Position numbers and translations under genes: made by a program | NCBI RefSeq assembly: GCF_055900595.2 | Contig: NZ_CM148325.1 | DNA length: 64,000 nucleotides | Reading direction: 5' to 3' (one strand) | Notes under the pieces: generated by a model | Databases searched by the model: none | What the model was told of the DNA's origin: nothing | What the model saw: only the letters and a program-made list of their open reading frames with translations | In this document: piece by piece, positions 1 to 64,000 of the stretch | How positions within the stretch are numbered: position 1 is the first letter of the stretch | How the letters are laid out: each line of letters starts with the position of its first letter

Positions 1-11528: not shown

Positions 11529-12116
11529 TTACTTTTGAAAGGCTTTTTTTAAGCTGATTTTGGAAATCAGCTCTGTCAGTGAAAGGACCATTGTTGATCG
11601 CACAGCCTGTTGGTAACGCTGAATTTGCATTGCATACAAACTGGAGTCTGCGGGTTCAAACTGTGGCGGCGGTGGTAACGCCGCCACACAGTGCAGCTCA
11701 CCAAAGGGGCCAAGAATTTCGTCGTCGGTAAAGGCGTACTCATTGCCGTCGTGATTTAGTTCTTCACGCAATGCCATCAGCAGTTCCGCATCTTCGTATT
11801 CATGGCGGTTAATGACACCCAACCCGTAAATGAGTTTTAAACGCACAGAAAGATCGCCCAGCGGGCCATCGCCGTCGAGTAACGGTTCTACAGCATACTT
11901 CACCGCGTAATCGTCTTTGCGGAATACCTGAAGCACCAGAAGATTTACCGCCTCGGTCAAAAGCTCGACGGCGGTAATCAGAAAGCTTCGCACGGTTTTG
12001 CCAGCATTCAGACGCTCAAGCACACGGTTTTCAAAGGCCTGGGTTTGTTCCATTGTTGCCTGCATATCTGACAATCTGTTATTCGGGCGCAGGGAGTCCT
12101 GCGCCTGGTCCACCAT
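11529..12116 (-). CDS. mtlR: Mannitol operon repressor
   Basis: 195-aa ORF recognised as MtlR; directly downstream of mtlD. Confidence 0.92.
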   Translation of the reverse strand: MVDQAQDSLRPNNRLSDMQATMEQTQAFENRVLERLNAGKTVRSFLITAVELLTEAVNLLVLQVFRKDDYAVKYAVEPLLDGDGPLGDLSVRLKLIYGLGVINRHEYEDAELLMALREELNHDGNEYAFTDDEILGPFGELHCVAALPPPPQFEPADSSLYAMQIQRYQQAVRSTMVLSLTELISKISLKKAFQK

Positions 12117-13264
12117 TATTGCATTGCTTTATAAGCGGTTACCGCCTCGGATACAACCTCGCTGTTAGCATCAAGGCCGGAAATCTGCGCCAGTGCGGCT
12201 TGCGGGCCTTTGTCGGCAATCAGTGCTGCCAGTTCCTGAGCCTGCGGATCATCTTCACTGCGGAAGTGCATTGCAGCGGCAATACCTTCAATCAGGTTTT
12301 TATGTGGCAGACCATATTCCAGCGTTCCGAGCAGTGGCTTGATCAGACGGTCGCCAGCACTCAGTTTACGCAGCGGCTGACGGCCTACGCGCTCTACATC
12401 GTCTTTCAGATACGGGTTCTCAAAACGACCAAGGATTTTCTGGATGTACGCCGCATGTTTGTCCGCGTCAAAACCGTAACGCTTGATCAGTACAGCGCCA
12501 CTTTCTTCCATCGCCCCTTTTACTACCGCGCGGATTTTCTCGTCGAGAATTGCGTCACGAATGGTCTGATGACCTGCCAGTTTTCCGAGGTACGCGGTTA
12601 TAGCATGACCTGTATTCAGGGTGAAGAGTTTACGCTCAACAAATGCCATCAGGTTGTCGGTTAACTCCATGCCTGGGATGTTCGGCAGTGCACCTTTGAA
12701 TTGGGTTTTATCGACAATCCATTCGCTGAAGGTTTCGACTGTCACTTCCAGCGGATCGTTCGTTGCCGAAGCGGAAGGCGGTACGATGCGGTCAACGGCA
12801 GAGTCCACAAAGCCAACATGTTCTTCGACCCACGCTTTGGCGTCTTCCGGCAGGGCGTTCATCACATGGCCTTTCAGCTGCGTGGTGCCGCGTACCATGT
12901 TTTCACAGGCGATAATGTTCAGCGGGGATTCATTACCTTGTTCTTTACGTTTCACCAGCCCTTTGGCGATTGCCGGAGCAATACGTTCCAGCACAACCGG
13001 GCCCACGGCGGTAGTGACTAAATCAACCTGAGCAATCAGATCAACGACATCATCACCAATGCTGCTGACAGCATTGACGCCAGAAACGGTATCTACCTGC
13101 TCGGTTTCACCGACTACATGAACCTGATAGCTATGACGGGCATTCAGGGCATCAAGTACCACCTGATTGACATCGGCAAACGTCAGTTGGATACCTGCGT
13201 CTGCCAGCAGTTTACCGATAAAGCCACGACCGATATTACCTGCGCCAAAATGTAATGCTTTCAT
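12116..13264 (-). CDS. mtlD: Mannitol-1-phosphate 5-dehydrogenase
   Basis: ORF 12116..13408; start taken at [15 protein letters not shown] (NAD-binding GxGxxG), 382 aa; the upstream extension runs into REP sequence. Confidence 0.92.
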
Positions 13265-13299
13265 AGTATTAACCTTCATCAATGTTTTTACCCGAGAGG

Positions 13300-13760
<461 letters not shown>

Positions 13761-13762
13761 GA

Positions 13763-15676
13763 TTACTTACGACCTGCCAGCAGTTCCAGCACTTCATCCA
13801 CGCTGGTGGTGTGCGCCAGACGCTCGATGACGGACTCATCATCCAGTGCGTTGGTCAGGCTGGTGATAACCTGAATGTGCTCGTTGTTACGGGCAGCAAT
13901 ACCAATCACCAGACGGGCAATGTCATCTTCTTCTTCACCGAAGCGCACGCCTTCCGGGTACTGGCAGAACACCACGCCCGTTTTCAGTACGCGATCTTTC
14001 GCTTCAACCGTACCGTGCGGTACCGCGATGGACTCACCCAGATAAGTCGGGGTCAGTTTTTCACGATCCAGCATCGCCTGAACGTATTCCGGCTCAACGT
14101 AACCGCCTTTCACCAGCTGCTCGCCAGCAAAACGAATCGCTTCTTCTTTGGTGGCCGCTTTGCGACCGAGGAAGATGTTCTCCGCGCCTAGCTTGAACAG
14201 GTTAGCACTGGAATCGTCAAAGCTGTCTTTCAGACTGTCTTTCACTTTTACTTCGTTTTCAGTATGGCGCTGGGCAGCAACCAGACGTTCGGTCAGGCTG
14301 GTGTACAGGCCGCTGTCGAGGAAGTTGGTCAGCGAAATATGCTGTGCCTGCGGAACCTGGCGCATAGCGCGTTCGGTCAGGTCACGGTGAGTGATGACCA
14401 GGTCCACATCTGGCGGCAGGTTGTTGATCGCGCTGTTAGTAACAGAAATCTGCGACAGACCTGCATCCTGAATTTTCTTACGCAGCACACCTGCGCCCAT
14501 CGCACTGGAACCCATACCGGCATCACAGGCAACGATGATTTTACGGACGTGGCTCAGGTCGTTAGTCACATCGCCAGCAGACAGCGGAGATGCGCCTTTA
14601 GATTCAGCTTTCATGTCCTGCATACGACGCGTTGCTGCTTCAATGTCATCTTCTTCTTTCACTTTGCTGGTTTTCAGCAGAATGGCAGAGACAACGAAGG
14701 AGACTGCCATCGCCGCACACACACCCGCTATGTTAGCGAAGTAAGCACCTTTTGGTGTCATCGCCAGTACCGCAAGGATAGAGCCCGGAGATGCCGGAGA
14801 AACCAGACCACCGCCCAGGATAGTCAGCGTGAATACGCCAGTCATACCACCGAGGATAACGGCCAGGATCAGACGCGGATTCATCAGCACATACGGGAAG
14901 TAGATTTCGTGGATACCCCCCAGGAAGTGAATGATTGCCGCACCGCCCGCAGACTGTTTAGCGCTACCACGACCAAAGAACATGTACGCCAGCAGAACAC
15001 CCATACCCGGACCTGGGTTAGCTTCAATCAGGAAGAAGATGGATTTACCCAGTTCATGGGACTGCTGAATACCCAGCGGCGAGAAGATACCGTGGTTAAT
15101 GGCGTTGTTGAGGAACAGGATTTTCGCCGGTTCAACAAAGATAGACGCCAGCGGCAGCATGTCATGGACAACCATGAAGTTAACGCCCGCAGCCAGCATT
15201 TTGGACAGGGCTTCAACAATCGGGCCAATGCCGAGGAACGCCAGAATAGCGAGGATCATCCCGATGATGCCTGCGGAGAAGTTATTCACCAGCATCTCAA
15301 AACCGGATTTGATCTTACCGTCTACCCAGCGGTCGAAGTGCTTAATGCACCAGCCGCCCAGCGGACCTGCAATCATAGAACCGAGGAACATCGGCATATC
15401 TGCGCCGACGATAACGCCCATTGTAGTGATGGCACCGACTACGCCGCCACGTTCGCCGCCTACCAGCTTACCACCGGTATAACCGATCAGCAGTGGCAGG
15501 AGATAAGTGATCATCGGCCCGACCAGCTTCGCCAGCGTTTCGTTCGGTAACCACCCTGTTGGAATAAATAGCGCGGTGATGATACCCCACGCGATAAACG
15601 CGCCGATATTTGGCATCACCATGTTGCTGAGGAAACGACCAAAGCTTTGCACTTTGATCTTAATATCGGATGACAT
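13763..15676 (-). CDS. mtlA: PTS mannitol-specific EIICBA component
   Basis: 637-aa ORF recognised as MtlA. Confidence 0.95.
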   Translation of the reverse strand: MSSDIKIKVQSFGRFLSNMVMPNIGAFIAWGIITALFIPTGWLPNETLAKLVGPMITYLLPLLIGYTGGKLVGGERGGVVGAITTMGVIVGADMPMFLGSMIAGPLGGWCIKHFDRWVDGKIKSGFEMLVNNFSAGIIGMILAILAFLGIGPIVEALSKMLAAGVNFMVVHDMLPLASIFVEPAKILFLNNAINHGIFSPLGIQQSHELGKSIFFLIEANPGPGMGVLLAYMFFGRGSAKQSAGGAAIIHFLGGIHEIYFPYVLMNPRLILAVILGGMTGVFTLTILGGGLVSPASPGSILAVLAMTPKGAYFANIAGVCAAMAVSFVVSAILLKTSKVKEEDDIEAATRRMQDMKAESKGASPLSAGDVTNDLSHVRKIIVACDAGMGSSAMGAGVLRKKIQDAGLSQISVTNSAINNLPPDVDLVITHRDLTERAMRQVPQAQHISLTNFLDSGLYTSLTERLVAAQRHTENEVKVKDSLKDSFDDSSANLFKLGAENIFLGRKAATKEEAIRFAGEQLVKGGYVEPEYVQAMLDREKLTPTYLGESIAVPHGTVEAKDRVLKTGVVFCQYPEGVRFGEEEDDIARLVIGIAARNNEHIQVITSLTNALDDESVIERLAHTTSVDEVLELLAGRK

Positions 15677-15819
15677 AAAAACACCCCTTCTTATGTTTGC
15701 TGTCGCGCAGGCTGGAAGCCCGAGGTTTTTTGTTAATGTGGCGGCAGAGGTAGCCGGACCTTGTTGATAGTGCGAAATCTGGCACTGAATCGGTTAACTG
15801 TCCAGTCGACGGCTTTTTG

Positions 15820-15996
15820 TGTGATATCGGTCACATAAATATAGGGGGTAGAGAGGTAATTGACGTGATGTGCATCACAAAATACTTGTGTAAAAAAGCA
15901 ACAAGACGGCGATTTTCGCTAAAAATGGCATTTAAATGTGAGTAATGTCACATTTTTGTTTTGTTGGTTTGTTGAATCTTTGTGATCTGAATCACA
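15820..15996. promoter_or_regulatory. mtl promoter region with several CRP-type palindromes
   Basis: tgtgatatcggtcaca (15820..15835) and tgtgatctgaatcaca (15981..15996) both fit TGTGA-N6-TCACA; gtgatgtgcatcac (15865..15878) is a further perfect palindrome. Confidence 0.65.
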
Positions 15997-16212
15997 AGAT
16001 ATTTTCTTACGGCGTTCACCTGATGTGATCTGCAGCATGTTATGCCTTCGTCATAAAATCGTTATGTAACTAAGCAACTCATCACCTCTAAAAATTATTC
16101 TTTGGTGTTATGGCGAGAATCGCGAACCCGAATTATTGTCAAAATATCAGCCTGACTCCCTTCTGGCTGCCAGCCAAAAAACAACACCGATAAACGTGAA
16201 TCCGAGGCAGAT

Positions 16213-16575
16213 ATGTTTCTAAACTATTTCGCGTTGGGAGTGCTGATCTTCGTCTTTCTGGTGATTTTTTATGTAATCATCGCGATACATGACATCCCTT
16301 ATCTGATTGCCAAAAAGCGCAATCACCCCCATGCCGACGCTATTCATACGGCGGGCTGGGTGAGCCTGTTTACTCTGCATGTTATCTGGCCGTTCCTGTG
16401 GATCTGGGCGACGCTCTATCAACCGGAGCGTGGCTGGGGTATGCAGTCACATGTTGCGTCGCAGGAGAAAGCGACTGACCCGGAAATCGCCGCACTTTCT
16501 GACCGAATTTCCCGGCTGGAGCATCAACTCGCCGCCGAGAAAAAGACTGACTATTCCACGTTCCCGGAGATCTAA
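16213..16575 (+). CDS. yibI: DUF3302-family small inner-membrane protein
   Basis: 120-aa ORF with two hydrophobic helices and a C-terminal coiled-coil tail; paralog of the ORF at 26155..26478. Confidence 0.85.
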
Positions 16576-16577
16576 AT

Positions 16578-17714
16578 ATGGATCTATTGATTGTTTTAAC
16601 TTACGTGGCGCTGGCGTGGGCGGTCTTTAAAATCTTCCGCATTCCGGTAAATCAGTGGACGCTGGCGACGGCGGCGCTGGGAGGCGTGTTTCTGGTGAGT
16701 GGTTTGATTTTGTTGATGAACTACAACCACCCTTACACTTTTACCGCACAGAAAGCGGTGATTGCTATTCCCATCACGCCACAGGTGACGGGGATCGTGA
16801 CTGAAGTCACTGACAAGAATAATCAGCTCATTCAGAAGGGCGAGGTGCTTTTTAAGCTCGACCCGGTACGTTATCAGGCGCGAGTCGACAGACTTCAGGC
16901 TGACCTGATGACGGCGACGCATAATATAAAGACACTGCGCGCGCAGCTCACTGAAGCGCAAGCCAATACCACCCAGGTTTCAGCGGAGCGTGACCGCTTG
17001 TTTAAAAATTATCAACGTTACCTGAAAGGCAGCCAAGCGGCGGTAAATCCGTTCTCAGAACGTGATATCGACGATGCGCGGCAGAATTTTCTCGCGCAGG
17101 ATGCGCTGGTGAAAGGCTCGGTGGCGGAACAGGCGCAAATCCAGAGCCAGCTCGACAGTATGGTTAACGGTGAGCAGTCGCAGATTGTCAGCTTAAGGGC
17201 GCAGCTTACCGAAGCGAAATATAACCTTGAGCAGACCGTCATTCGCGCGCCGAGCAATGGCTACGTCACTCAGGTGCTGATCCGCCCAGGTACATACGCA
17301 GCTGCCTTGCCGTTGCGTCCGGTAATGGTTTTCATCCCTGAGCAAAAACGGCAAATTGTCGCCCAATTTCGGCAAAACTCGCTGTTACGTCTGAAACCCG
17401 GCGATGATGCGGAAGTGGTGTTTAACGCGCTACCTGGGCAGGTGTTCCACGGCAAACTGACTAGTATTTTACCTGTCGTGCCAGGCGGTTCGTATCAGGC
17501 GCAAGGGGTATTGCAATCATTAACGGTCGTGCCCGGCACGGACGGTGTGCTGGGAACCATTGAACTGGACCCTAACGATGATATCGATGCTTTACCCGAC
17601 GGCATCTACGCCCAGGTGGCAGTTTACTCCGACCATTTCAGCCATGTTTCGGTGATGCGGAAGGTGCTGCTAAGAATGACCAGTTGGATGCATTATCTTT
17701 ATTTGGATCATTGA
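16578..17714 (+). CDS. yibH: HlyD-family membrane-fusion (periplasmic adaptor) protein
   Basis: 378-aa ORF with N-terminal TM helix, coiled-coil region and beta-barrel domain; starts 2 bp after yibI; paralog of yiaV. Confidence 0.85.
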
Positions 17715-17784
17715 GACTTGTATCACCTGTGTTTTGCGCGAGCCTGAGCCATACTGATATTTTTCCTCGCACAAAGGACTCGGC

Positions 17785-18393
17785 ATGAAACTCGTCGGTA
17801 GCTACACCAGCCCGTTTGTACGCAAACTTTCTATTCTGTTGTTAGAAAAGGGCATAACTTTCGAATTTATTAATGAACTGCCCTATAACGCGGACAACGG
17901 CGTGGCGCAATTTAACCCGTTAGGGAAAGTGCCGGTGCTGGTGACTGAAGAGGGCGAATGTTGGTTTGATTCGCCGATCATCGCTGAATATATTGAATTA
18001 ATGAATGTCGCTCCGGCGATGTTGCCGCGCGATCCGCTGGAGTCGTTGCGAGTGCGCAAAATTGAGGCGCTGGCGGATGGCATTATGGATGCCGGGCTGG
18101 TATCGGTGCGTGAACAGGCACGTCCGGCGGCGCAGCAGTCTGAAGATGAATTGTTACGCCAGCGGGAGAAAATCAACCGCAGTCTGGATGTGCTGGAAGG
18201 ATATCTGGTCGATGGCACGCTCAAAACCGATACGGTCAATCTGGCGACTATCGCCATTGCCTGTGCCGTCGGATATCTCAATTTCCGCCGCGTTGCGCCA
18301 GGCTGGTGTGTCGACCGCCCACACTTAGTCAAACTGGTCGAAAACCTGTTTAGCCGCGAAAGTTTTGCTCGCACCGAACCGCCAAAGGCTTGA
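17785..18393 (+). CDS. yibF: Glutathione S-transferase family protein
   Basis: 202-aa ORF recognised as YibF. Confidence 0.85.
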
Positions 18394-18490
18394 TGCGCGA
18401 TATGTCCTCCTGACCCATCTCACGTTACAATCCGTGGTTATGTTAAACGCCCTTCTCCGTGTGAGAGGGCCTTGATCAACCAGGTTTCCT

Positions 18491-19882
18491 ATGACAACCG
18501 AAACGCGTTCCCTCTATAGTCAACTTCCGGCTATTGATCGCTTATTGCGCGATAGCTCCTTCCTTTCTTTGCGTGATACTTATGGTCACACCCGCGTGGT
18601 GGAATTGCTGCGTCAGATGCTTGACGAAGCGCGAGAAGTGATTCGTGACAACCAGACGCTACCCGCGTGGTGTGAAAACTGGGCGCAAGAAGTTGATGCC
18701 CGGTTGACGAAAGAGGCGCAAAGCGCGCTGCGTCCGGTGATCAACCTGACGGGAACCGTGCTGCATACCAACCTTGGGCGAGCTTTACAGGCGGAAGCCG
18801 CGGTGGAGGCTGTTGCGCAGGCTATGCGTTCGCCAGTAACCCTCGAATACGATCTGGATGACGCCGGACGCGGACATCGCGATCGGGCGCTGGCGCAGCT
18901 GCTGTGCCGTATTACGGGGGCGGAAGATGCCTGTATCGTTAATAACAATGCGGCGGCGGTCTTGTTGATGTTGGCGGCCATTGCCAGCGGGAAAGAGGTG
19001 GTGGTTTCTCGCGGCGAACTGGTGGAGATTGGCGGTGCGTTTCGTATTCCCGATGTTATGCGCCAGGCAGGCTGCACACTACACGAAGTGGGGACCACCA
19101 ACCGCACGCACACTAATGATTATCGTCAGGCGGTGAATGAAAATACCGCTCTGTTGATGAAAGTACATACCAGTAACTACAGCATTCAGGGGTTCACCAA
19201 AGCGATAGATGAAGCTGAACTGGTGGCGCTCGGCAAAGAGCTGGATGTTCCCGTAGTGACTGACTTAGGCAGCGGCTCGCTGGTCGATCTTAGCCAGTAC
19301 GGTTTGCCGAAAGAGCCAATGCCGCAGGAGTTGATTGCGGCGGGCGTCAGTCTGGTGAGCTTCTCCGGCGACAAGCTGTTAGGCGGACCGCAGGCAGGAA
19401 TTATTGTTGGTAAAAAAGAGATGATTGCCCGCCTGCAAAGCCATCCGCTGAAGCGTGTATTACGCGCGGATAAAATGACCCTCGCGGCGCTGGAAGCCAC
19501 GTTGCGTCTTTATTTACACCCTGAAGCTTTGAGTGAAAAATTACCGACTCTGCGTCTGCTTACCCGCAGCGCAGAGGTCATTCAAATCCAGGCACAACGT
19601 TTACAGGCCCCCCTTGCCGCACATTACGGCGCGGAGTTTGCGGTACAGGTTATGCCATGTCTTTCGCAGATTGGCAGTGGTTCGCTGCCGGTTGATCGCC
19701 TGCCGAGCGCGGCATTAACGTTTACACCCCATGATGGACGCGGTAGCCACCTTGAGTCATTAGCCGCCCGCTGGCGTGAATTACCAGTGCCGGTGATTGG
19801 TCGTATTTATGACGGACGATTGTGGCTGGATTTACGCTGCCTTGAAGATGAGCAACGGTTTTTGGAGATGTTGTTGAAATGA
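18491..19882 (+). CDS. selA: L-seryl-tRNA(Sec) selenium transferase (selenocysteine synthase)
   Basis: 463-aa ORF recognised as SelA; 4-bp ATGA overlap with selB. Confidence 0.95.
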
Positions 19883-21723
19883 TTATTGCGACTGCCGGAC
19901 ACGTTGACCACGGCAAAACAACCTTATTGCAGGCGATTACTGGCGTAAATGCCGACCGTCTGCCGGAAGAAAAAAAGCGCGGCATGACCATCGATCTCGG
20001 CTATGCCTACTGGCCGCAGCCGGATGGTCGTGTTCCGGGTTTTATCGACGTTCCCGGTCATGAAAAGTTTCTTTCCAACATGCTGGCGGGCGTCGGGGGT
20101 ATCGATCACGCGCTGTTGGTGGTGGCGTGCGATGACGGCGTGATGGCACAGACTCGTGAGCATCTGGCGATTTTGCAGCTGACCGGTAACCCGATGCTGA
20201 CAGTGGCGCTGACCAAAGCCGATCGCGTGGACGAAGCGCGTGTTGATGAGGTTGAACGCCAGGTAAAGGAGGTGCTGCGGGAATACGGTTTTGCTGAGGC
20301 AAAACTGTTTATCACCGCAGCAACCGAAGGCCGGGGAATTGATGCCCTGCGCGAGCATCTGCTTCAGTTACCAGAACGTGAACACGCCAGCCAACATAGC
20401 TTCCGCCTCGCTATCGACCGTGCTTTTACCGTAAAAGGTGCCGGGCTGGTCGTCACCGGTACGGCGTTAAGTGGGGAAGTGAAGGTAGGCGATTCACTCT
20501 GGCTGACTGGTGTAAATAAACCGATGCGCGTGCGTGCGCTGCATGCGCAAAATCAGCCAACAAATGCAGCTCATGCCGGGCAGCGTATTGCGCTTAACAT
20601 CGCGGGTGATGCGGAAAAAGAACAGATTAACCGTGGGGACTGGTTGCTTGCCGATGCGCCGCCGGAGCCGTTTACGCGGGTGATAGTCGAGCTTCAAACT
20701 CATACACCGTTGACCCAGTGGCAGCCGCTGCATATTCACCACGCCGCCAGCCACGTTACGGGACGCGTTTCGCTGCTGGAAGATAACCTTGCCGAGTTGG
20801 TGTTCGACACGCCGCTGTGGCTGGCAGATAACGATCGCTTAGTGCTACGCGATATCTCGGCCCGCAACACGCTGGCGGGGGCGCGCGTGGTGATGCTTAA
20901 CCCGCCGCGTCGCGGTAAACGTAAGCCGGAATATCTGCAATGGCTGGAGTCTCTTGCACAGGCGCAGAGCGATGCCGATGCGTTAGCTATTCATCTGGAA
21001 CGCGGAGCGGTTAACCTTGCTGATTTCGCTTGGGCGCGCCAGCTCAACGGCGAAGGGATGCGTGAACTGCTGCAGCAACCGGGCTATATTCAGGCCGGTT
21101 ACAGCTTGCTGAATGCACCGGTTGCCGCTCGTTGGCAGCGTAAAATTCTCGATACCCTGGCGACTTATCATGAGCAGCATCGCGATGAACCAGGTCCTGG
21201 GCGCGAGCGTCTGCGGCGCATGGCGTTGCCAATGGAAGATGAAGCGCTGGTGCTGTTGCTGATTGAAAAGATGCGCGAAAGCGGCGACATCCTCAGTCAT
21301 CACGGTTGGCTGCATCTGCCGGATCATAAAGCGGGCTTCAGCGAAGAGCAGCAGGCCATCTGGCAAAAAGCGGAGCCGCTGTTTGGTGACGAGCCGTGGT
21401 GGGTGCGTGACCTGGCAAAAGAGACGGGAACCGACGAGCAGGCAATGCGTTTGACGCTACGCCAGGCGGCGCAGCAGGGGATAATTACCGCGATCGTTAA
21501 AGATCGTTATTACCGTAACGATCGGATTGTCGAGTTTGCCAATATGATCCGCGATCTCGATCAGGAATGTGGTTCAACCTGCGCGGCGGATTTCCGCGAT
21601 CGCTTAGGCGTAGGCCGAAAGCTGGCAATTCAAATCCTGGAATATTTTGACCGCATTGGCTTTACGCGGCGTCGTGGAAATGATCATTTATTGCGCGACG
21701 CATTATTATTTCCGGAAAAATAG
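19879..21723 (+). CDS. selB: Selenocysteine-specific translation elongation factor
   Basis: 614-aa ORF with N-terminal GTPase motif [11 protein letters not shown]. Confidence 0.95.
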
Positions 21724-21783
21724 GGGAATGATTAATTCATAATAAATATGAATTAATACAAAGTTCTTATTAATGTTAAGGAA

Positions 21784-21816
21784 GCACGTTATTTGATGAA
21801 TGTAACGTGCTTTTTA
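21784..21816 (+). terminator. Intrinsic terminator downstream of selB
   Basis: 8-bp stem gcacgtta/taacgtgc, 11-nt loop, then TTTTT. Confidence 0.6.
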
Positions 21817-21912
21817 TTAAAAATATTTTAATAAACGGTAATGTTGATCATATTTTCAAATGAAAATCCTCAGTAAGCTGCCGGCCCTTTTTTACTCTTT
21901 CAGGAGTGTATT

Positions 21913-23032
21913 ATGGCAGCTTCAACCTTTTTTATTCCTTCCGTGAATGTTATCGGCGCTGATTCATTGAATGATGCAATGAATATGATGGCAGATTATG
22001 GATTTACCCGTACCTTAATTGTCACCGACAATATGTTAACGAAATTGGGTATGGCGGGTGATGTGCAAAAAGCACTGGAAGAACGCAATATTTTTAGCGT
22101 TATTTATGATGGCACCCAACCTAACCCCACCACGGAAAACGTCGCTGCAGGTTTGAAATTACTTAAAGAAAATAATTGCGATAGCGTGATTTCCTTAGGC
22201 GGTGGTTCTCCACACGACTGCGCAAAAGGTATTGCGCTGGTTGCAGCCAACGGCGGTGACATCCGCGATTATGAAGGCGTTGACCGCTCTGCAAAACCGC
22301 AGTTGCCGATGATCGCCATCAACACCACGGCGGGTACGGCATCAGAAATGACCCGTTTTTGCATCATCACCGATGAAGCACGTCACTCCGCTGCTTTCTG
22401 TCAATGACTCCTCGCTGATGATCGGTATGCCGAAGTCACTGACCGCTGCAACGGGTATGGATGCCTTAACGCACGCTATCGAAGCGTATGTGTCTATTGC
22501 CGCCACGCCGATCACCGACGCTTGCGCACTGAAAGCGGTGACTATGATTGCCGAAAACCTGCCCTTAGCCGTTGAAGATGGCAGCAATGAGAAAGCGCGC
22601 GAAGCAATGGCTTACGCTCAGTTCCTCGCGGGTATGGCGTTCAACAATGCGTCTCTGGGTTATGTTCATGCGATGGCGCACCAGTTAGGTGGTTTCTACA
22701 ATCTGCCGCACGGTGTATGTAACGCCGTTCTGCTGCCGCACGTTCAGGTATTCAACAGTAAAGTCGCTGCTGCACGTTTGCGTGACTGCGCTGCCGCGAT
22801 GGGTGTTAACGTGACAGGTAAAAACGACGCGGAAGGTGCAGAAGCCTGCATCAATGCCATCCGTGAACTGGCGAAGAAAGTGAATATCCCGGCAGGCTTG
22901 CGTGACCTGAACGTGAAAGAAGAAGATTTCGCGGTACTTGCGACCAATGCCCTGAAAGATGCCTGCGGCTTTACTAACCCGATTCAGGCAACTCACGAAG
23001 AAATTGTGGCGATTTATCGCGCGGCGATGTAA
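21913..23032 (+). pseudogene. yiaY: Iron-containing alcohol dehydrogenase YiaY, split by a frameshift near 22375-22405
   Basis: Two ORFs in different frames (21913..22407, 164 aa; 22373..23032, 219 aa) together cover one Fe-ADH; about 10 residues between ...CIITDEARH and [32 protein letters not shown] are missing relative to family members such as FucO. Confidence 0.7.
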
Positions 23033-23045
23033 TCATCATTCCCAC

Positions 23046-23075
23046 AATGGCTGGCTAATTGTCAGCCATTTTTTC
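23046..23075 (+). terminator. Weak hairpin plus T-run downstream of yiaY
   Basis: atggctg ... cagccat followed by ttttt. Confidence 0.4.
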
Positions 23076-23232
23076 AACTCTCTCAAAATTTGCGATTTTT
23101 GAGAGAGTTTTAGTTATCTCTGTAATCCTTGCCCGTAAATTCGTGATAGCCGTCGTAAAGCTATCACCAGCTGGCGAAGATTTCGCCAGTCACGTCTACC
23201 CTTGTTATACCTCACACCGCAAGGAGACGATC

Positions 23233-24771
23233 ATGACCAATAATCCCCCTTCAGCACAGATTAAGCCCGGCGAGTATGGTTTCCCCCTCAAGTTAAAAGC
23301 CCGCTACGACAACTTTATTGGCGGCGAATGGGTAGCCCCTGCCGACGGCGAGTATTACCAGAACCTGACGCCGGTGACCGGGCAGCTACTGTGCGAAGTG
23401 GCGTCTTCGGGCAAACGAGACATCGATCTGGCGCTGGATGCTGCGCATAAAGTGAAAGATAAATGGGCGCATACTTCGGTGCAGGATCGCGCGGCGATTC
23501 TGTTTAAGATTGCCGATCGAATGGAGCAGAACCTCGAACTTTTAGCGACGGCTGAAACCTGGGATAACGGCAAACCCATTCGCGAAACCAGTGCTGCTGA
23601 TGTACCGCTGGCGATTGACCACTTCCGCTATTTCGCCTCGTGTATTCGGGCGCAGGAAGGCGGTATTAGCGAAGTGGATAGCGAAACCGTGGCTTATCAC
23701 TTCCACGAACCGTTAGGCGTGGTGGGGCAGATTATCCCGTGGAACTTCCCGCTGTTGATGGCGAGCTGGAAAATGGCTCCCGCGCTGGCGGCGGGCAACT
23801 GTGTGGTGCTGAAACCCGCACGTCTTACCCCGCTTTCTGTACTGCTGCTAATGGAAATCGTTGGTGATTTACTGCCGCCGGGCGTGGTGAACGTGGTTAA
23901 CGGTGCTGGTGGGGAAATTGGCGAATATCTGGCGACCTCGAAACGCATCGCTAAAGTGGCGTTTACCGGCTCAACGGAAGTGGGCCAACAAATTATGCAA
24001 TACGCTACGCAAAACATTATTCCGGTGACGCTGGAGCTGGGCGGCAAATCGCCAAATATCTTCTTTGCTGATGTGATGGATGAAGAAGATGCCTTTTTCG
24101 ATAAAGCGCTGGAAGGCTTTGCACTGTTTGCCTTTAACCAGGGCGAAGTTTGCACCTGTCCAAGCCGTGCTTTAGTGCAGGAGTCTATCTACGAACGCTT
24201 TATGGAACGCGCCATCCGCCGTGTCGAAAGCATTCGTAGCGGTAACCCGCTCGACAGCGTGACGCAAATGGGCGCGCAGGTTTCTCACGGGCAATTGGAA
24301 ACCATCCTTAACTACATTGATATCGGTAAAAAAGAGGGCGCAGACGTGCTCACCGGTGGGCGGCGCAAGCTGCTGGAAGGCGAACTGAAAGACGGCTACT
24401 ACCTCGAACCGACGATTCTGTTTGGTCAGAACAATATGCGCGTGTTCCAGGAAGAAATTTTTGGTCCGGTGCTGGCGGTAACCACCTTCAAAACGATGGA
24501 TGAGGCGCTGGAGCTGGCGAACGACACGCAATATGGTCTGGGGGCTGGTGTCTGGAGCCGCAACGGTAATCTGGCCTATAAGATGGGGCGCGGCATTCAG
24601 GCCGGGCGAGTGTGGACCAACTGTTATCACGCTTACCCGGCACATGCGGCGTTTGGTGGCTATAAGCAGTCGGGTATCGGGCGCGAAACCCATAAGATGA
24701 TGCTTGAGCATTACCAGCAAACCAAGTGCCTGCTGGTGAGCTACTCAGATAAACCGTTGGGGCTGTTCTGA
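23233..24771 (+). CDS. aldB: Aldehyde dehydrogenase B
   Basis: ORF 23059..24771; start taken at [17 protein letters not shown] (512 aa) with SD aaggagacg upstream. Confidence 0.93.
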
Positions 24772-24783
24772 TGTAAGAAGCTG

Positions 24784-24830
24784 GTCGCATCGGGTATTCA
24801 TTGCCTGATGCGACGCTTTCGCGTTTTACC
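24784..24830 (+). terminator. REP-like hairpin and T-rich tail downstream of aldB
   Basis: gtcgcatc ... gatgcgac inverted repeat followed by gctttcgcgtttt. Confidence 0.55.
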
Positions 24831-25000
24831 AATTCAAATGTCTACGTCTTGAATGACTGAATATTGATTGAACTTAATTACGAGTCTCCTCGCATCTTTT
24901 CAACAAGTTACTGCACACCGTTATTCTTCTTCCGAACGGCATTCCTGAGTCAACTTTATCTCCCTGACGGCCCATATAAATCGCGCTATCGTGATTGTTA

Positions 25001-25031
25001 TTGCTAAGTGTGTGTGTATCGTGTGTATAAT
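25001..25031 (+). promoter_or_regulatory. Putative sigma70 promoter of hicAB with direct repeats
   Basis: -35 ttgcta (25001..25006) and -10 tataat (25026..25031); the direct repeat gtgtgtat x2 overlaps the -10 region. Confidence 0.5.
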
Positions 25032-25048
25032 CATGGAAGGGCAGGGAT

Positions 25049-25234
25049 GTGAAAAGTGCAGACGTGATCGCCATCCTGAAGCAGCATGGCTGGGAACATA
25101 TTCGAACCCGTGGTAGTCATCATCAGTTCCGCCACCCTGTCCATCCGGGTCTGGTGACGGTTCCGCACCCTAAAAAAGATATTAAGCCCGGTACGCTGGC
25201 GCAAATTGGGCGTCAGGCTGGTTTAACATTTTAA
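25049..25234 (+). CDS. hicA: HicA-family toxin (61 aa)
   Basis: GTG start; small basic protein with RGSHH and PHP-KDIKPGTL-I-RQAGL motifs; 16 bp upstream of the antitoxin gene. Confidence 0.8.
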   Translation: MKSADVIAILKQHGWEHIRTRGSHHQFRHPVHPGLVTVPHPKKDIKPGTLAQIGRQAGLTF

Positions 25235-25250
25235 AATTTCAGGAGGCAAT

Positions 25251-25661
25251 ATGTTTTATCCCGCCTATATCCACAGTGATCCTGACGGCAGCGCCAGCGG
25301 TTTTTTCCCTGATGTTCCAGGCTGTTATTTTGCTGGTGATACGCTGGACAACGCTTTCCAGGATGCGCGAAGTGCACTGGTCGCGCACTTCGAAACCTTA
25401 TGCGAGATGAATGAAGAGTTGCCGCTTCCAGGCTCTGTGGAAACACATCTGGTCCAGCGTGCGCAGGACTTTATTGGCGGGCAATGGTTGCTGGTGGATA
25501 TCAATATGAATCAGTTCGAAGGTCGGGCTGAACGTATCAATATTACGATGCCGAAAAGATTACTGAACAAGATTGATACCTACGTGCGCAATAACCCAGA
25601 CTACGCCAACAGAAGTGCGTTTCTGGCGGAAGCTGCCCGGCGTGTATTGCCGGGCGTTTAA
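25251..25661 (+). CDS. hicB: HicB-family antitoxin with C-terminal ribbon-helix-helix DNA-binding domain (136 aa)
   Basis: Strong SD aggagg 7 nt upstream; C-terminal RHH-like segment NRSAFLAEAARRVL. Confidence 0.8.
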   Translation: MFYPAYIHSDPDGSASGFFPDVPGCYFAGDTLDNAFQDARSALVAHFETLCEMNEELPLPGSVETHLVQRAQDFIGGQWLLVDINMNQFEGRAERINITMPKRLLNKIDTYVRNNPDYANRSAFLAEAARRVLPGV

Positions 25662-26041
25662 TCTCGCGTTTCGATGGTGAGCGGGCGGACCAGGCTGTAC
25701 AGCCACAGACCAAAACAAGCGATGGTGCCAATCACCACGGTGAGGAACACACTGACTGACAGGCCTGCAAGCAATCCCGCAGGCAGGGCCAGCAGGCCGT
25801 GGATCACGGTGTCGTTCCATCTCACCTGATCGTAGCCAAACATGCCTAAAACGCCGCAAACCAGACCGTAAATCACCATTGGTGTTCCGAGGCCAATCAG
25901 CAATAAACGGTAGATAATTGAAGGTTTAATACGCTTTATCTGTACTGTGGATGTTTTACTGGGGTTATTCATTAGTTTGGTCAATAGTTCCATTATTTCA
26001 ATATGATAAACCTCGACCTGTTGAAAAGCCAGGTAGCACAC
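25658..26041 (-). CDS. Small hydrophobic membrane protein of unknown function (about 111-127 aa)
   Basis: ORF with two or three predicted TM helices; start uncertain (GTG at 26041 or ATG at 25993); 3' end overlaps the hicB stop by 4 bp. Confidence 0.45.
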   Translation of the reverse strand: MCYLAFQQVEVYHIEIMELLTKLMNNPSKTSTVQIKRIKPSIIYRLLLIGLGTPMVIYGLVCGVLGMFGYDQVRWNDTVIHGLLALPAGLLAGLSVSVFLTVVIGTIACFGLWLYSLVRPLTIETRD

Positions 26042-26154
26042 TTCAGAAAGTATATAAAAAACAATATGTCGTTATATAAATAAGGAAATTGCACTGCATC
26101 ATGGCATTTCATAATATGCGTTAATTGTTCTTTTTTATATTCTCTGAGGGAAAT

Positions 26155-26478
26155 ATGTTCCTGGACTATTTTGCACTGGGAGTGCTTATTTTTGTATTTC
26201 TGGTGATATTCTATGGGATTATTATTTTACATGATATTCCCTACCTGATTGCTAAAAAACGTAATCATCCTCATGCCGACGCCATTCATGTTGCTGGTTG
26301 GGTGAGTCTTTTTACGCTGCATGTTATCTGGCCATTTTTGTGGATTTGGGCCACGCTTTACCGCCCGGAGCGGGGATGGGGAATGCAAAACCATGACTCC
26401 TCCGTTGTGCAACTACAACAGCGTATTGCCGGGCTGGAGAAACAGCTCGCCGACATCAAATCCTCTTCTGCCGAGTAA
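26155..26478 (+). CDS. yiaW: DUF3302-family small inner-membrane protein
   Basis: ORF 26125..26478; start taken at MFLDYFALG with SD gaggg upstream (107 aa); paralog of yibI. Confidence 0.85.
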
Positions 26479-26483
26479 TACTT

Positions 26484-27620
26484 ATGGATTTACTGATTAT
26501 TTTGACCTATGTGGCTTTCGCATGGGCAATGTTTAAGATCTTCAAAATTCCTGTAAATAAATGGACCATTCCCACCGCGGCCCTGGGTGGCATATTTATT
26601 GTCAGCGGTCTAATTCTGTTAATGAACTATAACCATCCGTATACCTTTAAAGCGCAAAAAGCGGTTATTTCTATTCCTGTTGTCCCGCAGGTGACAGGCG
26701 TGGTGATCGAAGTGACGGACAAGAAAAATACGCTGATTAAAAAAGGTGAGGTGCTATTTCGACTGGACCCGACGCGTTATCAGGCGCGGGTGGATCGGCT
26801 GATGGCGGATATCGTTACCGCAGAACATAAACAGCGGGCGTTGGGCGCAGAGTTAGATGAGATGGCGGCGAATACTCAGCAGGCAAAGGCCACGCGGGAT
26901 AAATTCGCTAAAGAGTACCAGCGTTACGCACGCGGCAGCCAGGCGAAAGTAAACCCGTTTTCAGAACGCGATATTGATGTGGCGCGGCAAAATTATCTGG
27001 CGCAGGAAGCCTCCGTAAAGTCATCGGCGGCGGAACAAAAACAGATCCAGAGCCAGCTGGATAGCCTGGTGTTGGGTGAACATTCTCAAATCGCCAGCCT
27101 GAAAGCGCAGCTCGCGGAAGCAAAATATAACCTTGAGCAGACGATAGTGCGTGCGCCGAGCGATGGTTATGTGACCCAAGTGCTGATTCGTCCGGGTACC
27201 TATGCCGCATCGCTGCCGCTACGTCCTGTGATGGTGTTTATACCCGATCAGAAACGACAAATTGTGGCGCAGTTCCGTCAGAACTCCTTGCTGCGACTGG
27301 CTCCCGGCGATGATGCGGAAGTGGTGTTTAATGCTCTGCCAGGTAAGGTATTCAGCGGTAAGCTGGCAGCCATTAGCCCAGCTGTTCCCGGCGGAGCTTA
27401 TCAGTCGACCGGCACCTTACAGACGTTAAACACAGCACCGGGTTCAGATGGCGTTATCGCGACCATTGAACTGGATGAGCACACTGAGTTGAGCGCTTTA
27501 CCAGACGGTATTTACGCCCAGGTGGCGGTTTACTCTGATCATTTCAGCCATGTCTCGGTGATGCGCAAAGTGCTGTTACGCATGACCAGTTGGGTGCATT
27601 ACCTTTATCTCGATCATTAA
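26484..27620 (+). CDS. yiaV: HlyD-family membrane-fusion protein
   Basis: 378-aa ORF; paralog of yibH; starts 5 bp after yiaW. Confidence 0.85.
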
Positions 27621-28591
27621 TCTTCGCTTTCCGCCGCTTGTTCAGGCCGCAGTTGCTGCGACTGAGCAAGCTGGTGGCGAATTTCACGCAGCATTTCATC
27701 CAGCACATACTGGACCCGCCAGGGCTGGTATTCCCGTTTACGGAAGATAGCCACCAGATCCAGCCACCATTCATACGGTTGCTGAAAGCAGGGCACCAGC
27801 GTGCCGTCTTGCAGGTCGCTCTGCACACTTTTGTCTGGCGCAAACACAATCCCCAGGTGATTTCGTGCCAGCTCCAGCGCCGATTGCGTGTTGTCGCAAA
27901 CGTAATTTCCCTTCACGCGATAATCCCGCACCTCTTTACTCCCGGCGACGTTGAAGCGCCAGATATTCGCGTCGTCGATCATCATCGAGTCGATCAAAAT
28001 ACAGGAGTGATGTTCGAGTTCGTCAGGACGGCTAATGGGATGTTTCTCAAGATAGCGCTGACTGGCATAAGCGGTTACGGCATATTGCGTAATAAAACTG
28101 GCAACCAGCGATTCATCTTTTGGTGGAGCATAGCTGATTAAAACATCACAATCATCGGGAAATTCGACACCTTCATAAAAGGCATTACGCTCAAGATTGC
28201 AGGTTTTTAGCGATAAGGTGATATCACCGATATCTTTAATTTTATCGATAACATGTTTGGATAAATAGGTAATTATGCCGGTTGGGGCGTAGATGGTGAC
28301 CCGACCACGTTTCTCATGCTTATAATCTGCAATAAAATTATTAAGTTGCTCGTTTCTGTCCAGCATGTCGTTGATGTACGGTAACAGCGCGGTACCAAAA
28401 GGTGTGAGCATCAGCTGCCGGGTGGTTCGGTCAAAGACTTTTAAACCTACTTTTGATTCAAAATCAGCAAGATATTTGCTGACGTTGGCCTGTGCGAATC
28501 CAAGTACAGTCGCGGCATGGCTGATATTTTCACTGGCAGCGATTACCGAGATAATTTTTAACTCCCGGTACTTAAGTTGTAATTTTGTCAT
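27617..28591 (-). CDS. yiaU: LysR-family transcriptional regulator
   Basis: 324-aa ORF with N-terminal HTH; convergent with yiaV (4-bp overlap), divergent from yiaT. Confidence 0.85.
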
Positions 28592-28714
28592 CGCAACAGC
28601 CCAATTATATATAATTTTATATATTACTATATAAATATGAATCTTGCACCGGAGAAATTGTAAGCATTATTATGCCGACTCTTTTTTATCTTATTTTAAA
28701 ATGGAATACCGGAC

Positions 28715-29455
28715 ATGTTAATTAACCGCAATATTGTAGCGTTATTTACGTTGCCTTTTATGGCAAGCGCTACTGCTTCTGAATTATCCATTGGTGCTGG
28801 TGCAGCTTATAATGAATCGCCTTATCGTGGTTATAATGAAAATACAAAGGCAATTCCGCTGATTAGTTATGAAGGTGATTCTTTTTATGTTCGTCAGACC
28901 ACGTTAGGTTTTATTCTGTCGCAAAGTGAAAAAAATGAACTTAGCCTGACCGCATCCTGGATGCCGCTGGAATTTGACCCTGCAGATAATGACGATCATG
29001 CCATGCAACAGCTTGATAAGCGTGATAGTACGGCTATGGCGGGGGTTGCCTGGTATCACCACGAGCGTTGGGGAACCGTGAAAGCCTCTGCGGCTGCGGA
29101 CGTTCTGGATAACAGCAACGGCTGGGTGGGGGAGCTATCGGTATTTCACAAAATGCAGATAGGTCGCCTGTCGCTGACACCTGCACTGGGCGTTCTCTAT
29201 TATGACGAGAATTTCAGTGACTATTACTATGGCATTTCAGAGAGTGAGTCCCGTCGTAGCGGTCTGGCAAGTTATTCCGCGCAGGATGCTTGGGTGCCCT
29301 ATGTCAGCCTGACGGCAAAATACCCGATAGGAGAGCACATCGTATTGATGGCGAGTGCCGGATACAGCGAGCTGCCGGAAGAGATTACCGACAGCCCGAT
29401 GATTGATCGTAATGAGAGTTTTACCTTTGTCACCGGCGTGAGCTGGCGTTTTTAA
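28715..29455 (+). CDS. yiaT: MipA/OmpV-family outer-membrane protein
   Basis: 246-aa ORF with signal peptide and a terminal aromatic residue (…VSWRF). Confidence 0.8.
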   Translation: MLINRNIVALFTLPFMASATASELSIGAGAAYNESPYRGYNENTKAIPLISYEGDSFYVRQTTLGFILSQSEKNELSLTASWMPLEFDPADNDDHAMQQLDKRDSTAMAGVAWYHHERWGTVKASAAADVLDNSNGWVGELSVFHKMQIGRLSLTPALGVLYYDENFSDYYYGISESESRRSGLASYSAQDAWVPYVSLTAKYPIGEHIVLMASAGYSELPEEITDSPMIDRNESFTFVTGVSWRF

Positions 29456-29469
29456 TTTACCGGTGGATG

Positions 29470-29600
29470 TCGGTGCGGCTGGCCTACGCTCTCGCACTGA
29501 CCTTCAGGCTTGATAAGACGCGTTAAGCGTCGCATCAGGCAATGTGCACCCTACGTTGGATGCGGCGCGAGCGCCTTATCCAACCTACGGATGGCAATGC
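29470..29600. repeat. REP element pair between yiaT and the GH127 gene
   Basis: gcctacgctctcgcactgaccttcaggcttgataagacgcgttaagcgtcgcatcaggca ... ggatgcggcgcgagcgccttatccaacctacgg. Confidence 0.7.
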
Positions 29601-31555
29601 TTTTCCTCATTCACCCAGATCCGCATTTCGCCTTCACCCCGGTTAGCCCAGCTAAACCACGGGATAAATGTCAGAGTTTGCGGCTGGCGTTTGGCTGGCG
29701 CGCTGTCGTAATGCCACAGCGGTTGCTGCTCTGGATAGCTCTGTTCATACCGGTAACCCGGTGCCTGGATTAAGATCTTATGGCTGAACAATCCCTTACC
29801 TTCAAATGTCGTAAATGGCGCATCGGTGGGCAGCCACAGATTATGCAGTGACTCGCCGTTGTCGGCCTGTTCCAGGCAATACACCAGCGGGCCGCGCTGA
29901 ATCGCCACTTTTCCGGCGACGTGACGCACCAGCGGGTTACCGTAAACGCGACGTACCGGCATTGGCAACGTCAGATTCAGCGTGTCGCCCTCCTGCCATT
30001 CGCGGGTAATGTGCAAATACCCTTTACGAATATCCTGCTCGACCTCTTCCCCATTCAATGTAATCTGCGGCTGTGTGCACCAGTCCGGCAGACGTAAAGC
30101 CAGCGTATGACGCACCGGCTGGGGCGATTCAACCGCAATTGTCACCTGTTCCTGCCACGGATAGTTTCCGCTAACCCGCAGACGCAGCGTGCCATTTTCT
30201 ACCGGCACTTCCATGCTGTTTCCTGCGTAGATGTTGATATACAACGCATCTTCACGCGGCGTGTAGAGATAATGACCAATCGAGGTTAGCACGCGGGCGA
30301 TATTTGGCGGACAACAAGCGCAACCAAACCAACGCTGGCGGATCGGCTTAACGTGATCGTAGATATGGTTGAATTTCAGCGATTTTGGATGTACTTCCAG
30401 CGGATTCACATAGAAGAAATGTTTGCCATCCAGCGCCATGCCGCCGAGCACGGTGTTGTACAGTGCGCGCTCCATCACATCGGCATATTGACTGTCGCCT
30501 TCCATTTCCAGCATTCGCCGGGCGAACATCATCAGGCCGATGGAAGCACAGCTTTCGGCGTATACCGTGTCATTCGGCAGATCGTAATCGCTGCTGAACG
30601 CTTCGCCGCTGCTTTGTGAGCCAATGCCGCCGGTAATATATAACTGACGCTGGGCCATATTGTTCCACAGCCGCAGGCAGTCCTGACGCTTGCTTTCATC
30701 GTGACTTAAACGCGCGAGATGCGCGACGCCGGTCATCAGGTAGACAAAACGTACCGCGTGACCAATGGCGGTTTGCTGCTGTGCGATGGGCAAATGTGCC
30801 TGGCTGTAGGCTTTGTCTTTCACCATCCACGCCGGGCCGTAGGTGTGCCAGTGCGAGGTCTGCCCGCGCTTTTCATATTCCTGGTCGTAATAGTGCGGTT
30901 GCGCACCACGCTGTTCGACAAAATAGTTCGTCAGCGCCAGGTAGCGCGGCTCTTCGGTCACTTCATACAGGCGCATTAGTGCCAGTTCAATTTCCGGGTG
31001 ACCAGGATAACCGTGTAACTTACTTTCACCTGGACCAAATACGCTGTCGATATGATCGGCCAGACGGCAAACCACTTCCAGCAAGCGCCGCTTGCCCGTG
31101 GCCTGGAAGAAGGCGACTCCGGCTTCAATCAGATGACCGGCGCAGTAAAGTTCATGACACTCCGCCAGATTGCTCCAGCGTTCTTTGGGCGCTTTTACCG
31201 TAAAGTAAGTATTGAGATAGCCATCTTCGCACTGGGCGGAAGCGACCAGTTCGATTACCTCGTCAGCAGTTTTTTCCAGTTCGGCATCCGGCTTCTGGCA
31301 CAGCGACCAGGCTACCGCTTCCAGCCATTTGGCGACGTCGCTGTCCTGAAACACCATCCCGTAAAATTCACCGTCTTGCAGTCCTGCGGCAATGCGAAAG
31401 TTTTCAATCGCATGGCTGGGTTCCGCTTCTGGGATACGATCGTTCAAGGCATCCCACTGATAAGGAATCACCACGTCGCGGACCAGTTGTTGGTACTGAC
31501 CGAGGAACGGATCGCTGACCGTCAGTTTATGCAGATCGACTTCCGAAATGTTCAT
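29585..31555 (-). CDS. Glycoside hydrolase family 127-like (DUF1680) protein, candidate beta-L-arabinofuranosidase (about 656 aa)
   Basis: ORF 29585..31603; start taken at MNISEVDL with SD aaggag 8 nt upstream; large soluble protein with Cys-rich C-terminal part (FGCACCPPN); family assignment from recalled family features. Confidence 0.7.
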   Translation of the reverse strand: MNISEVDLHKLTVSDPFLGQYQQLVRDVVIPYQWDALNDRIPEAEPSHAIENFRIAAGLQDGEFYGMVFQDSDVAKWLEAVAWSLCQKPDAELEKTADEVIELVASAQCEDGYLNTYFTVKAPKERWSNLAECHELYCAGHLIEAGVAFFQATGKRRLLEVVCRLADHIDSVFGPGESKLHGYPGHPEIELALMRLYEVTEEPRYLALTNYFVEQRGAQPHYYDQEYEKRGQTSHWHTYGPAWMVKDKAYSQAHLPIAQQQTAIGHAVRFVYLMTGVAHLARLSHDESKRQDCLRLWNNMAQRQLYITGGIGSQSSGEAFSSDYDLPNDTVYAESCASIGLMMFARRMLEMEGDSQYADVMERALYNTVLGGMALDGKHFFYVNPLEVHPKSLKFNHIYDHVKPIRQRWFGCACCPPNIARVLTSIGHYLYTPREDALYINIYAGNSMEVPVENGTLRLRVSGNYPWQEQVTIAVESPQPVRHTLALRLPDWCTQPQITLNGEEVEQDIRKGYLHITREWQEGDTLNLTLPMPVRRVYGNPLVRHVAGKVAIQRGPLVYCLEQADNGESLHNLWLPTDAPFTTFEGKGLFSHKILIQAPGYRYEQSYPEQQPLWHYDSAPAKRQPQTLTFIPWFSWANRGEGEMRIWVNEEKHCHP

Positions 31556-31565
31556 CTTGTGCTCC

Positions 31566-32966
31566 TTAAGGCTGTACATGACGCTGACGCAGGTCGCTAG
31601 CAATGCGTGACATCATAGGGTTATTGAGTTTGCAAAAGCGGATCGCCATCGCCAGCAGCAGGTGGAACAGCGCAGGCAGCAATGTTTCCATCGCCGCGAT
31701 CCCGCCAAGCGAACTGGCGGTCTGGTTTTCCACGCCTGGCTGGTAGGCGACAAAAATAAACAGCAGGCTGATGATCCCGGCGCTGGAGGCCCAGGCCAGC
31801 TTGATGAAAAACAGATTGAAGGCGAAGTTCATGCCGGAAGAACGTACGCGGGTTTTCCACTCGCCGTAGTCATCGGCAAAGGCCATCAATGAGAAGTGCA
31901 ATGGCAATGTGAAGCCAAGAATCACGCCATTACCAAGGATCACCGCCAGCCACAGCGTTTGATAAGCCGGGCCAGAAGGCAGGAACCACATCAACACCGC
32001 CAGCGCGGCGAGGAGCAGGTTGGTGTAGTAGTAAATTTTGACGGTATCGAAACGTCGCGTTAACGGGCTGACAATCACCGAGCCGATAATGGAGGCGAAG
32101 GTGACCATAGTGAAGAACAGCGACGTGTAGCCCGTACTGCCTTGTAAGACGTAGGTAATGAAGTACATATACCCACCGCCGCGAATATTAAAGACGTTAA
32201 TCAGCAGGAAAGACATGACCAGCATCAGCAGCAGTTGGTCGTTGTTTCGCAGCCCGGCAAGATGTTCGCGCAGGGTAAATTTCCCCATTGTGGAGAGTGG
32301 CACCCGTTCACGAACCCAGAAGAAACAGCACAGGAACATCACCACAGCGATGGCGCACAGCACGCCGACGCCCAGTTGATAGCCGCGCGCGGCATTACCC
32401 TGACCGAAGAGATCTACCATCCACGGCAAGCCAACCGAAACCAGAAATCCTGCCACGCCGCAGAGAACGAATCGCCAGGACTGGCAGGAGATCACTTCAT
32501 TGTGGCGGGTGGTCATGGTGTTGATCAGCGCGCAGTACGGCACGTTGATGGCGGTATAACCGACTGAAAGGAGCAGGTAAGTGCCGAACGCCCAGGCGAT
32601 TTTTACTCCCATGCTGGCATCTGGCACGGTGAACGTCAGGATGCCGATAATGCCGATGGGAATGGCAATCCACAACTGCCACGGACGAAAGCGCCCCCAG
32701 CGACTTTGCGTCCGGTCGGCAATGACGCCCATCACCGGGTCGGAGATGGCATCAAACACGCGCAGTGCAATAAACATCGTGCCGACCAGCGCCGGAGTTA
32801 AGCCAAAAACGTCGGTGTAGAAAAAGGTGAGAAAGTTCATGATCAGGCAAGTTATTACGGTGCCGCCTGCGTCACCCAGGCCGTAGCCTATTTTTTCCCG
32901 TACAGATAACGCATCGTCAATTTTACCTTTAGCGATATCAGCGGTAGTAATCGGTGTAGAGGTCAT
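31566..32966 (-). CDS. GPH-family (MelB-like) glycoside-pentoside-hexuronide:cation symporter
   Basis: 466-aa polytopic membrane protein with N-terminal [18 protein letters not shown]; its stop lies in the RBS of the downstream GH127 gene. Confidence 0.75.
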
Positions 32967-33191
32967 AGATATTCCTCGTGAATAGGGAGCAATTTTTAGT
33001 TTTATTGAAATGACATGATTAATTCTGCCGTGAACGGGAATATCAACAAGGCGAGAAAAGAGTAAAAAAAGGTGACGATTCCGACCTGAATTTAAAAGTG
33101 TGAATTGGATCAGGTGAAATTAATGTTTTTGATTAATAATCAAAAGGTAATGTGTTTAATCATTAATGAATAAGCGGGAAATTACATATCA

Positions 33192-34007
33192 ATGCTCGAA
33201 TTATCCATGACGTTACCGATTAAAGTGCAAAATGGTGGATTATTTATTTCCCGTGGCGTAGGGAGGCATCCGGCAAGGCGGCTGGAGTCATGGGAAATTA
33301 TCTTTGTCGAAAAAGGTCGATTAGCGATTCAGGAAGAAGAGCGGATATTTCTGGTCGATGCGGGAGAGAGTTTATTACTCTGGCCGAACCGACAGCATGT
33401 TGGGGTAGAGGATTTTCCCGCCGATCTCAAATTTTACTGGCTGCATTTTGAGGTTAAAGCGCCGGATAGCGACCCGCGCTGGCTCACTCATCTTAGCGTG
33501 CCGCAACAAACGAAGGTTGCCGATCCGCAGGCGCTGGTGGCCCTGTTTCGCCAGTTCTTAAGCGAACAGGAAAAGCATCAACGCACTCCGGCGCTGGAGT
33601 TTATTGTGCTGCTGATTTTGCAGCAACTCACCCGTGACGCGCGTCTTGATGAACAGGCCGATGCCGCAGGTACCACGCTTGCCTGGAAAGCGCAGAAACT
33701 GATCCGCACGCAATATCATCGCCCGCTTTCCACGGCGCTTTTAGCCCGCGAGCTGTACTGCAATGCCGATTATCTTGGGCGCGTCTATCGGCGGGTGTTT
33801 CATCTGACGCTTACAGAAGCAATCCACCGCCAGCGGGTGCGCGAAGCCGAAAAGCTGTTAATTAGCGACGCGCGCTCGCTCACGGAAGTGGCGGCGTTGT
33901 GCGGGTTTAATGACGTTGGCTATTTCCGACAGATTTTTCGCAAACACACCGGATTAACGCCAGCTGCGTGGAAGCGACGTTACAGCAAGGAACATATCAA
34001 TTCGTAG
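33192..34007 (+). CDS. AraC/XylS-family transcriptional regulator
   Basis: 271-aa ORF with a cupin-like N-terminal part and C-terminal HTH; divergent from the symporter gene; start may be 33207. Confidence 0.75.
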   Translation: MLELSMTLPIKVQNGGLFISRGVGRHPARRLESWEIIFVEKGRLAIQEEERIFLVDAGESLLLWPNRQHVGVEDFPADLKFYWLHFEVKAPDSDPRWLTHLSVPQQTKVADPQALVALFRQFLSEQEKHQRTPALEFIVLLILQQLTRDARLDEQADAAGTTLAWKAQKLIRTQYHRPLSTALLARELYCNADYLGRVYRRVFHLTLTEAIHRQRVREAEKLLISDARSLTEVAALCGFNDVGYFRQIFRKHTGLTPAAWKRRYSKEHINS

Positions 34008-34038
34008 TGTCGGGGCAATGAAGCCCCGGCGTGAGAGA

Positions 34039-34734
34039 TTACTGCCCGTAATAGGCATTGGCCCCATGCTTACGCAGGTAGTGCTTATCCAGCAGTTCGT
34101 TTTGCATGGCAGGGAGCTGTGGTGCAAGCTGGCGCGAGAACAGGCCCATATAGGCGCACTCTTCCAGCACTACGGCATTATGCACGGCATCGGCGGCGTT
34201 TTTTCCCCAGGCGAACGGGCCGTGAGAATGCACCAGTACCGCCGGGATTTGTGCCGGGTTCAACCCACGCTCTTCGAAGGTTTTAATGATCACTTCGCCG
34301 GTCTGGTATTCATACTCGCCGTTGATCTCCTCTACGGTCATCTGTCGCGTGCAGGGGATGGCACCATAGAAATAATCGGCGTGCGTGGTGCCCCAGGCGG
34401 GGAGATCCAGCCCGGCCTGTGACCAGATGGTGGCGTGGCGCGAGTGGGTATGCACAATACCGCCAATTTCTGCATAGCGACGATAAAGCGCCAGATGCGT
34501 TGGCGTATCGGACGAGGGCTTTTTGCTACCTTCCACCACCTTGCCGCTGGCTATCTCAACCACCACCATATCGTCGGCGGTCATCACGTCGTACTCGACG
34601 CCGGAAGGTTTGATTACCATCCATTGCCGCGTCTCGTCTACCGCACTGACATTGCCCCAGGTAAACGTCACCAGATGGTGAGCGGGAAGCGCCAGATTTG
34701 CCGCCAGTACGTCGGCTTTCAGTTGTTCTAACAT
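34039..34734 (-). CDS. sgbE: L-ribulose-5-phosphate 4-epimerase
   Basis: 231-aa class II aldolase/AraD-like ORF. Confidence 0.88.
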
Positions 34735-35588
34735 ATAAATCCGGCCTCCTGCATACGCGCTTCAATCCAGCGCCGCGCCTGAATAATCTCCAGCACCGGC
34801 TCTTTGGCTTTTTCGGTCCACATCTCAATCAGAAATGATCCGCGATAGTTCAGTTCATGCAGCGTTTTGAAGATACCAACGAAATCGACGCAGCCTTCGC
34901 CAAACGGCACGTCGCGGAACTGTCCGGGGCTATGATCGGTCACTGGCTGGGTATCTTTCAGGTGGATGGCGGCGATACGGTCAATGCCCAGTTTCAGTTC
35001 GGCGGGAACATCATTGCCCCACGCGCTAAGGTTGCCGACGTCCGGGTAAACAGTGAACCACGGCGAAGCGAGTATCTCGTCCCATTTTTTCCATTTGCTG
35101 ATGGAGTTCATAAACGCGGTATCCATAATCTCCACCGCCAGCATCACCTGCGCGGCGGCTGCCTGTTCAACCGCCCACGCCAGCCCTTCGGCAAAACGTT
35201 GCTGCGTGCCTTCGTCATGGGCTTCGTAATAGACGTCGTAGCCCGCCAGTTGAATGGTGCGAATACCGAGATCGCGCGCCAGACGAATTGCTTTACTCAT
35301 GATCTCCCGTGCTCGCTGGCGTGCCGCGTCGTCACGGCTACCAAAGGGAAAACGACGATGTGCGGACAGGCACATCGACGGGATCCCAACACCCGTTTCG
35401 ATCATCGCGGCAACCAGCGAAGTCCTTTGTGCGGCGCTCCAGTCAAGGCGCGACAGACGCTCGTCGGTTTCATCCACCGACATTTCGACAAAATCAAAAC
35501 CGCAGCTTTTTGCCAGCACCAGCCGCTCCGGCCAGGAGAGATCTTTCGCCAGCGCTTTTTCATAAATCCCTAACGGATGATTACGCAC
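34728..35588 (-). CDS. sgbU: L-ribulose-5-phosphate 3-epimerase (putative)
   Basis: ORF 34728..35621; GTG start at 35588 gives 286 aa ([23 protein letters not shown]...). Confidence 0.85.
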
Positions 35589-36243
35589 GCGCGCCTCCCC
35601 AGATAGCGTCGATTTGCGCATGGAAGTCGGCAGCTACCTGTGCCGGATTTGCTGCGCCTGCCAGTGCTCGTCCGGCAATAAATGCCTTCACGCGGATATC
35701 TTTAAACAGCGGCAGGTCAGCAGGCGTAATCCCGCCGGTAATGGAAAGCTCAAGGCCGATATCGGAAAGCGCCTTCATGCGTGCCAGATCGGCTTCGCCC
35801 CACTGTTGCCCGCTGGCCTGCGCGTCACGACCACGATGATAAATCGCCTGCCGCACGCCAATACGATGCCAGTCGCGGGCGTCGTCCAGCGTCCAGTTAC
35901 CAAAAAGCTCTATCTGGATTTCACCACCGCAGCGTTGCGCCATAGCGTGGCCTTTTTCCACCGTCGCGAGCGGTGCGGCGCAGATGATGGTCATCCAGTT
36001 AGCGCCTGCGCCAAACGCCTGTTGCGCGAGCGTTTCACCAGCATCGGCGACCTTCCAGTCAGCAACGATGATTTTGTCCGGGCACTGTTCGCGCAAGGCT
36101 TTCACCGCGCCAAGCCCTTCGTTTAAACAGAGAATAGTGCCTGCTTCGACGATATCGACGCTGTCTTTTAACAGCGCAACGTCGCGCTGTGCGGCTTCAA
36201 GTGATGAGTGGTCGAGGGCCAGTTGCAGAAGTGGTCTGCTCAT
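35581..36243 (-). CDS. sgbH: 3-keto-L-gulonate-6-phosphate decarboxylase
   Basis: 220-aa ORF recognised as SgbH. Confidence 0.88.
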
Positions 36244-37736
36244 AATGTGTTCTCCTTAACGCGGGCATGAAAGCCCTGTAGTGCGGCAATGAGGTGCTGA
36301 TAGCGTTGGTATTTTTGTTGGTAAAGCTGATGGGCGGTCATATCCGGTAACAGGGTACGCACCGGGTGCTGTTGATCGCGCTGGGCTTCGCTGAAATCGC
36401 GATAAACTCCGGTGCCGACGCGGGCGGCAAGCGCCGCGCCAAAACAGCCCGTTTCTTGCACCTGCGGCAGTTCGATACGCAGTCCGCTAACGTCCGCCAG
36501 CATTTGCATCCAGACATCGGAGTGCGCCGGGCCGCCAGTGACGCGCAGGGTGTGCACATCAGTAAAACGTTCGCGCATCCGGTTGAGGTGGGTCATATGG
36601 CTGAACACCACGCCTTCATAAATGGCCTGCAACAGGTGTGCGCGGGTGTGAATGGCCTGCATCCCGTAGAAACCGCTGGTCATCTCGAGTCCGGCGTTGC
36701 TGCCGTACAGGAACGGCAGGAAAAAGAGATCGCCACCGGCTTTCGGTAAGCTGGCAACAGCCTGGTTGATCTCTGCAAACGAGATTTCTCCCCACTGCGC
36801 GGTAAACCATTCGAGATTGCCGGAAGAGGTAGGGCTGGCTTCGTGAACGATAAATTCACCGTCGTTAACGTAGCGGCCATAGACATACGGATGCGCTTCA
36901 CCGCCACCTAAACCGCTGGTTATGCCGCTGGTCACCGCCCAGGTCCCCATCACCGCATTGAGGGTAAATTCGTCTTCGATTCCGGCGCAGAGTGCGGTAG
37001 AAACCACATCAAACAGGCCGCCGACAACGGGCGTACCCGCTTTCAGACCGGTCAGTGCGGCTGTCTGAGCGGTGATTTCCCCGCAGATTTCGGCAGATCC
37101 AACAACAGGCGGCAGGGCGTGATTGATTTCACTGATCCCCAGCCAGTCGGTGAGGCACGGGTCATATTCCCCGCGACTCATGTTGTAGAGATTGGATTCG
37201 GAAATATTGCTCTCTTCGCAGCCTTTGACACCGGTTAAACACCAGCGCAGGTAGTCGTGCGTCATCATCACGCAGCCAATTTGCGCGTAGCGTTCTGGTT
37301 CGTGCTCTTTCAGCCAGCGTAACAGCGACACCGGATGCCCGGTCCACAAGGTTTGTCGGGTCAGCGGGTAGAGTTTTTCCGGGATGCCATCTTCCTGCCA
37401 GCGACGAACGATTTCCATCGCCCGGCGGTCCGAGGACAAAATAGCATTCCCGAGCGGCTTGTCGTTTTTATCCAGCAAAAACAAGCCCTTTCCCTGTGCG
37501 GAGATACCGATACCGACAATTTGTTCCCCGCTAACACCAGAATGAGTAAGCAGGGCGCGAATGACAGCCATGCAGCATTGCCACAGTTCTGCCATATCGC
37601 GCTCTGCCCAGCCTGGCTGCGGGCTTAATGCGCACAGCGGCAGGCGCTGCACGCCTGCCTCCCGTCCTTCGCGGTCATACAGCCCGGCTTTCAGCCAGCT
37701 ACCGCCACAATCTAACCCCAGCCAGTATTGCGTCAT
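36240..37736 (-). CDS. lyxK: L-xylulose kinase, FGGY family
   Basis: 498-aa ORF recognised as LyxK. Confidence 0.9.
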   Translation of the reverse strand: MTQYWLGLDCGGSWLKAGLYDREGREAGVQRLPLCALSPQPGWAERDMAELWQCCMAVIRALLTHSGVSGEQIVGIGISAQGKGLFLLDKNDKPLGNAILSSDRRAMEIVRRWQEDGIPEKLYPLTRQTLWTGHPVSLLRWLKEHEPERYAQIGCVMMTHDYLRWCLTGVKGCEESNISESNLYNMSRGEYDPCLTDWLGISEINHALPPVVGSAEICGEITAQTAALTGLKAGTPVVGGLFDVVSTALCAGIEDEFTLNAVMGTWAVTSGITSGLGGGEAHPYVYGRYVNDGEFIVHEASPTSSGNLEWFTAQWGEISFAEINQAVASLPKAGGDLFFLPFLYGSNAGLEMTSGFYGMQAIHTRAHLLQAIYEGVVFSHMTHLNRMRERFTDVHTLRVTGGPAHSDVWMQMLADVSGLRIELPQVQETGCFGAALAARVGTGVYRDFSEAQRDQQHPVRTLLPDMTAHQLYQQKYQRYQHLIAALQGFHARVKENTL

Positions 37737-37739
37737 GGT

Positions 37740-38726
37740 TTATTGCACCTCATCCACGGCTTTCAGCAGCTCAGCGCCCTGCGGAACATCTTTAACAAAC
37801 ATGTCGCGGACCTGAGTACCCAGTGCGTCGCTAAAGGCTTTGCGGTCGAGATCGGTGATGACTTCCACGCCAGCGTCTTTCATGCCGTCGATGATTTTTT
37901 GCTGATTTTCGGCGACCAATTTGCGCTGGTAATTACCCGCTTCTTGCGCAGATGAAATTAGCGCTTGCTGGAACTCCGGGCTTAAGCCATCAAATTTCGC
38001 TTTGTTGATCACTACCAGAAGCGGGGAATAGGCATGGTGAGTCAGAGATAGGTACTTCTGCACTTCATAAAATTTTGCCGACCAGACGACGTTGATGGGA
38101 TGTTCCTGAGCGTCGATAGTGCGTGTTTCCAGTCCGGTATAGACTTCGGCAAACGGCATCGGGATAGGGTTAGCGCCAAATACTTTAAATGCGGCGATAT
38201 TCATCGGGCTGTTGTTGGTGCGGATTTTCAGCCCTTTCAGGTCGCCAGGCGTTTTAACCGGTTGGCGTGAGTTGGTGACATCGCGCCAGCCGTTTTCCCA
38301 GTAGGCCAGTACTTTCAGTCCCTTACCTTCAAGGGAGGCCTTAAGTTCATCGCCGACTTTGCCGTCGAGTGTTTTATGCGCGTGGGCGGTATCGCGGAAC
38401 AGGAAAGGAACATCAAGCAGGTTCATCACAGGTGATAATCCGGCAAAGTTATTCGAGCCAGACATCTCCATATCAATAGTGCCGCCACGCACGCCACTGA
38501 TCATCGCTTGTGCGTTACCGAGAGTACTGTCCGGGAACAGTTTTAATTTCAGCTCGCCTTTGGTTCTCTCCTGCAATAAATCATTAAATTTTTTCGCCGC
38601 AATATGTTGAGAGTCGGTTTGCGATGTTTCATAACCGAAACGTAATGATTGTGTCGCCAGTGAAGATGTACTGAATGCAGCCAGGCCAGCAATGAATAAT
38701 GCGTAGGTTACAGAACGTAATTTCAT
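37740..38726 (-). CDS. yiaO: TRAP transporter periplasmic substrate-binding protein
   Basis: 328-aa DctP-family ORF with signal peptide. Confidence 0.9.
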   Translation of the reverse strand: MKLRSVTYALFIAGLAAFSTSSLATQSLRFGYETSQTDSQHIAAKKFNDLLQERTKGELKLKLFPDSTLGNAQAMISGVRGGTIDMEMSGSNNFAGLSPVMNLLDVPFLFRDTAHAHKTLDGKVGDELKASLEGKGLKVLAYWENGWRDVTNSRQPVKTPGDLKGLKIRTNNSPMNIAAFKVFGANPIPMPFAEVYTGLETRTIDAQEHPINVVWSAKFYEVQKYLSLTHHAYSPLLVVINKAKFDGLSPEFQQALISSAQEAGNYQRKLVAENQQKIIDGMKDAGVEVITDLDRKAFSDALGTQVRDMFVKDVPQGAELLKAVDEVQ

Positions 38727-38738
38727 AATATTTTCCTT

Positions 38739-40016
38739 TTAATTAATCCATTTCAACGGGAGGATGATGAGATCGGGAATAAAAACAAATAAGGCTAATA
38801 AGGAATATAAAACCAGGACGTAAGGGAAAACGCCTCTGACTGCATCATCGAATTTGAGTTTAGCCACCCCTGAAATAACGTTAAGCACATTACCGATAGG
38901 CGGTGTAATTAAGCCGATTGAGCAGTTGATGATAAACATGACACCGAAATAAATCGGATCGATTCCTGCCTCTTTAACTAAAGGCATTAATACCGGGGTA
39001 AGAATTAACACCGTCGGCGTTAAATCCATGACCATGCCGACAATCAGGATAGCCACCATAATGACGATAAACAGCAGACGCGGTGAATCGACCAACGGTT
39101 GCAGTAAATCAGAAACCATCATCGGCAATTCAGCAATGGTAATCAGCCAGGCAGAAACTTGTGCCGAGGCCACCAGAAACATCACCACTGAGGTCGTTTT
39201 CGCTGCGCCAATAAGTACATGCCAAAGTGTGGCGAAGGTCATTTCACGGTAAATAACTGTGGCGACAAACAACGCATAGAAAGCAGCAACGGCCCCGGCT
39301 TCGGTAGGGGTAAACAGACCGGAGCGAAAGCCGCCAATAATAATGACCGGAAGAAATAGCGCCCAGATACCGGAAACAAAAGAGTGCCAGATTTCTCGTT
39401 TCGTTGCTTTTTGCTGACGGGGTAAATTAAGACGACTGGCCTGCCACCACCATGTGAGCATCAGCGTTGCGCCCATCATAATGCCTGGGGCAATGCCCGC
39501 CATAAACAACTTACTGATGGATAATCCGCTGGAAACACCGAAGATAATAAACGGAATGGAAGGGGGAATAATTGGCGCGATAATCCCGCCAGAGGCAATC
39601 AGCCCCGCAGCACGGTTGACCGGGTAGTTAGCGCTGCGCATCATCGGCACCAGTAGCGCGGCAACGGCGGCGGTATCCGCAACAGCAGAACCGGAAAGGC
39701 TCGCCATAATCATAGCCGCCAGCACGCCGACGTAGCCCAACCCGCCTGGTTTATGCCCCACCAGTTTCATCGGCAGGTCAACAATGCGTTTTGATAAGCC
39801 GCCCGCATTCATGATTTCACCCGCCAGTACAAAGAACGGAATCGCCAGCAGGGAGAAGCTGTCAGCACCGTTTACCAGCGTTTGCGCCATGATCTGGACA
39901 TCAAACATATCCAGCCAGAACATAAGCGCCGCCCCGCACAACAGTAGCGACCAGGCAATAGGCAAACCGATAGCAATGCCACCCAACAGGCAGCCCAGAA
40001 AAATCAGCACAGCCAT
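38739..40016 (-). CDS. yiaN: TRAP transporter large permease (DctM family)
   Basis: 425-aa polytopic membrane ORF. Confidence 0.9.
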   Translation of the reverse strand: MAVLIFLGCLLGGIAIGLPIAWSLLLCGAALMFWLDMFDVQIMAQTLVNGADSFSLLAIPFFVLAGEIMNAGGLSKRIVDLPMKLVGHKPGGLGYVGVLAAMIMASLSGSAVADTAAVAALLVPMMRSANYPVNRAAGLIASGGIIAPIIPPSIPFIIFGVSSGLSISKLFMAGIAPGIMMGATLMLTWWWQASRLNLPRQQKATKREIWHSFVSGIWALFLPVIIIGGFRSGLFTPTEAGAVAAFYALFVATVIYREMTFATLWHVLIGAAKTTSVVMFLVASAQVSAWLITIAELPMMVSDLLQPLVDSPRLLFIVIMVAILIVGMVMDLTPTVLILTPVLMPLVKEAGIDPIYFGVMFIINCSIGLITPPIGNVLNVISGVAKLKFDDAVRGVFPYVLVLYSLLALFVFIPDLIILPLKWIN

Positions 40017-40018
40017 GA

Positions 40019-40492
40019 TTAAGCTCCTTGCGGTGGCGGCGTTAGAGAATTGCTACGCGTGATGAGTTGATATAAAAGGCGCAGCTCAAAGAATGCGATA
40101 ACGAGGCTGGTGGGTAGACAAGCGGCATACATCAGGCCGATGGGCAAGCCGAGGATCGGTGAATAATCGCTCCAGTCCTGAATTGTTTTTAGCGTTGCGC
40201 CCCAGGCCAGTGCGCCACAAATAAATAATATTAAGGAGTGGGTAACCAGAGCGACTCGTCGCTGCCACGCGGGGGAGAGTTTCTCCACCAGAAAGGTAAC
40301 CTGAACGTGGGCGTTATCCATAAAAGCCACAATCGCGCCAATAAAGGTTAACCAGACAAATAAATAACGCGACAATTCATCTACAGATAAAATACTTGTC
40401 TGAAAACCATATCTTAAAATAATGTTTATAAACACAATACAGGAAAGTACGGCGAGATTAATCGCCAGTATTGCTTCAAGTATTTTTTTCAT
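40019..40492 (-). CDS. yiaM: TRAP transporter small permease (DctQ family)
   Basis: 157-aa membrane ORF. Confidence 0.88.
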
Positions 40493-40609
40493 AGCTATTC
40501 CTTGAGGCTATGTTTGTCATAATTCAAGTTGCATGTGCAGCAACCTGAATTATTAATATAGTTAGAGCAATAACATTACCCAGGCGTTCTGGCGTAGACG
40601 ATTATTCGA

Positions 40610-41080
<471 letters not shown>

Positions 41081-41088
41081 TTATCTCC

Positions 41089-42087
41089 TTATAACGCCTG
41101 GATTTTTGCCCATACGCTGTCATCAACGGTAATACCGTTACGGCGGTTTTCTGCCAGCAGGGTGGTAAATTCGTGGCCGGGTAAGCGGATGGCCTGGTTT
41201 TCGTCAGCGCGTTCAGCGGTAGTAACGTAATCCATGATGCGTTGCAGCTTGGCATCGCGGGTGGGGCCGTCGATCAATTTATCCACTTCGATGGCGATAA
41301 AGATTTGCGAAACACCGTATTCGTCGCTGTTATCCTGGGTGACTTCAGCAACTGACGCGCCGTCAGAAAGAAGAGTAGCGATCATATCCAATACGATCGA
41401 CATACCGGAACCTTTCCAATAGCCCATCGGCAAAATTCGACGATTTTTCTCGATAACGCCAGGTTCTTTGGTCAAATTGCCCTCATCATCAAAGCCACCA
41501 TCGACCGGGAGCTGACGGCCCGCCAGGCGGTTAACTTCTAACATGCCATAAGAGAACATCGACATCGACATATCGACCATGGTGATTGGGGTAGAAGGAA
41601 TGGCGACGATCAGCGGGTTGGTGCCGATGCGACACTCTTTTGCGCCCCACGGCGGCATTACGGCGATGGAGTTGGTCCAGCAAATGCCAATATAGCCTTT
41701 TTCCGCCGCCTGCCAGCCGTAGCTGCCGCCGCGCATCCAGTGGTTGGCATTACGTAGAGCCACCAGACCAATACCGTGATCGGCAGCCAGTTCGATGGCG
41801 CGATCCATCATCTTTTTCGCTGTCAGGTTACCGATCGAACGCTGGGCGTCCCACTGTTCAATTGCGCCGAGGCTGGTTATACGTTTGGGTTGGGCATCAG
41901 GAATGATATCGCCGTTTTCCAGTTGTTGAATGAAACGAGGGAAACGGTTGACGCCGTGAGAATAAACGCCGGATTCGGTGGTGCGGGCGAACATTTCGGC
42001 ACAGGCATCAGCCGTTTCGCTGTCAACGCCGCGTGAAATTAAGACTCGATTAAAGGCTGCTTTTAACTGCTCAAATGTCACTTTCAT
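41089..42087 (-). CDS. yiaK: 2,3-diketo-L-gulonate reductase
   Basis: 332-aa ORF recognised as YiaK; first gene of the yiaK-sgbE operon. Confidence 0.9.
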
Positions 42088-42287
42088 CCCTGGCTTCCTT
42101 GTTTTTTTGATCGCTTTTTTGGCTTAAAATTTCAATATGCGAAATCTGATTTCAAATATATCGATCGCTTTTTAACAAAGCAATCTGATTGATGAATTTC
42201 AAAAAACTTAAAAATCAAGTGGTTATAAATTATCTGTCGAGATCGTGAACTACGACACACTTTGCGCTACCATCAGGACGCGACAAA

Positions 42288-43136
42288 ATGGGGAAAGAAG
42301 TGATGGGAAAAAAAGAGAACGAGATGGCGCAGGAAAAAGAGCGTCCAGCCGGAAGCCAGAGTCTGTTTCGCGGGTTGATGCTGATTGAGATTTTGAGCAA
42401 CTATCCAAACGGTTGTCCGTTGGCGCATCTTTCGGAGCTGGCTGGTTTAAATAAGAGTACCGTCCATCGCTTATTGCAGGGATTACAATCCTGCGGCTAT
42501 GTGACCACCGCGCCCGCCGCAGGGAGTTACCGCCTGACTACCAAATTTATTGCCGTCGGGCAGAAGGCGCTGTCTTCGCTGAATATCATTCATATCGCCG
42601 CTCCGCATCTTGAGGCACTGAACATCGCCACTGGTGAAACCATTAACTTCTCCAGCCGCGAAGACGATCACGCTATTTTGATTTATAAGCTGGAACCCAC
42701 GACCGGGATGCTGCGAACCCGAGCTTATATAGGCCAGCATATGCCGCTCTACTGTTCCGCAATGGGCAAGATCTACATGGCGTTTGGTCACCCGGACTAC
42801 GTGAAGTCATACTGGGAAAGCCATCAGCATGAGATCCAGCCGTTAACCCGCAATACCATTACCGAGCTGCCCGCGATGTTCGACGAACTGGCGCACATTC
42901 GTGAAAGCGGAGCGGCGATGGACAGAGAAGAAAACGAACTCGGCGTCTCCTGTATTGCTGTTCCGGTGTTTGATATTCATGGGCGGGTGCCGTACGCCGT
43001 GTCGATTTCTCTTTCGACATCACGTCTGAAACAGGTGGGGGAGAAAAATCTCCTGAAACCACTGCGTGAAACCGCGCAGGCTATTTCTAATGAACTGGGA
43101 TTTACTGTCAGGGACGACCAGGGCGCGATCACATAA
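42288..43136 (+). CDS. yiaJ: IclR-family repressor of the yiaK-sgbE operon
   Basis: 282-aa ORF with N-terminal HTH; divergent from yiaK. Confidence 0.9.
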   Translation: MGKEVMGKKENEMAQEKERPAGSQSLFRGLMLIEILSNYPNGCPLAHLSELAGLNKSTVHRLLQGLQSCGYVTTAPAAGSYRLTTKFIAVGQKALSSLNIIHIAAPHLEALNIATGETINFSSREDDHAILIYKLEPTTGMLRTRAYIGQHMPLYCSAMGKIYMAFGHPDYVKSYWESHQHEIQPLTRNTITELPAMFDELAHIRESGAAMDREENELGVSCIAVPVFDIHGRVPYAVSISLSTSRLKQVGEKNLLKPLRETAQAISNELGFTVRDDQGAIT

Positions 43137-43237
43137 CGCTCTGGACAAGTGCCAAAACTTTAACATTTCCTTCGTTGGATCAAAGCAGTAGAGACGCGCT
43201 CTCTGGCACTCTGCTGTTTTAGTGCAAAGGAGTGATC

Positions 43238-43711
43238 ATGAACCGGTTTATTATTGCGGATGCGACGAAATGTATCGGTTGCCGTACCTGTGAAGTGGCT
43301 TGCGCAGTGTCGCATCAGGAGAATCAGGATTGCGCTGCGTTGTCACCCGGTGAGTTTATTTCGCGTATTCGTGTCATTAAAGATCATACTTACACCACGG
43401 CAGTAGCCTGTCATCAGTGTGAAGATGCACCGTGCGCAAATGTGTGCCCTGTTGACGCGATAAGTCGCGAACATGGGCATATTTTCGTTGAACAATCACG
43501 TTGTATTGGCTGTAAAAGCTGTATGCTGGCTTGCCCGTTTGGTGCGATGGAGGTCGTTTCTTCACGCACAAAGGCGAGGGCGATTAAGTGCGATCTGTGC
43601 TGGCATCGGGCGACGGGACCGGCTTGTGTTGAAGCTTGCCCAACACAAGCGTTGCAATGCATGGATGTCGAGAAAGTGCAGCGGCATCGGCTACGGCAGC
43701 AGTCTGTTTGA
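43238..43711 (+). CDS. ysaA: 4Fe-4S ferredoxin-type protein
   Basis: ORF 43232..43711; start taken at MNRFIIADATKCIGCRTCEVAC; several CxxCxxCxxxCP motifs. Confidence 0.85.
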   Translation: MNRFIIADATKCIGCRTCEVACAVSHQENQDCAALSPGEFISRIRVIKDHTYTTAVACHQCEDAPCANVCPVDAISREHGHIFVEQSRCIGCKSCMLACPFGAMEVVSSRTKARAIKCDLCWHRATGPACVEACPTQALQCMDVEKVQRHRLRQQSV

Positions 43712-43759
43712 AACGTTTTTCCGGCGTTTTTTAACGCAGGAATAGTGCGCTTTGTTTAT

Positions 43760-43860
43760 GCCGGATGCGGCTTAAACGCCTTATCCGGCCTACAAATTAT
43801 TCCAAATTCAATATATTGCAGAAATGATGTAGGCCTGATAAGCGTAGCGCATCAGGCAAT
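43760..43860. repeat. REP element pair between ysaA and avtA
   Basis: gccggatgcggcttaaacgccttatccggcctaca ... tgtaggcctgataagcgtagcgcatcaggca. Confidence 0.8.
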
Positions 43861-43862
43861 TT

Positions 43863-45116
43863 TTAATGACTTTCAGCCCAGGCGCGTTCAATCTCTTCCG
43901 CCAGAATCTTCACCCCCGCTTCAATTTTATCCGGCTCCGGCACGTAGTTCATACGCATACATTGATGTGTATGTGGCCACGGTTTATCCAGCTCTGGGAA
44001 GAAGTTGTGCCCCGGCACCATCAGCACGCCCCGTGCTTTCAGGCGCTGGTAGAGCTGCTCGGTCGTAATTGGCAAATCCTTAAACCATAGCCAGAGGAAA
44101 ATGGCTCCTTCCGGTTTATGAATCAGGCAGCGATCTTCCGGTAAATAGCGGCGAATGATAGCGATAGTTTCCTGAACACGTTGGTAGTAAAACGGTTTGA
44201 TGACTGTTTCAGACAGGCGCAGCAGATCGTTACGCTTAATCATTTCACACATCATCGCTGGACCAATACCGCCAGGTGCCAGGCTGATAATGCCGTTCAT
44301 ATTGGTGATGGCGGTGATGATTTTTTCATTGGCGATGATAATGCCGCAGCGGGAGCCTGGTAGACCCAGCTTGGAAAGACTCATGCACAGTACGATATTC
44401 GGATTCCACAGCGGGCGCGCTTCGCTGAAGATGATACCCGGGAATGGGACGCCATAAGCGTTATCAATCACCAGCGGAATGCCGTGTTGATTCGCCAGCG
44501 CGTCAAGCTTCAGCAACTCTTCGTCAGTAATCACATTGCCTGTTGGATTCGTCGGCCGGGAGACGCAAATCATCCCGGTTTCTTCGCCAATATGCAGATG
44601 CTCAAAATCGACGTGGTATTTAAACTGGCCTTCCGGCAGCAGTTCAATATTCGGACGCGCAGAGACAAACAGATCTTCTTCCAGTCCGGCGTCAGCGTAG
44701 CCAATGTATTCCGGTGCCAGCGGAAACAGCACTTTTTTGATCCGACCATCTGCACGGCGTCCGGCGAACAGATTAAATAAGTAGAAAAACGCGCTCTGGC
44801 TGCCGTTTGTTAGTGCAATATTCTGTGGTTCGATATCCCAACCCAACTTCTCGCGTAGCATTCCGGCAAGCAGTGTGAGTAGCTCCGTTTTCCCCTGTGG
44901 ACCGTCGTAATTGCACAGTGCATCAGTCGCTTTGCCACTTTCCAGCATGTCGGTCAGTAGCGTCTGGAAGTAGTCCTGCATTTCCGGGATCTGCGCTGGA
45001 TTACCGCCGCCGAGCATAATCGCGCCAGGCGTGCGTAAACCGTCGTTCAGATCTTCCATCAGCAGCGTAATGCCGGAGTGGCGGGTAAATTTGTCACCAA
45101 AAAGGGAGAATGTCAT
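43863..45116 (-). CDS. avtA: Valine-pyruvate aminotransferase
   Basis: ORF 43863..45221; start taken at MTFSLFGDKFTRHSGI (417 aa). Confidence 0.9.
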   Translation of the reverse strand: MTFSLFGDKFTRHSGITLLMEDLNDGLRTPGAIMLGGGNPAQIPEMQDYFQTLLTDMLESGKATDALCNYDGPQGKTELLTLLAGMLREKLGWDIEPQNIALTNGSQSAFFYLFNLFAGRRADGRIKKVLFPLAPEYIGYADAGLEEDLFVSARPNIELLPEGQFKYHVDFEHLHIGEETGMICVSRPTNPTGNVITDEELLKLDALANQHGIPLVIDNAYGVPFPGIIFSEARPLWNPNIVLCMSLSKLGLPGSRCGIIIANEKIITAITNMNGIISLAPGGIGPAMMCEMIKRNDLLRLSETVIKPFYYQRVQETIAIIRRYLPEDRCLIHKPEGAIFLWLWFKDLPITTEQLYQRLKARGVLMVPGHNFFPELDKPWPHTHQCMRMNYVPEPDKIEAGVKILAEEIERAWAESH

Positions 45117-45254
45117 AGCGGGATATCTGTCGAACTCTGTAGCAAGGAAGGTAACAATAACGCTACATTTGCTGGGGTGCAAATCGCTCTGTTGAAGTGG
45201 GAGCGGTGCTTTATCCTGCAACGCTGATTAGGGCTGACATTTTATCCTGGTTGG

Positions 45255-45287
45255 CGGCTTCCCGAGGTACTGACGAACGGGAAGCCG
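45255..45287 (-). terminator. Hairpin immediately downstream of malS, no U-tract
   Basis: Perfect 10-bp inverted repeat cggcttcccg/cgggaagccg with a 13-nt loop, 7 bp after the malS stop. Confidence 0.35.
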
Positions 45288-45293
45288 GAAACG

Positions 45294-47324
45294 TTACTGT
45301 TGCCCCGCCCAGACGACCAGCACTTTATCGTCGTCATGCTCACGAACAAAGCCGTAGCCCTGCTTCAGCGAAAGTGTCGTTTGTTTGCCCGCGCCAATTG
45401 CGGGATGGCGGGCGCGGAACTGGCTGATTTTCTGCCAGTGCGCGACGCTGGCGGCAGATTTACCGCTAACATCCTGCCAGTTCATATCCGAACGCGTGCC
45501 TTGCAGTGGATCCGAACCGGTGGGGCCGAACGGACGCGAGGATTCATCACCATAAAAGATTTGTACTGCGCCTGGCGCTAATAACAATAACTCTGCTGCT
45601 TTGTCGCCCCCTTCACGGAACAGGCGGGTATCATGCGACGAGAGGTAGCTCAACACGTTGAAATCCTGCAATTTCTCTGCCATTTGCTGCCAGGTCGTAT
45701 CCATCTGCGCCAGACAATCGACCGCTTTCGCCGCCTGCTCCTGATAATCGAAATTGATCATCGCATCGAAGCCGTGGTGATAGTAGTCACTTTGCATCAC
45801 GCCGTGGCCCCAGGCTTCACCGATCATCCAGAAAGGTTTGTCATCTAATGCTTTGTCGGGATTCGCTTTTTTCCATTCGACAAGCGCGGCGCTGGCTTCG
45901 GTTTTCAGTTGCTGCCAGGCGGGCAACTCAACATGCTTGGCGGTATCGACCCGAAAACCATCAATTCCGTAGTCACGGACCCACTGGCTTAACCAATGGG
46001 TTAAGTAATCTCGAGGGGTAAAGCCGTCAATGGCTTTAGCGTGGGTATCCGTTTTGTTGTTATAGAACACTGGCAGGCCAGAAGCGGTCGTTGATTCGGT
46101 TTTGATATCCGGTAAAAAGGCCAGCGACATGGTGAGATCGTCAAATCCAGGATTGTCGTAGTCGCCGATATCCGTTCTGATCCAGTTTTTTCCCCACCAT
46201 TTATCCCAGCCTGTTTTGTCGCTGAAATTAATGTAATCGTTAAAGCTATGCCAGGTTTGCCCGGCGGCGGGCTTCCAGTCGCTCCAACGGTCACCTAACG
46301 TTTTTTTCACTTCGTCACCAGAAAGATATAACGCGCCAAACTGATACTCCTGCATATCCGCCAGTGTGGCATAGCCGGTGTGGTTCATCACGACATCAAA
46401 GAGAATACGAATACCGCGCTGATGCGCGCTATCAACCAGCGTCCGTAGATCGGCTTCGCTGCCCATATTGGCATCAAGATTCGTCCAGTCCTGTGTGTAA
46501 TAACCGTGGTAGGCATAATGCGGGAAATCGCCTTTTGTACCGCCGCCGACCCAGCCGTGAATTTGCTCAAATGGGGCACTTATCCATAAAGCATTGACGC
46601 CCAGCTGCTGGAGGTAATCCAGTTTGTTGGTCAGGCCGCGTAAATCGCCGCCGTGAAAAGTGCCAATTTCTGCCATATCGTCTTTATGACGTCCGTAACT
46701 CTGGTCATTACTGGGATCGCCGTTTTCGAAACGATCTGTCAGCACAAAGTAAACCGTAGCGTTATGCCAGTCGAAAGGGGCGGATGTGTCAGTTTCTGCC
46801 CGTTCCAGCAGGAGTAAACCGTTGCTGGTGGCAGCGGGTTGTAACGTTATTTGACCGTTCTTCACTATCGCAATTTGCTGGCTGTAATAATCCCGGACTG
46901 CGGCTCCCTCCGGAAAAGTGGCGCTGACATCCAGTGTGAGCGGTAATCCATCCCATTTCGGGCATTCACGGACCAGGCTTGCTACCGGTTCGACGGCGTT
47001 CTGGATGGAAATCATCAATGTTGGTGTACCGGAGCGGGTGTCTAGTTGCAGCGTATATTCGCCGTCCCTGAACAATCGCCATTGAGGTGGCGTGTTGCTA
47101 CAAGGTTGCAGGGAAAGCATCTGATTGAGTTTTATCGCATCCGCAGGCTGCCAGCACTGTTGGTCAAAATTTAGCGTTAGTGGACGCGTACCTTTGGGCA
47201 ACTGCGCGTGGCTGACAAATGTTCCCGTTCCCTGTTCGCTAAAGGCAGGGAACCCCGGAGAAGTCCAGCTGGCGGCAACGGCGAAGCCAGGAAGGAGTGT
47301 CAGAAAACAGGCGGCGAGTTTCAT
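45294..47324 (-). CDS. malS: Periplasmic alpha-amylase
   Basis: 676-aa ORF with signal peptide and GH13 motifs. Confidence 0.93.
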   Translation of the reverse strand: MKLAACFLTLLPGFAVAASWTSPGFPAFSEQGTGTFVSHAQLPKGTRPLTLNFDQQCWQPADAIKLNQMLSLQPCSNTPPQWRLFRDGEYTLQLDTRSGTPTLMISIQNAVEPVASLVRECPKWDGLPLTLDVSATFPEGAAVRDYYSQQIAIVKNGQITLQPAATSNGLLLLERAETDTSAPFDWHNATVYFVLTDRFENGDPSNDQSYGRHKDDMAEIGTFHGGDLRGLTNKLDYLQQLGVNALWISAPFEQIHGWVGGGTKGDFPHYAYHGYYTQDWTNLDANMGSEADLRTLVDSAHQRGIRILFDVVMNHTGYATLADMQEYQFGALYLSGDEVKKTLGDRWSDWKPAAGQTWHSFNDYINFSDKTGWDKWWGKNWIRTDIGDYDNPGFDDLTMSLAFLPDIKTESTTASGLPVFYNNKTDTHAKAIDGFTPRDYLTHWLSQWVRDYGIDGFRVDTAKHVELPAWQQLKTEASAALVEWKKANPDKALDDKPFWMIGEAWGHGVMQSDYYHHGFDAMINFDYQEQAAKAVDCLAQMDTTWQQMAEKLQDFNVLSYLSSHDTRLFREGGDKAAELLLLAPGAVQIFYGDESSRPFGPTGSDPLQGTRSDMNWQDVSGKSAASVAHWQKISQFRARHPAIGAGKQTTLSLKQGYGFVREHDDDKVLVVWAGQQ

Positions 47325-47385
47325 GGCGGATGAGTCCTTATTGCTGCGATTTCAGACAGTTTGCCAGCGATAAGCCAGACAAAAC

Positions 47386-47415
47386 TCATCCCTGAGCGGT
47401 AAGTCCACAGGATGA
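47386..47415. promoter_or_regulatory. Two MalT-box-like hexamers upstream of malS
   Basis: GGATGA on the minus strand at 47386..47391 (about 62 bp upstream of the malS start) and on the plus strand at 47410..47415. Confidence 0.4.
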
Positions 47416-47643
47416 GAAGCAAGGGTGAGCGATCGCGCGCAAAAAACGGCTGAATTTTGCGATAAACCCCACATTTTCTGCGATTTAGCGCCAATCTGAA
47501 TCGTTAACTCGTGACATAGTTTCAGATTTGGACTATTCCTTGGGGTGCTCTTGACAGCTATTTTTGATATGATTTGAGATTCAACTCTCAAATTTGTGAA
47601 AAATATAAGGTGTTGGAATGATTAAATCCGACCAGGAGACCTG

Positions 47644-48468
47644 ATGATTTTGACTCCCATACGACGATATGGGGCGATGATTCTTATGTTACTCACTCTG
47701 GTGTTTTCGAGTGAGGTGTTAGCGAAGACGCACACAACAACAGCGAGTCAAAAGTCCCACTTAATTAAAGCTAGTAATAAACAGGTAAGCAGTAAACAAG
47801 AGTATTCTCGCAATAGTGCAAAGAGTAGTTCACTTCCTGATTTGCGAAAATACCCTTCCGGAACACCAAGGAAAAAAGCGTTTCTCCGGACCGTAATGCC
47901 TTACATTACCAGCCAAAATGCGGCCATTACTGCGGAACGTAACTGGCTCATTTCAAAACAGTATCAGGGCCAATGGTCACCTGCTGAGCGTGCGCGTCTG
48001 AAAGACATCGCCAAACGCTACAAGGTGAAGTGGTCTGGTAATACGCGAAAAATCCCGTGGAATACCTTGCTTGAACGCGTAGACATTATCCCTACCAGTA
48101 TGGTAGCGACGATGGCTGCAGCAGAAAGCGGTTGGGGAACGTCGAAGCTGGCGCGCAACAACAACAATCTGTTCGGCATGAAATGCATGAAAGGACGTTG
48201 TACTAATGCGCCGGGTAAAGTGAAGGGGTACTCACAGTTTAGTTCTGTCAAAGAATCGGTGAGCGCCTATGTCACTAACCTGAATACTCACCCTGCTTAC
48301 TCTTCGTTCCGTAAATCGCGTGCACAACTGCGTAAAGCGGATCAGGAAGTGACTGCCACAGCGATGATTCACAAGCTGAAGGGCTACTCGACCAAAGGGA
48401 AGAGTTATAACAACTACCTGTTCGCAATGTACCAGGATAACCAACGGTTAATCGCGGCGCATATGTAA
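47644..48468 (+). CDS. bax: Bax protein, putative glucosaminidase-domain protein
   Basis: 274-aa ORF recognised as Bax. Confidence 0.85.
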   Translation: MILTPIRRYGAMILMLLTLVFSSEVLAKTHTTTASQKSHLIKASNKQVSSKQEYSRNSAKSSSLPDLRKYPSGTPRKKAFLRTVMPYITSQNAAITAERNWLISKQYQGQWSPAERARLKDIAKRYKVKWSGNTRKIPWNTLLERVDIIPTSMVATMAAAESGWGTSKLARNNNNLFGMKCMKGRCTNAPGKVKGYSQFSSVKESVSAYVTNLNTHPAYSSFRKSRAQLRKADQEVTATAMIHKLKGYSTKGKSYNNYLFAMYQDNQRLIAAHM

Positions 48469-48477
48469 TTGCATTTC

Positions 48478-48560
48478 CTCGAGCCTTATCCGACTTGTCA
48501 GTCGGATAAGGCTTTTGCTCGCATCAGGTGGTTGTGCTGAGTTACCTGATGCGACGCCGA
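48478..48560. terminator. REP-like hairpins between convergent bax and xylR
   Basis: gccttatccgac...gtcggataaggc followed by ttttgctc, and a second hairpin gcatcaggt...acctgatgc. Confidence 0.6.
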
Positions 48561-48575
48561 CAATTCTCATCATCG

Positions 48576-49754
48576 CTACAACATGACCTCGCTATTTACA
48601 TCGCGATACTCTTTTGGCGTCGTGTCATATGCTTTTTTAAAAACAGAGTAGAAATATTGCAGCGATGGATAACCGCACATTTGCGATATCTCATTGATCG
48701 ACAAGGTGGTTGAAATCAGCAGACTGCGCGCTTTCTCCAACTTCTCGGCATGAATCATGGCATGGATGGTTTCACCCACCTCTTCTTTAAAACGCTTCTC
48801 AAGATTGGAGCGCGAGATCCCGACCGCATCGAGTACCTGATCCACTTTAATCCCTTTACAGGCGTGATTACGAATGTAATGCATGGCCTGAATAACGGCG
48901 GGATCGGTCAGCGAGCGGTAATCTGTTGAGCGCCGTTCAATGACGCGAACTGGTGGGACCAAAATCCGCTGTAGCGGCATTTCTTCTTTATCTAATAATC
49001 GATGCAACAGTTTTGCCGCCTGATAGCCCATTTGCCGTGCGCCCTGAGCGACCGAAGAAAGGGCGACACGCGACAGATAGCGGGTCAGTTCTTCGTTATC
49101 GATGCCAATCACGCATAATTTTTCCGGTACGGGAATATGTAGATGTTCACATACTTGCAGAATATGCCGCGCCCGGGCGTCAGTAACGGCAATAATCCCG
49201 GTTTGCGGTGGCAGCGTTTGTAGCCAGTCTGCCAGCCGATTTTGCGCGTGTTGCCAGTTCTCTGGCGCGGTTTCTAACCCCTGATAAACCACTCCGCGAT
49301 ACTTTTCTTCGGCGACAAGCTGACGAAATGCATATTCGCGTTCAGTGGCCCAACGTTTGCCGCTTGATTCCGGAAGACCATAAAAAGCAAAGCGGTTAAC
49401 GCCTTTCTCTTTTAAATGCAAAAATGCGCTTTCAACCAGCGCATAGTTATCGGTGGCAATGTAATGAACGGGTGGGTAACTTTCGGCAAGGTGATACGAG
49501 CCACCAACCCCAACAATGGGGACGTCGACATCAGCTAGCGCTTGCTCGATTTGTTTGTCGTCGAAGTCGGCAATGACGCCATCTCCTAACCAGTCCTTGA
49601 TTTTATCAATGCGGGCGCGGAAATCTTCTTCAATGAAAATATCCCATTCCGATTGTGACGCCTGTAAATATTCCCCTACGCCTTCTACTACCTGACGGTC
49701 ATAGGCTTTATTAGCATTGAATAGTAATGTGATGCGGTGACGTTTAGTAAACAT
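48576..49754 (-). CDS. xylR: Xylose operon activator, AraC family with periplasmic-binding-protein-like sensor domain
   Basis: 392-aa ORF recognised as XylR. Confidence 0.93.
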   Translation of the reverse strand: MFTKRHRITLLFNANKAYDRQVVEGVGEYLQASQSEWDIFIEEDFRARIDKIKDWLGDGVIADFDDKQIEQALADVDVPIVGVGGSYHLAESYPPVHYIATDNYALVESAFLHLKEKGVNRFAFYGLPESSGKRWATEREYAFRQLVAEEKYRGVVYQGLETAPENWQHAQNRLADWLQTLPPQTGIIAVTDARARHILQVCEHLHIPVPEKLCVIGIDNEELTRYLSRVALSSVAQGARQMGYQAAKLLHRLLDKEEMPLQRILVPPVRVIERRSTDYRSLTDPAVIQAMHYIRNHACKGIKVDQVLDAVGISRSNLEKRFKEEVGETIHAMIHAEKLEKARSLLISTTLSINEISQMCGYPSLQYFYSVFKKAYDTTPKEYRDVNSEVML

Positions 49755-49831
49755 GGTTCTTTTCCTGCTGAATCATGCAAAAACTCAAAACCGGTAATAC
49801 GTTACCGGCTTTGAGAAAATTTTTATCAAAA

Positions 49832-51013
49832 TCAAGAACGGCGTTTGGTTGCGGAGTCCATCCATACTGCCAGCAACAGAATCGCACCTTTAACGATATA
49901 CTGCCAGAAGGTCGGTACATCCATCATACTCATGCCGTTATCCAGTGAAGCCATGATGAATGCCCCCATTACCGCTCCGGCCACGCTCCCGACGCCGCCT
50001 GCCAGACTGGTGCCGCCAATCACACATGCGGCAATTGCGTCCAGTTCGGCGATATTTCCCGCAGAAGGTGAACCAGCGCCAAGTCGAGAACTGAGGATTA
50101 ATCCGGCGATGGCTACCATTAATCCGTTAATAGCGAACACGGCAAGTTTGGTGCGTTCAACGTTAATCCCGGAGAGCCGTGCTGCTTCCAGATTGCCGCC
50201 GATGGCATAAATGCGTCTTCCAAATGCCGTCCGCGTTGCCATAAACATTCCGCCGAGTAACAGCAACGTCAGCAGCAGAACAGGAGTGGGAACGCCACGG
50301 TAATCGTTCAACAGCCAGATTGCGCCTAAGACGATAATCGCCGTTAATGCCTGGCGACCGACAACTGTGGTAGAGGCCGGAGACTGCAAACCCAAAGCCT
50401 GACGGCGCATTCTTCCGCGCCATTGCCAGCCAACAAAAGCCATTAAGCCAAGCGCGCCAATGATGAAGCCGGTGCTGGCGGGTAGATAGCTTTGCCCGAT
50501 TTGTGACATCGCGGCGCTGGTGGGGGAAACCGTCGTGCCGTTGGTGATGCCAATGAGTATGCCGCGAAATGCCAACATGCCCGCGAGGGTGACAATAAAT
50601 GAAGGGACTTTGCGGTACGCGACCCACCATCCGTTCCAGGCACCGAGAAGCAGTCCCAGAACCAACGTCACAATGATGGTAAGTGGCAAAGGCCAGCCTA
50701 GCCAGACGTCACAAATCGCCGCGACGCCACCTAATAGCCCCATCATTGAGCCGACGGAAAGGTCGATTTCAGCAGAAATTATGACGAACACCATTCCTAC
50801 CGCGAGGATGCCGGTAATCGCGGTCTGGCGTAACAGGTTGGAGACGTTACGGGCGCTTAAGTAGGCACCATCGGTGGTCCAGGTAAAGAACAGCATGATT
50901 GCGATGATAGCTGCAATCATCACGAAGACCTGCAAATTCAGTGACTTCAGCCCGGAAAAGCCACCGGATGTCGGTACGGCCAATTTCACTTCAGACGGAT
51001 TGCTTTTCGACAT
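49832..51013 (-). CDS. xylH: Xylose ABC transporter permease
   Basis: 393-aa membrane ORF. Confidence 0.93.
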
Positions 51014-52532
51014 GATGTTCGCTCCTCAATGCGGCTTCCATCACCTGCTCCTGAGTCAGGTTATGATTTATCAGGTTGGCTTTTAGTTTCCCTTCATGCA
51101 TCACCAGTACACGATCGCTAAGGCCGAGCACTTCAGGTAATTCGGAAGAGATGACAATAACGGCAATACCCTGCTGGACGAGTTGGTTAATTAATTTGTA
51201 GATCTCGTATTTCGCGCCAATATCGATACCCCTGGTAGGTTCATCAAGAATGAGAATGCGCGGGTTGAGTAACAGACAGCGAGCGAGGATCGCTTTTTGC
51301 TGATTGCCGCCGCTCAAACGTCCAATAGCAAGGTCGGGGGACGACGTTTTAACTTTGAGTTGCTGGATTGATTCCAGAATACATTTTTGCTCTGCCGCGT
51401 CATCAAGCTGGCTAATACCGCCGGTAAATTTATTGAGTGCGGCGAGGGTAATATTTTTACCAACCGCCATTACCGGAACGATGCCGTCGCGCTTTCTGTC
51501 TTCGGGTACCATCGCAATCCCCTGGGCGATGGCTTGCTGACAGTTACGAATATCTACCTGTTTGCCATCAATATAAATTTTTCCTTCCCATTGTCCGGGC
51601 CACACGCCAAACAGGCACTGAATGGTCTCGGTACGTCCGGCACCAACGAGTCCGGCAATACCCAGTATTTCGCCACGTTTCAGGGAAAACGAGACATCAT
51701 TAACTCGTTTAATATGACGATTAACCGGATGCCATGCCGTCAGATGTTCAATACGTAATATTTCATCTCCGGTGGTATGTGGTTCATTAGGGTAAAGCGC
51801 GGTTAACTCTCGCCCGACCATCATGGTGATAATATCGTCTTCACTCATTCCGGCAGCATCACGCGTACCAATGTGCTGACCGTCGCGAATAACGCAAATC
51901 GTATCGGAAATCGCTTTGACTTCGTTGAGTTTGTGCGAAATATAAATACAGGCGATACCGTGCTGTTGTAGATCGCGAATAATATCCAGTAAAACCGACG
52001 TTTCCTGCTCAGTTAATGAGGCTGTCGGTTCATCGAGAATTAACAAGCGCACCTGTTTATTAAGTGCCTTAGCAATTTCAACCAGTTGTTGTTGCCCTAG
52101 CCCTAAATCGCCAACGCGGGTATCTGGTGAAATGGATAAACTGACCTGTGCGAGCAGCTTCTGACAGCGTAGCGTCATCAGATCATAGTCCATAATACCA
52201 TTGTGGGTTATTTCGTTACCCAGGAAAATATTTTCCAGTACGGTCAATTCTTTCACCAGCGCCAATTCCTGGTGAATGATGGCGATACCTTTGCGTTCGG
52301 TATCGCGGATGTGACTCGCCTGAATCTCTTCTCCCGCAAAAATAATTTCGCCTTCGTAGGAGCCATGGGGATAAATACCACACAGCACTTTCATCAGCGT
52401 TGATTTACCAGACCCATTTTCCCCACAGAGTGAGACGATTTCGCCAGCATTCAACCGCAAGCTGACGTTATCAATCGCCTTCACACTGCCGAAGGTTTTG
52501 GTAATGTTCTTCATTTCAAGTAGATAAGGCAT
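50991..52532 (-). CDS. xylG: Xylose ABC transporter ATP-binding protein (two ATPase domains)
   Basis: ORF 50991..52568; start taken at [15 protein letters not shown] (513 aa); 23-bp overlap with xylH. Confidence 0.93.
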
Positions 52533-52609
52533 AACGACTCCACCTAAGCCAATTAATTCACGCGGCATGGAGAGAAATCACGCCCCCGCTCCTCGCCGGG
52601 GCGTAACGC

Positions 52610-53602
52610 TTACAGCTCGCTCTCTTTGTGGAATCCGTCTTTAACTACCGTATCTTTGATGTTGTTTTTATTCACATCGATCGGTGTCAGCAGGCGGGAG
52701 GGAACATCTTTCAGACCATTATTCAGTGTGGTATCTGCTTTTGGTTCCTGACCATTGCCCAACTCAACGGCAATTTCTGCGGCAGTATTTGCCAACAATG
52801 TAATAGGTTTATACACCGTCATAGTTTGCGTACCGGCAGCAATACGTTTAATACCTGCGAGATCCGCATCCTGGCCGGATATTGCTACTTTCCCTGATAA
52901 ACCTTGCGCACTTAATGCCTGAATTGCCCCACCTGCGGTGGCATCGTTTGAGGCAACTACAGCATCAATTTTGTTATTATTGGCGGTTAGCGCGTTTTCC
53001 ATAATTTTCAATGCGTTTTCCGGTAACCAGCCATCAACCCATTGGTCACCAACGACTTTAATTTTTCCGGAATCAACGTAAGGTTTTAACACTTTCATTT
53101 GTCCGGCGCGGAACAGCTTGGCGTTGTTATCTACCGGCGAGCCGCCCATCAGGAAGTAATTACCTTGCGGAACAATATCGACCAGGGCTTTTGCCTGCAG
53201 TTCACCGACTTTTTCGTTATCGAAAGAAATATAAAAATCGATATCCGCATCGTTAATCATACGGTCGTAAGCTAATACTTTAATACCTTCTTGTTTGGCT
53301 TCTTTTACAACGTTACTTAATACCTGACCGTTATACGGAATAATGACAAGAACATCGACACCCCGGTTAATCATGTTTTCAATCTGCGACATTTGTGTTT
53401 CTTCATTGCCATTTGCAGACTGTACAAATACTTTCGCGCCGAGAGATTCTGCCTTTTTCACAAAGATATCTCGATCTTTTTGCCAGCGTTCAAGACGGAG
53501 ATCATCAATCGCCATACCTATTTTGACTTCTTTGGCGTGCGCCGCAACGTTGGTAAGCAGAAGTGAGGTGCAAAGGGTGAGTAGAATGTTCTTTATTTTC
53601 AT
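52610..53602 (-). CDS. xylF: D-xylose-binding periplasmic protein
   Basis: ORF 52610..53680; start taken at MKIKNILLTLCTSLLLTNVAAHA (330 aa). Confidence 0.93.
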   Translation of the reverse strand: MKIKNILLTLCTSLLLTNVAAHAKEVKIGMAIDDLRLERWQKDRDIFVKKAESLGAKVFVQSANGNEETQMSQIENMINRGVDVLVIIPYNGQVLSNVVKEAKQEGIKVLAYDRMINDADIDFYISFDNEKVGELQAKALVDIVPQGNYFLMGGSPVDNNAKLFRAGQMKVLKPYVDSGKIKVVGDQWVDGWLPENALKIMENALTANNNKIDAVVASNDATAGGAIQALSAQGLSGKVAISGQDADLAGIKRIAAGTQTMTVYKPITLLANTAAEIAVELGNGQEPKADTTLNNGLKDVPSRLLTPIDVNKNNIKDTVVKDGFHKESEL

Positions 53603-53967
53603 GGTGTAGGGCCTTCTGTAGTTAGAGGACAGCTTTAATAAGTAACAATCACCGCGATAAACGTAACCAATTTTTAGCAACTAAACAGGGGAAAACAATT
53701 ACAGATTTTTATCTTTCGATTACGATTTTTGGTTTATTTCTTGATTTATGACAGAGATCTTACTTTTGTTGCGCAATTGTACTTATTGCATTTTTCTCTT
53801 CGAGGAATTACCCAGTTTCATCATTCCATTTTATTTTGCGAGCGAGCGCACACTTGTGAATTATCTCAATAGCAGTGTGAAATAACATAATTGAGCAACT
53901 GAAAGGGAGTGCCCAATATTACGACATCATCCATCACCCGCGGCATTACCTGATTATGGAGTTCAAT
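53603..53967. promoter_or_regulatory. Divergent xylF / xylA control region
   Basis: 365-bp AT-rich intergenic region between divergent xylF and xylA; in K-12 this carries XylR and CRP sites; includes tgtgaattatctcaatagcagtgtgaaat. Confidence 0.6.
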
Positions 53968-55290
53968 ATGCAAGCCTATTTTGACCAGCTCGATCGCGTT
54001 CGTTATGAAGGCTCAAAATCCTCTAACCCGTTAGCATTCCATCACTATAATCCCGACGAACTGGTGTTGGGCAAGCGTATGGAAGAGCACTTGCGTTTTG
54101 CCGCCTGCTACTGGCACACCTTCTGCTGGAACGGGGCGGACATGTTTGGTGTGGGGGCGTTTAATCGTCCGTGGCAGCAGCCTGGTGAGGCACTGGCGTT
54201 GGCGAAGCGTAAAGCAGATGTCGCATTTGAGTTTTTCCACAAGTTACATGTGCCATTTTATTGCTTCCACGATGTGGATGTTTCCCCTGAGGGCGCGTCG
54301 TTAAAAGAGTACATCAATAATTTTGCGCAAATGGTTGATGTCCTGGCAGGCAAGCAAGAAGAGAGCGGCGTGAAGCTGCTGTGGGGAACCGCTAACTGCT
54401 TTACAAACCCTCGCTACGGTGCGGGTGCGGCGACGAACCCAGATCCAGAAGTCTTTAGTTGGGCGGCAACTCAAGTTGTTACGGCGATGGAAGCAACCCA
54501 TAAATTGGGCGGTGAAAACTATGTCCTGTGGGGCGGTCGTGAAGGTTACGAAACGCTGTTAAATACCGACTTGCGTCAGGAGCGTGAACAACTGGGCCGC
54601 TTTATGCAAATGGTGGTTGAGCATAAACATAAAATCGGTTTCCAGGGTACGTTGCTTATCGAACCGAAACCGCAAGAACCGACTAAACATCAATATGATT
54701 ACGATGCCGCGACGGTGTATGGCTTCCTGAAACAGTTTGGTCTGGAAAAAGAGATTAAACTGAACATTGAAGCTAACCACGCGACGCTGGCAGGTCACTC
54801 TTTCCATCATGAAATAGCCACCGCCATTGCGCTTGGCCTGTTCGGTTCTGTCGACGCCAACCGTGGCGATGCACAACTGGGCTGGGACACCGACCAGTTC
54901 CCGAACAGTGTGGAAGAGAATGCGCTGGTGATGTATGAAATTCTCAAAGCAGGCGGTTTCACCACCGGCGGTCTGAACTTCGATGCCAAAGTCCGTCGTC
55001 AAAGTACTGATAAATATGATCTGTTTTACGGTCATATCGGCGCGATGGATACGATGGCGTTGGCGCTGAAAATTGCAGCACGCATGATTGAAGATGGCGA
55101 GCTGGATAAACGCATCGCGCAGCGTTATTCCGGCTGGAATAGCGAATTAGGCCAGCAAATCCTGAAAGGCCAAATGTCACTGGCAGATTTAGCCAAATAT
55201 GCTCTGGAACATGATTTGTCTCCGGTGCATCAGAGTGGTCGCCAGGAGCAACTGGAAAATCTGGTAAACCATTATCTGTTCGACAAATAA
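53968..55290 (+). CDS. xylA: Xylose isomerase
   Basis: ORF 53956..55290; start taken at [15 protein letters not shown] (440 aa). Confidence 0.95.
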
Positions 55291-55361
55291 CGGCTAACTG
55301 TGCAGTCCGTTGGCCCGGTTATCGGTAGCGATACCGGGCATTTTTTTAAGGAACGATCGAT

Positions 55362-56816
55362 ATGTATATCGGGATAGATCTTGGCACCTCGGGCGTAAAA
55401 GTTATTTTGCTCAACGAGCAGGGTGAGGTGGTTGCTTCGCAAACGGAAAAGCTGACCGTTTCGCGCCCGCATCCACTCTGGTCGGAACAAGACCCGGAAC
55501 AGTGGTGGCAGGCAACTGATCGCGCAATGAAAGCTCTGGGCGATCAGCATTCTCTGCAGGACGTTAAAGCATTGGGTATTGCCGGCCAGATGCACGGTGC
55601 AACCTTACTGGATGCCCAGCAACGGGTATTACGCCCTGCCATTTTGTGGAACGACGGGCGCTGTGCGCAAGAGTGCACTTTGCTGGAAGCGCGAGTTCCG
55701 CAATCACGGGTGATTACCGGTAACCTGATGATGCCCGGATTTACTGCGCCTAAATTGCTATGGGTTCAGCGGCATGAGCCGGAGATATTCCGTCAAATCG
55801 ACAAAGTATTATTACCGAAAGATTACTTGCGTCTGCGTATGACGGGGGAGTTTGCCAGCGATATGTCTGACGCAGCTGGCACCATGTGGCTGGATGTCGC
55901 AAAGCGTGACTGGAGTGACGTCATGCTGCAGGCTTGCCACTTATCTCGTGACCAGATGCCCGCATTATACGAAGGCAGCGAAATTACTGGTGCTTTGCTA
56001 CCTGAAGTTGCGAAAGCATGGGGTATGGCGGCAGTGCCAGTTGTCGCAGGCGGTGGTGATAATGCAGCTGGTGCGGTTGGTGTAGGAATGGTTGATGCTA
56101 ATCAGGCAATGTTATCGCTGGGGACGTCGGGGGTCTATTTTGCTGTCAGCGAAGGGTTCTTAAGCAAGCCAGAAAGCGCCGTACACAGCTTTTGCCATGC
56201 GCTACCGCAGCGTTGGCATTTAATGTCTGTGATGCTGAGTGCAGCGTCGTGTCTGGATTGGGCCGCGAAATTAACGGGCCTGAACAATGTCCCAGCTTTA
56301 ATCGCGGCTGCTCAACAGGCTGATGAAAGTGCCGAGCCTGTCTGGTTTCTGCCTTATCTTTCCGGCGAGCGTACACCACACAATAATCCCCAGGCGAAGG
56401 GGGTTTTCTTTGGTTTGACTCATCAACATGGCCCCAATGAACTGGCGCGAGCAGTGCTGGAAGGCGTGGGTTATGCGCTGGCAGATGGCATGGATGTCGT
56501 GCATGCCTGCGGCATTAAACCGCAAAGTGTTACGTTGATTGGTGGCGGGGCGCGTAGTGAGTACTGGCGTCAGATGCTGGCGGATATCAGCGGTCAGCAA
56601 CTCGATTACCGCACGGGGGGGGATGTGGGGCCAGCACTGGGCGCAGCAAGGCTGGCGCAGATTGCGGCGAATCCAGAGAAATCGCTCATTGAGTTGTTGC
56701 CACAACTGCCGTTAGAACAGTCGCATTTACCAGATGCGCAGCGTTATGCCACTTATCAGCCACGACGTGAAACGTTCCGTCGCCTCTATCAGCAACTTCT
56801 GCCATTAATGGCGTAA
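55362..56816 (+). CDS. xylB: Xylulokinase
   Basis: 484-aa FGGY-kinase ORF. Confidence 0.95.
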   Translation: MYIGIDLGTSGVKVILLNEQGEVVASQTEKLTVSRPHPLWSEQDPEQWWQATDRAMKALGDQHSLQDVKALGIAGQMHGATLLDAQQRVLRPAILWNDGRCAQECTLLEARVPQSRVITGNLMMPGFTAPKLLWVQRHEPEIFRQIDKVLLPKDYLRLRMTGEFASDMSDAAGTMWLDVAKRDWSDVMLQACHLSRDQMPALYEGSEITGALLPEVAKAWGMAAVPVVAGGGDNAAGAVGVGMVDANQAMLSLGTSGVYFAVSEGFLSKPESAVHSFCHALPQRWHLMSVMLSAASCLDWAAKLTGLNNVPALIAAAQQADESAEPVWFLPYLSGERTPHNNPQAKGVFFGLTHQHGPNELARAVLEGVGYALADGMDVVHACGIKPQSVTLIGGGARSEYWRQMLADISGQQLDYRTGGDVGPALGAARLAQIAANPEKSLIELLPQLPLEQSHLPDAQRYATYQPRRETFRRLYQQLLPLMA

Positions 56817-56941
56817 ACGTTATCCCCTGCCTGACCGGGTGGGGGATAATTCACATCTATATATATCAGTAATTAATTAATATTTAGTATGAATTTATTC
56901 TGAAATCATTTGTTAATGGCATTTTTCAGTTTTGTCTTTCG

Positions 56942-57325
56942 TTGGTTACTCGTAATGTATCGCTGGTAGATATGGAGATCGTTATGAAAACCTCAAAGAC
57001 TGTGGCAAAACTATTATTTGTTGTCGGGGCGCTGGTTTATCTGCTTGGGCTATGGATCTCATGCCCATTGTTAAGTGGAAAAGGCTATTTTCTTGGCGTG
57101 TTAATGACGGCAACTTTTGGCAACTATGCATATCTTCGTGCTGAAAAACTCGGGCAACTGGATGATTTTTTTATCCATGTCTGCCAGTTGGTAGCGTTAA
57201 TCACAATCGGTCTCTTGTTTATCGGTGTTTTAAATGCACCTATCAATGCTTATGAAATGGTGATTTATCCCATCGCCTTTTTTGTTTGCTTGTTTGGTCA
57301 AATGCGTTTGTTTCGCTCGGCATGA
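56942..57325 (+). CDS. yiaA: Inner-membrane protein YiaA
   Basis: Hydrophobic ORF with the YiaA/YiaB-type LGLW...KGY repeat; start codon uncertain. Confidence 0.7.
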   Translation: MVTRNVSLVDMEIVMKTSKTVAKLLFVVGALVYLLGLWISCPLLSGKGYFLGVLMTATFGNYAYLRAEKLGQLDDFFIHVCQLVALITIGLLFIGVLNAPINAYEMVIYPIAFFVCLFGQMRLFRSA

Positions 57326-57367
57326 GCAACATAAAGCTCTTACACATTCAGGAATGAAAGGAATACT

Positions 57368-57808
57368 GTGATGGACAACAAAATATCAACCTATTCTCCG
57401 GCATTTAGTATTGTGTCATGGATAGCTCTTGTTGGTGGTATCGTTACCTATCTATTAGGGCTATGGAATGCAGAGATGCAGTTAAATGAAAAAGGATATT
57501 ATTTTGCCGTGCTGGTGCTAGGACTGTTTTCTGCGGCATCTTATCAAAAGACCGTTCGGGACAAGTATGAAGGCATACCGACCACCTCCATTTATTATAT
57601 GACCTGCCTGACTGTCTTTATTATCTCTGTTGCGTTATTGATGGTAGGTCTGTGGAATGCGACGTTATTACTCAGCGAAAAAGGTTTTTATGGGCTGGCT
57701 TTCTTCTTAAGCTTGTTTGGTGCAGTAGCGGTGCAGAAGAATATTCGTGATGCCGGAATAAACCCACCAAAAGAAACACAGGTTACCCAGGAAGAATACA
57801 GCGAATAA
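57368..57808 (+). CDS. yiaB: Inner-membrane protein YiaB
   Basis: Hydrophobic ORF with two LGLWN...EKG(Y/F)Y repeats; start codon uncertain. Confidence 0.7.
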
Positions 57809-57849
57809 TTCACGTAAGCCCGGTCAGTCCAAGGTGACCGGGCTTTTAT

Positions 57850-58845
57850 TTAACTCACTAGTCTGTTTCTGTCGATTCGTTGTACCAGCACAGAAAGTAA
57901 CAAACTCGCTGCCAACGTCGCGCAAAAGATCCAAATAATATCGAGTATTGGCCAGTTTTTAAGCTCAATCCCCCGGGTACGCAGTGCATGGATAATCAAG
58001 GCGTGGAATCCGTATATACCCAACGAATGGCGGGAGATTAAGCCAAGTCCGCGAATGGTACGCGTATCCAGCGTGTTTTTAACCAGAGTCAATAGCGTGA
58101 TTGCGCAGATAAAAACCATCGGCCCACAGTAAAGATACCAGGTATCGGCAAAATTTCCGCGCCACTGCAATTCATATAATGTCCCGCGAGAGATAATAAA
58201 AACCCCCGTCGCAAACAGTGCGGCGCACACCCACGACAGTGCTTTATGCTGTGTGTCCATCATCCCTATAGCGCGGCCCAACATGCCATACAGGATGTAG
58301 TAAAAAGTATCGCCATTGATATATAAGTTAATTGGCAGCCATTCAAAACCGTCAATTTTCTGCGGCACTGTGTTTGGGTTAGCGATAATACCAATCACCA
58401 CCATTAGTACCAGCAACATTTTTCCGCCGACGTTCTTCACCTGAATCAGCGGTGAAACCAGATAAATCACCGCAATCGCGAAGAAAAACCATAAGTGGTA
58501 AAACACTGGCTTTTGCAGCAGGTTTTTCAGCGCTAACTCCACATTGATGGAGGTAAACAGCGCAATGTAGAGCAGTGCGATTGCGCTATAAAAAAGCAGA
58601 CATAAGCCGATACGTAAGAAATGGCGCGGCTGGGCGCTGCGTTCGCCAAAAAAGAGATAGCCGGAAATCATGAAAAATAGCGGAACGCTGACACGAGAGG
58701 CAGAATTCAGAACATTGGCGATATCCCAGGTGACGGGGCTAACACTATGAGCATTGGTCACATACCAGGTAGTGGTGTGAATCATCACCACCATTAAACA
58801 CGCTATCCCTCGCAGGTTATCAATCCAGTAAATTTTGGGCTGCAT
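57850..58845 (-). CDS. wecH: Membrane O-acetyltransferase (acyltransferase-3 family)
   Basis: 331-aa polytopic membrane ORF recognised as WecH/YiaH. Confidence 0.85.
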
Positions 58846-59019
58846 CTGTGTCTCTGTATCTGGTTAAAAAAAGTCTGACCGATAAATCATTCGGTTGGCG
58901 CACTGGAATAATCTGAGTTTTATCACTACAGCTTATAGAGGCTTGAGGAAATTCGTAAGATATCAGCCACTATACCGATATAAATAATAAGACTCACCTG
59001 CAAACCAGACGGTAATTTA

Positions 59020-59319
59020 ATGATGATGAACTCTTTCTTTCTGGCAATGGCGCTTGTAGTGTTAGTGGGATGCTCGACACCGCCACCCGTGCAGAAAGCA
59101 CAACGGGTAAAGGTTGATCCTCTGCGTTCGTTGAATATGGAAGCGTTATGCAAGGATCAGGCGGCAAAACGTTATAACACCGGTGAGCAAAAAATCGACG
59201 TCACCGCCTTCGAACAGTTCCAGGGAAGCTACGAAATGCGCGGTTATACCTTCCGGAAAGAGCAGTTTGTCTGTTCTTTTGACGCGGATGGCCATTTTTT
59301 GCATCTTTCCATGCGTTAA
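59020..59319 (+). CDS. ysaB: Small lipoprotein YsaB
   Basis: 99-aa ORF with signal peptide and lipobox LVGCS. Confidence 0.75.
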   Translation: MMMNSFFLAMALVVLVGCSTPPPVQKAQRVKVDPLRSLNMEALCKDQAAKRYNTGEQKIDVTAFEQFQGSYEMRGYTFRKEQFVCSFDADGHFLHLSMR

Positions 59320-59413
59320 GCCCTGCTTTTTCCCGTTTCGTACTGTATATCTTCCATCCAGCGGGTATACTGATCCCTTCCTTTAAATCCACACGTATCC
59401 AGCACGAAATAAT

Positions 59414-60325
59414 ATGCAAAAGTTTGATACCAGGACCTTCCAGGGCTTGATCCTGACCTTACAGGATTACTGGGCTCGCCAGGGCTGCACCATTGTTCAA
59501 CCATTGGACATGGAAGTCGGCGCGGGAACCTCTCACCCAATGACCTGTCTGCGCGCGCTGGGGCCAGAACCGATGGCGGCTGCTTATGTTCAGCCTTCTC
59601 GTCGCCCGACCGATGGTCGCTACGGCGAGAACCCCAACCGTTTACAGCACTACTATCAGTTCCAGGTGGTCATTAAGCCATCGCCGGACAATATTCAGGA
59701 GCTGTACCTTGGTTCTCTGAAAGAGCTGGGCATGGATCCGACTATCCACGATATCCGTTTCGTGGAAGATAACTGGGAAAACCCGACTTTGGGTGCCTGG
59801 GGACTGGGCTGGGAAGTGTGGCTGAACGGCATGGAAGTGACGCAGTTCACTTACTTCCAGCAGGTTGGTGGTCTGGAGTGTAAACCGGTTACCGGCGAGA
59901 TCACCTACGGTCTGGAACGTCTGGCCATGTACATTCAGGGCGTAGACAGCGTTTACGACCTGGTCTGGAGCGACGGTCCGCTGGGTAAAACCACCTACGG
60001 CGACGTGTTCCATCAGAACGAAGTGGAGCAGTCCACTTACAACTTCGAATACGCGGATGTGGACTTCCTGTTCACCTGCTTCGAGCAATACGAGAAAGAA
60101 GCGCAGCAGCTGCTGGCGCTGGAAAATCCGCTGCCGTTGCCAGCCTACGAGCGTATTCTGAAAGCCGCCCACAGCTTCAACCTGCTGGATGCGCGTAAAG
60201 CCATCTCCGTCACTGAGCGTCAGCGCTATATTCTGCGCATTCGCACCCTGACCAAAGCAGTGGCAGAAGCATACTACGCTTCCCGTGAAGCCCTCGGCTT
60301 CCCGATGTGCAACAAAGATAAGTAA
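59414..60325 (+). CDS. glyQ: Glycine--tRNA ligase alpha subunit
   Basis: 303-aa ORF recognised as GlyQ. Confidence 0.97.
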
Positions 60326-60334
60326 GAGGCGGCT

Positions 60335-62404
60335 ATGTCTGAGAAAACTTTTCTGGTGGAAATCGGCACTGAAGAGCTGCCACCAAAAGCACTGCGCAGC
60401 CTGGCTGAGTCCTTTGCTGCGAACTTTACTGCGGAGCTGGATAACGCTGGCCTCGCACATGGCACCGTTCAATGGTTTGCTGCTCCGCGTCGTCTGGCGC
60501 TGAAAGTAGCTAACCTGGCGGAAGCGCAACCGGATCGTGAAATCGAAAAACGCGGCCCGGCGATTGCCCAGGCGTTCGACGCTGAAGGCAAACCGAGCAA
60601 AGCGGCAGAAGGCTGGGCGCGTGGTTGCGGTATTACCGTTGACCAGGCTGAGCGTCTGACTACCGATAAAGGCGAATGGCTGCTGTATCGCGCCCACGTG
60701 AAGGGCGAAAGCACTGAAGCACTGTTGCCGAATATGGTTGCGACTTCGCTGGCGAAACTGCCGATCCCGAAACTGATGCGTTGGGGTGCAAGCGACGTGC
60801 ACTTCGTGCGTCCGGTGCACACCGTGACCCTGCTGCTGGGCGACAAAGTTATTCCGGCTACCATTCTGGGCATTCAGTCCGATCGCGTGATTCGCGGCCA
60901 CCGCTTTATGGGCGAGCCGGAATTCACTATCGACAATGCTGATCAGTATCCGGAAATTTTGCGTGAGCGCGGGAAAGTCATCGCCGATTACGAAGAACGT
61001 AAGGCGAAGATTAAAGCCGATGCCGAAGAAGCGGCGCGTAAGATTGGCGGTAACGCTGACTTAAGCGAAAGCCTGTTGGAAGAAGTCGCTTCGCTGGTGG
61101 AATGGCCGGTTGTGCTTACCGCAAAATTCGAAGAGAAATTCCTCGCGGTGCCGTCTGAAGCGCTGGTTTACACCATGAAAGGTGACCAGAAATACTTCCC
61201 GGTGTATGCGAACGACGGCAAACTGCTGCCGAACTTTATCTTCGTTGCCAATATCGAATCGAAAGATCCGCAGCAAATTATCTCTGGTAACGAGAAAGTC
61301 GTTCGTCCACGTCTGGCGGATGCCGAGTTCTTCTTCAATACCGACCGTAAAAAACGTCTGGAAGATAATCTGCCGCGCCTGCAAACCGTGCTGTTCCAGC
61401 AACAACTGGGTACGCTGCGCGACAAAACTGACCGCATTCAGGCGCTGGCTGGCTGGATTGCTGAACAGATTGGCGCTGACGTGAATCATGCCACCCGTGC
61501 GGGCCTGCTGTCTAAGTGTGACCTGATGACTAACATGGTCTTCGAGTTCACCGACACTCAGGGCGTTATGGGGATGCACTACGCGCGTCACGATGGCGAA
61601 GCGGAAGATGTTGCCGTGGCGCTGAACGAGCAGTATCAGCCGCGCTTTGCCGGTGATGACCTGCCGTCTAACCCAGTGGCTTGTGCGCTGGCGATTGCTG
61701 ACAAGATGGATACTCTGGCGGGTATCTTCGGTATCGGCCAGCATCCGAAAGGCGACAAAGATCCGTTTGCGCTGCGTCGTGCCGCACTTGGCGTGCTGCG
61801 TATTATCGTTGAGAAGAACCTCAATCTTGACCTGCAAACCCTGACCGAAGAAGCAGTGCGTCTGTATGGCGATAAGCTGACTAATGCCAACGTGGTTGAT
61901 GATGTTATCGACTTTATGCTCGGTCGCTTCCGCGCCTGGTATCAGGACGAAGGTTACACCGTTGACACCATCCAGGCGGTACTGGCGCGTCGTCCGACTC
62001 GTCCGGCTGATTTCGATGCCCGAATGAAAGCGGTATCGCACTTCCGTACCCTGGATGCAGCTGCAGCACTGGCGGCGGCGAACAAGCGTGTATCTAACAT
62101 TCTGGCGAAATCTGACGAAGTGCTGAGCGACCGCGTGAATGCCTCTACTCTGAAAGAGCCGGAAGAAATTAAACTGGCGATGCAGGTTGTGGTGCTACGT
62201 GACAAGCTAGAGCCGTACTTTGCTGAAGGTCGTTACCAGGATGCGCTGGTCGAACTGGCTGAGCTGCGTGAACCGGTTGATGCCTTCTTCGATAAAGTGA
62301 TGGTCATGGTTGATGACAAAGAATTGCGAATCAACCGTCTTACCATGCTGGAGAAACTGCGCGAATTATTCCTGCGAGTTGCGGATATTTCGCTGTTGCA
62401 GTAA
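60335..62404 (+). CDS. glyS: Glycine--tRNA ligase beta subunit
   Basis: 689-aa ORF recognised as GlyS. Confidence 0.97.
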
Positions 62405-62420
62405 TAACGTCGTTATTAAA

Positions 62421-62447
62421 AAGCCTGCCATCTGGCAGGCTTTTTTA
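62421..62447 (+). terminator. Intrinsic terminator of glyQS
   Basis: aagcctgcca-tc-tggcaggc hairpin followed by TTTTTT. Confidence 0.8.
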
Positions 62448-62725
62448 TCGCTAAATAATAGAGCAACCTTTAATAATCTTCTGCTGAATAAAGATTGTCT
62501 CATATATTAATTTTATGAGATTTTTTTAGGATTATATCAAGGAGAAGAAACGAACTTATTAAACTAGAATAGCTGCGGGTGCTTGAGACTGTTTGTCTCA
62601 GGTATTCACCGAAAGGCAGACAGAGAAAAGCCCCACCTGACTATAAATCAAAGTGAGGCTACCCTATGCCTGAACACCATAAGGTTAGCCTCTTACTCGT
62701 TGGAAATCAACACAGGAGGCTGGGA

Positions 62726-62878
62726 ATGCCGCAGAAATATAGATTACTTTCTTTAATAGTGATTTGTTGCACGCTTTTATTTTTCACCTGGATGATAAGA
62801 GATTCACTGTGTGAATTGCATATTAAACAGGGGAGTTATGAGCTGGCGGCATTTTTAGCCTGCAATTTGAAAGAGTAA
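62726..62878 (+). CDS. hokA: Hok-family small membrane toxin (50 aa); in-frame upstream extension from 62666 corresponds to mokA
   Basis: MPQKYRLLSLIVICCTLLFFTWMIRDSLCELHIKQGSYELAAFLACNLKE is a typical Hok toxin; SD aggagg at 62714..62719; the 70-aa ORF from 62666 is the Mok-type overlapping frame. Confidence 0.8.
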   Translation: MPQKYRLLSLIVICCTLLFFTWMIRDSLCELHIKQGSYELAAFLACNLKE

Positions 62879-62886
62879 GAGTCTTC

Positions 62887-62912
62887 GGCGGGAAGTTATT
62901 CCCGCCTTTCTT
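62887..62912 (+). terminator. 3' hairpin of the hokA transcript
   Basis: ggcgggaa-gtta-ttcccgcc followed by tttctt. Confidence 0.5.
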
Positions 62913-63003
62913 ACGGCGTTGCGCATTCTCATTGCACCCAAATTTATTTTTCACAAAAATAATAATAGATTTTATTACGCGATCGATTATTTATTTCCTG
63001 AAA

Positions 63004-63040
63004 AACAAATAAAAAAATCCCCGCCAAATGGCAGGGATCT
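63004..63040 (-). terminator. Intrinsic terminator of cspA
   Basis: Minus-strand hairpin (atccctgcc/ggcggggat) followed by a long U-run. Confidence 0.75.
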
Positions 63041-63065
63041 TAGATTCTGTGCTTTTAAGCAGAGA

Positions 63066-63278
63066 TTACAGGCTGGTTACGTTACCAGCTGCCGGGCCTT
63101 TAGCGCCGCTTTCGATGGTGAAGGACACTTTCTGACCTTCGTCCAGAGATTTGTAACCATCGTTCTGGATAGCAGAGAAGTGTACGAACACGTCTTTAGA
63201 GCCATCGTCAGGAGTGATGAAGCCGAAGCCTTTGTCAGCGTTGAACCATTTTACGATACCAGTCATTTTACCGGACAT
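63066..63278 (-). CDS. cspA: Major cold-shock protein CspA
   Basis: 70-aa [73 protein letters not shown]. Confidence 0.97.
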
Positions 63279-63480
63279 AGTGTATTACCTTTAATAATTA
63301 AGTGTGCCTTTCGGCGATATGGCGTGCTTTACAGATTTTGAAGCGTTAAAGGAATGTGCACTACGAGGGGTATCAACGATAACTCTTGAAGGGACTTGCC
63401 TTACTACACTGCTTTAATGGTCTGTACGTCAAACCGTTGATGTGCATTAAGCCACGCATTGGCGGGTGATGCAACAATTA
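63279..63480 (-). promoter_or_regulatory. cspA long 5' UTR (about 160 nt, cold-box region) and promoter with AT-rich UP element
   Basis: Minus-strand sequence ttgcat(-35)...cttaat(-10)...acggtttgacgtacagaccattaaagcagtgtagtaaggcaag... matches the cspA leader as recalled. Confidence 0.8.
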
Positions 63481-63558
63481 TTTTTCATATTTATGATTAA
63501 TCGGTTGGAAAACGGTCCTGTCATCAGGACCGTAAACAGCAATAAAGTGGATAAAAGT

Positions 63559-63849
63559 CTATTCCATCAACTGCTTACTTAATGCCGGGTTGGCTTGAAT
63601 CAAACGCATCAATTTTAGTTCGGCACTTGAAGGCTTCACGCGTCTGGATTCCCATTCCTTTACCATGGCGACTGATACGCCCAAAACCCGGGCGAAATCA
63701 TCGATTTTTAACCCTGTCCCTTTTCGTAACTGCTCAATTTCGGTACAGGACGTTGTTCTGTGCGTCAGGGTAATTTTCTGCGTTTCATCTTTAAAAACAA
63801 TCTGTTCCAGGCTGCTCAACAGCTCATGCATGGGATCTTTATATTCCAT
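63559..63849 (-). CDS. yiaG: HTH (XRE-type) transcriptional regulator YiaG
   Basis: 96-aa ORF with a C-terminal HTH segment (DDFARVLGVSVAMVKEWESRR). Confidence 0.8.
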   Translation of the reverse strand: MEYKDPMHELLSSLEQIVFKDETQKITLTHRTTSCTEIEQLRKGTGLKIDDFARVLGVSVAMVKEWESRRVKPSSAELKLMRLIQANPALSKQLME

Positions 63850-64000
63850 TGAAAACTCCTCAAATCACACTGCGGGATCGTGAATTGCATCGAAGCTCAT
63901 TAAGAATAGTCGGGAAAAACAGACACAGCGGGGTGTAGTCAGGGCATGCTCTGGCTATGATTCGATTCAGCCAGTCATTTAGCGTGACTTATAGCCACCT

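What the first reader, a model, noticed from the sequence alone, without database searches (positions are those of the whole stretch)
15820..15996. Cluster of CRP-consensus palindromes upstream of mtlA
Two TGTGA-N6-TCACA sites (15820..15835, 15981..15996) and a further perfect palindrome gtgatgtgcatcac (15865..15878) lie in the 535-bp mtlA upstream region, which is shared divergently with yibI. This fits the catabolite control known for the mtl operon and raises the question of whether yibI-yibH expression is coupled to it.
Basis: partly seen in the sequence, partly recalled or inferred. Interest (0 to 1): 0.3.

Follow-up and report, generated by a model that had tools for sequence, protein, structure and literature searches.

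The report
Known CRP site array of mtlA
The palindromes are three of the five already-characterised cAMP-CRP binding sites that switch on the E. coli mannitol operon and also serve as the docking platform for its repressor MtlR; they are real and strongly conserved but ordinary, and nothing found here ties them to the neighbouring yibI-yibH genes.

Summary
All three exact TGTGA-N6-TCACA matches in the 64-kb window lie in the 536-bp mtlA/yibI spacer (expected 0.05). The "perfect palindrome" is 12/14 self-complementary and is the core of a one-mismatch CRP site (15864-15879). With a weak fifth site (16024-16039), the centres are spaced 44/73/44/43 bp. This matches exactly the published CRP5-CRP1 sites of E. 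coli mtlADR (-58.5 to -262.5), where CRP activates and the DNA-binding-domain-less repressor MtlR docks on CRP dimer pairs 43-46 bp apart (Lee et al., NAR 2026). mtlR is intact here.

In 40 other Enterobacterales species the CRP2-CRP5 half-sites and the 44/73/44 spacing are conserved at a fixed distance from mtlA. This holds whatever gene lies upstream; yibIH is there in only 12 of 80 loci.

Coupling to yibIH is untested in the literature I could reach, and the indirect evidence leans against it. The array-to-yibI distance varies (121/224/350 bp). A CRP-free fragment still gave a yibI promoter clone. yibIH is absent from the listed Crp iModulon genes. yibIH and mtlA share responses only to carbon supply.

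Verdict: already known, low interest.

The parts
15820..15835 (.). CRP5, promoter-proximal CRP site (TGTGATATCGGTCACA; 10/10), centre 15827.5 = -58.5 from the mtlA TSS
   Evidence: Exact match. Spacing matches published CRP5. Half-site conservation is 1.71 bits in 41 species. Reported essential for mtl expression in K-12.
15864..15879 (.). CRP4 (CGTGATGTGCATCACA; 9/10), centre 15871.5 = -102.5.
   Evidence: It lies 44 bp from CRP5, which makes an MtlR-competent pair. Reported essential in K-12.
15937..15952 (.). CRP3 (TGTGAGTAATGTCACA; 10/10), centre 15944.5 = -175.5.
   Evidence: It lies 73 bp from CRP4 and 44 bp from CRP2.
15981..15996 (.). CRP2 (TGTGATCTGAATCACA; 10/10), centre 15988.5 = -219.5
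   Evidence: The identical 16-mer lies under an ETEC ChIP-seq CRP peak. Reported essential in K-12.
16024..16039 (.). CRP1, a weak distal site (TGTGATCTGCAGCATG; 7/10), centre 16031.5 = -262.5
   Evidence: It lies 43 bp from CRP2. It is poorly conserved (0.36 bits). Reported dispensable and normally unoccupied in K-12.
15799..15804 (-). Inferred mtlA -35 hexamer TGGACA
   Evidence: Position follows from CRP5 at -58.5. There is a 17-bp spacer to the -10, and the block is conserved in the 41-species footprint. The TSS was not measured here.
15776..15781 (-). Inferred mtlA -10 hexamer CAGATT. The TSS is about 15769 (-), give or take 1-2 nt, which gives a ~93-nt leader.
   Evidence: The TSS is derived from published numbering, not measured here.
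15784..15797 (.). Cra-like sequence ACTGAATCGGTTAA between the -35 and -10
   Evidence: Seen in the sequence and moderately conserved. The Cra consensus is recalled from memory. Lee et al. state that Cra and Fis sites exist in this promoter but give no coordinates in the text read.
15968..15973 (-). Conserved AACAAA block in the CRP2-CRP3 spacer (-204..-199); role unknown
   Evidence: 1.1-2.0 bits per position; exact in 32 of 41 sequences.
16000..16005 (-). Conserved AAAATA block just upstream of CRP2 (-236..-231); role unknown
   Evidence: 1.2-1.8 bits per position; exact in 25 of 41 sequences.
13763..15676 (-). mtlA, mannitol PTS EIICBA
   Evidence: ORF; Pfam EIIC, IIB and EIIA_2; RefSeq annotation of homologous DNA.
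12116..13264 (-). mtlD, mannitol-1-phosphate 5-dehydrogenase. The start is inferred from the K-12 length of 382 aa.
11529..12116 (-). mtlR, repressor without a DNA-binding domain that docks on paired CRP dimers
   Evidence: 195-aa ORF; Pfam MtlR PF05068, E=2.8e-66; mechanism.
16213..16575 (+). yibI (DUF3302), the divergent neighbour. Not shown to belong to the CRP/MtlR circuit.
16578..17714 (+). yibH (HlyD-like membrane-fusion protein), 2 bp downstream of the yibI stop codon
16111..16139 (+). Candidate yibI sigma-70 promoter TGGCGA-N17-TATTGT (weak, 7/12); predicted TSS about 16146
   Evidence: It is the only promoter-like arrangement conserved in 7 of 7 Escherichia/Citrobacter/Pseudocitrobacter loci. 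It lies inside the CRP-free DFI insert that starts at 16068. This is inference only.

Best explanation
The cluster is the class III CRP-dependent control region of the mannitol operon mtlADR.

Five cAMP-CRP sites (CRP5 to CRP1) sit at -58.5, -102.5, -175.5, -219.5 and -262.5 from the mtlA transcription start, which falls at about window 15769 on the minus strand.

How it works, from published experiments on the K-12 orthologue:
- When glucose is absent, cAMP-CRP occupies CRP2-CRP5 and activates a weak sigma-70 promoter (TGGACA-N17-CAGATT).
- The two pairs of sites 44 bp apart (CRP4/5 and CRP2/3, or alternatively CRP1/2 at 43 bp) present two CRP dimers in the geometry that the MtlR dimer needs. 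MtlR has no DNA-binding domain.
- MtlR bridges the CRP pair and blocks CRP-RNA polymerase contacts.
- Mannitol uptake dephosphorylates EII-Mtl, which pulls MtlR to the membrane and relieves repression.

Shown here:
- The sites, their significance and their exact spacing.
- Identity with the K-12 region.
- An intact mtlR gene.
- Deep conservation of the half-sites and the spacing.

Taken from the literature on orthologous DNA: CRP and MtlR binding, and the effects of site mutations.

Inferred: the TSS and the -10/-35 elements in this strain.

The array belongs to mtlA. yibI-yibH most likely use their own promoter within about 145 bp of the yibI ATG.
For: Sequence statistics:
- 3 exact sites against 0.05 expected, all in this spacer.
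- All four sites with at most 1 mismatch are also here.

Match to the published K-12 region:
- The centres give 44/73/44/43 bp, identical to the published CRP5-CRP1 spacing and coordinates.
- The spacer is 96.8% identical to K-12 with no indels. None of the 17 differences falls in a half-site.

Published binding and function on orthologous DNA:
- EMSA with cAMP-CRP and an MtlR supershift only at 43-46 bp spacing. Chromosomal mutants of CRP2, CRP4 or CRP5 lose mtl expression.
- Genomic SELEX: 38 of 160 clones came from this spacer.
- ETEC ChIP-seq: two CRP peaks on these sequences.
- PhyloScan ranks this spacer first among predicted CRP regions.
- mtlA, mtlD and mtlR are in the Crp-1 and Crp-2 iModulons.

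This window:
- mtlR is intact.

Comparative evidence:
- 40 species keep exactly 44/73/44, and 9 more keep 43-45/72-74/43-45.
- Half-site conservation is 1.7-1.85 bits against 0.57 for background (Mann-Whitney P=2e-17).
- CRP5 stays 145.5-151.5 bp from the mtlA ATG in the 12 loci that carry yibI.
- The array persists with a yibF-like GST neighbour or a co-directional DUF3053 neighbour.
Against: - Nothing in this strain was measured. CRP occupancy, the TSS and MtlR docking are all transferred from K-12, ETEC and Salmonella work.
- CRP5 in this strain has C instead of the well-conserved T right after TGTGA on the mtlA strand (TGTGAC...). This could lower its affinity somewhat.
- The position implied for the TSS (15769) is a T on the mtlA strand, so the true start may be 1-2 nt away.
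- How the far-upstream sites activate transcription is still unresolved in the literature.
Confidence: 0.95

Rival explanations
1. Bidirectional use. The distal sites (CRP1, CRP2, perhaps CRP3) also activate the divergent yibI-yibH operon, and MtlR docking on CRP1/2 or CRP2/3 would also make it mannitol-responsive. The spacer would then be a shared divergent CRP regulatory region, like malE-malK.
For: - The ETEC ChIP-seq peak over CRP2/CRP1 was assigned to yibI, though by proximity only.
- Shimada et al. note that both divergent promoters are often CRP-regulated.
- In O157 Sakai, yibI, yibH and mtlA all fall in sugar-rich leaf lysate (-3.1, -2.1, -6.3) and all rise in carbon-poor root exudate (+268, +152, +28).
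- Three of four DFI clones carried the longer insert, which includes CRP1-3.
Against: - The distance from CRP2 to the yibI ATG is 121.5, about 224 or about 350 bp in different genera, while the distance to mtlA is fixed.
- The array predates and outlives the yibIH adjacency: yibIH is present in 12 of 80 loci, while the array is present in about 49.
- CRP1 occurs both with and without yibI, and is absent in Pseudescherichia, which has yibI.
- A DFI clone starting at window 16068, with no CRP site, was still recovered.
- The only conserved promoter-like element would put CRP1 near -114.5, which is not a standard class I position.
- yibIH is not among the listed Crp-1/Crp-2 genes (5 Crp-1 names are not shown).
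- yibIH falls 58-92-fold in lettuce cell-wall extract, where the CRP targets lacZY and mglABC rise and mtlA is unchanged. yibIH also responds to temperature and mtlA does not.
Confidence: 0.17
2. Chance or non-functional palindromes: an A/T-rich intergenic region that happens to contain TGTGA/TCACA motifs.
For: None beyond the general fact that weak CRP-like matches are common. With 1 mismatch allowed, 1.77 per window are expected.
Against: - Three exact sites against 0.05 expected.
- Half-sites and spacing are conserved in 40-49 species.
- Published binding and mutational data exist.
Confidence: 0.01
3. The upstream cluster (CRP1-CRP3) has mainly an architectural or anti-silencing role, through DNA bending, looping or displacement of nucleoid proteins, possibly with another factor bound at the conserved AACAAA/AAAATA blocks. 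It would not be a direct polymerase-contacting activator. This refines the main explanation rather than replacing it.
For: - CRP2 at -219.5 is essential although it is far from the polymerase. Lee et al. propose looping or anti-silencing.
- The inter-pair distance stays at 72-74 bp, and in Edwardsiella it is 63 bp, one helical turn shorter, which is consistent with phase constraint.
- Two conserved non-CRP blocks flank CRP2.
Against: - No experiment I read addresses it.
- The conserved blocks may simply reflect a CRP preference for A/T-rich flanks.
Confidence: 0.4

Closest known systems
E. coli K-12 mtlADR control region with five CRP sites (Lee et al., Nucleic Acids Res 2026, PMC13421365; first described in the 1990s by Saier's laboratory, which I recall from memory)
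   Same: - It is the same locus and an orthologous sequence: 519 of 536 bp identical with no indels.
- It has the same five sites with the same 43/44/73/44 spacing.
- It has the same flanking genes, and mtlR is present.
   Different: - There are 17 substitutions. Six fall in the N6 spacers of CRP5, CRP4, CRP3 and CRP1, and none in half-sites.
- In this strain CRP3 is 10/10, while in the E. coli representative L003 it is 9/10.
CytR-CRP repression complexes at deoP2 and related promoters (anti-activation through tandem CRP sites)
   Same: A repressor acts by contacting DNA-bound CRP dimers at tandem sites and masking the CRP activating regions. Lee et al. draw this comparison themselves.
   Different: - CytR has its own DNA-binding domain and operator, and MtlR has none.
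- MtlR selectivity comes only from the 43-46 bp spacing between CRP sites.
malEp-malKp divergent region with multiple CRP sites
   Same: It is a long divergent intergenic region with an array of CRP sites; malK has four.
   Different: - In mal, the array serves both divergent operons (from my own knowledge).
- Here nothing shows use by yibIH, and the geometry is conserved only relative to mtlA.
- The mal spacing of 34 bp does not recruit MtlR.

Membership tests
cAMP-CRP binding site | Match to the two-fold symmetric core TGTGA-N6-TCACA | tested here: met
   Three sites match 10/10, one 9/10 and one 7/10.
cAMP-CRP binding site | Purifying selection on the half-sites but not on the N6 spacer | tested here: met
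   Across 41 sequences the half-sites carry 1.71-1.85 bits, the N6 spacers 0.43-0.60 and the background 0.57. CRP1 fails this test (0.36 bits).
cAMP-CRP binding site | cAMP-dependent CRP occupancy in vitro or in vivo | not testable with these tools
   The literature on orthologous sequences covers this: EMSA, SELEX and ChIP-seq in ETEC with the identical CRP2 16-mer.
mtlADR class III CRP/MtlR operator | Five sites at -58.5, -102.5, -175.5, -219.5 and -262.5, that is spacing 44/73/44/43 | tested here: met
   The centres are 15827.5, 15871.5, 15944.5, 15988.5 and 16031.5, which match.
mtlADR class III CRP/MtlR operator | At least one pair of CRP sites 43-46 bp apart, the requirement for MtlR docking | tested here: met
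   CRP5-CRP4 are 44 bp apart, CRP3-CRP2 44 bp and CRP2-CRP1 43 bp.
mtlADR class III CRP/MtlR operator | Located upstream of an mtlA-mtlD-mtlR operon with an intact MtlR (PF05068) | tested here: met
   Pfam hits for all three proteins; ORFs.
mtlADR class III CRP/MtlR operator | Transcription start and -10/-35 at the mapped position | tested here: inconclusive
   TGGACA-N17-CAGATT lies where the published numbering predicts and is conserved. No TSS data for this strain or for K-12 could be retrieved.
Shared (bidirectional) CRP-dependent divergent promoter region | A CRP site at a conserved, activation-competent distance from the second (yibI) promoter | tested here: not met
   The distance from CRP2 to the yibI ATG takes three values, 121.5, about 224 and about 350 bp. 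The only conserved promoter-like element would put CRP1 near -114.5. The yibI TSS itself is unknown.
Shared (bidirectional) CRP-dependent divergent promoter region | CRP/cAMP dependence of the second operon's expression | not testable with these tools
   - No published test was found.
- The indirect data are mixed.

The most novel reading that the evidence does not exclude
The distal half of the array (CRP1-CRP3) doubles as an upstream activating and MtlR-repressible element for yibI-yibH. This uncharacterised DUF3302/HlyD-like membrane pair would then be part of the mannitol/catabolite circuit in Escherichia and Citrobacter. It would also be the first target of MtlR outside mtlADR.
Probability: 0.12. 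Interest if true: 0.4.

Novelty: already known. Interest (0 to 1): 0.12.

Why it matters
It matters little as a discovery. This is one of the best-studied CRP regions in E. coli, and a 2026 paper explains why its spacing matters.

The check does have three uses:
- It shows that the 44/73/44 architecture and the half-sites are conserved in at least 40 Enterobacterales species whatever gene lies upstream. This independently supports the published spacing model.
- It turns the yibI question into a cheap experiment, because chromosomal CRP-site mutants already exist.

If yibIH did turn out to be CRP/MtlR-controlled, that would give a first functional handle on two y-genes and a second MtlR target.

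Tried and rejected
- **Genome-wide TSS tables.** I looked for a yibI or mtlA start site in the Cappable-seq, Romero 2014 and Shigella M90T supplements. None gave a usable entry, and Thomason 2015 is not held.
- **Default sigma-70 scan.** It found no yibI or mtlA promoter at its stringency. Its only hit (15670-15697, plus strand) overlaps the mtlA start codon region and is no more than chance (1 found against 1.4 expected).
- **Rfam scan of 15400-16400.** No RNA family matched, and in particular nothing like the Vibrio MtlS antisense RNA.
- **Inverted repeat CAGCC-N12-GGCTG upstream of yibI as an RNA hairpin.** The stem is invariant in 6 of 7 sequences and broken in the seventh, with no real covariation, so there is no support.
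- **Sigma-54, sigma-E and sigma-32 motifs upstream of yibI.** By-eye matches had the wrong spacing or were not conserved. The consensus sequences came only from memory, so I rejected these.
- **Terminator-like hit at 15798-15812.** I treated it as chance (1 found against 0.6 expected).

Full report
**Observation**

The window carries mtlA on the minus strand (13763-15676) and yibI and yibH on the plus strand (16213-16575 and 16578-17714). They are separated by a 536-bp spacer.

Exact TGTGA-N6-TCACA occurs three times in the 64-kb window, always in this spacer, against 0.05 expected. The third exact site, 15937-15952, was missed.

The 14-mer called a perfect palindrome is 12/14 self-complementary. 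It is the core of CGTGATGTGCATCACA at 15864-15879, the only one-mismatch match in the window. A fifth site with one perfect half, TGTGATCTGCAGCATG at 16024-16039, completes the series.

**Identity**

The DNA is Escherichia. The stretch 15600-16300 matches 5404 of 5426 complete E. coli genomes, mostly at 95-99% identity, under the annotations yibI and mtlA. Against K-12 the spacer has 17 substitutions and no indels. Pfam confirms the following:
- mtlA as EIIC, IIB and EIIA.
- mtlD.
- An intact mtlR (PF05068).
- yibI (DUF3302).
- yibH (HlyD-like).

**What it is**

The centres of the five sites are 15827.5, 15871.5, 15944.5, 15988.5 and 16031.5, so the spacing is 44, 73, 44 and 43 bp.

Lee et al. 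(NAR 2026, PMC13421365) give the five CRP sites of the K-12 mtl operator as -58.5, -102.5, -175.5, -219.5 and -262.5 from the S1-mapped start. Their spacing is 44/73/44/43, read from the promoter outward.

The match is exact.

The numbering places the mtlA start at about 15769 on the minus strand. TGGACA (15804-15799) and CAGATT (15781-15776) sit 17 bp apart as the -35 and -10. This is inferred, because I could not retrieve TSS data.

**Mechanism (from the literature, on orthologous DNA)**

- cAMP-CRP is required for mtl transcription.
- Chromosomal replacement of CRP2, CRP4 or CRP5 abolishes expression and growth on mannitol. Replacing CRP3 has a mild effect, and CRP1 is dispensable and normally unoccupied.
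- MtlR has no DNA-binding domain. It supershifts CRP-DNA only when two sites are occupied 43-46 bp apart, best at 44-45 bp. The 73-bp pair does not work unless it is shortened to 44 bp.
- MtlR contacts CRP near AR2 and is thought to block the alpha-CTD contacts.

Independent binding evidence:
- 38 of 160 genomic SELEX clones came from this spacer.
- There are two CRP ChIP-seq peaks in ETEC H10407, one of them on a 16-mer identical to the window's CRP2.
- The spacer ranks first in PhyloScan CRP predictions.
- mtlA, mtlD and mtlR belong to the Crp-1 and Crp-2 iModulons.

**Comparative test done here**

I fetched 80 MtlA loci from species-representative genomes and scanned 700 bp upstream of each.
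- Forty loci, all Enterobacterales, keep exactly 44/73/44. They include Escherichia, Citrobacter, Enterobacter, Klebsiella, Serratia, Yersinia, Pantoea, Erwinia, Pectobacterium, Hafnia, Budvicia and Rahnella.
- Nine more keep 43-45/72-74/43-45. These are Providencia, Photorhabdus, Budvicia diplopodorum, Aeromonas, Tolumonas, Vibrio and Photobacterium.
- Edwardsiella has 44/63/44, one helical turn shorter.
- A Pasteurellaceae locus and a Gilliamella locus keep only a 44-bp pair.
- Firmicutes, Fusobacteria and the alphaproteobacterial locus have nothing comparable.

In a gapless footprint of 41 sequences:
- The CRP2-CRP5 half-sites carry 1.71-1.85 bits per position.
- The N6 spacers carry 0.43-0.60 bits.
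- The inter-site background carries 0.57 bits (P=2e-17).
- CRP1 carries 0.36 bits.
- The -35 and -10 also stand out.

**The yibI question**

Lee et al. never mention yibI, and I found no paper that tests CRP control of yibI.

Evidence against dedicated coupling:
- yibI and yibH lie upstream of mtlA in only 12 of the 80 loci. The array is present in about 49.
- Where yibIH is absent, the neighbour is a divergent yibF-like GST (Phytobacter) or a co-directional DUF3053 gene (Pfam-confirmed in Serratia; the Yersinia and Pantoea neighbours have closely similar sequences). The array is unchanged in both cases. The array is therefore older than the yibIH adjacency.
- In the 12 yibI loci, CRP5 stays 145.5-151.5 bp from the mtlA ATG. 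CRP2 lies 121.5, about 224 or about 350 bp from the yibI ATG.
- In UTI89 promoter-trap screens, yibI clones induced in urine started at window 15883 (three colonies, with CRP1-3) and at 16068 (one colony, with no CRP site).
- The only promoter-like element conserved in all seven Escherichia/Citrobacter/Pseudocitrobacter loci is TGGCGA-N17-TATTGT (16111-16139). It lies inside the short insert and puts CRP1 near -114.5.
- yibI and yibH are not in the fully listed Crp-2 iModulon, nor among the 55 of 60 Crp-1 genes that are shown.
- yibIH has strong regulation of its own. It is an early heat-responsive gene, is 7-11-fold lower at 18 °C than at 37 °C, and falls 58-92-fold in lettuce cell-wall extract. 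In that extract mtlA is unchanged, and lacZY and mglABC rise.

Evidence keeping coupling open:
- The ChIP peak assigned to yibI.
- Parallel changes in leaf lysate (all three down) and in carbon-poor root exudate (yibI +268, yibH +152, mtlA +28). Any starvation-induced gene would show the same pattern.

I put shared control at about 0.15.

**Novelty and verdict**

The feature is real, highly non-random, functional and already explained in detail. It is a textbook-level CRP region with a recent mechanistic paper.

Its map was incomplete, and one descriptor was wrong.

The yibI idea is a fair open question with indirect evidence leaning against it.

The small residues that I could not find described are the conserved AACAAA and AAAATA blocks flanking CRP2 and the excess of strain-to-strain substitutions in the N6 spacers. 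These are minor.

Noticed in passing
window 15968-15973 and 16000-16005: Two short blocks flank CRP2: AACAAA (-204..-199, in the CRP2-CRP3 spacer) and AAAATA (-236..-231). Across 41 species they are conserved about as well as the CRP half-sites (up to 2.0 bits; exact in 32/41 and 25/41). No CRP core explains them, and the sections of Lee et al. that I read do not mention them. They could be a CRP flank or bend preference, an alpha-CTD docking site, or a Fis site.
   Followed up: partly
window 15825-15830, 15869-15874, 15942-15947, 16029-16034: Strain-to-strain substitutions pile up in the N6 spacers of the CRP sites. Six of the 17 K-12/window differences fall in these 30 bp (binomial P=2e-4), as do 4 of the 17 UTI89/window differences (P=0.013). 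None falls in the 50 half-site positions. One of them changes the well-conserved T after TGTGA in CRP5 to C.
   Followed up: partly
window 16100-16175: A block upstream of yibI is conserved in Escherichia, Citrobacter and Pseudocitrobacter. It contains the candidate promoter TGGCGA-N17-TATTGT (16111-16139) and an inverted repeat, CAGCC (16148-16152) / GGCTG (16165-16169). The repeat shows no covariation, so it may be a protein-binding site rather than an RNA hairpin.
   Followed up: partly
window 16213-17714 (yibI-yibH): In published data yibIH is one of the most condition-responsive uncharacterised operons. It rises 150-290-fold in spinach root exudate and falls 58-92-fold in lettuce cell-wall extract. 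It is an early heat-shock responder and is induced 5.6-fold in urine. A UTI89 yibI deletion mutant showed a fitness defect in urine and reduced adhesion to bladder cells. Its regulator is unknown.
   Followed up: partly
window 17715-19882: In this strain yibH is followed directly by a GST-like gene (yibF, 17785-18393) and selA (18491-19882). K-12 has the rhsA/yibJ/yibG/yibV/yibU island between yibF and yibH, so this strain lacks that Rhs element.
   Followed up: partly
L009, L032 versus L003-L008 (upstream of mtlA): yibI-yibH appear to be an insertion between yibF/selA and mtlA that is present in only part of the Enterobacteriaceae. Phytobacter has the yibF-like GST directly divergent from mtlA, and Klebsiella sp. 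BIGb0407 has selA there. Serratia, Yersinia and Pantoea have a co-directional DUF3053-type lipoprotein gene instead.
   Followed up: partly
L047 (Edwardsiella hoshinae), upstream of mtlA: The CRP array there is spaced 44/63/44 instead of 44/73/44, so the distance between the two pairs is shorter by one helical turn. This hints that the two 44-bp pairs must stay in helical phase.
   Followed up: no
window 15784-15797: ACTGAATCGGTTAA lies between the mtlA -35 and -10. It resembles the Cra (FruR) operator consensus as I recall it and is moderately conserved. This fits the reported Cra repression of mtl.
   Followed up: no

Follow-up and report, generated by a model that had tools for sequence, protein, structure and literature searches.

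The closest described systems to the locus analysed here are efflux assemblies built around a periplasmic adaptor of the EmrA type. AaeXAB, which is responsible for p-hydroxybenzoate efflux and is related to MdtNOP and YdhIJK, consists of a small DUF1656 protein (AaeX), the adaptor AaeA and the FUSC pump AaeB. In EmrAB-TolC the adaptor is EmrA, and a structure of Aquifex EmrA is available as well (4tko). EmrA-type adaptor genes normally sit beside their pump genes. Small accessory membrane proteins, such as AcrZ and those of the YajC type, are encoded with efflux assemblies or act on them; AcrZ, which binds the pump AcrB, is not needed for assembly, and its gene is not strictly linked to an adaptor gene. 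To our knowledge, all characterised adaptors of EmrA-like fold serve a dedicated transporter, and a pump-less system would therefore be without precedent.

The yibIH locus and its paralogue

In the 64-kb stretch of DNA that was analysed (the window), the gene of a small membrane protein, yibI, is directly followed by an adaptor gene, yibH. The arrangement is like that of aaeX-aaeA, where the gene of a small two-helix membrane protein likewise precedes the adaptor gene with tight spacing. The features of the locus are:

15677..16212, no strand: divergent spacer between mtlA and yibI, 536 bp, presumed to hold the yibIH promoter
16204..16207, + strand: GAGG Shine-Dalgarno sequence of yibI, 5 nt before the ATG, read from the sequence
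16213..16575, + strand: yibI, ATG ORF of 120 aa, DUF3302 inner-membrane protein, with its TAA stop codon at 16573-16575
16566-16569, + strand: GGAG Shine-Dalgarno sequence of yibH, within the last codons of yibI, read from the sequence
16576-16577: gap between yibI and yibH, 2 bp (AT)
16578..17714, + strand: yibH, ATG ORF of 378 aa, EmrA-like (HlyD) periplasmic adaptor

The RefSeq annotation gives the identical two ORFs as yibI and yibH, and together with the ORF and Pfam analyses it confirmed the gene identities and the 2-bp junction given in an earlier note on this DNA. The two genes are translationally coupled and form a two-gene operon. At least 80% of the yibIH stretch was found in 5383 of 5426 complete E. 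coli genomes (99%), and because they are kept so widely, yibI and yibH are real genes and not chance ORFs. They are known, annotated E. coli y-genes whose existence is not new. Both were still listed among the uncharacterised genes in the 2024 y-ome paper (PMC11551758), in agreement with the earlier statement that their function is uncharacterised.

Upstream, the pair faces the divergent PTS gene mtlA at a distance of 536 bp, and downstream yibF (glutathione S-transferase) follows on the same strand 70 bp after yibH; a scan for terminators between yibH and yibF found none. Direct reading of the mtlA-yibI spacer revealed several CRP-like TGTGA..TCACA palindromes, and a scan for consensus promoters gave nothing strong or convincing for yibI. 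Genomic SELEX placed a sigma-70 promoter for 'yibIH' in this spacer and listed both yibIH and yiaWV as operons (PMC3946193). Among the ORFs and the RefSeq annotation, no exporter gene was found next to yibIH, whose flanking genes are mtlA and yibF, so that the earlier observation of a missing adjacent pump gene held. A tblastn search with AaeB likewise found no AaeB/FUSC homologue in the whole window. A PADLOC search for anti-phage defence yielded only coiled-coil noise (E about 0.005).

A second pair of the same kind lies downstream of yibIH:

26155..26478, + strand: yiaW (RefSeq name), 107 aa, DUF3302, 73% identical to YibI
26484..27620, + strand: yiaV, 378 aa, 77% identical to YibH without gaps

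The start of yiaW is 9,942 bp from that of yibI on the same strand, yiaV begins 5 nt after yiaW, and the 3' end of yiaV overlaps the convergent yiaU by 4 nt. The earlier note had reported an almost identical module about 10 kb away in the same orientation; distance and orientation are correct, but "almost identical" overstates protein identities of 73% and 77%. The two pairs share the two-gene architecture and the adaptor length of 378 aa, and no exporter gene adjoins yiaWV in the window. The tail of YiaW is 13 residues shorter than that of YibI. yiaWV is also less widespread, being complete in 3769 of 5426 E. coli genomes (69%) versus 99% for yibIH, and unlike yibIH it adjoins the LysR regulator gene yiaU/csuR and yiaT. 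In contrast to yibIH, it is bound by H-NS (PMC3946193).

Architecture and conservation of YibI and YibH

YibI matches the Pfam family DUF3302 (PF11742) with E=1e-40 over residues 3-78, covering 76 of the 77 model positions, and it has the two hydrophobic helices joined by a conserved RNHPH loop that mark this family. Hydropathy analysis gave one strong segment (7-25) and a second one at about 46-68 which stayed under the threshold; in the paralogue YiaW the second segment passes it (46-64). AlphaFold2 (AF2), in a low-confidence model, placed helices at 2-35, 41-68 and 90-112. These predicted helices fit an anatomy of two membrane helices and a helical tail (the earlier note had a coiled-coil tail); the first membrane segment is clear from hydropathy and the second is sub-threshold. 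The loop joining the predicted membrane helices is conserved ([20 protein letters not shown]) and the tail is variable. Among 15 diverse homologues, P29, A33, H38, P39, A43, W49, S51, L52, W59, P60 and W65 of YibI are invariant. The DUF3302 family comprises 841 clusters at 50% identity among 1.84 billion proteins. Searched against the PDB, the DUF3302 profile matched weakly two helices of a rhodopsin chloride pump (E=6.5e-4, 23 bits), a match that most likely reflects membrane-helix composition and was set aside.

YibH has the fold of a membrane fusion protein, with lipoyl domain, hairpin and barrel, according to Pfam (CusB_dom_1, HlyD_D23 and Biotin_lipoyl_2), NCBIfam (RND_mfp, 99.9 against a cutoff of 94.9), AF2 and Foldseek, whose top matches were EmrA, MacA, AcrA and MexA. 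The AF2 model, with pLDDT of 80-95 for the periplasmic part, predicts a lipoyl domain, a long alpha-hairpin (about 97-218), a beta-barrel and a C-terminal helix (about 355-374), and no membrane-proximal domain. Two N-terminal membrane helices are predicted from hydrophobic segments at 2-20 and 29-47 (AF2 helices 1-19 and 26-50). Both segments precede the start of the EmrA and AaeA alignments (residue 52-54), and a Pfam search with the N-terminal 60 residues gave no match. Regional identities to E. coli YibH, computed for 11 distant homologues, were:

Two membrane helices and their loop: 66%
C-terminal helix: 59%
Beta-barrel: 42%
Hairpin: 26%, with a length of 60-127 residues

The membrane-embedded parts are thus the most conserved parts of both YibI and YibH. 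The small protein is also the better conserved partner, YibI identity being 58-66% in taxa where YibH identity is only 42-46%. The hairpin is very short (60-88 residues) in the Pseudomonas, Ferrimonas and Aeromonas homologues of YibH, which makes a universal TolC-docking mechanism doubtful. In the long-hairpin homologues the tip resembles that of EmrA and AaeA by eye (Y-x-R, loop, S/G-x-E/D-I/L-D/E-x-x-R/Q).

Gene linkage across Proteobacteria

A YibH-type adaptor gene comes directly after the DUF3302 gene, with a gap of -4 to +16 nt, in about 85 loci, namely 76 from contigs of one genome per species, 2 from metagenomes and 7 from plasmids or chromids. Among the genome loci, contig ends are the only exceptions to this linkage. 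The order is intact in six of the seven plasmid or chromid loci, and in the seventh, from Salinivibrio, the adaptor gene is split by an IS4 element. The sampled loci come from gamma- and alphaproteobacteria, almost all being from Proteobacteria and most from Enterobacterales. Besides Enterobacterales, the pair occurs in Alcanivorax, Shewanella, Pseudomonas, Aeromonas, Ferrimonas and Pseudoalteromonas, and in Rhizobium, Agrobacterium, Sinorhizobium and Phyllobacterium. Three very divergent DUF3302 proteins lie on contigs shorter than 1.4 kb, which gave no gene context.

Neither yibIH nor yiaWV sits beside a transporter gene of the MFS, RND, ABC or FUSC type. A Pfam census of two genes per side at 28 non-redundant loci found no recurrent exporter family, and across about 30 independent contexts the pair showed no recurrent linkage to a FUSC, MFS-exporter, RND or ABC-exporter gene. 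By tblastn, no AaeB/FUSC homologue was present within about 10 kb (less at contig ends) of about 85 pairs; neither the window nor any of the fetched loci gave a hit to AaeB, so that no AaeB-like gene follows the adaptor gene. Outside enterobacterial synteny, no recurring family of multi-helix membrane proteins was found near the pairs. The one exception is a SulP transporter gene directly beside the pair, in a single Rhizobiaceae-like lineage only. Recurrences of GltS-like and YbjL/YidE-like genes near the pair were discounted as synteny or as differently placed genes. The earlier note had read the locus as an aaeXAB-like layout that lacks its third gene; this reading fails because every member of the family has the two-gene layout, which is thus no remnant, with a YibI that is unrelated to AaeX and no FUSC gene near about 85 pairs.

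A DUF3313 lipoprotein gene adjoins the pair in 6 loci, in differing arrangements. DUF3313 was rejected as an obligate third component, since the window contains none and its neighbours elsewhere are PqiABC or a FadL-like outer-membrane protein; it is a weak lead. In Pantoea, PqiB-like genes adjoin the pair.

Published expression and phenotypes

Urine induces both genes of the pair; a strain deleted for yibI competes there with an index of 0.33 and shows weaker adherence (PMC5404293). The growth-phase transition in glucose minimal medium induces yibH and yiaW (PMC2241611). In K. pneumoniae, deletion of yibH lowers plaque formation by evolved phages (PMC11796411). Ca2+ transformation efficiency is raised in a yiaW deletion, according to a citation in PMC12844161, and YiaU/CsuR, the regulator beside yiaWV, has been linked to cell-surface properties (PMC9068703; also Shimada 2022, as cited in another paper). 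The phenotypes related to yibIH are mild, each coming from a single study. In the published data, expression goes up in urine and on exhaustion of glucose, and with the phenotypes this points to a role at the envelope or surface that is expressed conditionally, rather than to classic drug efflux.

A proposed self-contained protein pair and its alternatives

Our leading interpretation, to which we give a probability of roughly 45%, is that YibI and YibH form a self-contained, inner-membrane-anchored, EmrA-like assembly. According to this interpretation, the products of yibIH are an obligate pair, and the conserved unit is complete with these two proteins. Because both genes travel together without a linked pump, the small protein is probably the adaptor's membrane partner, and the conservation pattern also leans towards a self-contained pair. 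The inner-membrane partner of YibH would then be YibI rather than a distant transporter. By analogy with hexameric EmrA, six YibH molecules may form a periplasmic tube; its base would be a membrane ring of about 24 helices, to which every YibH and every YibI contributes two. Under the positive-inside rule, the conserved His/Asp-rich loop of YibI and the FK-x-F-x-IP-x-N-x-WT loop of YibH are both expected to face the cytoplasm. In enterobacteria, the long hairpin could dock an outer-membrane duct such as TolC. The result would be a conduit that is pump-less or driven by protons, or else a gate that admits a periplasmic or membrane-derived substrate.

A bolder form of this proposal is that the pair represents a distinct pump-less class. 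In it, the 24-helix ring of (YibI-YibH)6 would on its own act as inner-membrane translocator or gate, perhaps controlled by protons or metal through the invariant His/Asp cluster, so that a periplasmic or membrane substrate could be exported or exchanged with no MFS, RND, ABC or FUSC protein involved. We regard this as doubtful. No energy-coupling domain is evident in YibI or YibH, which argues against a self-contained pair in general. To model the two proteins together, YibI and YibH were joined in one AF2 chain by a 30-residue Gly/Ser linker, with 22 genome-paired alignment rows, and the YibI part of this fused model had a pLDDT of only 50-60.

The strongest competitor, though on balance an unlikely one, is that YibH serves an exporter encoded elsewhere, with TolC as the exit duct and YibI as an accessory protein like AcrZ or AaeX. 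The candidate partners would presumably be an unpartnered DHA2-type MFS protein or the orphan FUSC-like proteins YccS and YhfK. The fold of YibH and its closest sequence relatives (EmrA/EmrK, MdtN and AaeA) are all pump-associated, and the likeness of the hairpin tip in long-hairpin homologues to EmrA and AaeA points the same way. Accessory membrane proteins are known, and unlinked parts are normal in E. coli, where tolC is unlinked to most pumps; the missing linkage is thus compatible with an unlinked partner. But a linked exporter is missing in about 30 independent contexts from two proteobacterial classes. In addition, the membrane helices of the adaptor and the small protein are the most conserved elements, which is unusual for a mere anchor and an accessory, and none of the papers available to the search links yibH or yiaV with TolC or EmrA.

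Less probable still is a role outside transport, in which the pair would serve as a periplasmic scaffold or sensor, anchored in the inner membrane, that influences the integrity of the envelope or the properties of the surface and moves no substrate; it might cooperate with outer-membrane lipoproteins or lipid-trafficking systems. Such a role agrees with published phenotypes that are surface-related (adhesion, urine fitness, phage plaques and transformation) rather than drug resistance, although these are mild and from single studies, and with the nearby surface-linked regulator YiaU/CsuR. The non-conserved hairpin length, the DUF3313 lipoprotein gene beside the pair in 6 loci and the PqiB-like neighbours in Pantoea would fit as well, but DUF3313 is not a dedicated partner. 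Against this role, YibH keeps the full lipoyl, hairpin and barrel architecture of tube-forming adaptors, at high model confidence.

The last alternative, a degenerate and drifting remnant of an aaeXAB-type operon without its former FUSC pump gene, is very improbable and effectively refuted: it draws on the layout resemblance and on the 25% identity of YibH to AaeA (E=2e-16), whereas YibI and the YibH N-terminus are both unrelated to AaeX, no family member has a FUSC gene nearby, the NCBIfam AaeA model gives YibH 75 bits against a cutoff of 400, and 99% of E. coli genomes keep an intact pair, whose conservation across classes is strong and includes invariant residues.

If the adaptor works with only a two-helix DUF3302 partner, as the self-contained pair implies, the rule that adaptors always serve a dedicated pump needs an exception, and the best genetic model organism would offer access to an envelope conduit of a new type. 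Should the pump-less class be real, a core E. coli operon would encode a fifth kind of adaptor-based architecture. A search limited to the missing pump may chase something nonexistent, and the pair is the unit to study, with yibIH and yiaWV taken jointly. yibIH is an uncharacterised core E. coli operon (99% of complete genomes) whose family is spread across Proteobacteria, and the few published data on urine fitness, adhesion and phage plating suggest a possible relevance to host colonisation.

Comparison with known systems

EmrA is the closest relative of YibH in the PDB, both by sequence (8zar, E=1.7e-11) and by structure, EmrA in EmrAB-TolC being the best Foldseek match of the YibH model (8zar and 8zal, E=8e-19, TM 0.65-0.69). 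Both proteins have a lipoyl domain, a long alpha-hairpin and a beta-barrel and lack a membrane-proximal domain, and both are anchored by N-terminal membrane helices (predicted for YibH) and not by lipid. They differ in that YibH has two such helices, predicted and highly conserved, versus a single one in EmrA, and in the conserved C-terminal helix of YibH. At the sampled loci yibH is never beside an emrB-like MFS gene, and a DUF3302 gene precedes it instead. With 113.5 bits against a cutoff of 390.8 for the EmrA/EmrK model (TIGR00998), YibH does not belong to the EmrA/EmrK subfamily. It also falls below the other equivalog cutoffs (MdtN, 110.9 versus 376; AaeA, 75.1 versus 400; EmrA (PRK15136), 57.1 versus 563), and its two predicted anchor helices depart from the single one typical of EmrA/EmrK, MdtN and AaeA.

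YibH belongs to the same broad EmrA/MdtN/AaeA adaptor group as AaeA, which has one membrane helix, a much shorter hairpin and 310 aa in total. The small proteins are another matter: BLASTP found no similarity between YibI and AaeX, an hhalign comparison of the DUF3302 and AaeX profiles gave a probability of 0.1%, no homology was found between the YibH N-terminus and AaeX, and the sole Pfam family of YibI is DUF3302, not the AaeX family DUF1656 (PF07869). Judged by these sequence comparisons, the yibI-yibH pair is a family of its own and not a truncated aaeXAB. In being a small inner-membrane protein tied to an adaptor or efflux assembly, YibI resembles AcrZ, which acts with AcrB, and proteins of the YajC type. 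Unlike AcrZ, it exceeds its adaptor in conservation, and its gene is always directly upstream of the adaptor gene.

The yibIH locus and its control region

The window is Escherichia DNA, with identity to complete E. coli genomes of at most 98.7% over the stretch. ORF calls and the matching RefSeq annotation bear out the coordinates, the two ORFs and the 2-bp junction that the earlier note had read from the sequence:

yibI, 16213..16575, + strand: ATG-initiated ORF, 120 aa (RefSeq: DUF3302 domain-containing protein)
yibH, 16578..17714, + strand: ATG-initiated ORF, 378 aa (RefSeq: HlyD family secretion protein)

The TAA stop codon of yibI (16573-16575) is followed by 2 bases and then by the ATG of yibH, whose ribosome-binding sequence, GGAG, sits within the 3' end of yibI. 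Upstream of yibI, at a distance of 536 bp, lies mtlA, a divergent PTS gene, and 70 bp downstream of yibH lies yibF, a glutathione S-transferase gene on the same strand. No FUSC gene was found by tblastn with an AaeB query anywhere in the 64-kb window, and the earlier claim that no pump gene adjoins the pair stands. The yibH-yibF gap (17715-17784, 70 bp) contains no terminator-like site and no Rhs element, whereas the K-12 order is given as yibF-rhsA-...-yibH (PMC11551758); of 5426 complete E. coli genomes, 1523 have yibH and yibF directly adjacent.

Both yibIH and yiaWV are recorded as operons in genomic SELEX work, which locates the yibIH promoter in the mtlA-yibI spacer and reports H-NS binding at yiaWV (PMC3946193). 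Read directly, this spacer (15677-16212) has several CRP-like palindromes, e.g., TGTGATCTGAATCACA and TGTGAGTAATGTCACA, so cAMP-CRP may control the divergent yibIH promoter as well as mtlA. Such control would fit an array study of O157:H7 in glucose minimal medium, in which yibH and yiaW were upregulated together with mtlA and aldB at the growth-phase transition (PMC2241611).

The paralogous pair and other features of the window

A second module about 10 kb away in the same orientation had also been described, and is indeed present, starting 9,942 bp downstream of yibIH on the same strand:

yiaW, 26155..26478, + strand: paralog of yibI
yiaV, 26484..27620, + strand: paralog of yibH

Calling it almost identical was an overstatement, as protein identity is 73% for YibI/YiaW and 77% for YibH/YiaV. 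Of the two pairs, yibIH belongs to the E. coli core, with 5383 of 5426 complete genomes (99%) carrying it, and yiaWV is accessory, being complete in 3769 of them (69%).

The 3' ends of yiaV (+) and of the convergent LysR regulator gene yiaU (-) overlap by 4 nt (27617-27620). YiaU (LpsR/CsuR) controls yiaT and LPS core genes (PMC9068703); a second paper reports that it is also required for function-unknown membrane proteins affecting biofilm, complement sensitivity and antibiotic sensitivity. Between aldB and yiaW (25251-26041) lie a hicB-like antitoxin ORF (25251..25661, +) and, on the opposite strand, a 127-aa membrane-like ORF (25658..26041), where the reference genome has hicA/hicB and a hypothetical protein annotated. 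In the L-threonine dehydrogenase gene yiaY (21913-23032, +), 32 bp present in E. coli NZ_CP098223.1 are missing between 22384 and 22385. The deletion leaves two overlapping ORFs in place of one (21913..22407 and 22373..23032); yiaY is therefore probably a pseudogene in this strain. Four Rfam matches in the window pass the gathering score:

29507-29585, - strand: naRNA4
43794-43836, + strand: ES036 sRNA
62577-62728, + strand: sok antitoxin RNA
63011-63438, - strand: cspA thermoregulator

Linkage of the pair across genomes

DUF3302 is a modest family: a set of 1.84 billion proteins contains 841 DUF3302 clusters at 50% identity. We compared 74 distinct loci from a one-genome-per-species collection, 2 metagenome loci and 7 annotated plasmid or chromid loci. 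Wherever the sequence continues, a YibH homolog lies directly 3' of the DUF3302 gene on the same strand, the two being spaced by -4 to +16 nt; contig ends and one IS4-interrupted adaptor gene account for the apparent exceptions. The pair occurs in Enterobacterales, Alcanivorax, Shewanella, Pseudomonas, Aeromonas, Ferrimonas, Pseudoalteromonas, Salinivibrio, Rhizobium, Agrobacterium, Sinorhizobium, Phyllobacterium and several MAGs. On a Salinivibrio kushneri plasmid (locus L084, 7309-9700), an IS4 transposase gene stands immediately 3' of the DUF3302 gene and adaptor-like coding sequence resumes beyond it; the adaptor gene appears to have been interrupted by IS4.

The flanking genes vary by lineage. 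When the nearest two genes on either side were assigned to Pfam families in 28 non-redundant loci, no exporter family recurred, and the only repeated pattern was the enterobacterial synteny of mtlA/mtlD, yibF and selA. Clustering of all proteins in the loci with at least 7 predicted membrane helices gave no recurrent multi-helix protein beyond synteny, and a search for AaeB homologs found none within roughly 10 kb of a pair. Overall, yibI and yibH are a co-translated, strictly linked gene pair with no linked pump. Among transporters, only a SulP anion transporter directly adjoins the pair, and only in one Rhizobiaceae-like lineage, with SulP-family genes directly downstream of or near the pair at:

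L068, 11596-13305
L072, 3779-5542
L090 (Sinorhizobium), 7600-9300, followed by ppk2 and a gene for an AI-2E family transporter

Six loci (L045, L059, L063, L064, L065 and L073) have, next to the pair, a gene for a DUF3313 (PF11769) lipoprotein of about 220 aa. Its arrangement differs among them, and elsewhere, in Pseudomonas, the family is found beside a FadL-like outer-membrane protein or PqiABC. It was set aside as a component of the system; it may be a weak lead to an envelope or hydrophobic-compound theme.

Protein architecture and conservation

YibI matches Pfam DUF3302 (E=1e-40) and has two helices, one strongly hydrophobic (7-25) and one rich in Trp (approximately 46-68), joined by a 20-residue loop conserved throughout the family. 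Invariant in 15 diverse homologs are P29, A33, H38, P39, A43, W49, S51, L52, W59, P60 and W65. Neither the sequence nor the length of the C-terminal tail is constant, but a short heptad-like helix is nearly always present. Against the PDB, the DUF3302 profile (alignment positions 17-65) gave a weak two-helix match to the Mastigocladopsis repens rhodopsin chloride pump 6k6k (E=6.5e-4, 23 bits), which probably reflects membrane-helix composition and not homology.

YibH matches the Pfam models CusB_dom_1, HlyD_D23 and Biotin_lipoyl_2. Its AlphaFold2 model (pLDDT 80-95 in the periplasmic part) has two N-terminal helices (1-19, 26-50) and a C-terminal one (355-374). Between these are a lipoyl domain, a beta-barrel and a long hairpin made of helices 97-152, 161-196 and 202-218, and the model lacks a membrane-proximal domain. 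In a fused YibI-YibH model, the YibI part reached pLDDT of only 50-60. YibH is folded like EmrA and doubly anchored in the membrane: its closest solved structures by Foldseek are the EmrA chains of EmrAB-TolC (8zar and 8zal; E about 1e-18, TM 0.65-0.69), with Aquifex EmrA, MacA and AcrA/MexA next in rank, and EmrA is also its best sequence match (E=1.7e-11). EmrA and AaeA, however, lack the second N-terminal membrane helix, and their alignments to YibH start only at residue 52-54. Among NCBIfam models, YibH passes the cutoff of the generic RND_mfp adaptor model alone (99.9 bits, cutoff 94.9), scoring 113 bits for EmrA/EmrK (cutoff 391), 111 for MdtN (cutoff 376) and 75 for AaeA (cutoff 400). 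By these scores YibH truly belongs to the adaptor superfamily, with the EmrA/MdtN/AaeA group as its closest kin, but falls outside every characterized subfamily.

Identity of YibH regions to 11 distant homologs

Two membrane helices, loop and NYNHPY motif: 66%
C-terminal helix: 59%
Lipoyl domain, C-terminal half: 58%
Beta-barrel: 42%
Lipoyl domain, N-terminal half: 38%
Hairpin: 26%

Hairpin length varies between 60 and 127 residues across homologs. YibI is more conserved than YibH in the same distant genomes (58-66% versus 42-46% identity). The membrane anchor of an adaptor is ordinarily its least constrained region, whereas in this pair the strongest constraint falls on the membrane-embedded parts of both proteins, the pattern expected if YibI and YibH form a specific, functionally central complex.

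Possible function of the pair

Both genes are counted as uncharacterized in a 2024 y-ome survey (PMC11551758). In uropathogenic E. coli, urine induces yibI and yibH, and yibI deletion lowers the competitive index in urine to 0.33 and weakens bladder-cell adherence (PMC5404293). Deletion of yibH in K. pneumoniae yields fewer plaques from evolved phages (PMC11796411). For the paralog, insertion in yiaW leaves phagosome maturation unaffected (PMC5495878), and higher Ca2+ transformation efficiency is reported for a yiaW deletion, as cited in PMC12844161.

The reading we favor, tentatively and with a probability of about 0.45, is that YibI and YibH work as a complete unit without a separate pump. 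YibI would be the inner-membrane partner of YibH, and six YibH, by analogy to hexameric EmrA, would assemble into a periplasmic tube seated on about 24 membrane helices arranged in a ring. The positive-inside rule would place the Lys/Arg-rich loops of both proteins toward the cytoplasm, and the YibI tail and the YibH C-terminal helix at the periplasmic face, where they could stand in for the absent membrane-proximal domain. The enterobacterial 122-residue hairpin could reach TolC; short-hairpin homologs argue against TolC docking as a universal family feature, and the literature searched gave no link of yibH or yiaV to TolC or EmrA. The low confidence of YibI in the fused model and the lack of an evident energy source for the pair also weaken this reading.

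A classical pump with its transporter gene unlinked to yibIH, to be weighed with the EmrA-like fold on one side and the lack of any recurrent exporter on the other, is less likely. An envelope role without transport, to be set beside the adherence and phage phenotypes and the adaptor fold, is less probable still, and a degenerate remnant is scarcely credible for a pair so widely retained in E. coli.

Comparison with known systems

The genes, their annotation and the orphan-adaptor status are already known. The earlier note had likened the pair to aaeXAB without its third gene; the likeness is restricted to layout. With an AaeX query 100% identical to annotated aaeX, and the aaeXAB sequences also fetched, no similarity to AaeX was detected for YibI (BLASTP; profile-profile probability 0.1%) or for the YibH N-terminus. 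AaeA is 25% identical to YibH (E=2e-16), with a much shorter hairpin. Since YibI and AaeX are unrelated and no FUSC gene lies near any of the family members compared, the missing-third-gene reading fails, and yibIH, on this sequence comparison, is a separate two-gene family. Our analysis adds that DUF3302 and adaptor genes are strictly linked, that a pump is consistently missing across classes, that YibI has no relation to AaeX, and that the conservation pattern is inverted; on these grounds, yibIH-type pairs are a distinct variant of adaptor-based systems.

Follow-up and report, generated by a model that had tools for sequence, protein, structure and literature searches.

Does the junction between yibH and yibF in this DNA represent the unoccupied state of an Rhs site, and, if so, was the site never filled or was it emptied? 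The window, by which we mean the whole stretch of 64,000 nucleotides that was analyzed, carries mtlA (13763 to 15676, minus strand), yibI (16213 to 16575, plus strand), yibH (16578 to 17714, plus strand), yibF (17785 to 18393, plus strand), selA (18491 to 19882), and selB (19879 to 21723). Genes were identified by the RefSeq annotation at matching E. coli loci and by Pfam, and mtlA, selA, and selB were taken from the open reading frame (ORF) list. YibH is an HlyD-family membrane-fusion protein and its gene forms the left flank of the site. YibF is glutathione S-transferase-like, with GST_N and GST_C domains, and its gene forms the right flank; both genes are also in the ORF list. To the left of the site lies yibI (DUF3302, Pfam E = 8e-41; RefSeq annotation of matching loci), the first gene of the yibI-yibH pair. 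The stop codon of yibH is a TGA at 17712 to 17714. By the ORF list, the spacer is 17715 to 17784, exactly 70 bp, with both genes on one strand. The first-pass annotation had put about 70 bp between the two genes, and the ORF ends at 17714 and 17785 make that figure exact.

The same annotation had referred to a K-12 map on which rhsA, yibA, yibJ, and yibG lie between yibH and yibF, and these genes are indeed there in NC_000913.3. In that K-12 MG1655 sequence, yibF (3761347 to 3761955) and yibH (3770243 to 3771379) are 8,287 bp apart, and the interval holds rhsA, yibA, yibJ, yibG, yibS, yibW, yibV, and yibU. The alignment that had been proposed as a check thus finds the two genes apart in K-12 and not adjacent. 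Homology between the window and K-12, as seen by blastn, runs through window position 17715 (K-12 3770242), 1 bp past the yibH stop. It restarts at window position 17748 (K-12 3761992), 37 bp before the yibF start codon. The segment specific to K-12 is exactly 8,249 bp long (NC_000913.3 3761993 to 3770241, 48.8% GC), and its place in the window is occupied by 32 bp at 17716 to 17747 (ACTTGTATCACCTGTGTTTTGCGCGAGCCTGA). The two alleles differ by more than a clean insertion, with 8,249 bp in K-12 in place of 32 bp. Presence or absence of Rhs relative to K-12 is a deterministic comparison, and chance is not an issue.

We found no Rhs sequence in the window. K-12 RhsA had no tblastn match in the whole 64 kb at an E value of ≤1e-3, and YibA, YibG, and YibV had no tblastn match in it either. 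When the full 8,287-bp K-12 interval was compared with the window by blastn, only the 37-bp yibF leader matched. An occupied locus has an rhs core ORF, encoding a YD-repeat protein of about 1,400 amino acids, between yibF and yibH, and it has an immunity gene, orphan tips, and H-repeat remnants (yibA, yibG, yibV, yibJ, and others). The window has neither. It has the marks of an empty allele, with yibH and yibF contiguous on one strand, the 32-bp segment in the spacer, and an allele that is common to outgroups. The observation of a short junction is confirmed, and its interpretation as an unoccupied Rhs insertion site is supported by these comparisons; the window carries the Rhs-free allele of an Rhs site.

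We then compared the breakpoints in five occupied genomes (K-12, 10R, O157 Z1626, O111 7-54, and 97-3250). The left breakpoint was identical in all five, with ...TCATTGAG directly followed by GGGGAGGGG... (also written TGAG/GGGGAGGGG...). The right breakpoint was likewise the same in five of five, with ...CCCATCACCAG directly followed by GCCATACTG... The 32-bp segment was missing from K-12, 10R, O157, O111, and 97-3250 and was found only in Rhs-free genomes. Between the breakpoints, the islands vary in toxin tips, immunity genes, and orphan fragments. The distance from the yibH stop to the yibF start is 6,534 bp in O157, 7,257 bp in 10R, and 8,287 bp in K-12 and O111.

The search for short direct repeats at the junction, which the first-pass annotation had also proposed, gave no such signature. 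A repeat scan of the window spacer (17715 to 17784) returned nothing notable, direct or inverted. There was no target-site duplication or terminal repeat at the K-12 breakpoints, where the longest string shared across the junctions was 3 to 5 nt, and a blastn-short comparison of the K-12 island ends gave only chance 7- to 10-mers. We rejected a transposon or insertion sequence (IS) target or excision scar, as the breakpoints lack both a target-site duplication and terminal inverted repeats. An integrase attachment site was also rejected, with no tRNA in the window and no direct repeats at the island ends. The tRNA scan covered all 64 kb, and no integrase is annotated in the K-12, 10R, O157, or O111 island. 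The locus resembles integrase or transposase islands and IS insertions in being a multikilobase accessory region that is present or absent at a fixed site. It differs from them in that 32 bp of host sequence are replaced here, not duplicated.

How common is the empty state? We searched 5,426 complete E. coli genomes, counting a junction only when the query gave one contiguous match. The yibH-yibF junction of the window was present in 1,521 to 1,523 genomes (28% of the 5,425 matching). The K-12 yibH/island (left) junction was present in 3,723 genomes and the island/yibF (right) junction in 3,748, each about 69%. About 150 genomes (3%) belonged to neither junction class. One of these is QL57EC, in which an IS1-mediated deletion took out everything from mtlR to yibH together with the 5' end of yibF. 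The site is occupied in K-12, O157:H7, O111:H8, 97-3250, and 10R, among others, and empty in, for example, IAI39, CE10, 042, and an ST131 strain; we take the latter four to belong to phylogroups F, F, D, and B2, respectively. These four, and some 1,520 complete genomes in all, share the 70-bp spacer of the window. Among five empty genomes compared, the spacer was the same; it was identical to that of the window base for base in IAI39, ST-131, and R32_14_1F and had two differences in 042. As a separate matter, the annotation of IAI39 treats yibF as a pseudogene interrupted by an internal stop. For E. coli W, B, and Crooks, occupancy at b3592-b3596 has been reported (PMC3032704). The survey of 5,426 finished genomes confirms that the Rhs locus is polymorphic, with two states, fixed breakpoints, and an empty allele that is ancestral. 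The empty site is an ordinary strain difference, common and already documented.

To determine which state came first, we scanned one genome per GTDB species with a YibF query, which yielded 55 loci. In many outgroups yibH lies immediately upstream of yibF, with a spacer of 61 to 92 bp (174 bp in C. koseri). Within Escherichia, the two genes are adjacent in E. whittamii, Escherichia sp. E1V33, and the divergent "E. coli" GTDB species SCPM-O-B-8794 and E69. Outside Escherichia, they are adjacent in Citrobacter amalonaticus, Kluyvera cryocrescens, Lelliottia, Huaxiibacter, and Pluralibacter, among others. RhsA gave no tblastn match to any of the 55 loci. The 32-bp segment is nearly identical in other Escherichia lineages and is alignable in C. 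amalonaticus. Adjacency without Rhs in the outgroups, together with the conserved 32 bp, points to the empty yibH-yibF allele as the ancestral one and to the Rhs island as derived. Other Enterobacteriaceae (E. whittamii, C. amalonaticus, K. cryocrescens, Lelliottia, and Huaxiibacter) share the gene order mtlA, yibI, yibH, yibF, selA with the window, and the spacer sequence diverges outside Escherichia and Citrobacter.

Feulner and colleagues reportedly found in 1990 that a short sequence stands in for an 8,249-bp RhsA element in a strain without RhsA. The yibF/yibH site is the rhs "position 10" of Jackson et al. (2009, PMC2935791). In that work, position 10 was inferred to have arisen by duplication of position 5, after the split from a pathogenic group that lacks the clade I expansion (PMC2935791). 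The ancestral empty state matches their account (Jackson et al. 2009, PMC2935791). Relative to the RhsA element of K-12 at position 10, the window has the chromosomal site and the flanking genes but none of the 8,249 bp from rhsA to yibU, and it has the 32-bp ancestral spacer instead.

Two further observations concern the yibI-yibH pair. In many genera, including Enterobacter, Kosakonia, Buttiauxella, and Mangrovibacter, mtlA directly adjoins yibF with no yibI-yibH between them, which suggests that the pair is itself an indel across the Enterobacteriaceae. The window also carries a paralogous pair, yiaW-yiaV; yiaV (26484 to 27620) is about 74% identical to yibH in nucleotide sequence.

The 32 bp also bear on the idea that a resident Rhs island was deleted or excised from the chromosome of this strain, leaving a scar. 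Rhs loci are prone to recombination, and losses do occur here in other genomes, such as the IS1-mediated mtl-yibH loss in QL57EC. However, occupied genomes do not have the 32 bp (17716 to 17747), so no deletion could bring them back. In addition, these 32 bp have an orthologous counterpart in the spacers of other Escherichia species and of C. amalonaticus, and the junction is marked by no remnant of Rhs, no IS, and no target-site duplication or terminal repeat. Deletion or excision is effectively refuted by the conserved 32 bp, and we give it virtually no probability. The same segment speaks to a possible assembly artifact, in which a repeated Rhs element was collapsed or skipped. Rhs cores are multicopy repeats of more than 3 kb that often break short-read assemblies, and the contigs of E. 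albertii and MOD1-EC7003 break off 0.8 kb and 3 kb, respectively, upstream of yibF, with no Rhs found in either. Nevertheless, a collapse would not yield a specific 32-bp ancestral spacer, and about 1,500 genomes that were finished independently carry the identical spacer. The chance that the junction is an artifact is negligible.

The window therefore very probably carries the ancestral Rhs-free allele, and the island was probably gained once, in another lineage, in a replacement of 32 bp. We suggest that a single event put the Rhs island at this site in the lineage of K-12, O157, O111, and most other E. coli, and that its arrival would have replaced 32 bp of the spacer. The arriving island would have consisted of an rhs core gene with its toxin tip, an immunity gene, orphan tips, and H-repeat remnants. 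Internal remodeling may have followed, and homologous recombination in the flanks may have carried the island into other backgrounds. One ancient acquisition followed by displacement of C-terminal tips would be expected to leave the breakpoints fixed and the contents variable. Jackson et al. (2009, PMC2935791) put forward this sequence of acquisition and tip displacement as their model.

The flanking alleles show how far this history can be followed in the window. Two haplogroups of yibH, about 5% diverged from each other, exist in E. coli, and empty as well as occupied genomes occur in each. The first holds the window, 10R, and R32_14_1F, and the second holds K-12, O157, O111, IAI39, 042, and ST131. 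The yibH of the window is 98.0% identical to that of 10R, which is occupied, and about 95% identical to those of IAI39, ST131, and 042, which are empty; these Rhs-free strains thus differ from the window by about 5% in yibH. In yibF, the same strains are 97.4 to 99.8% identical. Because both yibH haplogroups are mixed for occupancy, homologous recombination has probably transferred either the island or the empty allele from one background to another. We considered flank haplotypes as a clue to gain or loss and rejected them, as occupied and empty genomes do not have distinct ones. The yibH alleles are independent of occupancy, so the window is compatible both with a lineage that was never occupied and with one that re-acquired the empty allele.

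These haplogroups are the argument for a secondary loss, in which an Rhs-bearing ancestor recombined with Rhs-free DNA, with crossovers in yibH and in yibF/selA, and the empty junction was restored. Each haplogroup mixes empty and occupied genomes, recombination has uncoupled the flanks from occupancy, and the closest yibH and yibF alleles to the window among those compared are from the occupied 10R (98.0% and 99.5%). However, import of the island into the 10R background explains this pattern equally well. The genomes nearest to the window at the junction and over 40 to 52 kb (E200086, AST85, and Z0117EC0005) are all empty, and so is R32_14_1F, which is near the window at the junction. We therefore consider a secondary loss unlikely, and the sequence present is the ancestral allele in either case.

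The right boundary, at 17747/17748, raises a question of its own. The yibF-proximal leader (17748 to 17784, plus strand, 37 bp) is kept in every allele compared, whether empty, Rhs occupied, E. albertii, or MOD1-EC7003. In E. albertii NBRC 107761, a MOSC/YiiM-like gene (Pfam; positions 134 to 781 of locus L016) lies directly upstream of yibF. In Escherichia sp. MOD1-EC7003, a non-rhs island with fragments of ISAs1 type (DDE_Tnp_1_assoc) lies upstream of yibF (positions 1 to 2962 of locus L015). In both, homology with the window is lost exactly at 17748. Three cargos are thus found at 17747/17748: the Rhs island in most E. coli, the non-rhs island in MOD1-EC7003, and the MOSC/YiiM-like gene in E. 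albertii. The E. albertii gene had no match by megablast in complete E. coli genomes, and we rejected it, at that sensitivity, as a third E. coli allele.

It is conceivable that unrelated cargo has landed repeatedly, and with nucleotide precision, at 17747/17748 in Escherichia, and we regard this as quite improbable. If true, it could point either to a site-specific mechanism that has gone unrecognized or to strong selective pressure to keep a yibF core promoter starting with GCCATACTGAT. A more mundane reading is suggested by similarity to K-12 beyond the 17748 boundary, which extends for 147 bp in MOD1-EC7003 and 16 bp in E. albertii. MOD1-EC7003 has 184 bp in common with the yibF-proximal end of the K-12 interval, made up of the 37-bp leader and 147 bp on the island side. 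Because the similarity among these three runs 16 to 147 bp past the boundary, K-12, MOD1-EC7003, and E. albertii may have inherited one divergent spacer allele by descent, a reading that we hold with low confidence. If so, the island might have entered E. coli on a recombined segment and not by transposition, which we again suggest with low confidence. The last ~22 bp of the K-12 segment (CTGCCCTTTTTCCCATCACCAG) resemble the yibH-yibF spacers of Huaxiibacter, Lelliottia, UBA7338, and E. albertii, so the true boundary of the foreign DNA may sit slightly inside the 8,249 bp.

The leader itself may contribute to yibF expression. It opens with the motif GCCATACTGAT and contains an AAGGA ribosome-binding site. 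The motif (G)CCATACTGAT at 17748, also written (G)CCATACT, is conserved across genera ahead of yibF. We infer that the leader and this motif may belong to the core promoter or 5' untranslated region of yibF. A promoter scan of 17400 to 18100 placed no promoter within the spacer, and the sole promoter-like site was inside yibF. The terminator scan of the same interval predicted none. The RNA fold of 17680 to 17790 had a z-score of 0.48, with no unusual structure, and an Rfam search of the whole window had no hit in the yibH-yibF spacer. With no predicted terminator and with yibF 70 bp downstream on the same strand, read-through from yibIH and cotranscription of yibF are plausible in the empty allele. 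In the K-12 allele, yibF is divergent from rhsA.

The window is 96 to 98% identical to E. coli loci and 87 to 94.5% identical to loci of other Escherichia species, and on nucleotide identity it is assigned to E. coli sensu stricto. The closest complete RefSeq E. coli genomes are about 97 to 97.5% identical over 8000 to 28000 and 98.9% identical over 40000 to 52000. No complete genome is closer, which suggests that the source lineage is poorly represented among finished genomes.

We also noted several features of the window away from the junction. The gene yiaY (L-threonine dehydrogenase, 21913 to 23029) is disrupted, and its ORF stops at 22407. The frameshift results from the loss of 32 bp between two 9-bp direct repeats (GCACGTCAC) at about 22378 to 22386; yiaY is intact here in K-12, 10R, and E. 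whittamii. The mtlD-mtlA intergenic region (13332 to 13752) contains 3.1 tandem copies of a 135-bp unit with a 96% match, one copy more than in K-12 and the other loci compared. We take this unit to be REP/BIME-like. Rfam hits at gathering level, none of them near the junction, were the cspA thermoregulator (63011 to 63438, minus strand), the sok antitoxin RNA (62577 to 62728, plus strand), naRNA4 (29507 to 29585, minus strand), and the ES036 small RNA (43794 to 43836, plus strand).

For the organism, the empty site has little relevance beyond correct annotation. The RhsA C terminus is growth inhibitory and is neutralized by YibA (Vlazny and Hill 1995, as cited in PMC3150448), and a strain with the empty site is without this toxin and immunity pair. 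The rhs core is a substrate for unequal crossing-over between rhsA and rhsB (PMC2935791). An empty-site strain thus also has one fewer copy of the repeated rhs core, the sequence behind rearrangements such as the classic duplication between rhsA and rhsB. In this respect the window strain fits with Rhs-poor E. coli, like the B2, D, and F reference strains ST131, 042, and IAI39.

What the first reader, a model, noticed from the sequence alone, without database searches (positions are those of the whole stretch)
24985..26041. hicA/hicB toxin-antitoxin pair plus a convergent small membrane protein between aldB and yiaW
A 61-aa HicA-type toxin and a 136-aa HicB-type antitoxin with a C-terminal RHH domain form a compact operon behind a plausible sigma70 promoter. 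The promoter carries the direct repeat gtgtgtat x2 across the -10 region, a possible autoregulatory operator. A hydrophobic ORF of about 111-127 aa converges on hicB and overlaps its stop by 4 bp. The K-12 hicAB locus is elsewhere on the chromosome, so this looks like an additional or strain-specific module; I am unsure whether K-12 has only remnants here.
Basis: partly seen in the sequence, partly recalled or inferred. Interest (0 to 1): 0.65.

Follow-up and report, generated by a model that had tools for sequence, protein, structure and literature searches.

The report
Ordinary HicAB toxin-antitoxin pair, ancestral locus
The window carries an intact, already-annotated HicA/HicB toxin-antitoxin pair that most E. 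coli, including K-12, have deleted down to a scar; the small membrane-protein gene next to it is an unrelated old neighbour.

Summary
hicA (25049-25234, 61 aa) and hicB (25251-25661, 136 aa) give full-length Pfam HicA_toxin and HicB_lk_antitox matches. [quoted passage not shown] RefSeq already names the identical proteins HicA/HicB family.

The pair is intact in 505 of 5426 complete E. coli genomes. K-12 keeps only a remnant of the hicB 3' end. Orthologues at 76-80% HicB identity occupy the same selB/aldB/GH127 neighbourhood in Enterobacter, Pseudescherichia and Trabulsiella. So this is an old chromosomal resident lost by most E. coli, not a recent gain.

The HicB DNA-reading strand is also near-invariant. 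That makes the repeat a credible HicB operator.

The convergent ORF is a real 104-aa membrane protein, DUF3566-like by predicted fold. It lies between yiaW and aldB in other enterics that lack hicAB, so it is not part of the module. It is intact in only 27 of 5426 E. coli genomes.

Verdict: the reading is correct, but the element is of a known kind and of low interest.

The parts
24984..24995 (+). Second conserved upstream block (CGCTATCGTGAT; consensus CGCTAnnGTGAT in the chromosomal clade). It shares the core TATCGTG with the operator. Its role is unknown.
   Evidence: Partly invariant columns in the cross-genus alignment; direct repeat TATCGTG at 24987 and 25017.
25001..25006 (+). -35-like hexamer TTGCTA, 19 nt upstream of the -10. 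Weak and not conserved.
   Evidence: Read from the sequence. Not called by the promoter scan. It reads TCGCTA or TCACTA in other E. coli, with a 2-nt spacer difference in E50.
25012..25031 (+). Putative HicB operator: tandem heptads TGTGTAT (25013-19) and TGTGTAT (25022-28). The second overlaps the perfect -10 TATAAT (25026-31).
   Evidence: The 8-mer occurs only at these two positions in the window. The core is invariant across 5 genera and in three prophage-borne relatives. In two prophage copies it is one arm of a perfect 16-nt inverted repeat flanking the -35.
25049..25234 (+). hicA: 61-aa HicA-family toxin (putative ribosome-independent RNase) with a GTG start and a weak Shine-Dalgarno sequence.
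   Evidence: Pfam PF07927, 2.1e-23, model positions 2-58 of 58. PDB 4c26 and 6g26, 1e-16, with Gly22 and His24 aligned. pN/pS 0.20-0.48. RefSeq WP_000833473.1.
25241..25246 (+). Strong Shine-Dalgarno sequence AGGAGG for hicB, 4 nt before the ATG.
   Evidence: Read from the sequence.
25251..25661 (+). hicB: 136-aa antitoxin with an N-terminal partial RNase H-like domain (residues 1 to about 88) and a C-terminal RHH DNA-binding domain (about 94-133).
   Evidence: Pfam PF15919, 9e-36, full length. PDB 6g1n 3e-25 and 4p78 2e-21. AF2 model with pLDDT 84 whose best Foldseek matches are 6g26 and 4p7d. RefSeq WP_000499744.1.
25634..25656 (.). G+C-rich hairpin inside the last codons of hicB, just beyond the stop of the convergent ORF. 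Possibly a weak terminator or transcript stabiliser.
   Evidence: Terminator-like scan: 9 pairs, 7 of them G-C, tail TTTAATCTCG. Fold -22.7 kcal/mol, z = -2.2.
25658..25972 (-). Neighbour, not part of the module: a 104-aa small membrane protein (TM helix 17-44, hairpin loop, long helix 59-95), DUF3566-like by fold, divergent from yiaW.
   Evidence: Orthologues of 104-105 aa at 52-63% identity in the same yiaW-aldB position without hicAB. pN/pS 0.24-0.41 with saturated synonymous sites. Profile search found 272 representative clusters. AF2 pLDDT 84.6. Foldseek hits to DUF3566 proteins at TM about 0.8. No Pfam hit.
24784..24814 (+). REP-like hairpin after aldB. It marks the left boundary of the variable segment; homology with K-12 ends at 24828.
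   Evidence: Inverted repeat I2; breakpoints against K-12.

Best explanation
This is a classical type II toxin-antitoxin operon of the HicAB family, with the toxin gene first and an RHH-type antitoxin (Class 4 in Gerdes 2024).

Shown here:
- Both genes are intact, under purifying selection and full-length family members.
- The toxin keeps the Gly22-Ser-His24 motif.
- The antitoxin has the partial RNase H-like N-domain and an RHH C-domain.
- A tandem TGTGTAT repeat over the -10 and the HicB ribbon strand are both conserved across genera and in prophage copies.

Inferred from characterised relatives:
- HicA is a ribosome-independent RNase.
- HicB masks its active site through the N-domain.
- HicB oligomers bind the tandem heptads with their RHH dimers, occlude the -10 and repress the operon.
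- The GTG start and weak Shine-Dalgarno sequence of hicA, against the AGGAGG and ATG of hicB, bias translation toward the antitoxin.

History of the locus:
- The pair is an old chromosomal resident of the selB-aldB-GH127 neighbourhood of Enterobacteriaceae.
- The window and a cryptic Escherichia clade keep the complete arrangement aldB-hicAB-orf104-yiaWVUT.
- Most E. coli, including K-12, share one deletion breakpoint at 25578 that removed hicA and most of hicB. A later 156-bp in-frame deletion then removed the middle of orf104.
- The membrane ORF is a separate ancestral gene.
For: - Family: Pfam HicA_toxin 2.1e-23 and HicB_lk_antitox 9.1e-36, both full length.
- Solved relatives: BpsHicA 1.2e-16, 31 of 59 residues identical, with query Gly22 and His24 in register with the residues required for BpsHicA toxicity (PMC11594946). 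BpsHicB 2.8e-25 and YpHicB3 1.6e-21, aligned through the RHH domain.
- Fold: the HicB model has pLDDT 84 and its N-domain matches 6g1c at TM 0.83-0.86.
- Selection: pN/pS is 0.18-0.48 for both genes against seven relatives. HicA has the same RefSeq protein accession (WP_000833473.1) in three E. coli locus configurations.
- Operator: the heptad core is invariant in 8 promoters whose flanks have diverged. It forms a 16-nt inverted repeat in two prophage copies. The ribbon strand GRxERIN(I/V)T.P.RLL is near-invariant in the same set. RHH HicBs of Y. pestis and B. pseudomallei bind sites that overlap the -10 (PMC11594946).
- Synteny and loss.
Against: - No experiment was done. Toxicity, RNase activity, neutralisation and DNA binding are all inferred.
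- The -35 is weak (19-nt spacer) and not conserved, and the transcription start is unknown. Whether transcripts from this promoter translate hicA cannot be decided. In K-12 the repressed promoter yields hicB-only mRNA (PMC7167474).
- The conserved element is a direct repeat here, whereas published HicB operators are described as palindromic (PMC11594946, PMC10865869).
- NCBIfam has no model that matches either protein.
- Loss in about 90% of E. coli shows the module is dispensable.
Confidence: 0.85

Rival explanations
1. The module's biological role is anti-phage defence by abortive infection. It would sit in a small variable defence spot between aldB and GH127 that also holds a solitary HSDR_N nuclease gene in other strains. 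This concerns role rather than mechanism and is compatible with the best explanation.
For: - HicA genes are often found in defence islands, and a defence role has been proposed (PMC10865869).
- An HSDR_N 'type I restriction endonuclease' gene neighbours hicAB in E. coli E50, Enterobacter and Trabulsiella, and occupies the same interval in a hicAB-less relative.
- Relatives at 54-55% HicB identity are prophage cargo genes next to lysis cassettes. Both proteins hit PHROG toxin and HicB families.
Against: - No PADLOC model matches.
- There are no mobile-element genes at the locus.
- Long-term syntenic vertical residence is atypical of fast-turnover defence islands.
- No phage data exist.
Confidence: 0.3
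2. The pair is an inert relic on its way to loss. It would be a domesticated or attenuated toxin with a HicB that has at most a regulatory role, so there is no active toxin-antitoxin behaviour.
For: - It has been lost in about 90% of E. coli, by at least two different deletion routes.
- The -35 is weak and variable.
- One orthologue (Pseudescherichia) carries Glu at the Gly22 position needed for BpsHicA toxicity.
Against: - In the window both ORFs are intact, and Gly22 and His24 are retained.
- pN/pS is about 0.2 against other genera with saturated synonymous sites.
- The operator and the DNA-reading strand are strictly conserved.
Confidence: 0.1
3. The convergent membrane ORF is a third component of the module, for example a membrane effector or sensor coupled through the 4-bp overlap and antisense transcription.
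For: - There is a 4-bp overlap of convergent stop codons, with a hairpin at the junction.
- The same overlap occurs in Escherichia sp. E1V33.
Against: - Orthologues of the ORF sit between yiaW and aldB without hicAB in other enterics and in 12 E. coli genomes.
- hicAB occurs without the ORF in about 490 E. coli genomes and in Enterobacter, Pseudescherichia, Trabulsiella, Serratia and prophages.
Confidence: 0.03
4. The GTGTGTAT repeat is only low-complexity (GT)n sequence around a -10 box and has no operator function.
For: - The region is GT-rich and shows (GT)n length variation among strains.
- The 8-mer count in the window is near expectation.
Against: - The 7+7 nt core is invariant across 8 promoters, including prophage copies at 54-55% HicB identity, while the flanks are unalignable.
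- An inverted second copy is present in two prophage promoters.
- The RHH strand is co-conserved.
Confidence: 0.1

Closest known systems
Burkholderia pseudomallei HicAB (PDB 6G26, 6G1N, 4C26)
   Same: - Toxin-first operon.
- HicA is 31 of 59 residues identical, with Gly22 and His24 at the same numbering.
- HicB has the same two-domain build with a C-terminal RHH domain, E = 2.8e-25, aligned to residue 133.
- The BpsHicB binding site overlaps the -10 (PMC11594946).
   Different: - About 35% HicB identity in the structural alignment.
- The Bps operator is described as a single palindrome. Here the conserved element is a tandem direct repeat.
- Nothing about the E. coli pair has been tested experimentally.
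Yersinia pestis HicA3-HicB3 (PDB 4P78, 4P7D)
   Same: - RHH-type HicB, E = 1.6e-21.
- It has two operators, and the main one overlaps the -10 (PMC11594946). This resembles the two-arm arrangement seen in the prophage relatives.
   Different: - HicA3 is only distantly similar (E = 1e-4).
- hicA3 and hicB3 are separated by a 174-bp spacer, against 16 nt here.
- The ribbon strand differs (KFNLTM against RINITM), so the operator sequence probably differs. I could not read the primary paper to compare.
E. coli K-12 HicAB (b4532/b1438, PDB 6HPB)
   Same: - Same superfamily and gene order.
- The HicB N-domain is 33% identical over 66 residues.
- A repressor-controlled promoter lies close to the hicA ribosome-binding site.
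   Different: - Different locus (1.509 Mb).
- K-12 HicB has an HTH, not an RHH, DNA-binding domain (PMC11594946).
- The two HicA proteins are not significantly similar.
- It is not an orthologue.
Prophage-borne hicAB cargo genes of Yersinia, Shimwellia and Klebsiella (phrog_353 / phrog_497)
   Same: - 54-55% HicB identity.
- Identical heptad operator core and RHH strand.
- Non-ATG start for hicA.
   Different: - Located beside phage lysis cassettes.
- A canonical -35 at 16-17 nt.
- A second, inverted operator arm in two of the three copies.
- TTG rather than GTG start.
DUF3566 small membrane proteins (relevant only to the neighbouring 104-aa ORF)
   Same: Predicted fold matches many DUF3566-annotated AlphaFold models at TM 0.75-0.86 and 22-40% identity. 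Size is similar, about 100 aa.
   Different: - No Pfam match to DUF3566 or any other family at a significant E-value.
- The function of both is unknown.

Membership tests
HicA toxin family (Pfam PF07927) | Full-length match to the family profile; small protein of about 60 aa | tested here: met
   E = 2.1e-23, query residues 4-59 on model positions 2-58 of 58; phrog_353 'toxin' 8.7e-23.
HicA toxin family (Pfam PF07927) | Conserved catalytic His, with the preceding Gly (Gly22 and His24 in BpsHicA) | tested here: met
   Query R21-G22-S23-H24-H25 aligns in register with BpsHicA (4c26 has Ala at position 24). Requirement for these residues is from PMC11594946. GSHHQF is conserved in 7 of 8 relatives.
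HicA toxin family (Pfam PF07927) | dsRBD-like alpha-beta-beta-beta-alpha fold | not tested
   No model was made for HicA. The fold is inferred from sequence homology to solved HicA.
HicA toxin family (Pfam PF07927) | RNase activity and growth arrest, neutralised by the cognate HicB | not testable with these tools
   Needs expression and RNA-cleavage assays.
HicB antitoxin, RHH subclass (Class 4 hicAB) | Full-length match to the HicB profile, encoded immediately downstream of hicA | tested here: met
   PF15919, 9.1e-36, residues 3-129 on model positions 1-123 of 123; 16-nt intergenic gap.
HicB antitoxin, RHH subclass (Class 4 hicAB) | N-terminal partial RNase H-like fold | tested here: met
   The AF2 model has strands 2-9, 15-18 and 26-29, helices 32-52 and 63-74, and strand 78-83, with pLDDT above 85. 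Foldseek matches 6g1c and 4p78 N-domains at TM 0.78-0.86 and rmsd 1.8-2.5 A.
HicB antitoxin, RHH subclass (Class 4 hicAB) | C-terminal ribbon-helix-helix DNA-binding domain | tested here: met
   Alignment to the RHH domains of BpsHicB and YpHicB3 runs through residues 92-133. The model shows helices 102-114 and 121-132. The ribbon segment (residues 93-95) has low confidence, as expected for a monomer model.
HicB antitoxin, RHH subclass (Class 4 hicAB) | Autorepression by binding an operator in the hicA promoter | not testable with these tools
   Comparative support only: an invariant heptad repeat over the -10 and an invariant ribbon strand.
Orthologue of the E. coli K-12 hicAB locus | Same locus, high identity, HTH-type HicB | tested here: not met
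   Different locus. HicB is 33% identical over 66 aa only, and HicA shows no significant similarity. The domain here is RHH, not HTH.
Three-component module including the membrane ORF | Co-occurrence of the three genes across genomes | tested here: not met
   Each occurs without the other in many genomes.
DUF3566 (neighbouring ORF) | Match to the Pfam profile | tested here: not met
   No significant Pfam hit for the ORF or for 24 relatives. Only fold-level similarity was found.
Known anti-phage defence systems (PADLOC) | Match to a PADLOC model | tested here: not met
   No families matched any of the three proteins.

The most novel reading that the evidence does not exclude
The chromosomal module and the prophage-borne hicAB copies of Enterobacterales share an identical operator core (TGTGTAT-N2-TGTGTAT) and a near-invariant HicB DNA-reading strand. 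They could therefore form one cross-talking specificity group. In that case the old chromosomal copy would act as an anti-addiction or immunity module that represses or neutralises incoming prophage hicAB, or the reverse. Its loss from most E. coli would then change how those prophages behave.
Probability: 0.15. Interest if true: 0.45.

Novelty: already known. Interest (0 to 1): 0.15.

Why it matters
It matters little beyond bookkeeping. It adds one uncharacterised HicAB orthologue group to the E. coli accessory toxin-antitoxin repertoire.

Three points may be useful:
- The unannotated 544-bp aldB-yiaW spacer of K-12 is shown to be the scar of a lost toxin-antitoxin module plus a truncated membrane-protein gene.
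- There is a sharply defined candidate operator (a tandem heptad over the -10) and a matching conserved RHH strand. Together they form a ready-made test case for how RHH-type HicB proteins read DNA.
- There is a small conserved membrane-protein family of about 100 aa, without a Pfam model, that is inactivated in about 99.5% of complete E. coli genomes.

Tried and rejected
- NCBIfam gave no hit for any of the three proteins, and PADLOC gave none.
The only promoter-like hit (25978-26007) is unrelated.
- I tested whether the imperfect inverted repeat 24961-75 / 25033-47 could sequester the hicA Shine-Dalgarno sequence in a longer transcript. The fold of 24950-25065 is no better than shuffles (z = 0.14), so I dropped the idea.
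- I looked by eye for a CRP or CRP-S half-site pair in the conserved upstream block and found no convincing or conserved match.
- Rfam at gathering thresholds finds no RNA family in 24772-26154.
- I looked for a conserved neighbourhood of distant relatives of the 104-aa ORF, for example with DUF3302/HlyD genes. The two contexts examined were unrelated, so no functional link to yiaWV can be claimed.
- True plasmid and phage records hold no close copy. All are below 60% identity, and the two plasmid-collection hits at 99% or more are mislabelled 4.9-Mb chromosomes.
- Three primary papers were not held: Y. pestis HicB3 operators, B. pseudomallei HicB-DNA binding, and hicAB of ExPEC strain PPECC42. 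I therefore could not compare published operator sequences. I also could not tell whether the PPECC42 hicAB deletion study concerned this locus.
- I did not assign the hicAB-positive genomes to phylogroups.
Full report
**What is there**

The interval between aldB (stop at 24771) and yiaW (start at 26155) is 1383 bp and holds three ORFs.

- hicA runs from 25049 to 25234 on the + strand, has a GTG start and encodes 61 aa.
- hicB runs from 25251 to 25661 on the + strand, has an ATG start and encodes 136 aa. It begins 16 nt after hicA, behind AGGAGG at 25241-25246.
- A minus-strand ORF ends at 25658, so its stop overlaps the hicB stop within TTAA (25658-25661).

A complete E. coli genome (MFDS1022581) is 100% identical over this interval. 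RefSeq annotates it there as 'type II toxin-antitoxin system HicA family toxin' (WP_000833473.1), 'HicB family antitoxin' (WP_000499744.1) and a 104-aa hypothetical protein (WP_001064341.1). The element is therefore real and already catalogued at family level.

**Family identity**

- HicA matches Pfam HicA_toxin over the whole model (2.1e-23).
- HicB matches HicB_lk_antitox over the whole model (9.1e-36).
- Among solved structures, HicA is closest to B. pseudomallei HicA (1.2e-16; 31 of 59 residues identical). Query Gly22 and His24 align with the two residues reported as required for BpsHicA toxicity (PMC11594946).
- HicB is closest to BpsHicB (2.8e-25) and Y. pestis HicB3 (1.6e-21). Both alignments run through the C-terminal RHH domain.
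- An AlphaFold2 model of HicB (pLDDT 84) shows a beta-beta-beta-alpha-alpha-beta N-domain and two C-terminal helices. Its best Foldseek matches are 6G26, 4P7D and 6G1C, with N-domain TM 0.83-0.86.
- In the 14-class scheme of Gerdes (PMC10865869) this is a Class 4 hicAB (RHH-type HicB).
- The K-12 hicAB (b4532/b1438 at 1.509 Mb) is a different subtype. The two HicB share 33% identity over the first 66 residues only, and the two HicA are not significantly similar. K-12 HicB carries an HTH domain (PMC11594946).

**Integrity and selection**

Against orthologues in Enterobacter, Pseudescherichia, Trabulsiella and Serratia, and against three prophage-borne relatives, synonymous sites are saturated (pS 0.7-0.9). 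pN/pS is 0.18-0.48 for both genes, and GSHHQF is kept in all but one relative. HicA carries the same RefSeq protein accession in three different E. coli locus configurations. All hicA genes in this group start with GTG or TTG, whereas hicB has a strong Shine-Dalgarno sequence and an ATG start. This fits the usual translational bias toward the antitoxin, but that reading is an inference.

**Promoter and operator**

GTGTGTAT occurs only twice in the window, at 25012-19 and 25021-28, and the second copy overlaps a perfect TATAAT at 25026-31. The -35-like TTGCTA lies 19 nt upstream. The consensus scan does not call it. It changes to TCGCTA or TCACTA in other E. coli, and E50 has a spacer 2 nt shorter.

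The key evidence is comparative.

- In alignments of hicA upstream regions from five genera, the only solid block is GTGTGTAT-NN-TGTGTA.
- The core TGTGTAT-NN-TGTGTA is also invariant in prophage-borne copies from Yersinia, Shimwellia and Klebsiella, whose HicB is only 54-55% identical.
- In the Yersinia and Klebsiella prophage copies the motif is the right arm of a perfect 16-nt inverted repeat. That repeat brackets a canonical -35.
- The HicB ribbon segment GRxERIN(I/V)T.P.RLL is near-invariant in the same eight proteins.
- Y. pestis HicB3 and BpsHicB are reported to bind sites that overlap the -10 (PMC11594946).

I therefore rate the repeat as a probable HicB operator. This is inferred and has not been shown experimentally. 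A second conserved block, CGCTAnnGTGAT (24984-24995), is unexplained.

**Distribution and history**

- Intact hicAB (at least 80% of 25000-25661) is present in 505 of 5426 complete E. coli genomes. It is always chromosomal and single copy.
- About 3400 further genomes match only 49 bp of the hicB 3' end.
- K-12 has a 544-bp interval with no annotated feature. It aligns to the window only at 24673-24828, 25578-25699 (84%) and 25856-26252. The space where hicAB would be is occupied by REP sequences.
- At least five configurations exist:
  - aldB-hicAB-orf104-yiaWVUT, as in the window (15 genomes);
  - aldB-HSDR_N-hicAB-GH127 (E50);
  - aldB-hicAB-GH127 (KTa008);
  - aldB-scar-intact orf104-yiaW (EC26);
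  - the K-12 type.
- EC26 and K-12 share the same breakpoint at 25578. This points to one ancestral hicAB deletion, followed by a 156-bp in-frame deletion in orf104 between the imperfect direct repeats ACCAGGCTGTACA and ACCAGACCGTAAA.
- The complete arrangement, with the same 4-bp overlap, also occurs in the cryptic-clade strain Escherichia sp. E1V33 at 92% identity.
- Orthologues at 76-80% HicB identity lie in the same selB/aldB/yiaT/GH127 neighbourhood in Enterobacter, Pseudescherichia and Trabulsiella.
- No true plasmid or phage record holds a copy above 60% identity.

The module is therefore an old vertical resident that most E. coli have lost, not a recent acquisition.

**The convergent ORF**

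- Only Escherichia sequences extend to 127 aa, and the 111-aa ATG is not conserved. Relatives in other genera are 104-105 aa and start at the position of Met24. RefSeq also aa.
- These relatives (52-63% identity) lie between yiaW and aldB without hicAB.
- pN is 0.18-0.32 against saturated pS of about 0.77, so it is a real protein-coding gene.
- A profile search found 272 representative clusters at E below 1e-3. Most of the 150 listed are about 90-125 aa.
- No Pfam family matches.
- The AF2 model (pLDDT 84.6) has one TM helix (17-44), a short hairpin and a long helix (59-95). It resembles many DUF3566-annotated models at TM about 0.8.
- Distant members have unrelated neighbours.
- The ORF is intact in only 27 of 5426 E. 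coli genomes.
- It is an independent ancestral neighbour of unknown function, not a third component of the module.

**Verdict**

The element is a standard, database-annotated HicAB pair of the RHH subtype. The additions are a well-supported candidate operator, evidence that the locus is ancestral and mostly lost, the identification of the K-12 scar, and the separation of the membrane ORF from the module. Novelty is low. All functional statements (toxicity, RNase activity, repression) remain inferences from characterised relatives.

Noticed in passing
window 21913-23032 (deletion at about 22373): yiaY (L-threonine dehydrogenase) is disrupted in this window. A 32-bp deletion relative to strain MFDS1022581 shifts the frame and splits the gene into ORFs 21913-22407 and 22373-23032.
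   Followed up: partly
window 29585-31555 (-); K-12 NC_000913 3750918-3751109: The GH127 glycoside hydrolase gene beyond yiaT is intact here. It matches the NCBIfam aceric acid hydrolase model below its cutoff. The K-12 pseudogene ysaD aligns to its 3' part (window 29693-29797, 87%), so ysaD is a remnant of this gene.
   Followed up: partly
L003 1120-2199; L011 4412-5488; L017 4420-5499; L008 5640-6713: A solitary gene of about 358 aa with an HSDR_N domain ('type I restriction endonuclease') recurs next to hicAB or in the same aldB-side interval in other E. coli and other genera. It is absent from the window.
   Followed up: no
L013 3800-3985 (Pseudescherichia vulneris hicA): This orthologue has Glu in place of Gly22, a residue reported as needed for BpsHicA toxicity, so the toxin may be attenuated.
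   Followed up: no
window 25007-25019 and the same site in L003, L023, L030: There is a GT-dinucleotide length and sequence polymorphism between the -35-like hexamer and the first heptad. It changes the spacer by 2 nt among E. coli strains.
   Followed up: partly
window 4552-9363 (-): A 1603-aa ORF between lldP and mtlR matches trimeric autotransporter adhesin models (Ata, Vomp, EmaA, YadA), all below their curated cutoffs.
   Followed up: no
window 16578-17714 (+) versus 26484-27620 (+): The ORF at 16578-17714 is paralogous to yiaV (74% DNA identity over 17028-17712) and is intact in the window. The matching gene in MFDS1022581 is interrupted by an IS21-like element.
   Followed up: no
window 62577-62728 (+), 63011-63438 (-), 29507-29585 (-), 43794-43836 (+): Rfam matches above gathering score: sok antitoxin RNA (hokA locus), the cspA thermoregulator, naRNA4 and ES036.
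   Followed up: no
window 24784-24828; K-12 interval NC_000913 3754429-3754972: A REP-like hairpin follows aldB. In K-12 and EC26, additional REP-like copies occupy the place of the deleted hicA and 5' hicB.
   Followed up: partly

Follow-up and report, generated by a model that had tools for sequence, protein, structure and literature searches.

The E. coli gene pair yiaW-yiaV is a previously annotated pair and an old, diverged copy of yibI-yibH. In the explanation that we favour on balance, the duplicated pair would form an EmrA-like adaptor operon that serves a TolC-type conduit and is co-regulated by the LysR-type regulator YiaU with yiaT, a gene for a MipA/OmpV-family outer-membrane protein. 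New here are an operator-like element shared by the yiaWV and yiaT promoters, the nearly equal frequency of yiaWV and yiaUT among E. coli genomes, the placement of YiaV nearest to EmrA, and the presence of TolC-family and CPA1-like genes beside related modules in other phyla.

The yiaWV locus and its relation to yibIH

Within the window, the whole stretch of 64,000 nucleotides that was analysed, yiaW (26155..26478, plus strand) encodes a DUF3302 inner-membrane protein of 107 amino acids that has two hydrophobic helices and ends in a coiled-coil-like tail. It is followed after a gap of 5 bp by yiaV (26484..27620, plus strand), which encodes a HlyD-family periplasmic adaptor of 378 amino acids; both open reading frames coincide exactly with the coordinates and gene calls of the first-pass annotation. 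A Shine-Dalgarno sequence (GAGGG) is located 6 nt ahead of the yiaW ATG, and the two genes probably constitute a two-gene operon. Upstream of the module are hicAB and a gene for a hypothetical protein; downstream of it is yiaU (LpsR/CsuR; 27617..28591, minus strand). The convergent overlap of 4 bp that had been described for yiaV and yiaU was borne out by the stop codons (27618-27620 for yiaV, 27617-27619 on the minus strand for yiaU), and so was the divergent orientation of yiaU and yiaT (28715..29455, plus strand), the start codons of which (28591 and 28715) are separated by a spacer of 123 bp. Assignment of YiaT to the MipA/OmpV family is based on Pfam (MipA, 1.6e-52) and the RefSeq annotation. 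RefSeq already annotates the same arrangement of yiaW, yiaV, yiaU and yiaT in genomes of E. coli, among them that of K-12, where the four genes carry the locus tags b3584-b3587.

The toxin-antitoxin pair hicA (25049-25234) and hicB (25251-25661), both on the plus strand with aldB on one side and yiaW on the other, was confirmed as real by Pfam (HicA_toxin 2e-23, HicB_lk_antitox 9e-36). It had been regarded as an insertion; the direction of this event is however uncertain, as K-12, which is without hicAB, still carries a 110-bp remnant of the hicB 3′ end with 84% identity.

The paralogous module consists of yibI (16213..16575, plus strand), the DUF3302 paralogue of yiaW, and yibH (16578..17714, plus strand), the HlyD-family adaptor gene paralogous to yiaV, with a gap of 2 bp. 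Both modules share the two-gene architecture and the adaptor length of 378 amino acids, and the adaptors YiaV and YibH are identical at 291 of these positions (77%). YiaW and YibI show ~91% identity across the DUF3302 core; their C-terminal tails are unrelated. The DNA identity of the modules, previously judged by eye to be about 80%, turned out to be lower in a pairwise alignment, namely 70.6% if every column is counted and 74.3% if columns with gaps are left out. For yiaV and yibH, ungapped identity was 70.3%, with 338 differences in 1137 nt that fall on the three codon positions as 83/47/208. Synonymous sites of this gene pair are saturated (pS = 0.74, dN = 0.178), and over both genes of the module pN of 0.05-0.16 contrasts with pS of 0.74-0.80, demonstrating that purifying selection acts on both copies, yiaWV and yibIH. 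Saturation together with purifying selection on both copies indicates that the duplication is old. The 300-bp flanks of the two modules align in 49-52% of columns (174/355 and 183/355, with 110 gap columns each) and were thus treated as unrelated. The two modules are colinear, and with synonymous sites saturated the earlier proposal of an old duplication of the entire two-gene unit holds. A neighbour-joining tree is compatible with several histories of the duplication, which may have been an ancient event followed by losses, may look old because YiaV evolved rapidly, or may involve transfer.

Divergence between the two adaptors is centred on helix 1 of the hairpin (56% identity), with the hairpin tip (89%) and the C-terminal helix (96%) kept, which suggests specialisation. 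The yibIH pair has mtlA and yibF as its neighbours and no copy of the TATATAAATA-N6-TTGCA element described below. In contrast, yiaWV adjoins yiaU and yiaT, and between the modules the tails of YiaW and YibI as well as hairpin helix 1 have diverged.

The adaptor YiaV, its DUF3302 partner and their neighbours elsewhere

Pfam detected the domains CusB_dom_1 (5.6e-14) and HlyD_D23 (1.8e-9) in YiaV; the HlyD family corresponds to TCDB 8.A.1, from which entry 8.A.1.1.4 is quoted in PMC10971958. Two hydrophobic helices are present at the N-terminus of the protein, which further comprises a long alpha-hairpin (~97-218), a beta-barrel and, at the C-terminus, a helix that is conserved; the lipoyl/barrel-sandwich domain is interrupted by the alpha-hairpin, as is characteristic of the adaptor architecture. 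In an AF2 model of a YiaW-linker-YiaV fusion, calculated from a paired alignment of 15 rows, the hairpin helices are predicted at ~97-151 and 161-218 (~55 residues each) with strands on both sides; pLDDT values were 84-94 for the periplasmic part and moderate (55-75) for the membrane parts. Foldseek retrieved EmrA, MacA, AcrA and MexA, each at a probability of 1.00. The closest solved relative is EmrA, both by sequence (8zar, 6.9e-12) and by fold (8zal/8zar, E 1e-18). With EmrA of the EmrAB-TolC system (PDB 8zal, 8zar, 4tko) YiaV shares the long alpha-hairpin, the lipoyl domain, the beta-barrel and an N-terminal membrane anchor; sequence identity is however ~20% and an adjacent emrB-like MFS gene is lacking. 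YiaV differs from EmrA in its pair of hydrophobic helices at the N-terminus, its conserved helix at the C-terminus and its DUF3302 companion. The two terminal segments are specific to the family and are kept in members as distant as those of E. coli and Bacteroidota.

Membership of YiaV in the EmrA, MdtN or AaeA subfamilies was rejected, as the scores are far below the curated NCBIfam cut-offs (TIGR00998, EmrA/EmrK, 112 against 390.8 bits; NF007785, MdtN, 112.2 against 376; NF007850, AaeA, 63.8 against 400). MdtN and AaeA are nevertheless among the best NCBIfam matches, and yiaWV was compared with mdtNOP and with aaeXAB, which comprises AaeX, the adaptor AaeA, the FUSC-type pump AaeB and the divergent LysR-type regulator AaeR. 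As in these systems, the gene of a HlyD-family adaptor comes immediately after that of a small membrane protein, and a LysR-type regulator gene adjoins. In contrast to aaeXAB, a FUSC pump gene is missing and yiaU is convergent rather than divergent. An aaeXAB-type system was discarded on the grounds that no FUSC gene is adjacent and that YiaW shows no detectable homology to AaeX/DUF1656 (hhalign of DUF3302 versus a DUF1656 protein, probability 0.4%).

YiaW itself is covered by the DUF3302 model over its full length (PF11742; residues 3-79, model positions 1-77 of 77, E 2.2e-43). Hydropathy peaks were obtained for windows starting at residues 1-16 and 44-50, and the AF2 model places helices at 2-35 and 41-68. 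A conserved loop, HDIPY...RNHPH.DAI, connects the two hydrophobic helices and is accompanied by a WP..W.W motif; P29, H38, P39, W49, W59, P60 and W65 are invariant among 22 diverse sequences. A PDB search with YiaW yielded chance matches only.

On this basis, YiaV would be an EmrA-like periplasmic adaptor anchored in the inner membrane by its N-terminal helical hairpin. By analogy with EmrA, MacA and AcrA, it might oligomerise to a tube that meets TolC tip-to-tip, a docking that we infer from the modelled fold. YiaW would be its partner in the inner membrane, a small protein of two helices that YiaV-type adaptors hardly ever lack: 81 of 90 metagenomic DUF3302 open reading frames are directly followed by such an adaptor gene, and the pairing was also found in every Enterobacterales locus examined. 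The energising inner-membrane transporter is presumably encoded outside the yiaWV locus. No inner-membrane transporter gene in the same operon was found among the neighbours of yiaV, and a profile search of the 64-kb window detected no TolC, pump or CPA gene.

A scan of genome contigs returned only Enterobacterales, and the more distant contexts are derived from short metagenomic contigs. In other phyla the module clusters with a TolC-family gene and often with a gene for a CPA1-like cation/proton antiporter. A TolC-family (OEP) gene adjoins the module in L004, L087, L089, L091 and L092 and in 7 of 71 metagenomic clusters, and a CPA1-like gene in 12 of 71. The short-hairpin clusters (n = 18) include 6 with OEP and 7 with CPA, and none of the 35 clusters with E. 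coli-type long-hairpin adaptors has an adjacent OEP gene. This clustering points to a secondary transporter that feeds a TolC-dependent conduit. In a test of co-evolution, calculated from 28 non-independent pairs, CPA and adaptor identities did not co-vary (rho 0.008), and the correlation of CPA identity with DUF3302 identity was rho 0.46.

Alternatively, the membrane helices of DUF3302 and of the YiaV oligomer could themselves form the inner-membrane component, so that the pair and an outer-membrane factor would be complete without a classical transporter. Trios of OEP, DUF3302 and adaptor genes with no adjacent transporter (L087, L091, L132 and L004) are in accordance with this reading, as is the finding that no RND, ABC, MFS or FUSC gene adjoined any module examined, and the YiaW core (H38, P39, W49, W59, P60, W65) and the N- and C-terminal helices of YiaV seem too conserved for a mere anchor. 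Nevertheless, such a conduit has no evident energy source. A CPA1-like gene is repeatedly found next to the module, genes for SulP, AspT-like and DMT transporters are found there now and then, and many contigs are so short that a pump may be encoded close by. We therefore regard a conduit without a pump as unlikely.

A shared operator-like element, YiaU and the place of YiaT

A conserved AT-rich element of ~50 bp ending in TATATAAATA-N6-TTGCA precedes both yiaW and yiaT. In the copy upstream of yiaW (26045..26096, plus strand), TATATAAATA at 26073-26082 is followed after 6 nt by the -35-like TTGCAC at 26089-26094; the second copy, in the yiaU-yiaT intergenic region (28600..28651, plus strand), carries TATATAAATA at 28628-28637 and TTGCAC at 28644-28649. 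Both are in identical orientation and ~82-87 nt away from the respective start codon. The candidate -10 region of the yiaWV promoter (26110..26117, plus strand) matches the consensus and may be either CATAAT, with a spacer of 15 nt after TTGCAC, or TAATAT, with a spacer of 17 nt. The exact pattern occurs in the 64-kb window only in the yiaW copy and at 28628. With a PWM built from the very sequences that were later scored, the yiaT copy reached 72.5 and the yiaW copy 62.2, the next best score in the window being -2.5. The element represents a conserved island in 13 orthologous loci, and in 14 Escherichia, Citrobacter and Pseudocitrobacter loci the exact 10-mer, spacing and orientation are kept, with diverging flanks. 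Every yiaWVUT locus examined contains two copies; the Lelliottia/Enterobacter loci without yiaWV contain the element once, beside yiaU. The 123-bp yiaU-yiaT spacer additionally contains the near-palindrome TTTATATA-TTAC-TATATAAA, which is kept in 13 loci.

YiaU, the CsuR of Shimada et al. 2022, matches many LysR-family models over the full length, all of them below the equivalog cut-offs of NCBIfam. CsuR (YiaU) is reportedly required for membrane proteins of unknown function, and an influence of YiaU on biofilm, complement sensitivity and antibiotic sensitivity has been described. The divergent orientation of yiaU and yiaT and the AT-rich near-palindrome in their spacer are typical of a LysR-type regulator and its divergent target; the second predicted element, before yiaW, differs from this scheme as it lies beyond the whole yiaWV operon when viewed from yiaU. 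The regulatory test of YiaU on its neighbours has already partly been done in the literature. Deletion of yiaU, the product of which is LpsR in that study, resulted in an increase of yiaT by 2.8 log2 in RNA-seq (PMC9068703). yiaW and yiaV are absent from the table of genes affected by the deletion that is quoted there, and a search of the supplements of PMC9068703 for both names gave no occurrences. By SELEX, a 'yiaWV' operon promoter and H-NS sites in both spacers have been reported (PMC3946193). ChIP-exo binding of YiaU has been reported in the K-12 waa region, where our PWM search for the element found none (best score -7.7); the element is thus not tied to published YiaU binding, and its assignment to YiaU rests on position and conservation.

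Because one operator-like element is common to the promoters of yiaWV and yiaT, both transcription units are probably co-regulated by YiaU. The prevalence of the genes is in line with this: among 5426 complete E. coli genomes, yiaWV was found in 3768 and yiaUT in 3722 (~69% each), and one strain examined, R9, is without all four genes. The shared element, the matching prevalence and the response of yiaT in the yiaU deletion together support a predicted common regulation of yiaWV and yiaT. A further level of control might arise at the convergent ends. In a survey of K-12 with ExcludonFinder, yiaU-yiaV is listed among the convergent excludons (PMC12288877), and as in these, the coding sequences overlap by 4 bp and no strong terminator was found at the junction. 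Since the ends overlap, converge and lack a strong terminator, yiaV and yiaU transcription would probably interfere mutually.

The first-pass annotation had further suggested a regulated envelope-spanning system. The data above lend support to its grouping of the regulator with the adaptor pair and yiaT; they do not support YiaT as the outer-membrane end of the system. A single complex of YiaW/YiaV in inner membrane and periplasm with YiaT in the outer membrane, all under YiaU, would agree with the adjacency of the four genes in Escherichia, Citrobacter and Pseudocitrobacter, the operator-like element common to yiaWV and yiaT, the near-equal prevalence and joint absence of the genes, and the response of yiaT to the yiaU deletion. 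Adaptor hairpins, however, dock on the periplasmic tunnel of TolC-like channels, as in EmrAB-TolC, MacAB-TolC and AcrAB-TolC. YiaT is assigned by Pfam to MipA only and has no OEP (PF02321) match, an OEP HMM built for this analysis found no match in the 64-kb window, and the adaptor most resembles EmrA. Close YiaT relatives were found neither beside yibIH nor beside the other Enterobacterales single-copy modules (Serratia, Yersinia, Pantoea) nor in ~70 metagenomic lineages. The sole non-enteric match (L123) is weak (2.7e-05) and lies two genes upstream on the opposite strand, and an outer-membrane-like neighbour in L099/L106, considered as a MipA member, gave only a weak OMP_b-brl match. Furthermore, aldB-yiaU occurs in Lelliottia/Enterobacter without yiaWV, and the outer-membrane gene that clusters with the module elsewhere is OEP. 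A single complex that includes YiaT is hence quite improbable, and in the explanation that we favour YiaT would be an envelope protein that is co-regulated with the system but does not serve as its channel.

Maintenance and significance of the second module

The genes yiaW, yiaV, yiaU and yiaT are adjacent and intact across the Escherichia, Citrobacter and Pseudocitrobacter loci, in which the yiaWV pair was probably inserted between aldB and yiaU. That yiaWV is a redundant backup of yibIH drifting to loss, and the shared element just AT-rich DNA bound by H-NS, is very improbable: absence of yiaWV from ~30% of complete E. coli genomes, of which 5386/5426 (99%) carry the core pair yibIH, the H-NS sites in both spacers and the lack of a macrophage phenotype of a yiaW insertion alone (PMC5495878) might be explained this way, yet strong purifying selection on both genes, their intactness across three genera, an exact 10-mer with constant spacing and orientation in 14 loci, unlike non-specific AT-rich DNA, and divergence centred on hairpin helix 1, with tip and C-terminal helix kept, argue against it. 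Phenotypes have been described for both modules. Adaptation to macrophages gave rise to IS1 insertions in yiaW (PMC5495878), and deletion of yiaW increases Ca2+-mediated transformation efficiency. In uropathogenic E. coli, yibI is induced in urine, and the mutant showed lower fitness, with a competitive index of 0.33, and reduced adhesion. A y-ome survey of 2024 placed yibH and yibI in a cluster of uncharacterized genes.

Tentatively, and with considerable doubt on our own part, DUF3302 and the YiaV-type adaptor may represent a distinct, widespread class of TolC-dependent envelope systems, the engine of which would be either a CPA1-like antiporter or the DUF3302/adaptor bundle. E. coli would then possess two orphaned copies relying on a TolC that is encoded elsewhere, and a duplicated operator would place yiaWV in the YiaU regulon along with yiaT. 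If true, this class could be recognised by two membrane helices at the N-terminus, a conserved helix at the C-terminus and an obligate small partner, and would be unlike the described RND, ABC, MFS or FUSC tripartite pumps. As all four genes are annotated in K-12 and the regulator has been studied, the finding of the yiaWV module by itself adds little. The shared operator, the matching prevalence and the TolC-family and CPA1-like neighbours would, for their part, turn the vague assignment as a 'putative efflux component' into testable hypotheses on the partners and the regulation of this module.

Organization and inheritance of the yiaWVUT locus

The window represents a segment of an E. coli chromosome, with positions 24800-29600 showing 99.9% identity to strain MFDS1022581. 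The annotated gene order in MFDS1022581 and K-12 is aldB, (hicA, hicB, hypothetical gene), yiaW, yiaV, yiaU, yiaT. The open reading frames of yiaW (26155-26478; full-model Pfam match to DUF3302, 2.2e-43) and yiaV (26484-27620; Pfam CusB_dom_1 and HlyD_D23) were found at exactly the coordinates reported in the first-pass annotation. YiaT gave a Pfam MipA match (1.6e-52), YiaU matched LysR-family models in large number, and HicA and HicB each matched their own Pfam family. The stop codons of yiaV (27618-27620) and yiaU (27617-27619, opposite strand) result in a coding overlap of 4 bp, and the starts of yiaU (27617-28591, - strand) and yiaT (28715-29455, + strand) are located back to back with 123 bp between them, which bears out the convergent and divergent arrangements described earlier.

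The hicA-hicB island (24829-25855) is polymorphic, and a 104-aa hypothetical membrane ORF is present at 25658-25972 (- strand). Of 5426 complete E. coli genomes, 1248 cover at least 80% of a query (24800-29600) that includes the island. K-12 lacks hicAB and retains a 110-bp remnant of the hicB 3' end (84% identical), which may mean that the pair was deleted there, as opposed to the site never having been occupied. Elsewhere, hicAB was observed within the same neighbourhood, though at different positions, in Pseudocitrobacter (comparison locus L011) and Trabulsiella (L025). Compared to K-12 and the closest genome, yiaY (L-threonine/alcohol dehydrogenase; 21913-23032) carries a 32-bp deletion at about 22376-22379, flanked by the short direct repeats GAAGCTCGTCAC / TAAGCACGTGAC. 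What remains reads as two ORFs in different frames (21913-22407 and 22373-23032), making yiaY a probable pseudogene in this strain.

In a phyletic survey of 76 loci, with one genome per species, the order aldB-yiaW-yiaV-yiaU-yiaT was found exclusively in Escherichia, Citrobacter and Pseudocitrobacter. Enterobacteriaceae widely share the arrangement mtlA-yibI-yibH-yibF-selA, and a single copy of the module (a DUF3302 gene plus a YiaV-type adaptor gene) was detected in other contexts in Serratia, Yersinia, Pantoea, Rahnella and Budvicia. In Lelliottia/Enterobacter loci L064, L074, L080 and L083, aldB is directly followed by yiaU, without yiaWV. Among the 5426 complete E. coli genomes yibIH is core (5386 genomes); yiaWV is present in 3768 and yiaUT in 3722, the two pairs being counted separately. 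In E. coli R9 (NZ_CP107164; locus L214, 23571-27259), aldB adjoins a GH127 gene, so that yiaWVUT are absent together. Judging from this junction and from how closely the two counts agree, yiaWVUT seems to be present or absent as one block, a pattern that could reflect a single deletion event. The GH127 gene of R9 is frameshifted, and yiaY and aldB are separated by a Fic-family gene in this strain.

Duplication of the two-gene module

Alignment of the yibIH region (16213-17714) with yiaWV (26155-27620) yielded an identity of 70.6% when every column is counted and of 74.3% when gapped columns are left out; the roughly 80% DNA identity estimated by eye was thus too high. The yibH and yiaV genes, both 1137 nt long, show 338 differences (70.3% identity; codon positions 83/47/208), with 77% identity at the protein level. 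YiaW and YibI share a DUF3302 core that is about 91% identical, and their tails are unrelated. In the 300-bp flanks on either side of both modules 49-52% of columns match, for which reason the flanks were treated as unrelated. Synonymous sites are saturated (pS 0.74) at a dN of 0.178, and the proposal that both genes were duplicated long ago as a unit holds. Identity between YiaV and YibH is 56% in hairpin helix 1, 83% in the N-terminal membrane segment, 89% in the hairpin tip and 96% in the C-terminal helix.

YiaV shows 73-78% identity to every other enterobacterial homologue, and YibH 78-84% to its counterparts from Serratia, Yersinia, Pantoea and Budvicia. In a neighbour-joining tree the YiaV clade is placed outside all other enterobacterial homologues, a topology that may reflect an old duplication followed by losses, a faster rate of evolution, or transfer.

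Some Citrobacter loci (L072, 8001-10500; L078; L079) contain a third DUF3302/adaptor copy (74-78% identical), flanked by small HTH-like ORFs; the next gene downstream, in the same orientation, encodes a LysR-family protein distinct from YiaU (32-34% identity). Serratia silvae (L031), Rahnella and a Pantoea plasmid, where the module is single-copy, likewise have a LysR gene next to it. Locus L023, titled Chryseobacterium sp. 18061, carries Enterobacteriaceae-like mtlA/yibI/yibH (MtlA 91% identical to E. coli), and L061, a 433-bp contig of a Myxococcus assembly, Enterobacteriaceae-like sequence (YibI 72% identical); both are probably mislabelled or contaminated assemblies. In the window yibH is directly followed by yibF (17715-17784), the K-12 neighbourhood contains rhsA and associated genes, and the closest genome has type VI secretion tssI/vgrG genes just upstream of yibF. 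The yibH-yibF junction seems to accept insertions that vary between strains.

A shared upstream element and proposed regulation by YiaU

The element TATATAAATA-N6-TTGCA is present both upstream of yiaW and in the yiaU-yiaT spacer, located on the + strand at 26073-26093 (82 nt before the yiaW start) and 28628-28648 (87 nt before the yiaT start). Allowing two mismatches, only these two matches were obtained in the window (0.18 expected). The likeness between the copies runs about 28 nt further upstream (TATATA...ATAT), and the yiaT copy holds the near-palindrome TTTATATA-TTAC-TATATAAA. Both elements are conserved islands amid diverged intergenic DNA in an alignment of 13 orthologous loci. All of the 14 yiaWVUT loci have exactly two occurrences of the pattern, in these same positions; the Lelliottia/Enterobacter loci that lack yiaWV have a single one, beside yiaU, and the yibIH loci examined have none. 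A 52-nt weight matrix, derived like the pattern from the same sequences that were then scored, gave 72.5 for the yiaT copy and 62.2 for the yiaW copy, the next best position in the window reaching -2.5. In both copies TTGCAC is followed at 15-18 nt by -10-like boxes (CATAAT/TAATAT for yiaW, CATTAT/TATTAT for yiaT) and, read against the consensus, may serve as -35 box in two promoters of similar design. We infer that YiaU, the LysR-type regulator encoded next to it, would use the shared element as its operator. This reading is qualified by two observations: the K-12 waa region, for which YiaU ChIP-exo binding has been reported, does not contain the element, and H-NS was reported at both spacers (PMC3946193).

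The K-12 RefSeq record describes YiaU as a transcriptional activator. The regulator was reportedly renamed CsuR in an independent study (Shimada et al. 2022); CsuR is said to be required for membrane proteins whose function is unknown, and one paper cites the study for yiaV. It has also been renamed LpsR, with nine ChIP-exo sites; deletion of yiaU raised yiaT by 2.8 log2 and lowered waa genes, and yiaWV is mentioned neither in that paper nor in its supplements (PMC9068703). Genomic SELEX listed the 'yiaWV' operon promoter and the yiaT/yiaU promoter pair (PMC3946193). ExcludonFinder placed yiaU-yiaV among convergent overlapping transcripts (PMC12288877).

The YiaV-type adaptor and its candidate partners

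The best solved relatives of YiaV are the EmrA chains of EmrAB-TolC (sequence 6.9e-12, fold E about 1e-18), followed in fold by MacA, AcrA and MexA. YiaV scored far under the curated cut-offs of EmrA, MdtN and AaeA, which marks it as a separate adaptor subfamily. In an AlphaFold2 model of a YiaW-linker-YiaV fusion (15-row paired alignment), the periplasmic part of YiaV was confident (pLDDT 84-94), with a hairpin of two helices of about 55 residues; membrane helices were predicted with moderate confidence at YiaW 2-35 and 41-68 and at YiaV about 1-19, 28-50 and 355-376. The lysine-rich loop between the N-terminal YiaV helices would be cytoplasmic, the second helix leading to the periplasmic domain. 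Aligning adaptors from E. coli to a Bacteroidota MAG revealed a strongly conserved N-terminal segment (...MNYNHP) and C-terminal helix as family signature, and a hairpin ~60 residues shorter in distant members. DUF3302 is a small, highly conserved family with 883 representatives (E<=1e-3) among 1.84 billion proteins; the best 150 of these all have 70-229 residues, with no fusions seen among them. A search for a relationship between DUF3302 and AaeX/DUF1656 detected none. Under TCDB 8.A.1.1.4, YiaV appears as an uncharacterized MFP (PMC10971958), yibH and yibI fall within a cluster of uncharacterized genes in the 2024 y-ome survey, and published phenotypes related to yiaWV/yibIH are scattered and modest.

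In the loci inspected, a YiaV-type adaptor gene follows every DUF3302 gene with enough downstream DNA, and in a metagenomic sample 81 of 90 ORFs. A gene for a TolC-family outer-membrane factor (OEP) adjoins the module in loci L004, L087, L089, L091 and L092. Within five genes of the module in the pattern-based metagenomic sample (71 clusters at 90% identity), OEP genes were present in 7 clusters, genes for a CPA1-like cation/proton antiporter in 12 and both in 5. Of the short-hairpin clusters (n=18), 6 had an OEP and 7 a CPA gene; of the long-hairpin, E. coli-type clusters (n=35), 0 and 4 did. The CPA1-like neighbour has about 400 aa, and its best NCBIfam match is the K+/H+ antiporter model PRK05326, under the cut-off. 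In L089, L100, L101, L105, L162, L192 and L209, the module and these neighbours share one strand and are spaced by 0 to about 200 bp. Identity among the CPA neighbours is no more than 23-74%, which argues that their adjacency to the module is old; their divergence does not follow that of the adaptors. Metagenome contig L209 (7216 bp) shows a tandem duplication of the module with both candidate partners in one operon-like cluster (OEP - DUF3302 - adaptor - DUF3302 - adaptor - CPA1-like antiporter).

SulP, AspT-like and DMT genes occasionally adjoin the module, and no RND, ABC, MFS or FUSC pump genes were seen beside it in the loci and clusters inspected. Sequence inspection of other Enterobacterales revealed varying neighbours (LysR regulator, BhsA-like protein, lipoprotein, PqiB-like protein). 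The 64-kb window contains no CPA or OEP gene. YiaT-like neighbours were absent from the metagenomic clusters except for the E. coli/Citrobacter-like contigs L151 and L098 and a weak match (2.7e-05) in L123, encoded on the opposite strand and two genes upstream of the module.

The yiaWV genes, their paralogy with yibIH and the regulator YiaU are already known, and the finding is therefore not novel. Of the regulated envelope-spanning system suggested in the first-pass annotation, one part stands: shared element, prevalence and R9 make yiaWVUT look like one regulated, co-inherited block. YiaT as the closure of an envelope-spanning machine is not supported: the adaptor belongs to a type expected to dock on TolC, related modules elsewhere pair with TolC-family genes, and no close relative of YiaT was found beside these modules. 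Possibly, DUF3302 and the YiaV-type adaptor form a system of their own, with a CPA-type antiporter or the pair itself as inner-membrane partner. If true, this most interesting reading would make them a distinct kind of TolC-dependent system.

Follow-up and report, generated by a model that had tools for sequence, protein, structure and literature searches.

The closest described counterparts of the locus considered here come from Bifidobacterium longum and Geobacillus stearothermophilus. B. longum JCM 1217 combines the extracellular GH121 arabinobiosidase HypBA2 with an ABC importer and a regulator of the LacI family (PMC8106489, PMC5928203), and PMC8106489 describes the import of small beta-arabinosides followed by their cleavage in the cytoplasm, in the system of the GH127 enzyme HypBA1 (PDB 3WKW/3WKX). 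In the predicted BauR2 regulon of some bifidobacteria an ortholog of HypBA1 is accompanied by the GPH symporter BauT, with a proposed role in the use of beta-arabino-oligosaccharides (PMC5928203). The GH127 enzyme of G. stearothermophilus T6 is Ara127N (PDB 4QJY/4QK0; Lansky et al, 2014, as cited in PMC7889515). Arrangements in which a GPH symporter gene is followed by the gene of a cytoplasmic glycosidase also occur in E. coli, as yicJ-yicI and yagG-yagH. The gene for Ara127N we take to lie in a large cluster for arabinan utilisation that includes ABC transporters.

The enterobacterial locus investigated here lies in a stretch of DNA of 64,000 nucleotides (the window) between yiaT (28715-29455) and sgbE (34039-34734). 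We think it probable that it is a self-contained, vertically inherited enterobacterial module that would import and cleave a small beta-L-arabinofuranoside. In contrast to the Geobacillus enzyme, its GH127 protein has just two partners, the symporter and the AraC-type regulator; unlike the B. longum system it has no extracellular enzyme, and it uses a GPH symporter and a predicted AraC-type activator. As in the BauR2/BauT system, a cytoplasmic GH127 goes together with a symporter of the GPH family, though that system is itself a prediction, has a LacI-family regulator and belongs to a different phylum. In the yicJ-yicI and yagG-yagH pairs the gene order is the same but the hydrolase family is different. 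The features of the module are:

33192-34007, plus strand, AraC/XylS-family regulator gene (271 aa), divergent from the symporter-GH127 operon
31566-32966, minus strand, GPH:cation symporter gene (466 aa), first gene of the operon
31562-31568, minus strand, symporter stop codon TAA (31568-31566) overlapping the GH127 ribosome-binding site, read directly in the sequence
29585-31555, minus strand, GH127 glycoside hydrolase gene (656 aa), second gene of the operon

These are the three open reading frames of the preliminary description, an AraC-family gene and a divergent symporter/hydrolase pair, and by homology their families are as given there. The overlap that it reported was also seen, with the ribosome-binding site AAGGAG at 31567-31562 and the ATG 6 nt further on. 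The gap of 10 nt between symporter and GH127 genes implies that they are co-transcribed. All three genes are real, and since RefSeq already names them, their presence is in itself fairly ordinary.

The GH127 protein shows the full three-domain architecture of the family in Pfam, with catalytic (alpha/alpha)6 (PF07944, residues 12-427, 7e-112), middle (PF20736, 438-532) and C-terminal (PF20737, 534-649) domains. Over residues 11-650 it aligns with the Geobacillus enzyme (PDB 4QJY) at 55% identity (E = 1e-236), with the same three-domain layout, and it matches HypBA1 (PDB 3WKW) at 45% identity (2.6e-153). The three Pfam domains and the full-length structure matches bear out the original GH127-type assignment. 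These two chains, both deposited as beta-L-arabinofuranosidases, are the only full-length matches; GH127/GH146 chains with other deposited names give weaker matches, which start only at about residue 250. In the alignment E318, E334, C336, C414 and C415 correspond to E322, E338, C340, C417 and C418 of HypBA1. With the roles assigned to the HypBA1 residues in PMC8106489 and PMC10728902, this means that both the nucleophile/acid-base pair (C414, equivalent to C417, and E318, equivalent to E322) and the Zn2+ site with its three cysteines and single glutamate (C336, C414, C415 and E334) are kept. The family assignment had been made to depend on such residues, and all five catalytic and zinc residues were found. 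His134 is also kept, and its equivalent in HypBA1, H142, binds O5 of the sugar. We predict a retaining beta-L-arabinofuranosidase with a zinc-bound cysteine nucleophile, the identities to two solved enzymes being what points to this activity. A hydropathy scan revealed no hydrophobic N-terminus or signal peptide, so that uptake followed by cytoplasmic cleavage is the natural reading, and the protein would be intracellular like Ara127N.

The symporter passes the TIGR00792 model (333.4 bits against a cut-off of 231.35, residues 25-462), and aligns with the MelB structures over residues 20-460; by a crude hydropathy scan it has some 11-12 hydrophobic segments. The nearest named NCBIfam models are YagG (358 bits, cut-off 610), YicJ-type (327, cut-off 836) and MelB (208, cut-off 456); all of these lie under their equivalog cut-offs, as does UidB (195, cut-off 528). 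Judged by these scores the protein is a separate GPH branch, apart from all four. Of the MelB residues D55, N58, D59 and T121, which we take to form the Na+ site, three are conserved as D72, D76 and T138, while N58 is replaced with S75, which hints that the coupling ion may be H+. At the sugar site K18/D19 of MelB are replaced with G/T and D124 with N.

These sugar-site changes, and the existence of more than one specificity within GH127, raise the question of whether the same architecture could serve another substrate, either a different furanoside or unusual sugar, or a disaccharide such as lactulose. The aceric acid hydrolase model NF049879, from a branch of GH127, does match the protein with 455.3 bits, but this is far below its equivalog cut-off of 950 and the best stretch covers residues 252-649 only, and we rejected that identity. 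On lactulose, which has been suggested as the substrate in Salmonella, the ortholog of the GH127 gene in one strain of that genus is induced about 8-fold (logFC 3.05), though aldB and the mel genes are induced alongside it (PMC13304739 supplement), and release from catabolite repression would explain the response equally well; it fits with CRP-dependent expression. In that strain the GH127 gene adjoins the regulator gene with no symporter annotated between. With beta-L-arabinofuranosidases as the only full-length matches, and with the catalytic, zinc and O5-binding residues kept, a different substrate would seem rather unlikely, though it deserves to be kept in mind, and a beta-L-arabinofuranoside is preferred.

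The regulator consists of an N-terminal cupin-type ligand domain (PF02311, residues 26-132, 1.5e-8) and a C-terminal double helix-turn-helix (PF12833, 184-263, 4e-19, and PF00165). Its best NCBIfam match is AraC (NF007860), but as it scores only 61.2 bits against a cut-off of 208 it is no AraC ortholog, and an identity as AraC proper was rejected. A solved relative of the sensor domain was sought for comparison of arabinose-binding residues; the structures found match the DNA-binding domain only. At araBAD a CRP-like site lies upstream of an activator block that abuts the -35 element. An alignment of 70 intergenic regions, each from a different species, reveals a similar layout in front of the symporter gene, though with a regulator that is not orthologous to AraC:

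33022-33114, minus strand, operon control region, from the phylogenetic footprint
33114-33099, minus strand, putative CRP-like site with invariant GATC-N4-TCACA, from conservation
33087-33044, minus strand, near-invariant 44-bp block GTCGGAAT...CCTTGTTG, candidate regulator-binding site overlapping the weak -35
33049-33044, minus strand, putative weak -35 TTGTTG, from conservation
33027-33022, minus strand, putative -10 CAGAAT, from conservation

Both the block abutting the -35 and the upstream GATC-N4-TCACA motif are kept in the 70 species, and the block is likely to be the binding site of the regulator. A direct repeat CTT[T/G]TT with 21-bp spacing was considered as two half-sites within it and is too weak to claim. 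A generic sigma-70 scan did not call a promoter in the control region, so it is from conservation that the promoter is proposed; terminator-like matches were weak and inside genes.

The preliminary description regarded the trio as an accessory insertion at a position where K-12 has nothing, and tied it to the neighbouring sgb/lyx/yia genes. An acquired insert feeding pentose to these genes for L-xylulose/L-ribulose-5-phosphate metabolism would be in keeping with the physical contact with sgbE and with the lack of an intact module in K-12 and in 57% of complete E. coli genomes. SgbE is an L-ribulose-5-phosphate 4-epimerase, and the step it catalyses is also required for L-arabinose catabolism. 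K-12 does lack any intact gene of the trio, but it is not empty at this position: a 190-nt GH127 fragment (88.9% identical to window positions 29693-29882) runs straight into the final ~100 nt of the AraC gene (33904 onwards), and these fragments are the pseudogenes ysaD and ysaC (PMC12361893). The presence of decayed pieces of both end genes means that the module was lost through two deletions, and what an alignment with K-12 shows is deletion scars in place of insertion junctions.

The pattern of synteny agrees with loss. The intact trio is present in 68 of the 80 enterobacterial species loci, often at the same position, and the order lyxK-sgbH-sgbU-sgbE / AraC / GPH-GH127 / yiaT-yiaU recurs unchanged in Citrobacter, Enterobacter, Lelliottia, Pseudocitrobacter and Huaxiibacter. 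The G+C content of the module (0.53-0.56) is the same as that of its flanks, no integrase, IS element or other mobility gene was found, dS grows with species distance, and in the 2313 of 5426 complete E. coli genomes that carry it (43%) it is always chromosomal and never on a plasmid. A horizontally acquired islet was rejected on these grounds, and so was an intact empty site for one, as the site is occupied in other genera and holds gene fragments in K-12. Nor does the tie to the sgb/lyx/yia genes hold up. Only 26 of the 68 loci with the trio have sgbE alongside (42 do not), and in 20 the trio adjoins avtA without the yia/sgb operon; E. coli O157:H7 keeps the module with yiaK-sgbE deleted; and the module has its own predicted promoter, with the regulator gene and sgbE converging on a terminator-like hairpin. 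Where sgbE is elsewhere, no arabinose-catabolism genes were found beside the module, and the neighbours (avtA, malS, bax, aldB, selAB, trp, uxa) are unrelated housekeeping genes that give no hint of the substrate. An acquired insert serving the sgb/lyx/yia genes is thus largely refuted, and we consider it very unlikely. Comparative evidence instead indicates an old, vertically inherited enterobacterial locus that K-12 and over half of the sequenced E. coli have lost by deletion.

The edges of the module carry two further features:

29504-29588, minus strand, REP pair in opposite orientation (BIME-like), from motif, folding and Rfam
34009-34030, no strand assigned, G+C-rich terminator-like hairpin (-17.7 kcal/mol, z = -4.9)

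The REP tail motifs are at 29504-29520 (minus) and 29572-29588 (plus), and the window contains seven such matches where 0.06 would be expected by chance. The pair forms two strong hairpins (z = -3.5), is recognised as naRNA4 (Rfam RF02564, 67.8 bits, gathering score 59.5) and, being just 3' of the GH127 stop codon, probably forms part of the transcript's 3' end. The module had been described as bounded by REP elements; this is so on the yiaT side, but a motif scan found no REP motif on the sgbE side, where there is only the hairpin, at the point where the regulator gene and sgbE converge. Between 28000 and 35000 Rfam gives no structured RNA beyond the REP pair. A defence system, a mobile element and a structured RNA were each considered for the locus, with the REP pair as the only Rfam match.

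Strong purifying selection acts on each of the three genes, with dN/dS of 0.02-0.15 overall (regulator 0.06-0.15, symporter 0.02-0.10, GH127 0.02-0.12) and 0.02-0.12 even within E. coli. Repeated independent losses, including the K-12-type double deletion, the removal of the whole stretch from yiaW to the module in strain Seattle 1946 and the apparently missing symporter in Salmonella, could be taken as signs of a relic in decay that no longer has a function in E. coli. However, all the reading frames are intact and constrained, the module is intact in over two thousand genomes, the promoter block hardly varies from genus to genus, and the E. coli GH127 transcript has been detected and is regulated (PMC6561948), which makes a relic most improbable. 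The losses and the Salmonella case suggest rather that the benefit of the module is conditional.

In the mechanism that we favour for the module, the AraC-type regulator would sense a sugar through its cupin domain and, together with cAMP-CRP, would activate the divergent promoter of the two-gene operon. The symporter would import a small beta-L-arabinofuranoside, for which beta-1,2-arabinobiose or a hydroxyproline-linked beta-arabinoside seem the best candidates. GH127 would then cleave it in the cytoplasm, with zinc-bound Cys414 as the nucleophile and Glu318 as the acid/base, as in HypBA1. L-arabinose normally enters metabolism via araBAD, which is outside the window, and the L-arabinose released would follow this ordinary pathway, so that of the original proposal the uptake and hydrolysis of an L-arabinofuranoside is retained, as a prediction from homology, conserved residues and the lack of a signal peptide, but not the link to sgb/lyx/yia. 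The adjacency of sgbE would reflect inherited chromosomal synteny, with no functional link. As the locus contains no extracellular enzyme to release the substrate, this would need to be supplied by other organisms, perhaps by microbes that free it from plant extensins, lectins or arabinan. A more tentative possibility is that enterobacteria cross-feed on beta-1,2-arabinobiose or hydroxyproline-arabinosides freed from extensins by bifidobacterial GH121 HypBA2 or by plant-associated microbes, and that the module is a niche determinant in E. coli. The variability of GH127 in E. coli is known from pangenome papers: clades differ in how often they carry it (10.1101/2021.10.19.464957), and the gene is reported to co-segregate with epithelial invasiveness in IBD isolates (PMC11879602). 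Both observations would fit with cross-feeding, and the regulator would then be the first beta-L-arabinofuranoside sensor known.

In the literature searched we found neither a paper characterising an enterobacterial GH127 nor enzyme, transport or growth data for any enterobacterial member; that K-12 lacks the module may explain this absence of experimental work in any enterobacterium, despite its presence in most Enterobacteriaceae genera. The locus represents a hotspot for deletions within an ancestral region and no acquired islet, and the neighbourhood of sgbE is unfit for inferring what the module does. The identity of the substrate would provide a mechanistic starting point for a gene flagged repeatedly in pangenome studies, and once defined it would add one more carbon source to the accessory metabolic map of E. 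coli.

The layout of yiaT and the three-gene module is that of the ORF list of the window, with which a colinear E. coli genome annotated in RefSeq agrees. The features of the locus are as follows.

28715-29455, + strand: yiaT
29504-29588: opposed REP pair, downstream of the hydrolase stop codon
29585-31555, - strand: glycoside hydrolase family 127 (GH127) protein, 656 aa
31566-32966, - strand: transporter (the GPH symporter), 466 aa
32967-33191: AT-rich gap of 225 bp between the transporter and regulator genes
33192-34007, + strand: AraC-family regulator, 271 aa
34009-34030: G+C-rich hairpin between the converging regulator and sgbE genes (z = -4.9)
34039-34734, - strand: sgbE (labelled araD by PGAP)

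The TAA stop codon of the transporter (31568-31566) overlaps an AAGGAG sequence at 31567-31562 and the ATG of the hydrolase follows six bases downstream, so that these two genes form an operon, as the preliminary description had proposed. The REP elements thought to bound the module on both sides are found only on the yiaT side, where both arms of the pair fold strongly and the sequence belongs to the REP-derived naRNA4 family of Rfam, above the gathering score; the boundary with sgbE has the hairpin alone. The REP tail motif occurs seven times in the window, where 0.06 would be expected. Three of these motifs, in the same orientation and exactly 135 bp apart (13371, 13506 and 13641, within 13371-13657), have the appearance of REP-containing units repeated in tandem.

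The K-12 locus was compared with the window by BLAST. What remains there is yiaT with a further 27 nt, up to 29482, a GH127 stretch of 190 nt (29693-29882) that is only 88.9% identical and, abutting this, the regulator gene from 33904 to its end (~100 nt), after which comes sgbE. Both gene pieces are incomplete CDSs in the RefSeq annotation and are named ysaD and ysaC, between yiaS (sgbE) and yiaT, in a strain description (PMC12361893). The order of the remnants and the presence of pseudogenes imply two deletions in K-12, the first of 29483-29692, which has GGCTGG microhomology at its edges and removed the REP pair, and the second of 29883-33903. It is therefore correct that K-12 has no intact gene at this position, but the locus is not empty.

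A count over 5426 complete genomes of E. coli gave 2313 with 80% or more of the module, about 2470 with fragments only (among the matches listed, almost all are of the K-12 type) and 641 with no module sequence. No plasmid-borne copy was found among the 5426. Other strains differ around the module. In O157:H7 F6667 (L083, 7493-9025) yiaT and the intact module are kept while the whole yiaK-yiaO-lyxK-sgbHUE operon is gone, and a 141-nt yiaJ fragment directly follows the regulator gene, with ysaA and avtA beyond. Strain N1131 (L084, 3306-3918) has a hicAB toxin-antitoxin pair beside the module in place of yiaT-yiaW, and in Seattle 1946 (L085, 2415-4695) aldB is joined straight to sgbE with both the module and yiaT-yiaW absent. 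The region in E. coli is a hotspot of deletion and replacement.

The closest complete genome, 2013C-4282 (L086), is colinear with the window, the two being in register only from about 25.4 kb onwards. Over 26000-48000 the divergence between them is mosaic, with 1-7 mismatches/kb at 26-32 kb (yiaW-yiaT, the GH127 gene and the greater part of the symporter gene), 11-13 at 32-34 kb and 14-51 at 34-42 kb (sgb/lyx/yia); there is probably a recombination boundary close to the regulator gene. Upstream of the locus this genome also carries, between yibH and yibF (L086 1-4925 and 13466-18161), a YadA-like adhesin gene, an RHS core protein and an Imm57 immunity gene.

Beyond E. coli, one genome per species was scanned, giving 80 loci with a GH127 protein at 72-97% identity. 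The trio of regulator, symporter and hydrolase is intact in 68 of these, from Citrobacter, Klebsiella, Raoultella, Enterobacter, Lelliottia, Leclercia, Kluyvera, Kosakonia, Phytobacter, Salmonella diarizonae, Pantoea, Mixta, Buttiauxella, Mangrovibacter and Rouxiella among others. The order lyxK-sgbH-sgbU-sgbE, regulator, symporter-hydrolase, yiaT-yiaU is also found in Citrobacter, Enterobacter, Lelliottia, Pseudocitrobacter and Huaxiibacter. The neighbour of the trio is sgbE in only 26 of the 68 loci; in 20 it is avtA, with malS and bax, and the yia/sgb operon is absent, and the context differs again in the other 22. The opposite flank has aldB and selAB nearby in 43. These tallies give a backbone of bax-malS-avtA-[yiaJ...sgbE]-[module]-[yiaT...yiaW]-aldB-yiaY-selBA, and among these loci the module is more consistently present than either variable block. 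The adjacency to sgbE, previously read as a functional tie through a shared pathway, is thus synteny and not evidence of one.

The G+C content of the module (0.53-0.56) is the same as that of its flanks. Values of dS rise with taxonomic distance, from 0.04-0.13 within E. coli to 0.42-0.61 against E. whittamii and saturation further out, and dN/dS is 0.02-0.15 for all three genes. From these sequence comparisons we take the module to be ancestral and functional where present. An acquired insertion, as first suggested, is contradicted by the deletion scars in K-12, the gene order shared across genera and the flank-like G+C; the module is accessory only in the pangenome sense.

In Bradyrhizobium species (L073-L077, L079) the GH127 gene stands alone in an unrelated context, its product sharing 72% identity with that of E. 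coli, and no homologue of the symporter or regulator was found in the fetched flanks. Identity this high between Alpha- and Gammaproteobacteria is suggestive of horizontal transfer. In Salmonella enterica NZ_CP026327.1 (213058-216092) the GH127 orthologue (213058-215013, - strand) and an AraC-type gene (215277-216092, + strand) are 263 bp apart with no symporter annotated between them (PMC13304739 supplement). The symporter seems to have been deleted in this strain, though S. diarizonae (L027) retains it.

A Pfam profile search found all three GH127 domains in the hydrolase. It aligns over its full length with the GH127 beta-L-arabinofuranosidase of Geobacillus stearothermophilus (4QJY; E = 1e-236, 55% identity) and with HypBA1 of Bifidobacterium longum (3WKW; 2.6e-153, 45% identity). 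In HypBA1 the nucleophile is C417 and the acid/base E322, zinc is bound by C340, C417, C418 and E338, and H142 contacts O5 of the sugar (PMC8106489, PMC10728902). In the alignment these correspond to C414 and E318, to C336, C414, C415 and E334, and to H134, so the catalytic residues are kept and the family assignment stands. Otherwise-named deposited GH127/GH146 chains align only from around residue 250 onwards. With the NCBIfam equivalog model for aceric-acid hydrolase the protein scores 455 bits, below the cut-off of 950. It has no hydrophobic N-terminus and is therefore cytoplasmic.

With 333 bits for TIGR00792 (cut-off 231) the transporter qualifies for the GPH family, and it scores below the cut-offs of the YagG, YicJ-type, MelB and glucuronide transporter models. 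While Asp55, Asp59, Arg52 and Thr121 of MelB are all retained, Asn58 is replaced by Ser, Asp124 by Asn and Lys18/Asp19 by Gly-Thr, which excludes melibiose as the sugar. There is a hint in the sequence that the coupling ion may be H+. In the regulator an AraC-like cupin domain for ligand binding is combined with a double helix-turn-helix; the protein is not an AraC orthologue (61 bits against a cut-off of 208).

Alignment of 70 regulator-symporter intergenic regions showed that the regulator-proximal half is poorly conserved and that the operon-proximal half carries the conserved elements.

33114-33099: invariant GATC-N4-TCACA, with the TCACA half-site at 33103-33099
33087-33044: near-invariant 44-bp block, aGGTCGGAATcgTCa.CTTTTTaTACTttT..cTt.CCTTGTTG
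33085-33078: GTCGGAAT, inside the 44-bp block
Between the block and CA.AAT: variable spacer of 16 nt
33027-33022: conserved CA.AAT

The first element matches the CRP consensus TGTGATCTAGATCACA, with one half-site strong. The arrangement may represent a promoter that is weak and needs an activator, with TTGTTG as its -35 and CAGAAT as its -10; the regulator would bind directly next to the -35 and CRP further upstream, the same layout as at araBAD. As a generic promoter scan does not call it, this stays a proposal. The regulator-proximal half contains an AT-rich 23-nt direct repeat (33121-33170; TAATGTTTTTGATTAATAATCAA / TAATGTGTTTAATCATTAATGAA) with 27-bp spacing and overlapping palindromes, not conserved outside Escherichia, which may be the regulator's own promoter/operator or due to chance. 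In a Salmonella strain on lactulose the GH127 orthologue was up about 8-fold (logFC 3.05), with aldB and mel genes, and the neighbouring regulator about 3-fold (logFC 1.53) (PMC13304739), and under a physical stress the levels of an E. coli GH127 (WP_001026900) and of lacZ increased together (PMC6561948). Both reports are compatible with CRP control.

That the module serves uptake and hydrolysis of a glycoside is very nearly certain; that the glycoside would be a beta-L-arabinofuranoside is a reasonable, somewhat favoured reading of the analysis. A small beta-L-arabinofuranoside would be imported and then cut in the cytoplasm to give L-arabinose. The best candidates would be beta-1,2-arabinobiose and hydroxyproline-linked beta-arabinosides. 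The system of B. longum, the closest one characterised, operates in this manner, extracellular HypBA2 freeing beta-arabinobiose from extensin-type glycoproteins and intracellular HypBA1 splitting it (PMC8106489). In other bifidobacteria a pair of GH127 and GPH symporter (BauT) is predicted to act on beta-arabino-oligosaccharides (PMC5928203). No extracellular glycosidase is encoded at the enterobacterial locus, and release of the substrate would therefore fall to other organisms.

The module genes are already named in RefSeq ('glycoside hydrolase family 127 protein', 'MFS transporter' and 'AraC family transcriptional regulator') and pangenome studies have reported GH127 to be a CAZy family of variable occurrence, present in 98.8-100% of two E. 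coli clades and 29.5-67% of others (10.1101/2021.10.19.464957). It is also among the genes co-segregating with invasiveness in IBD isolates, its function being assumed from HypBA1 (PMC11879602, commentary PMC11954838). No biochemical or genetic study of an enterobacterial member was found in the literature searched. What is new here is the corrected evolutionary history, of loss and not gain and with no obligatory tie to sgb, along with a conserved architecture of the proposed promoter and a map of the catalytic residues.
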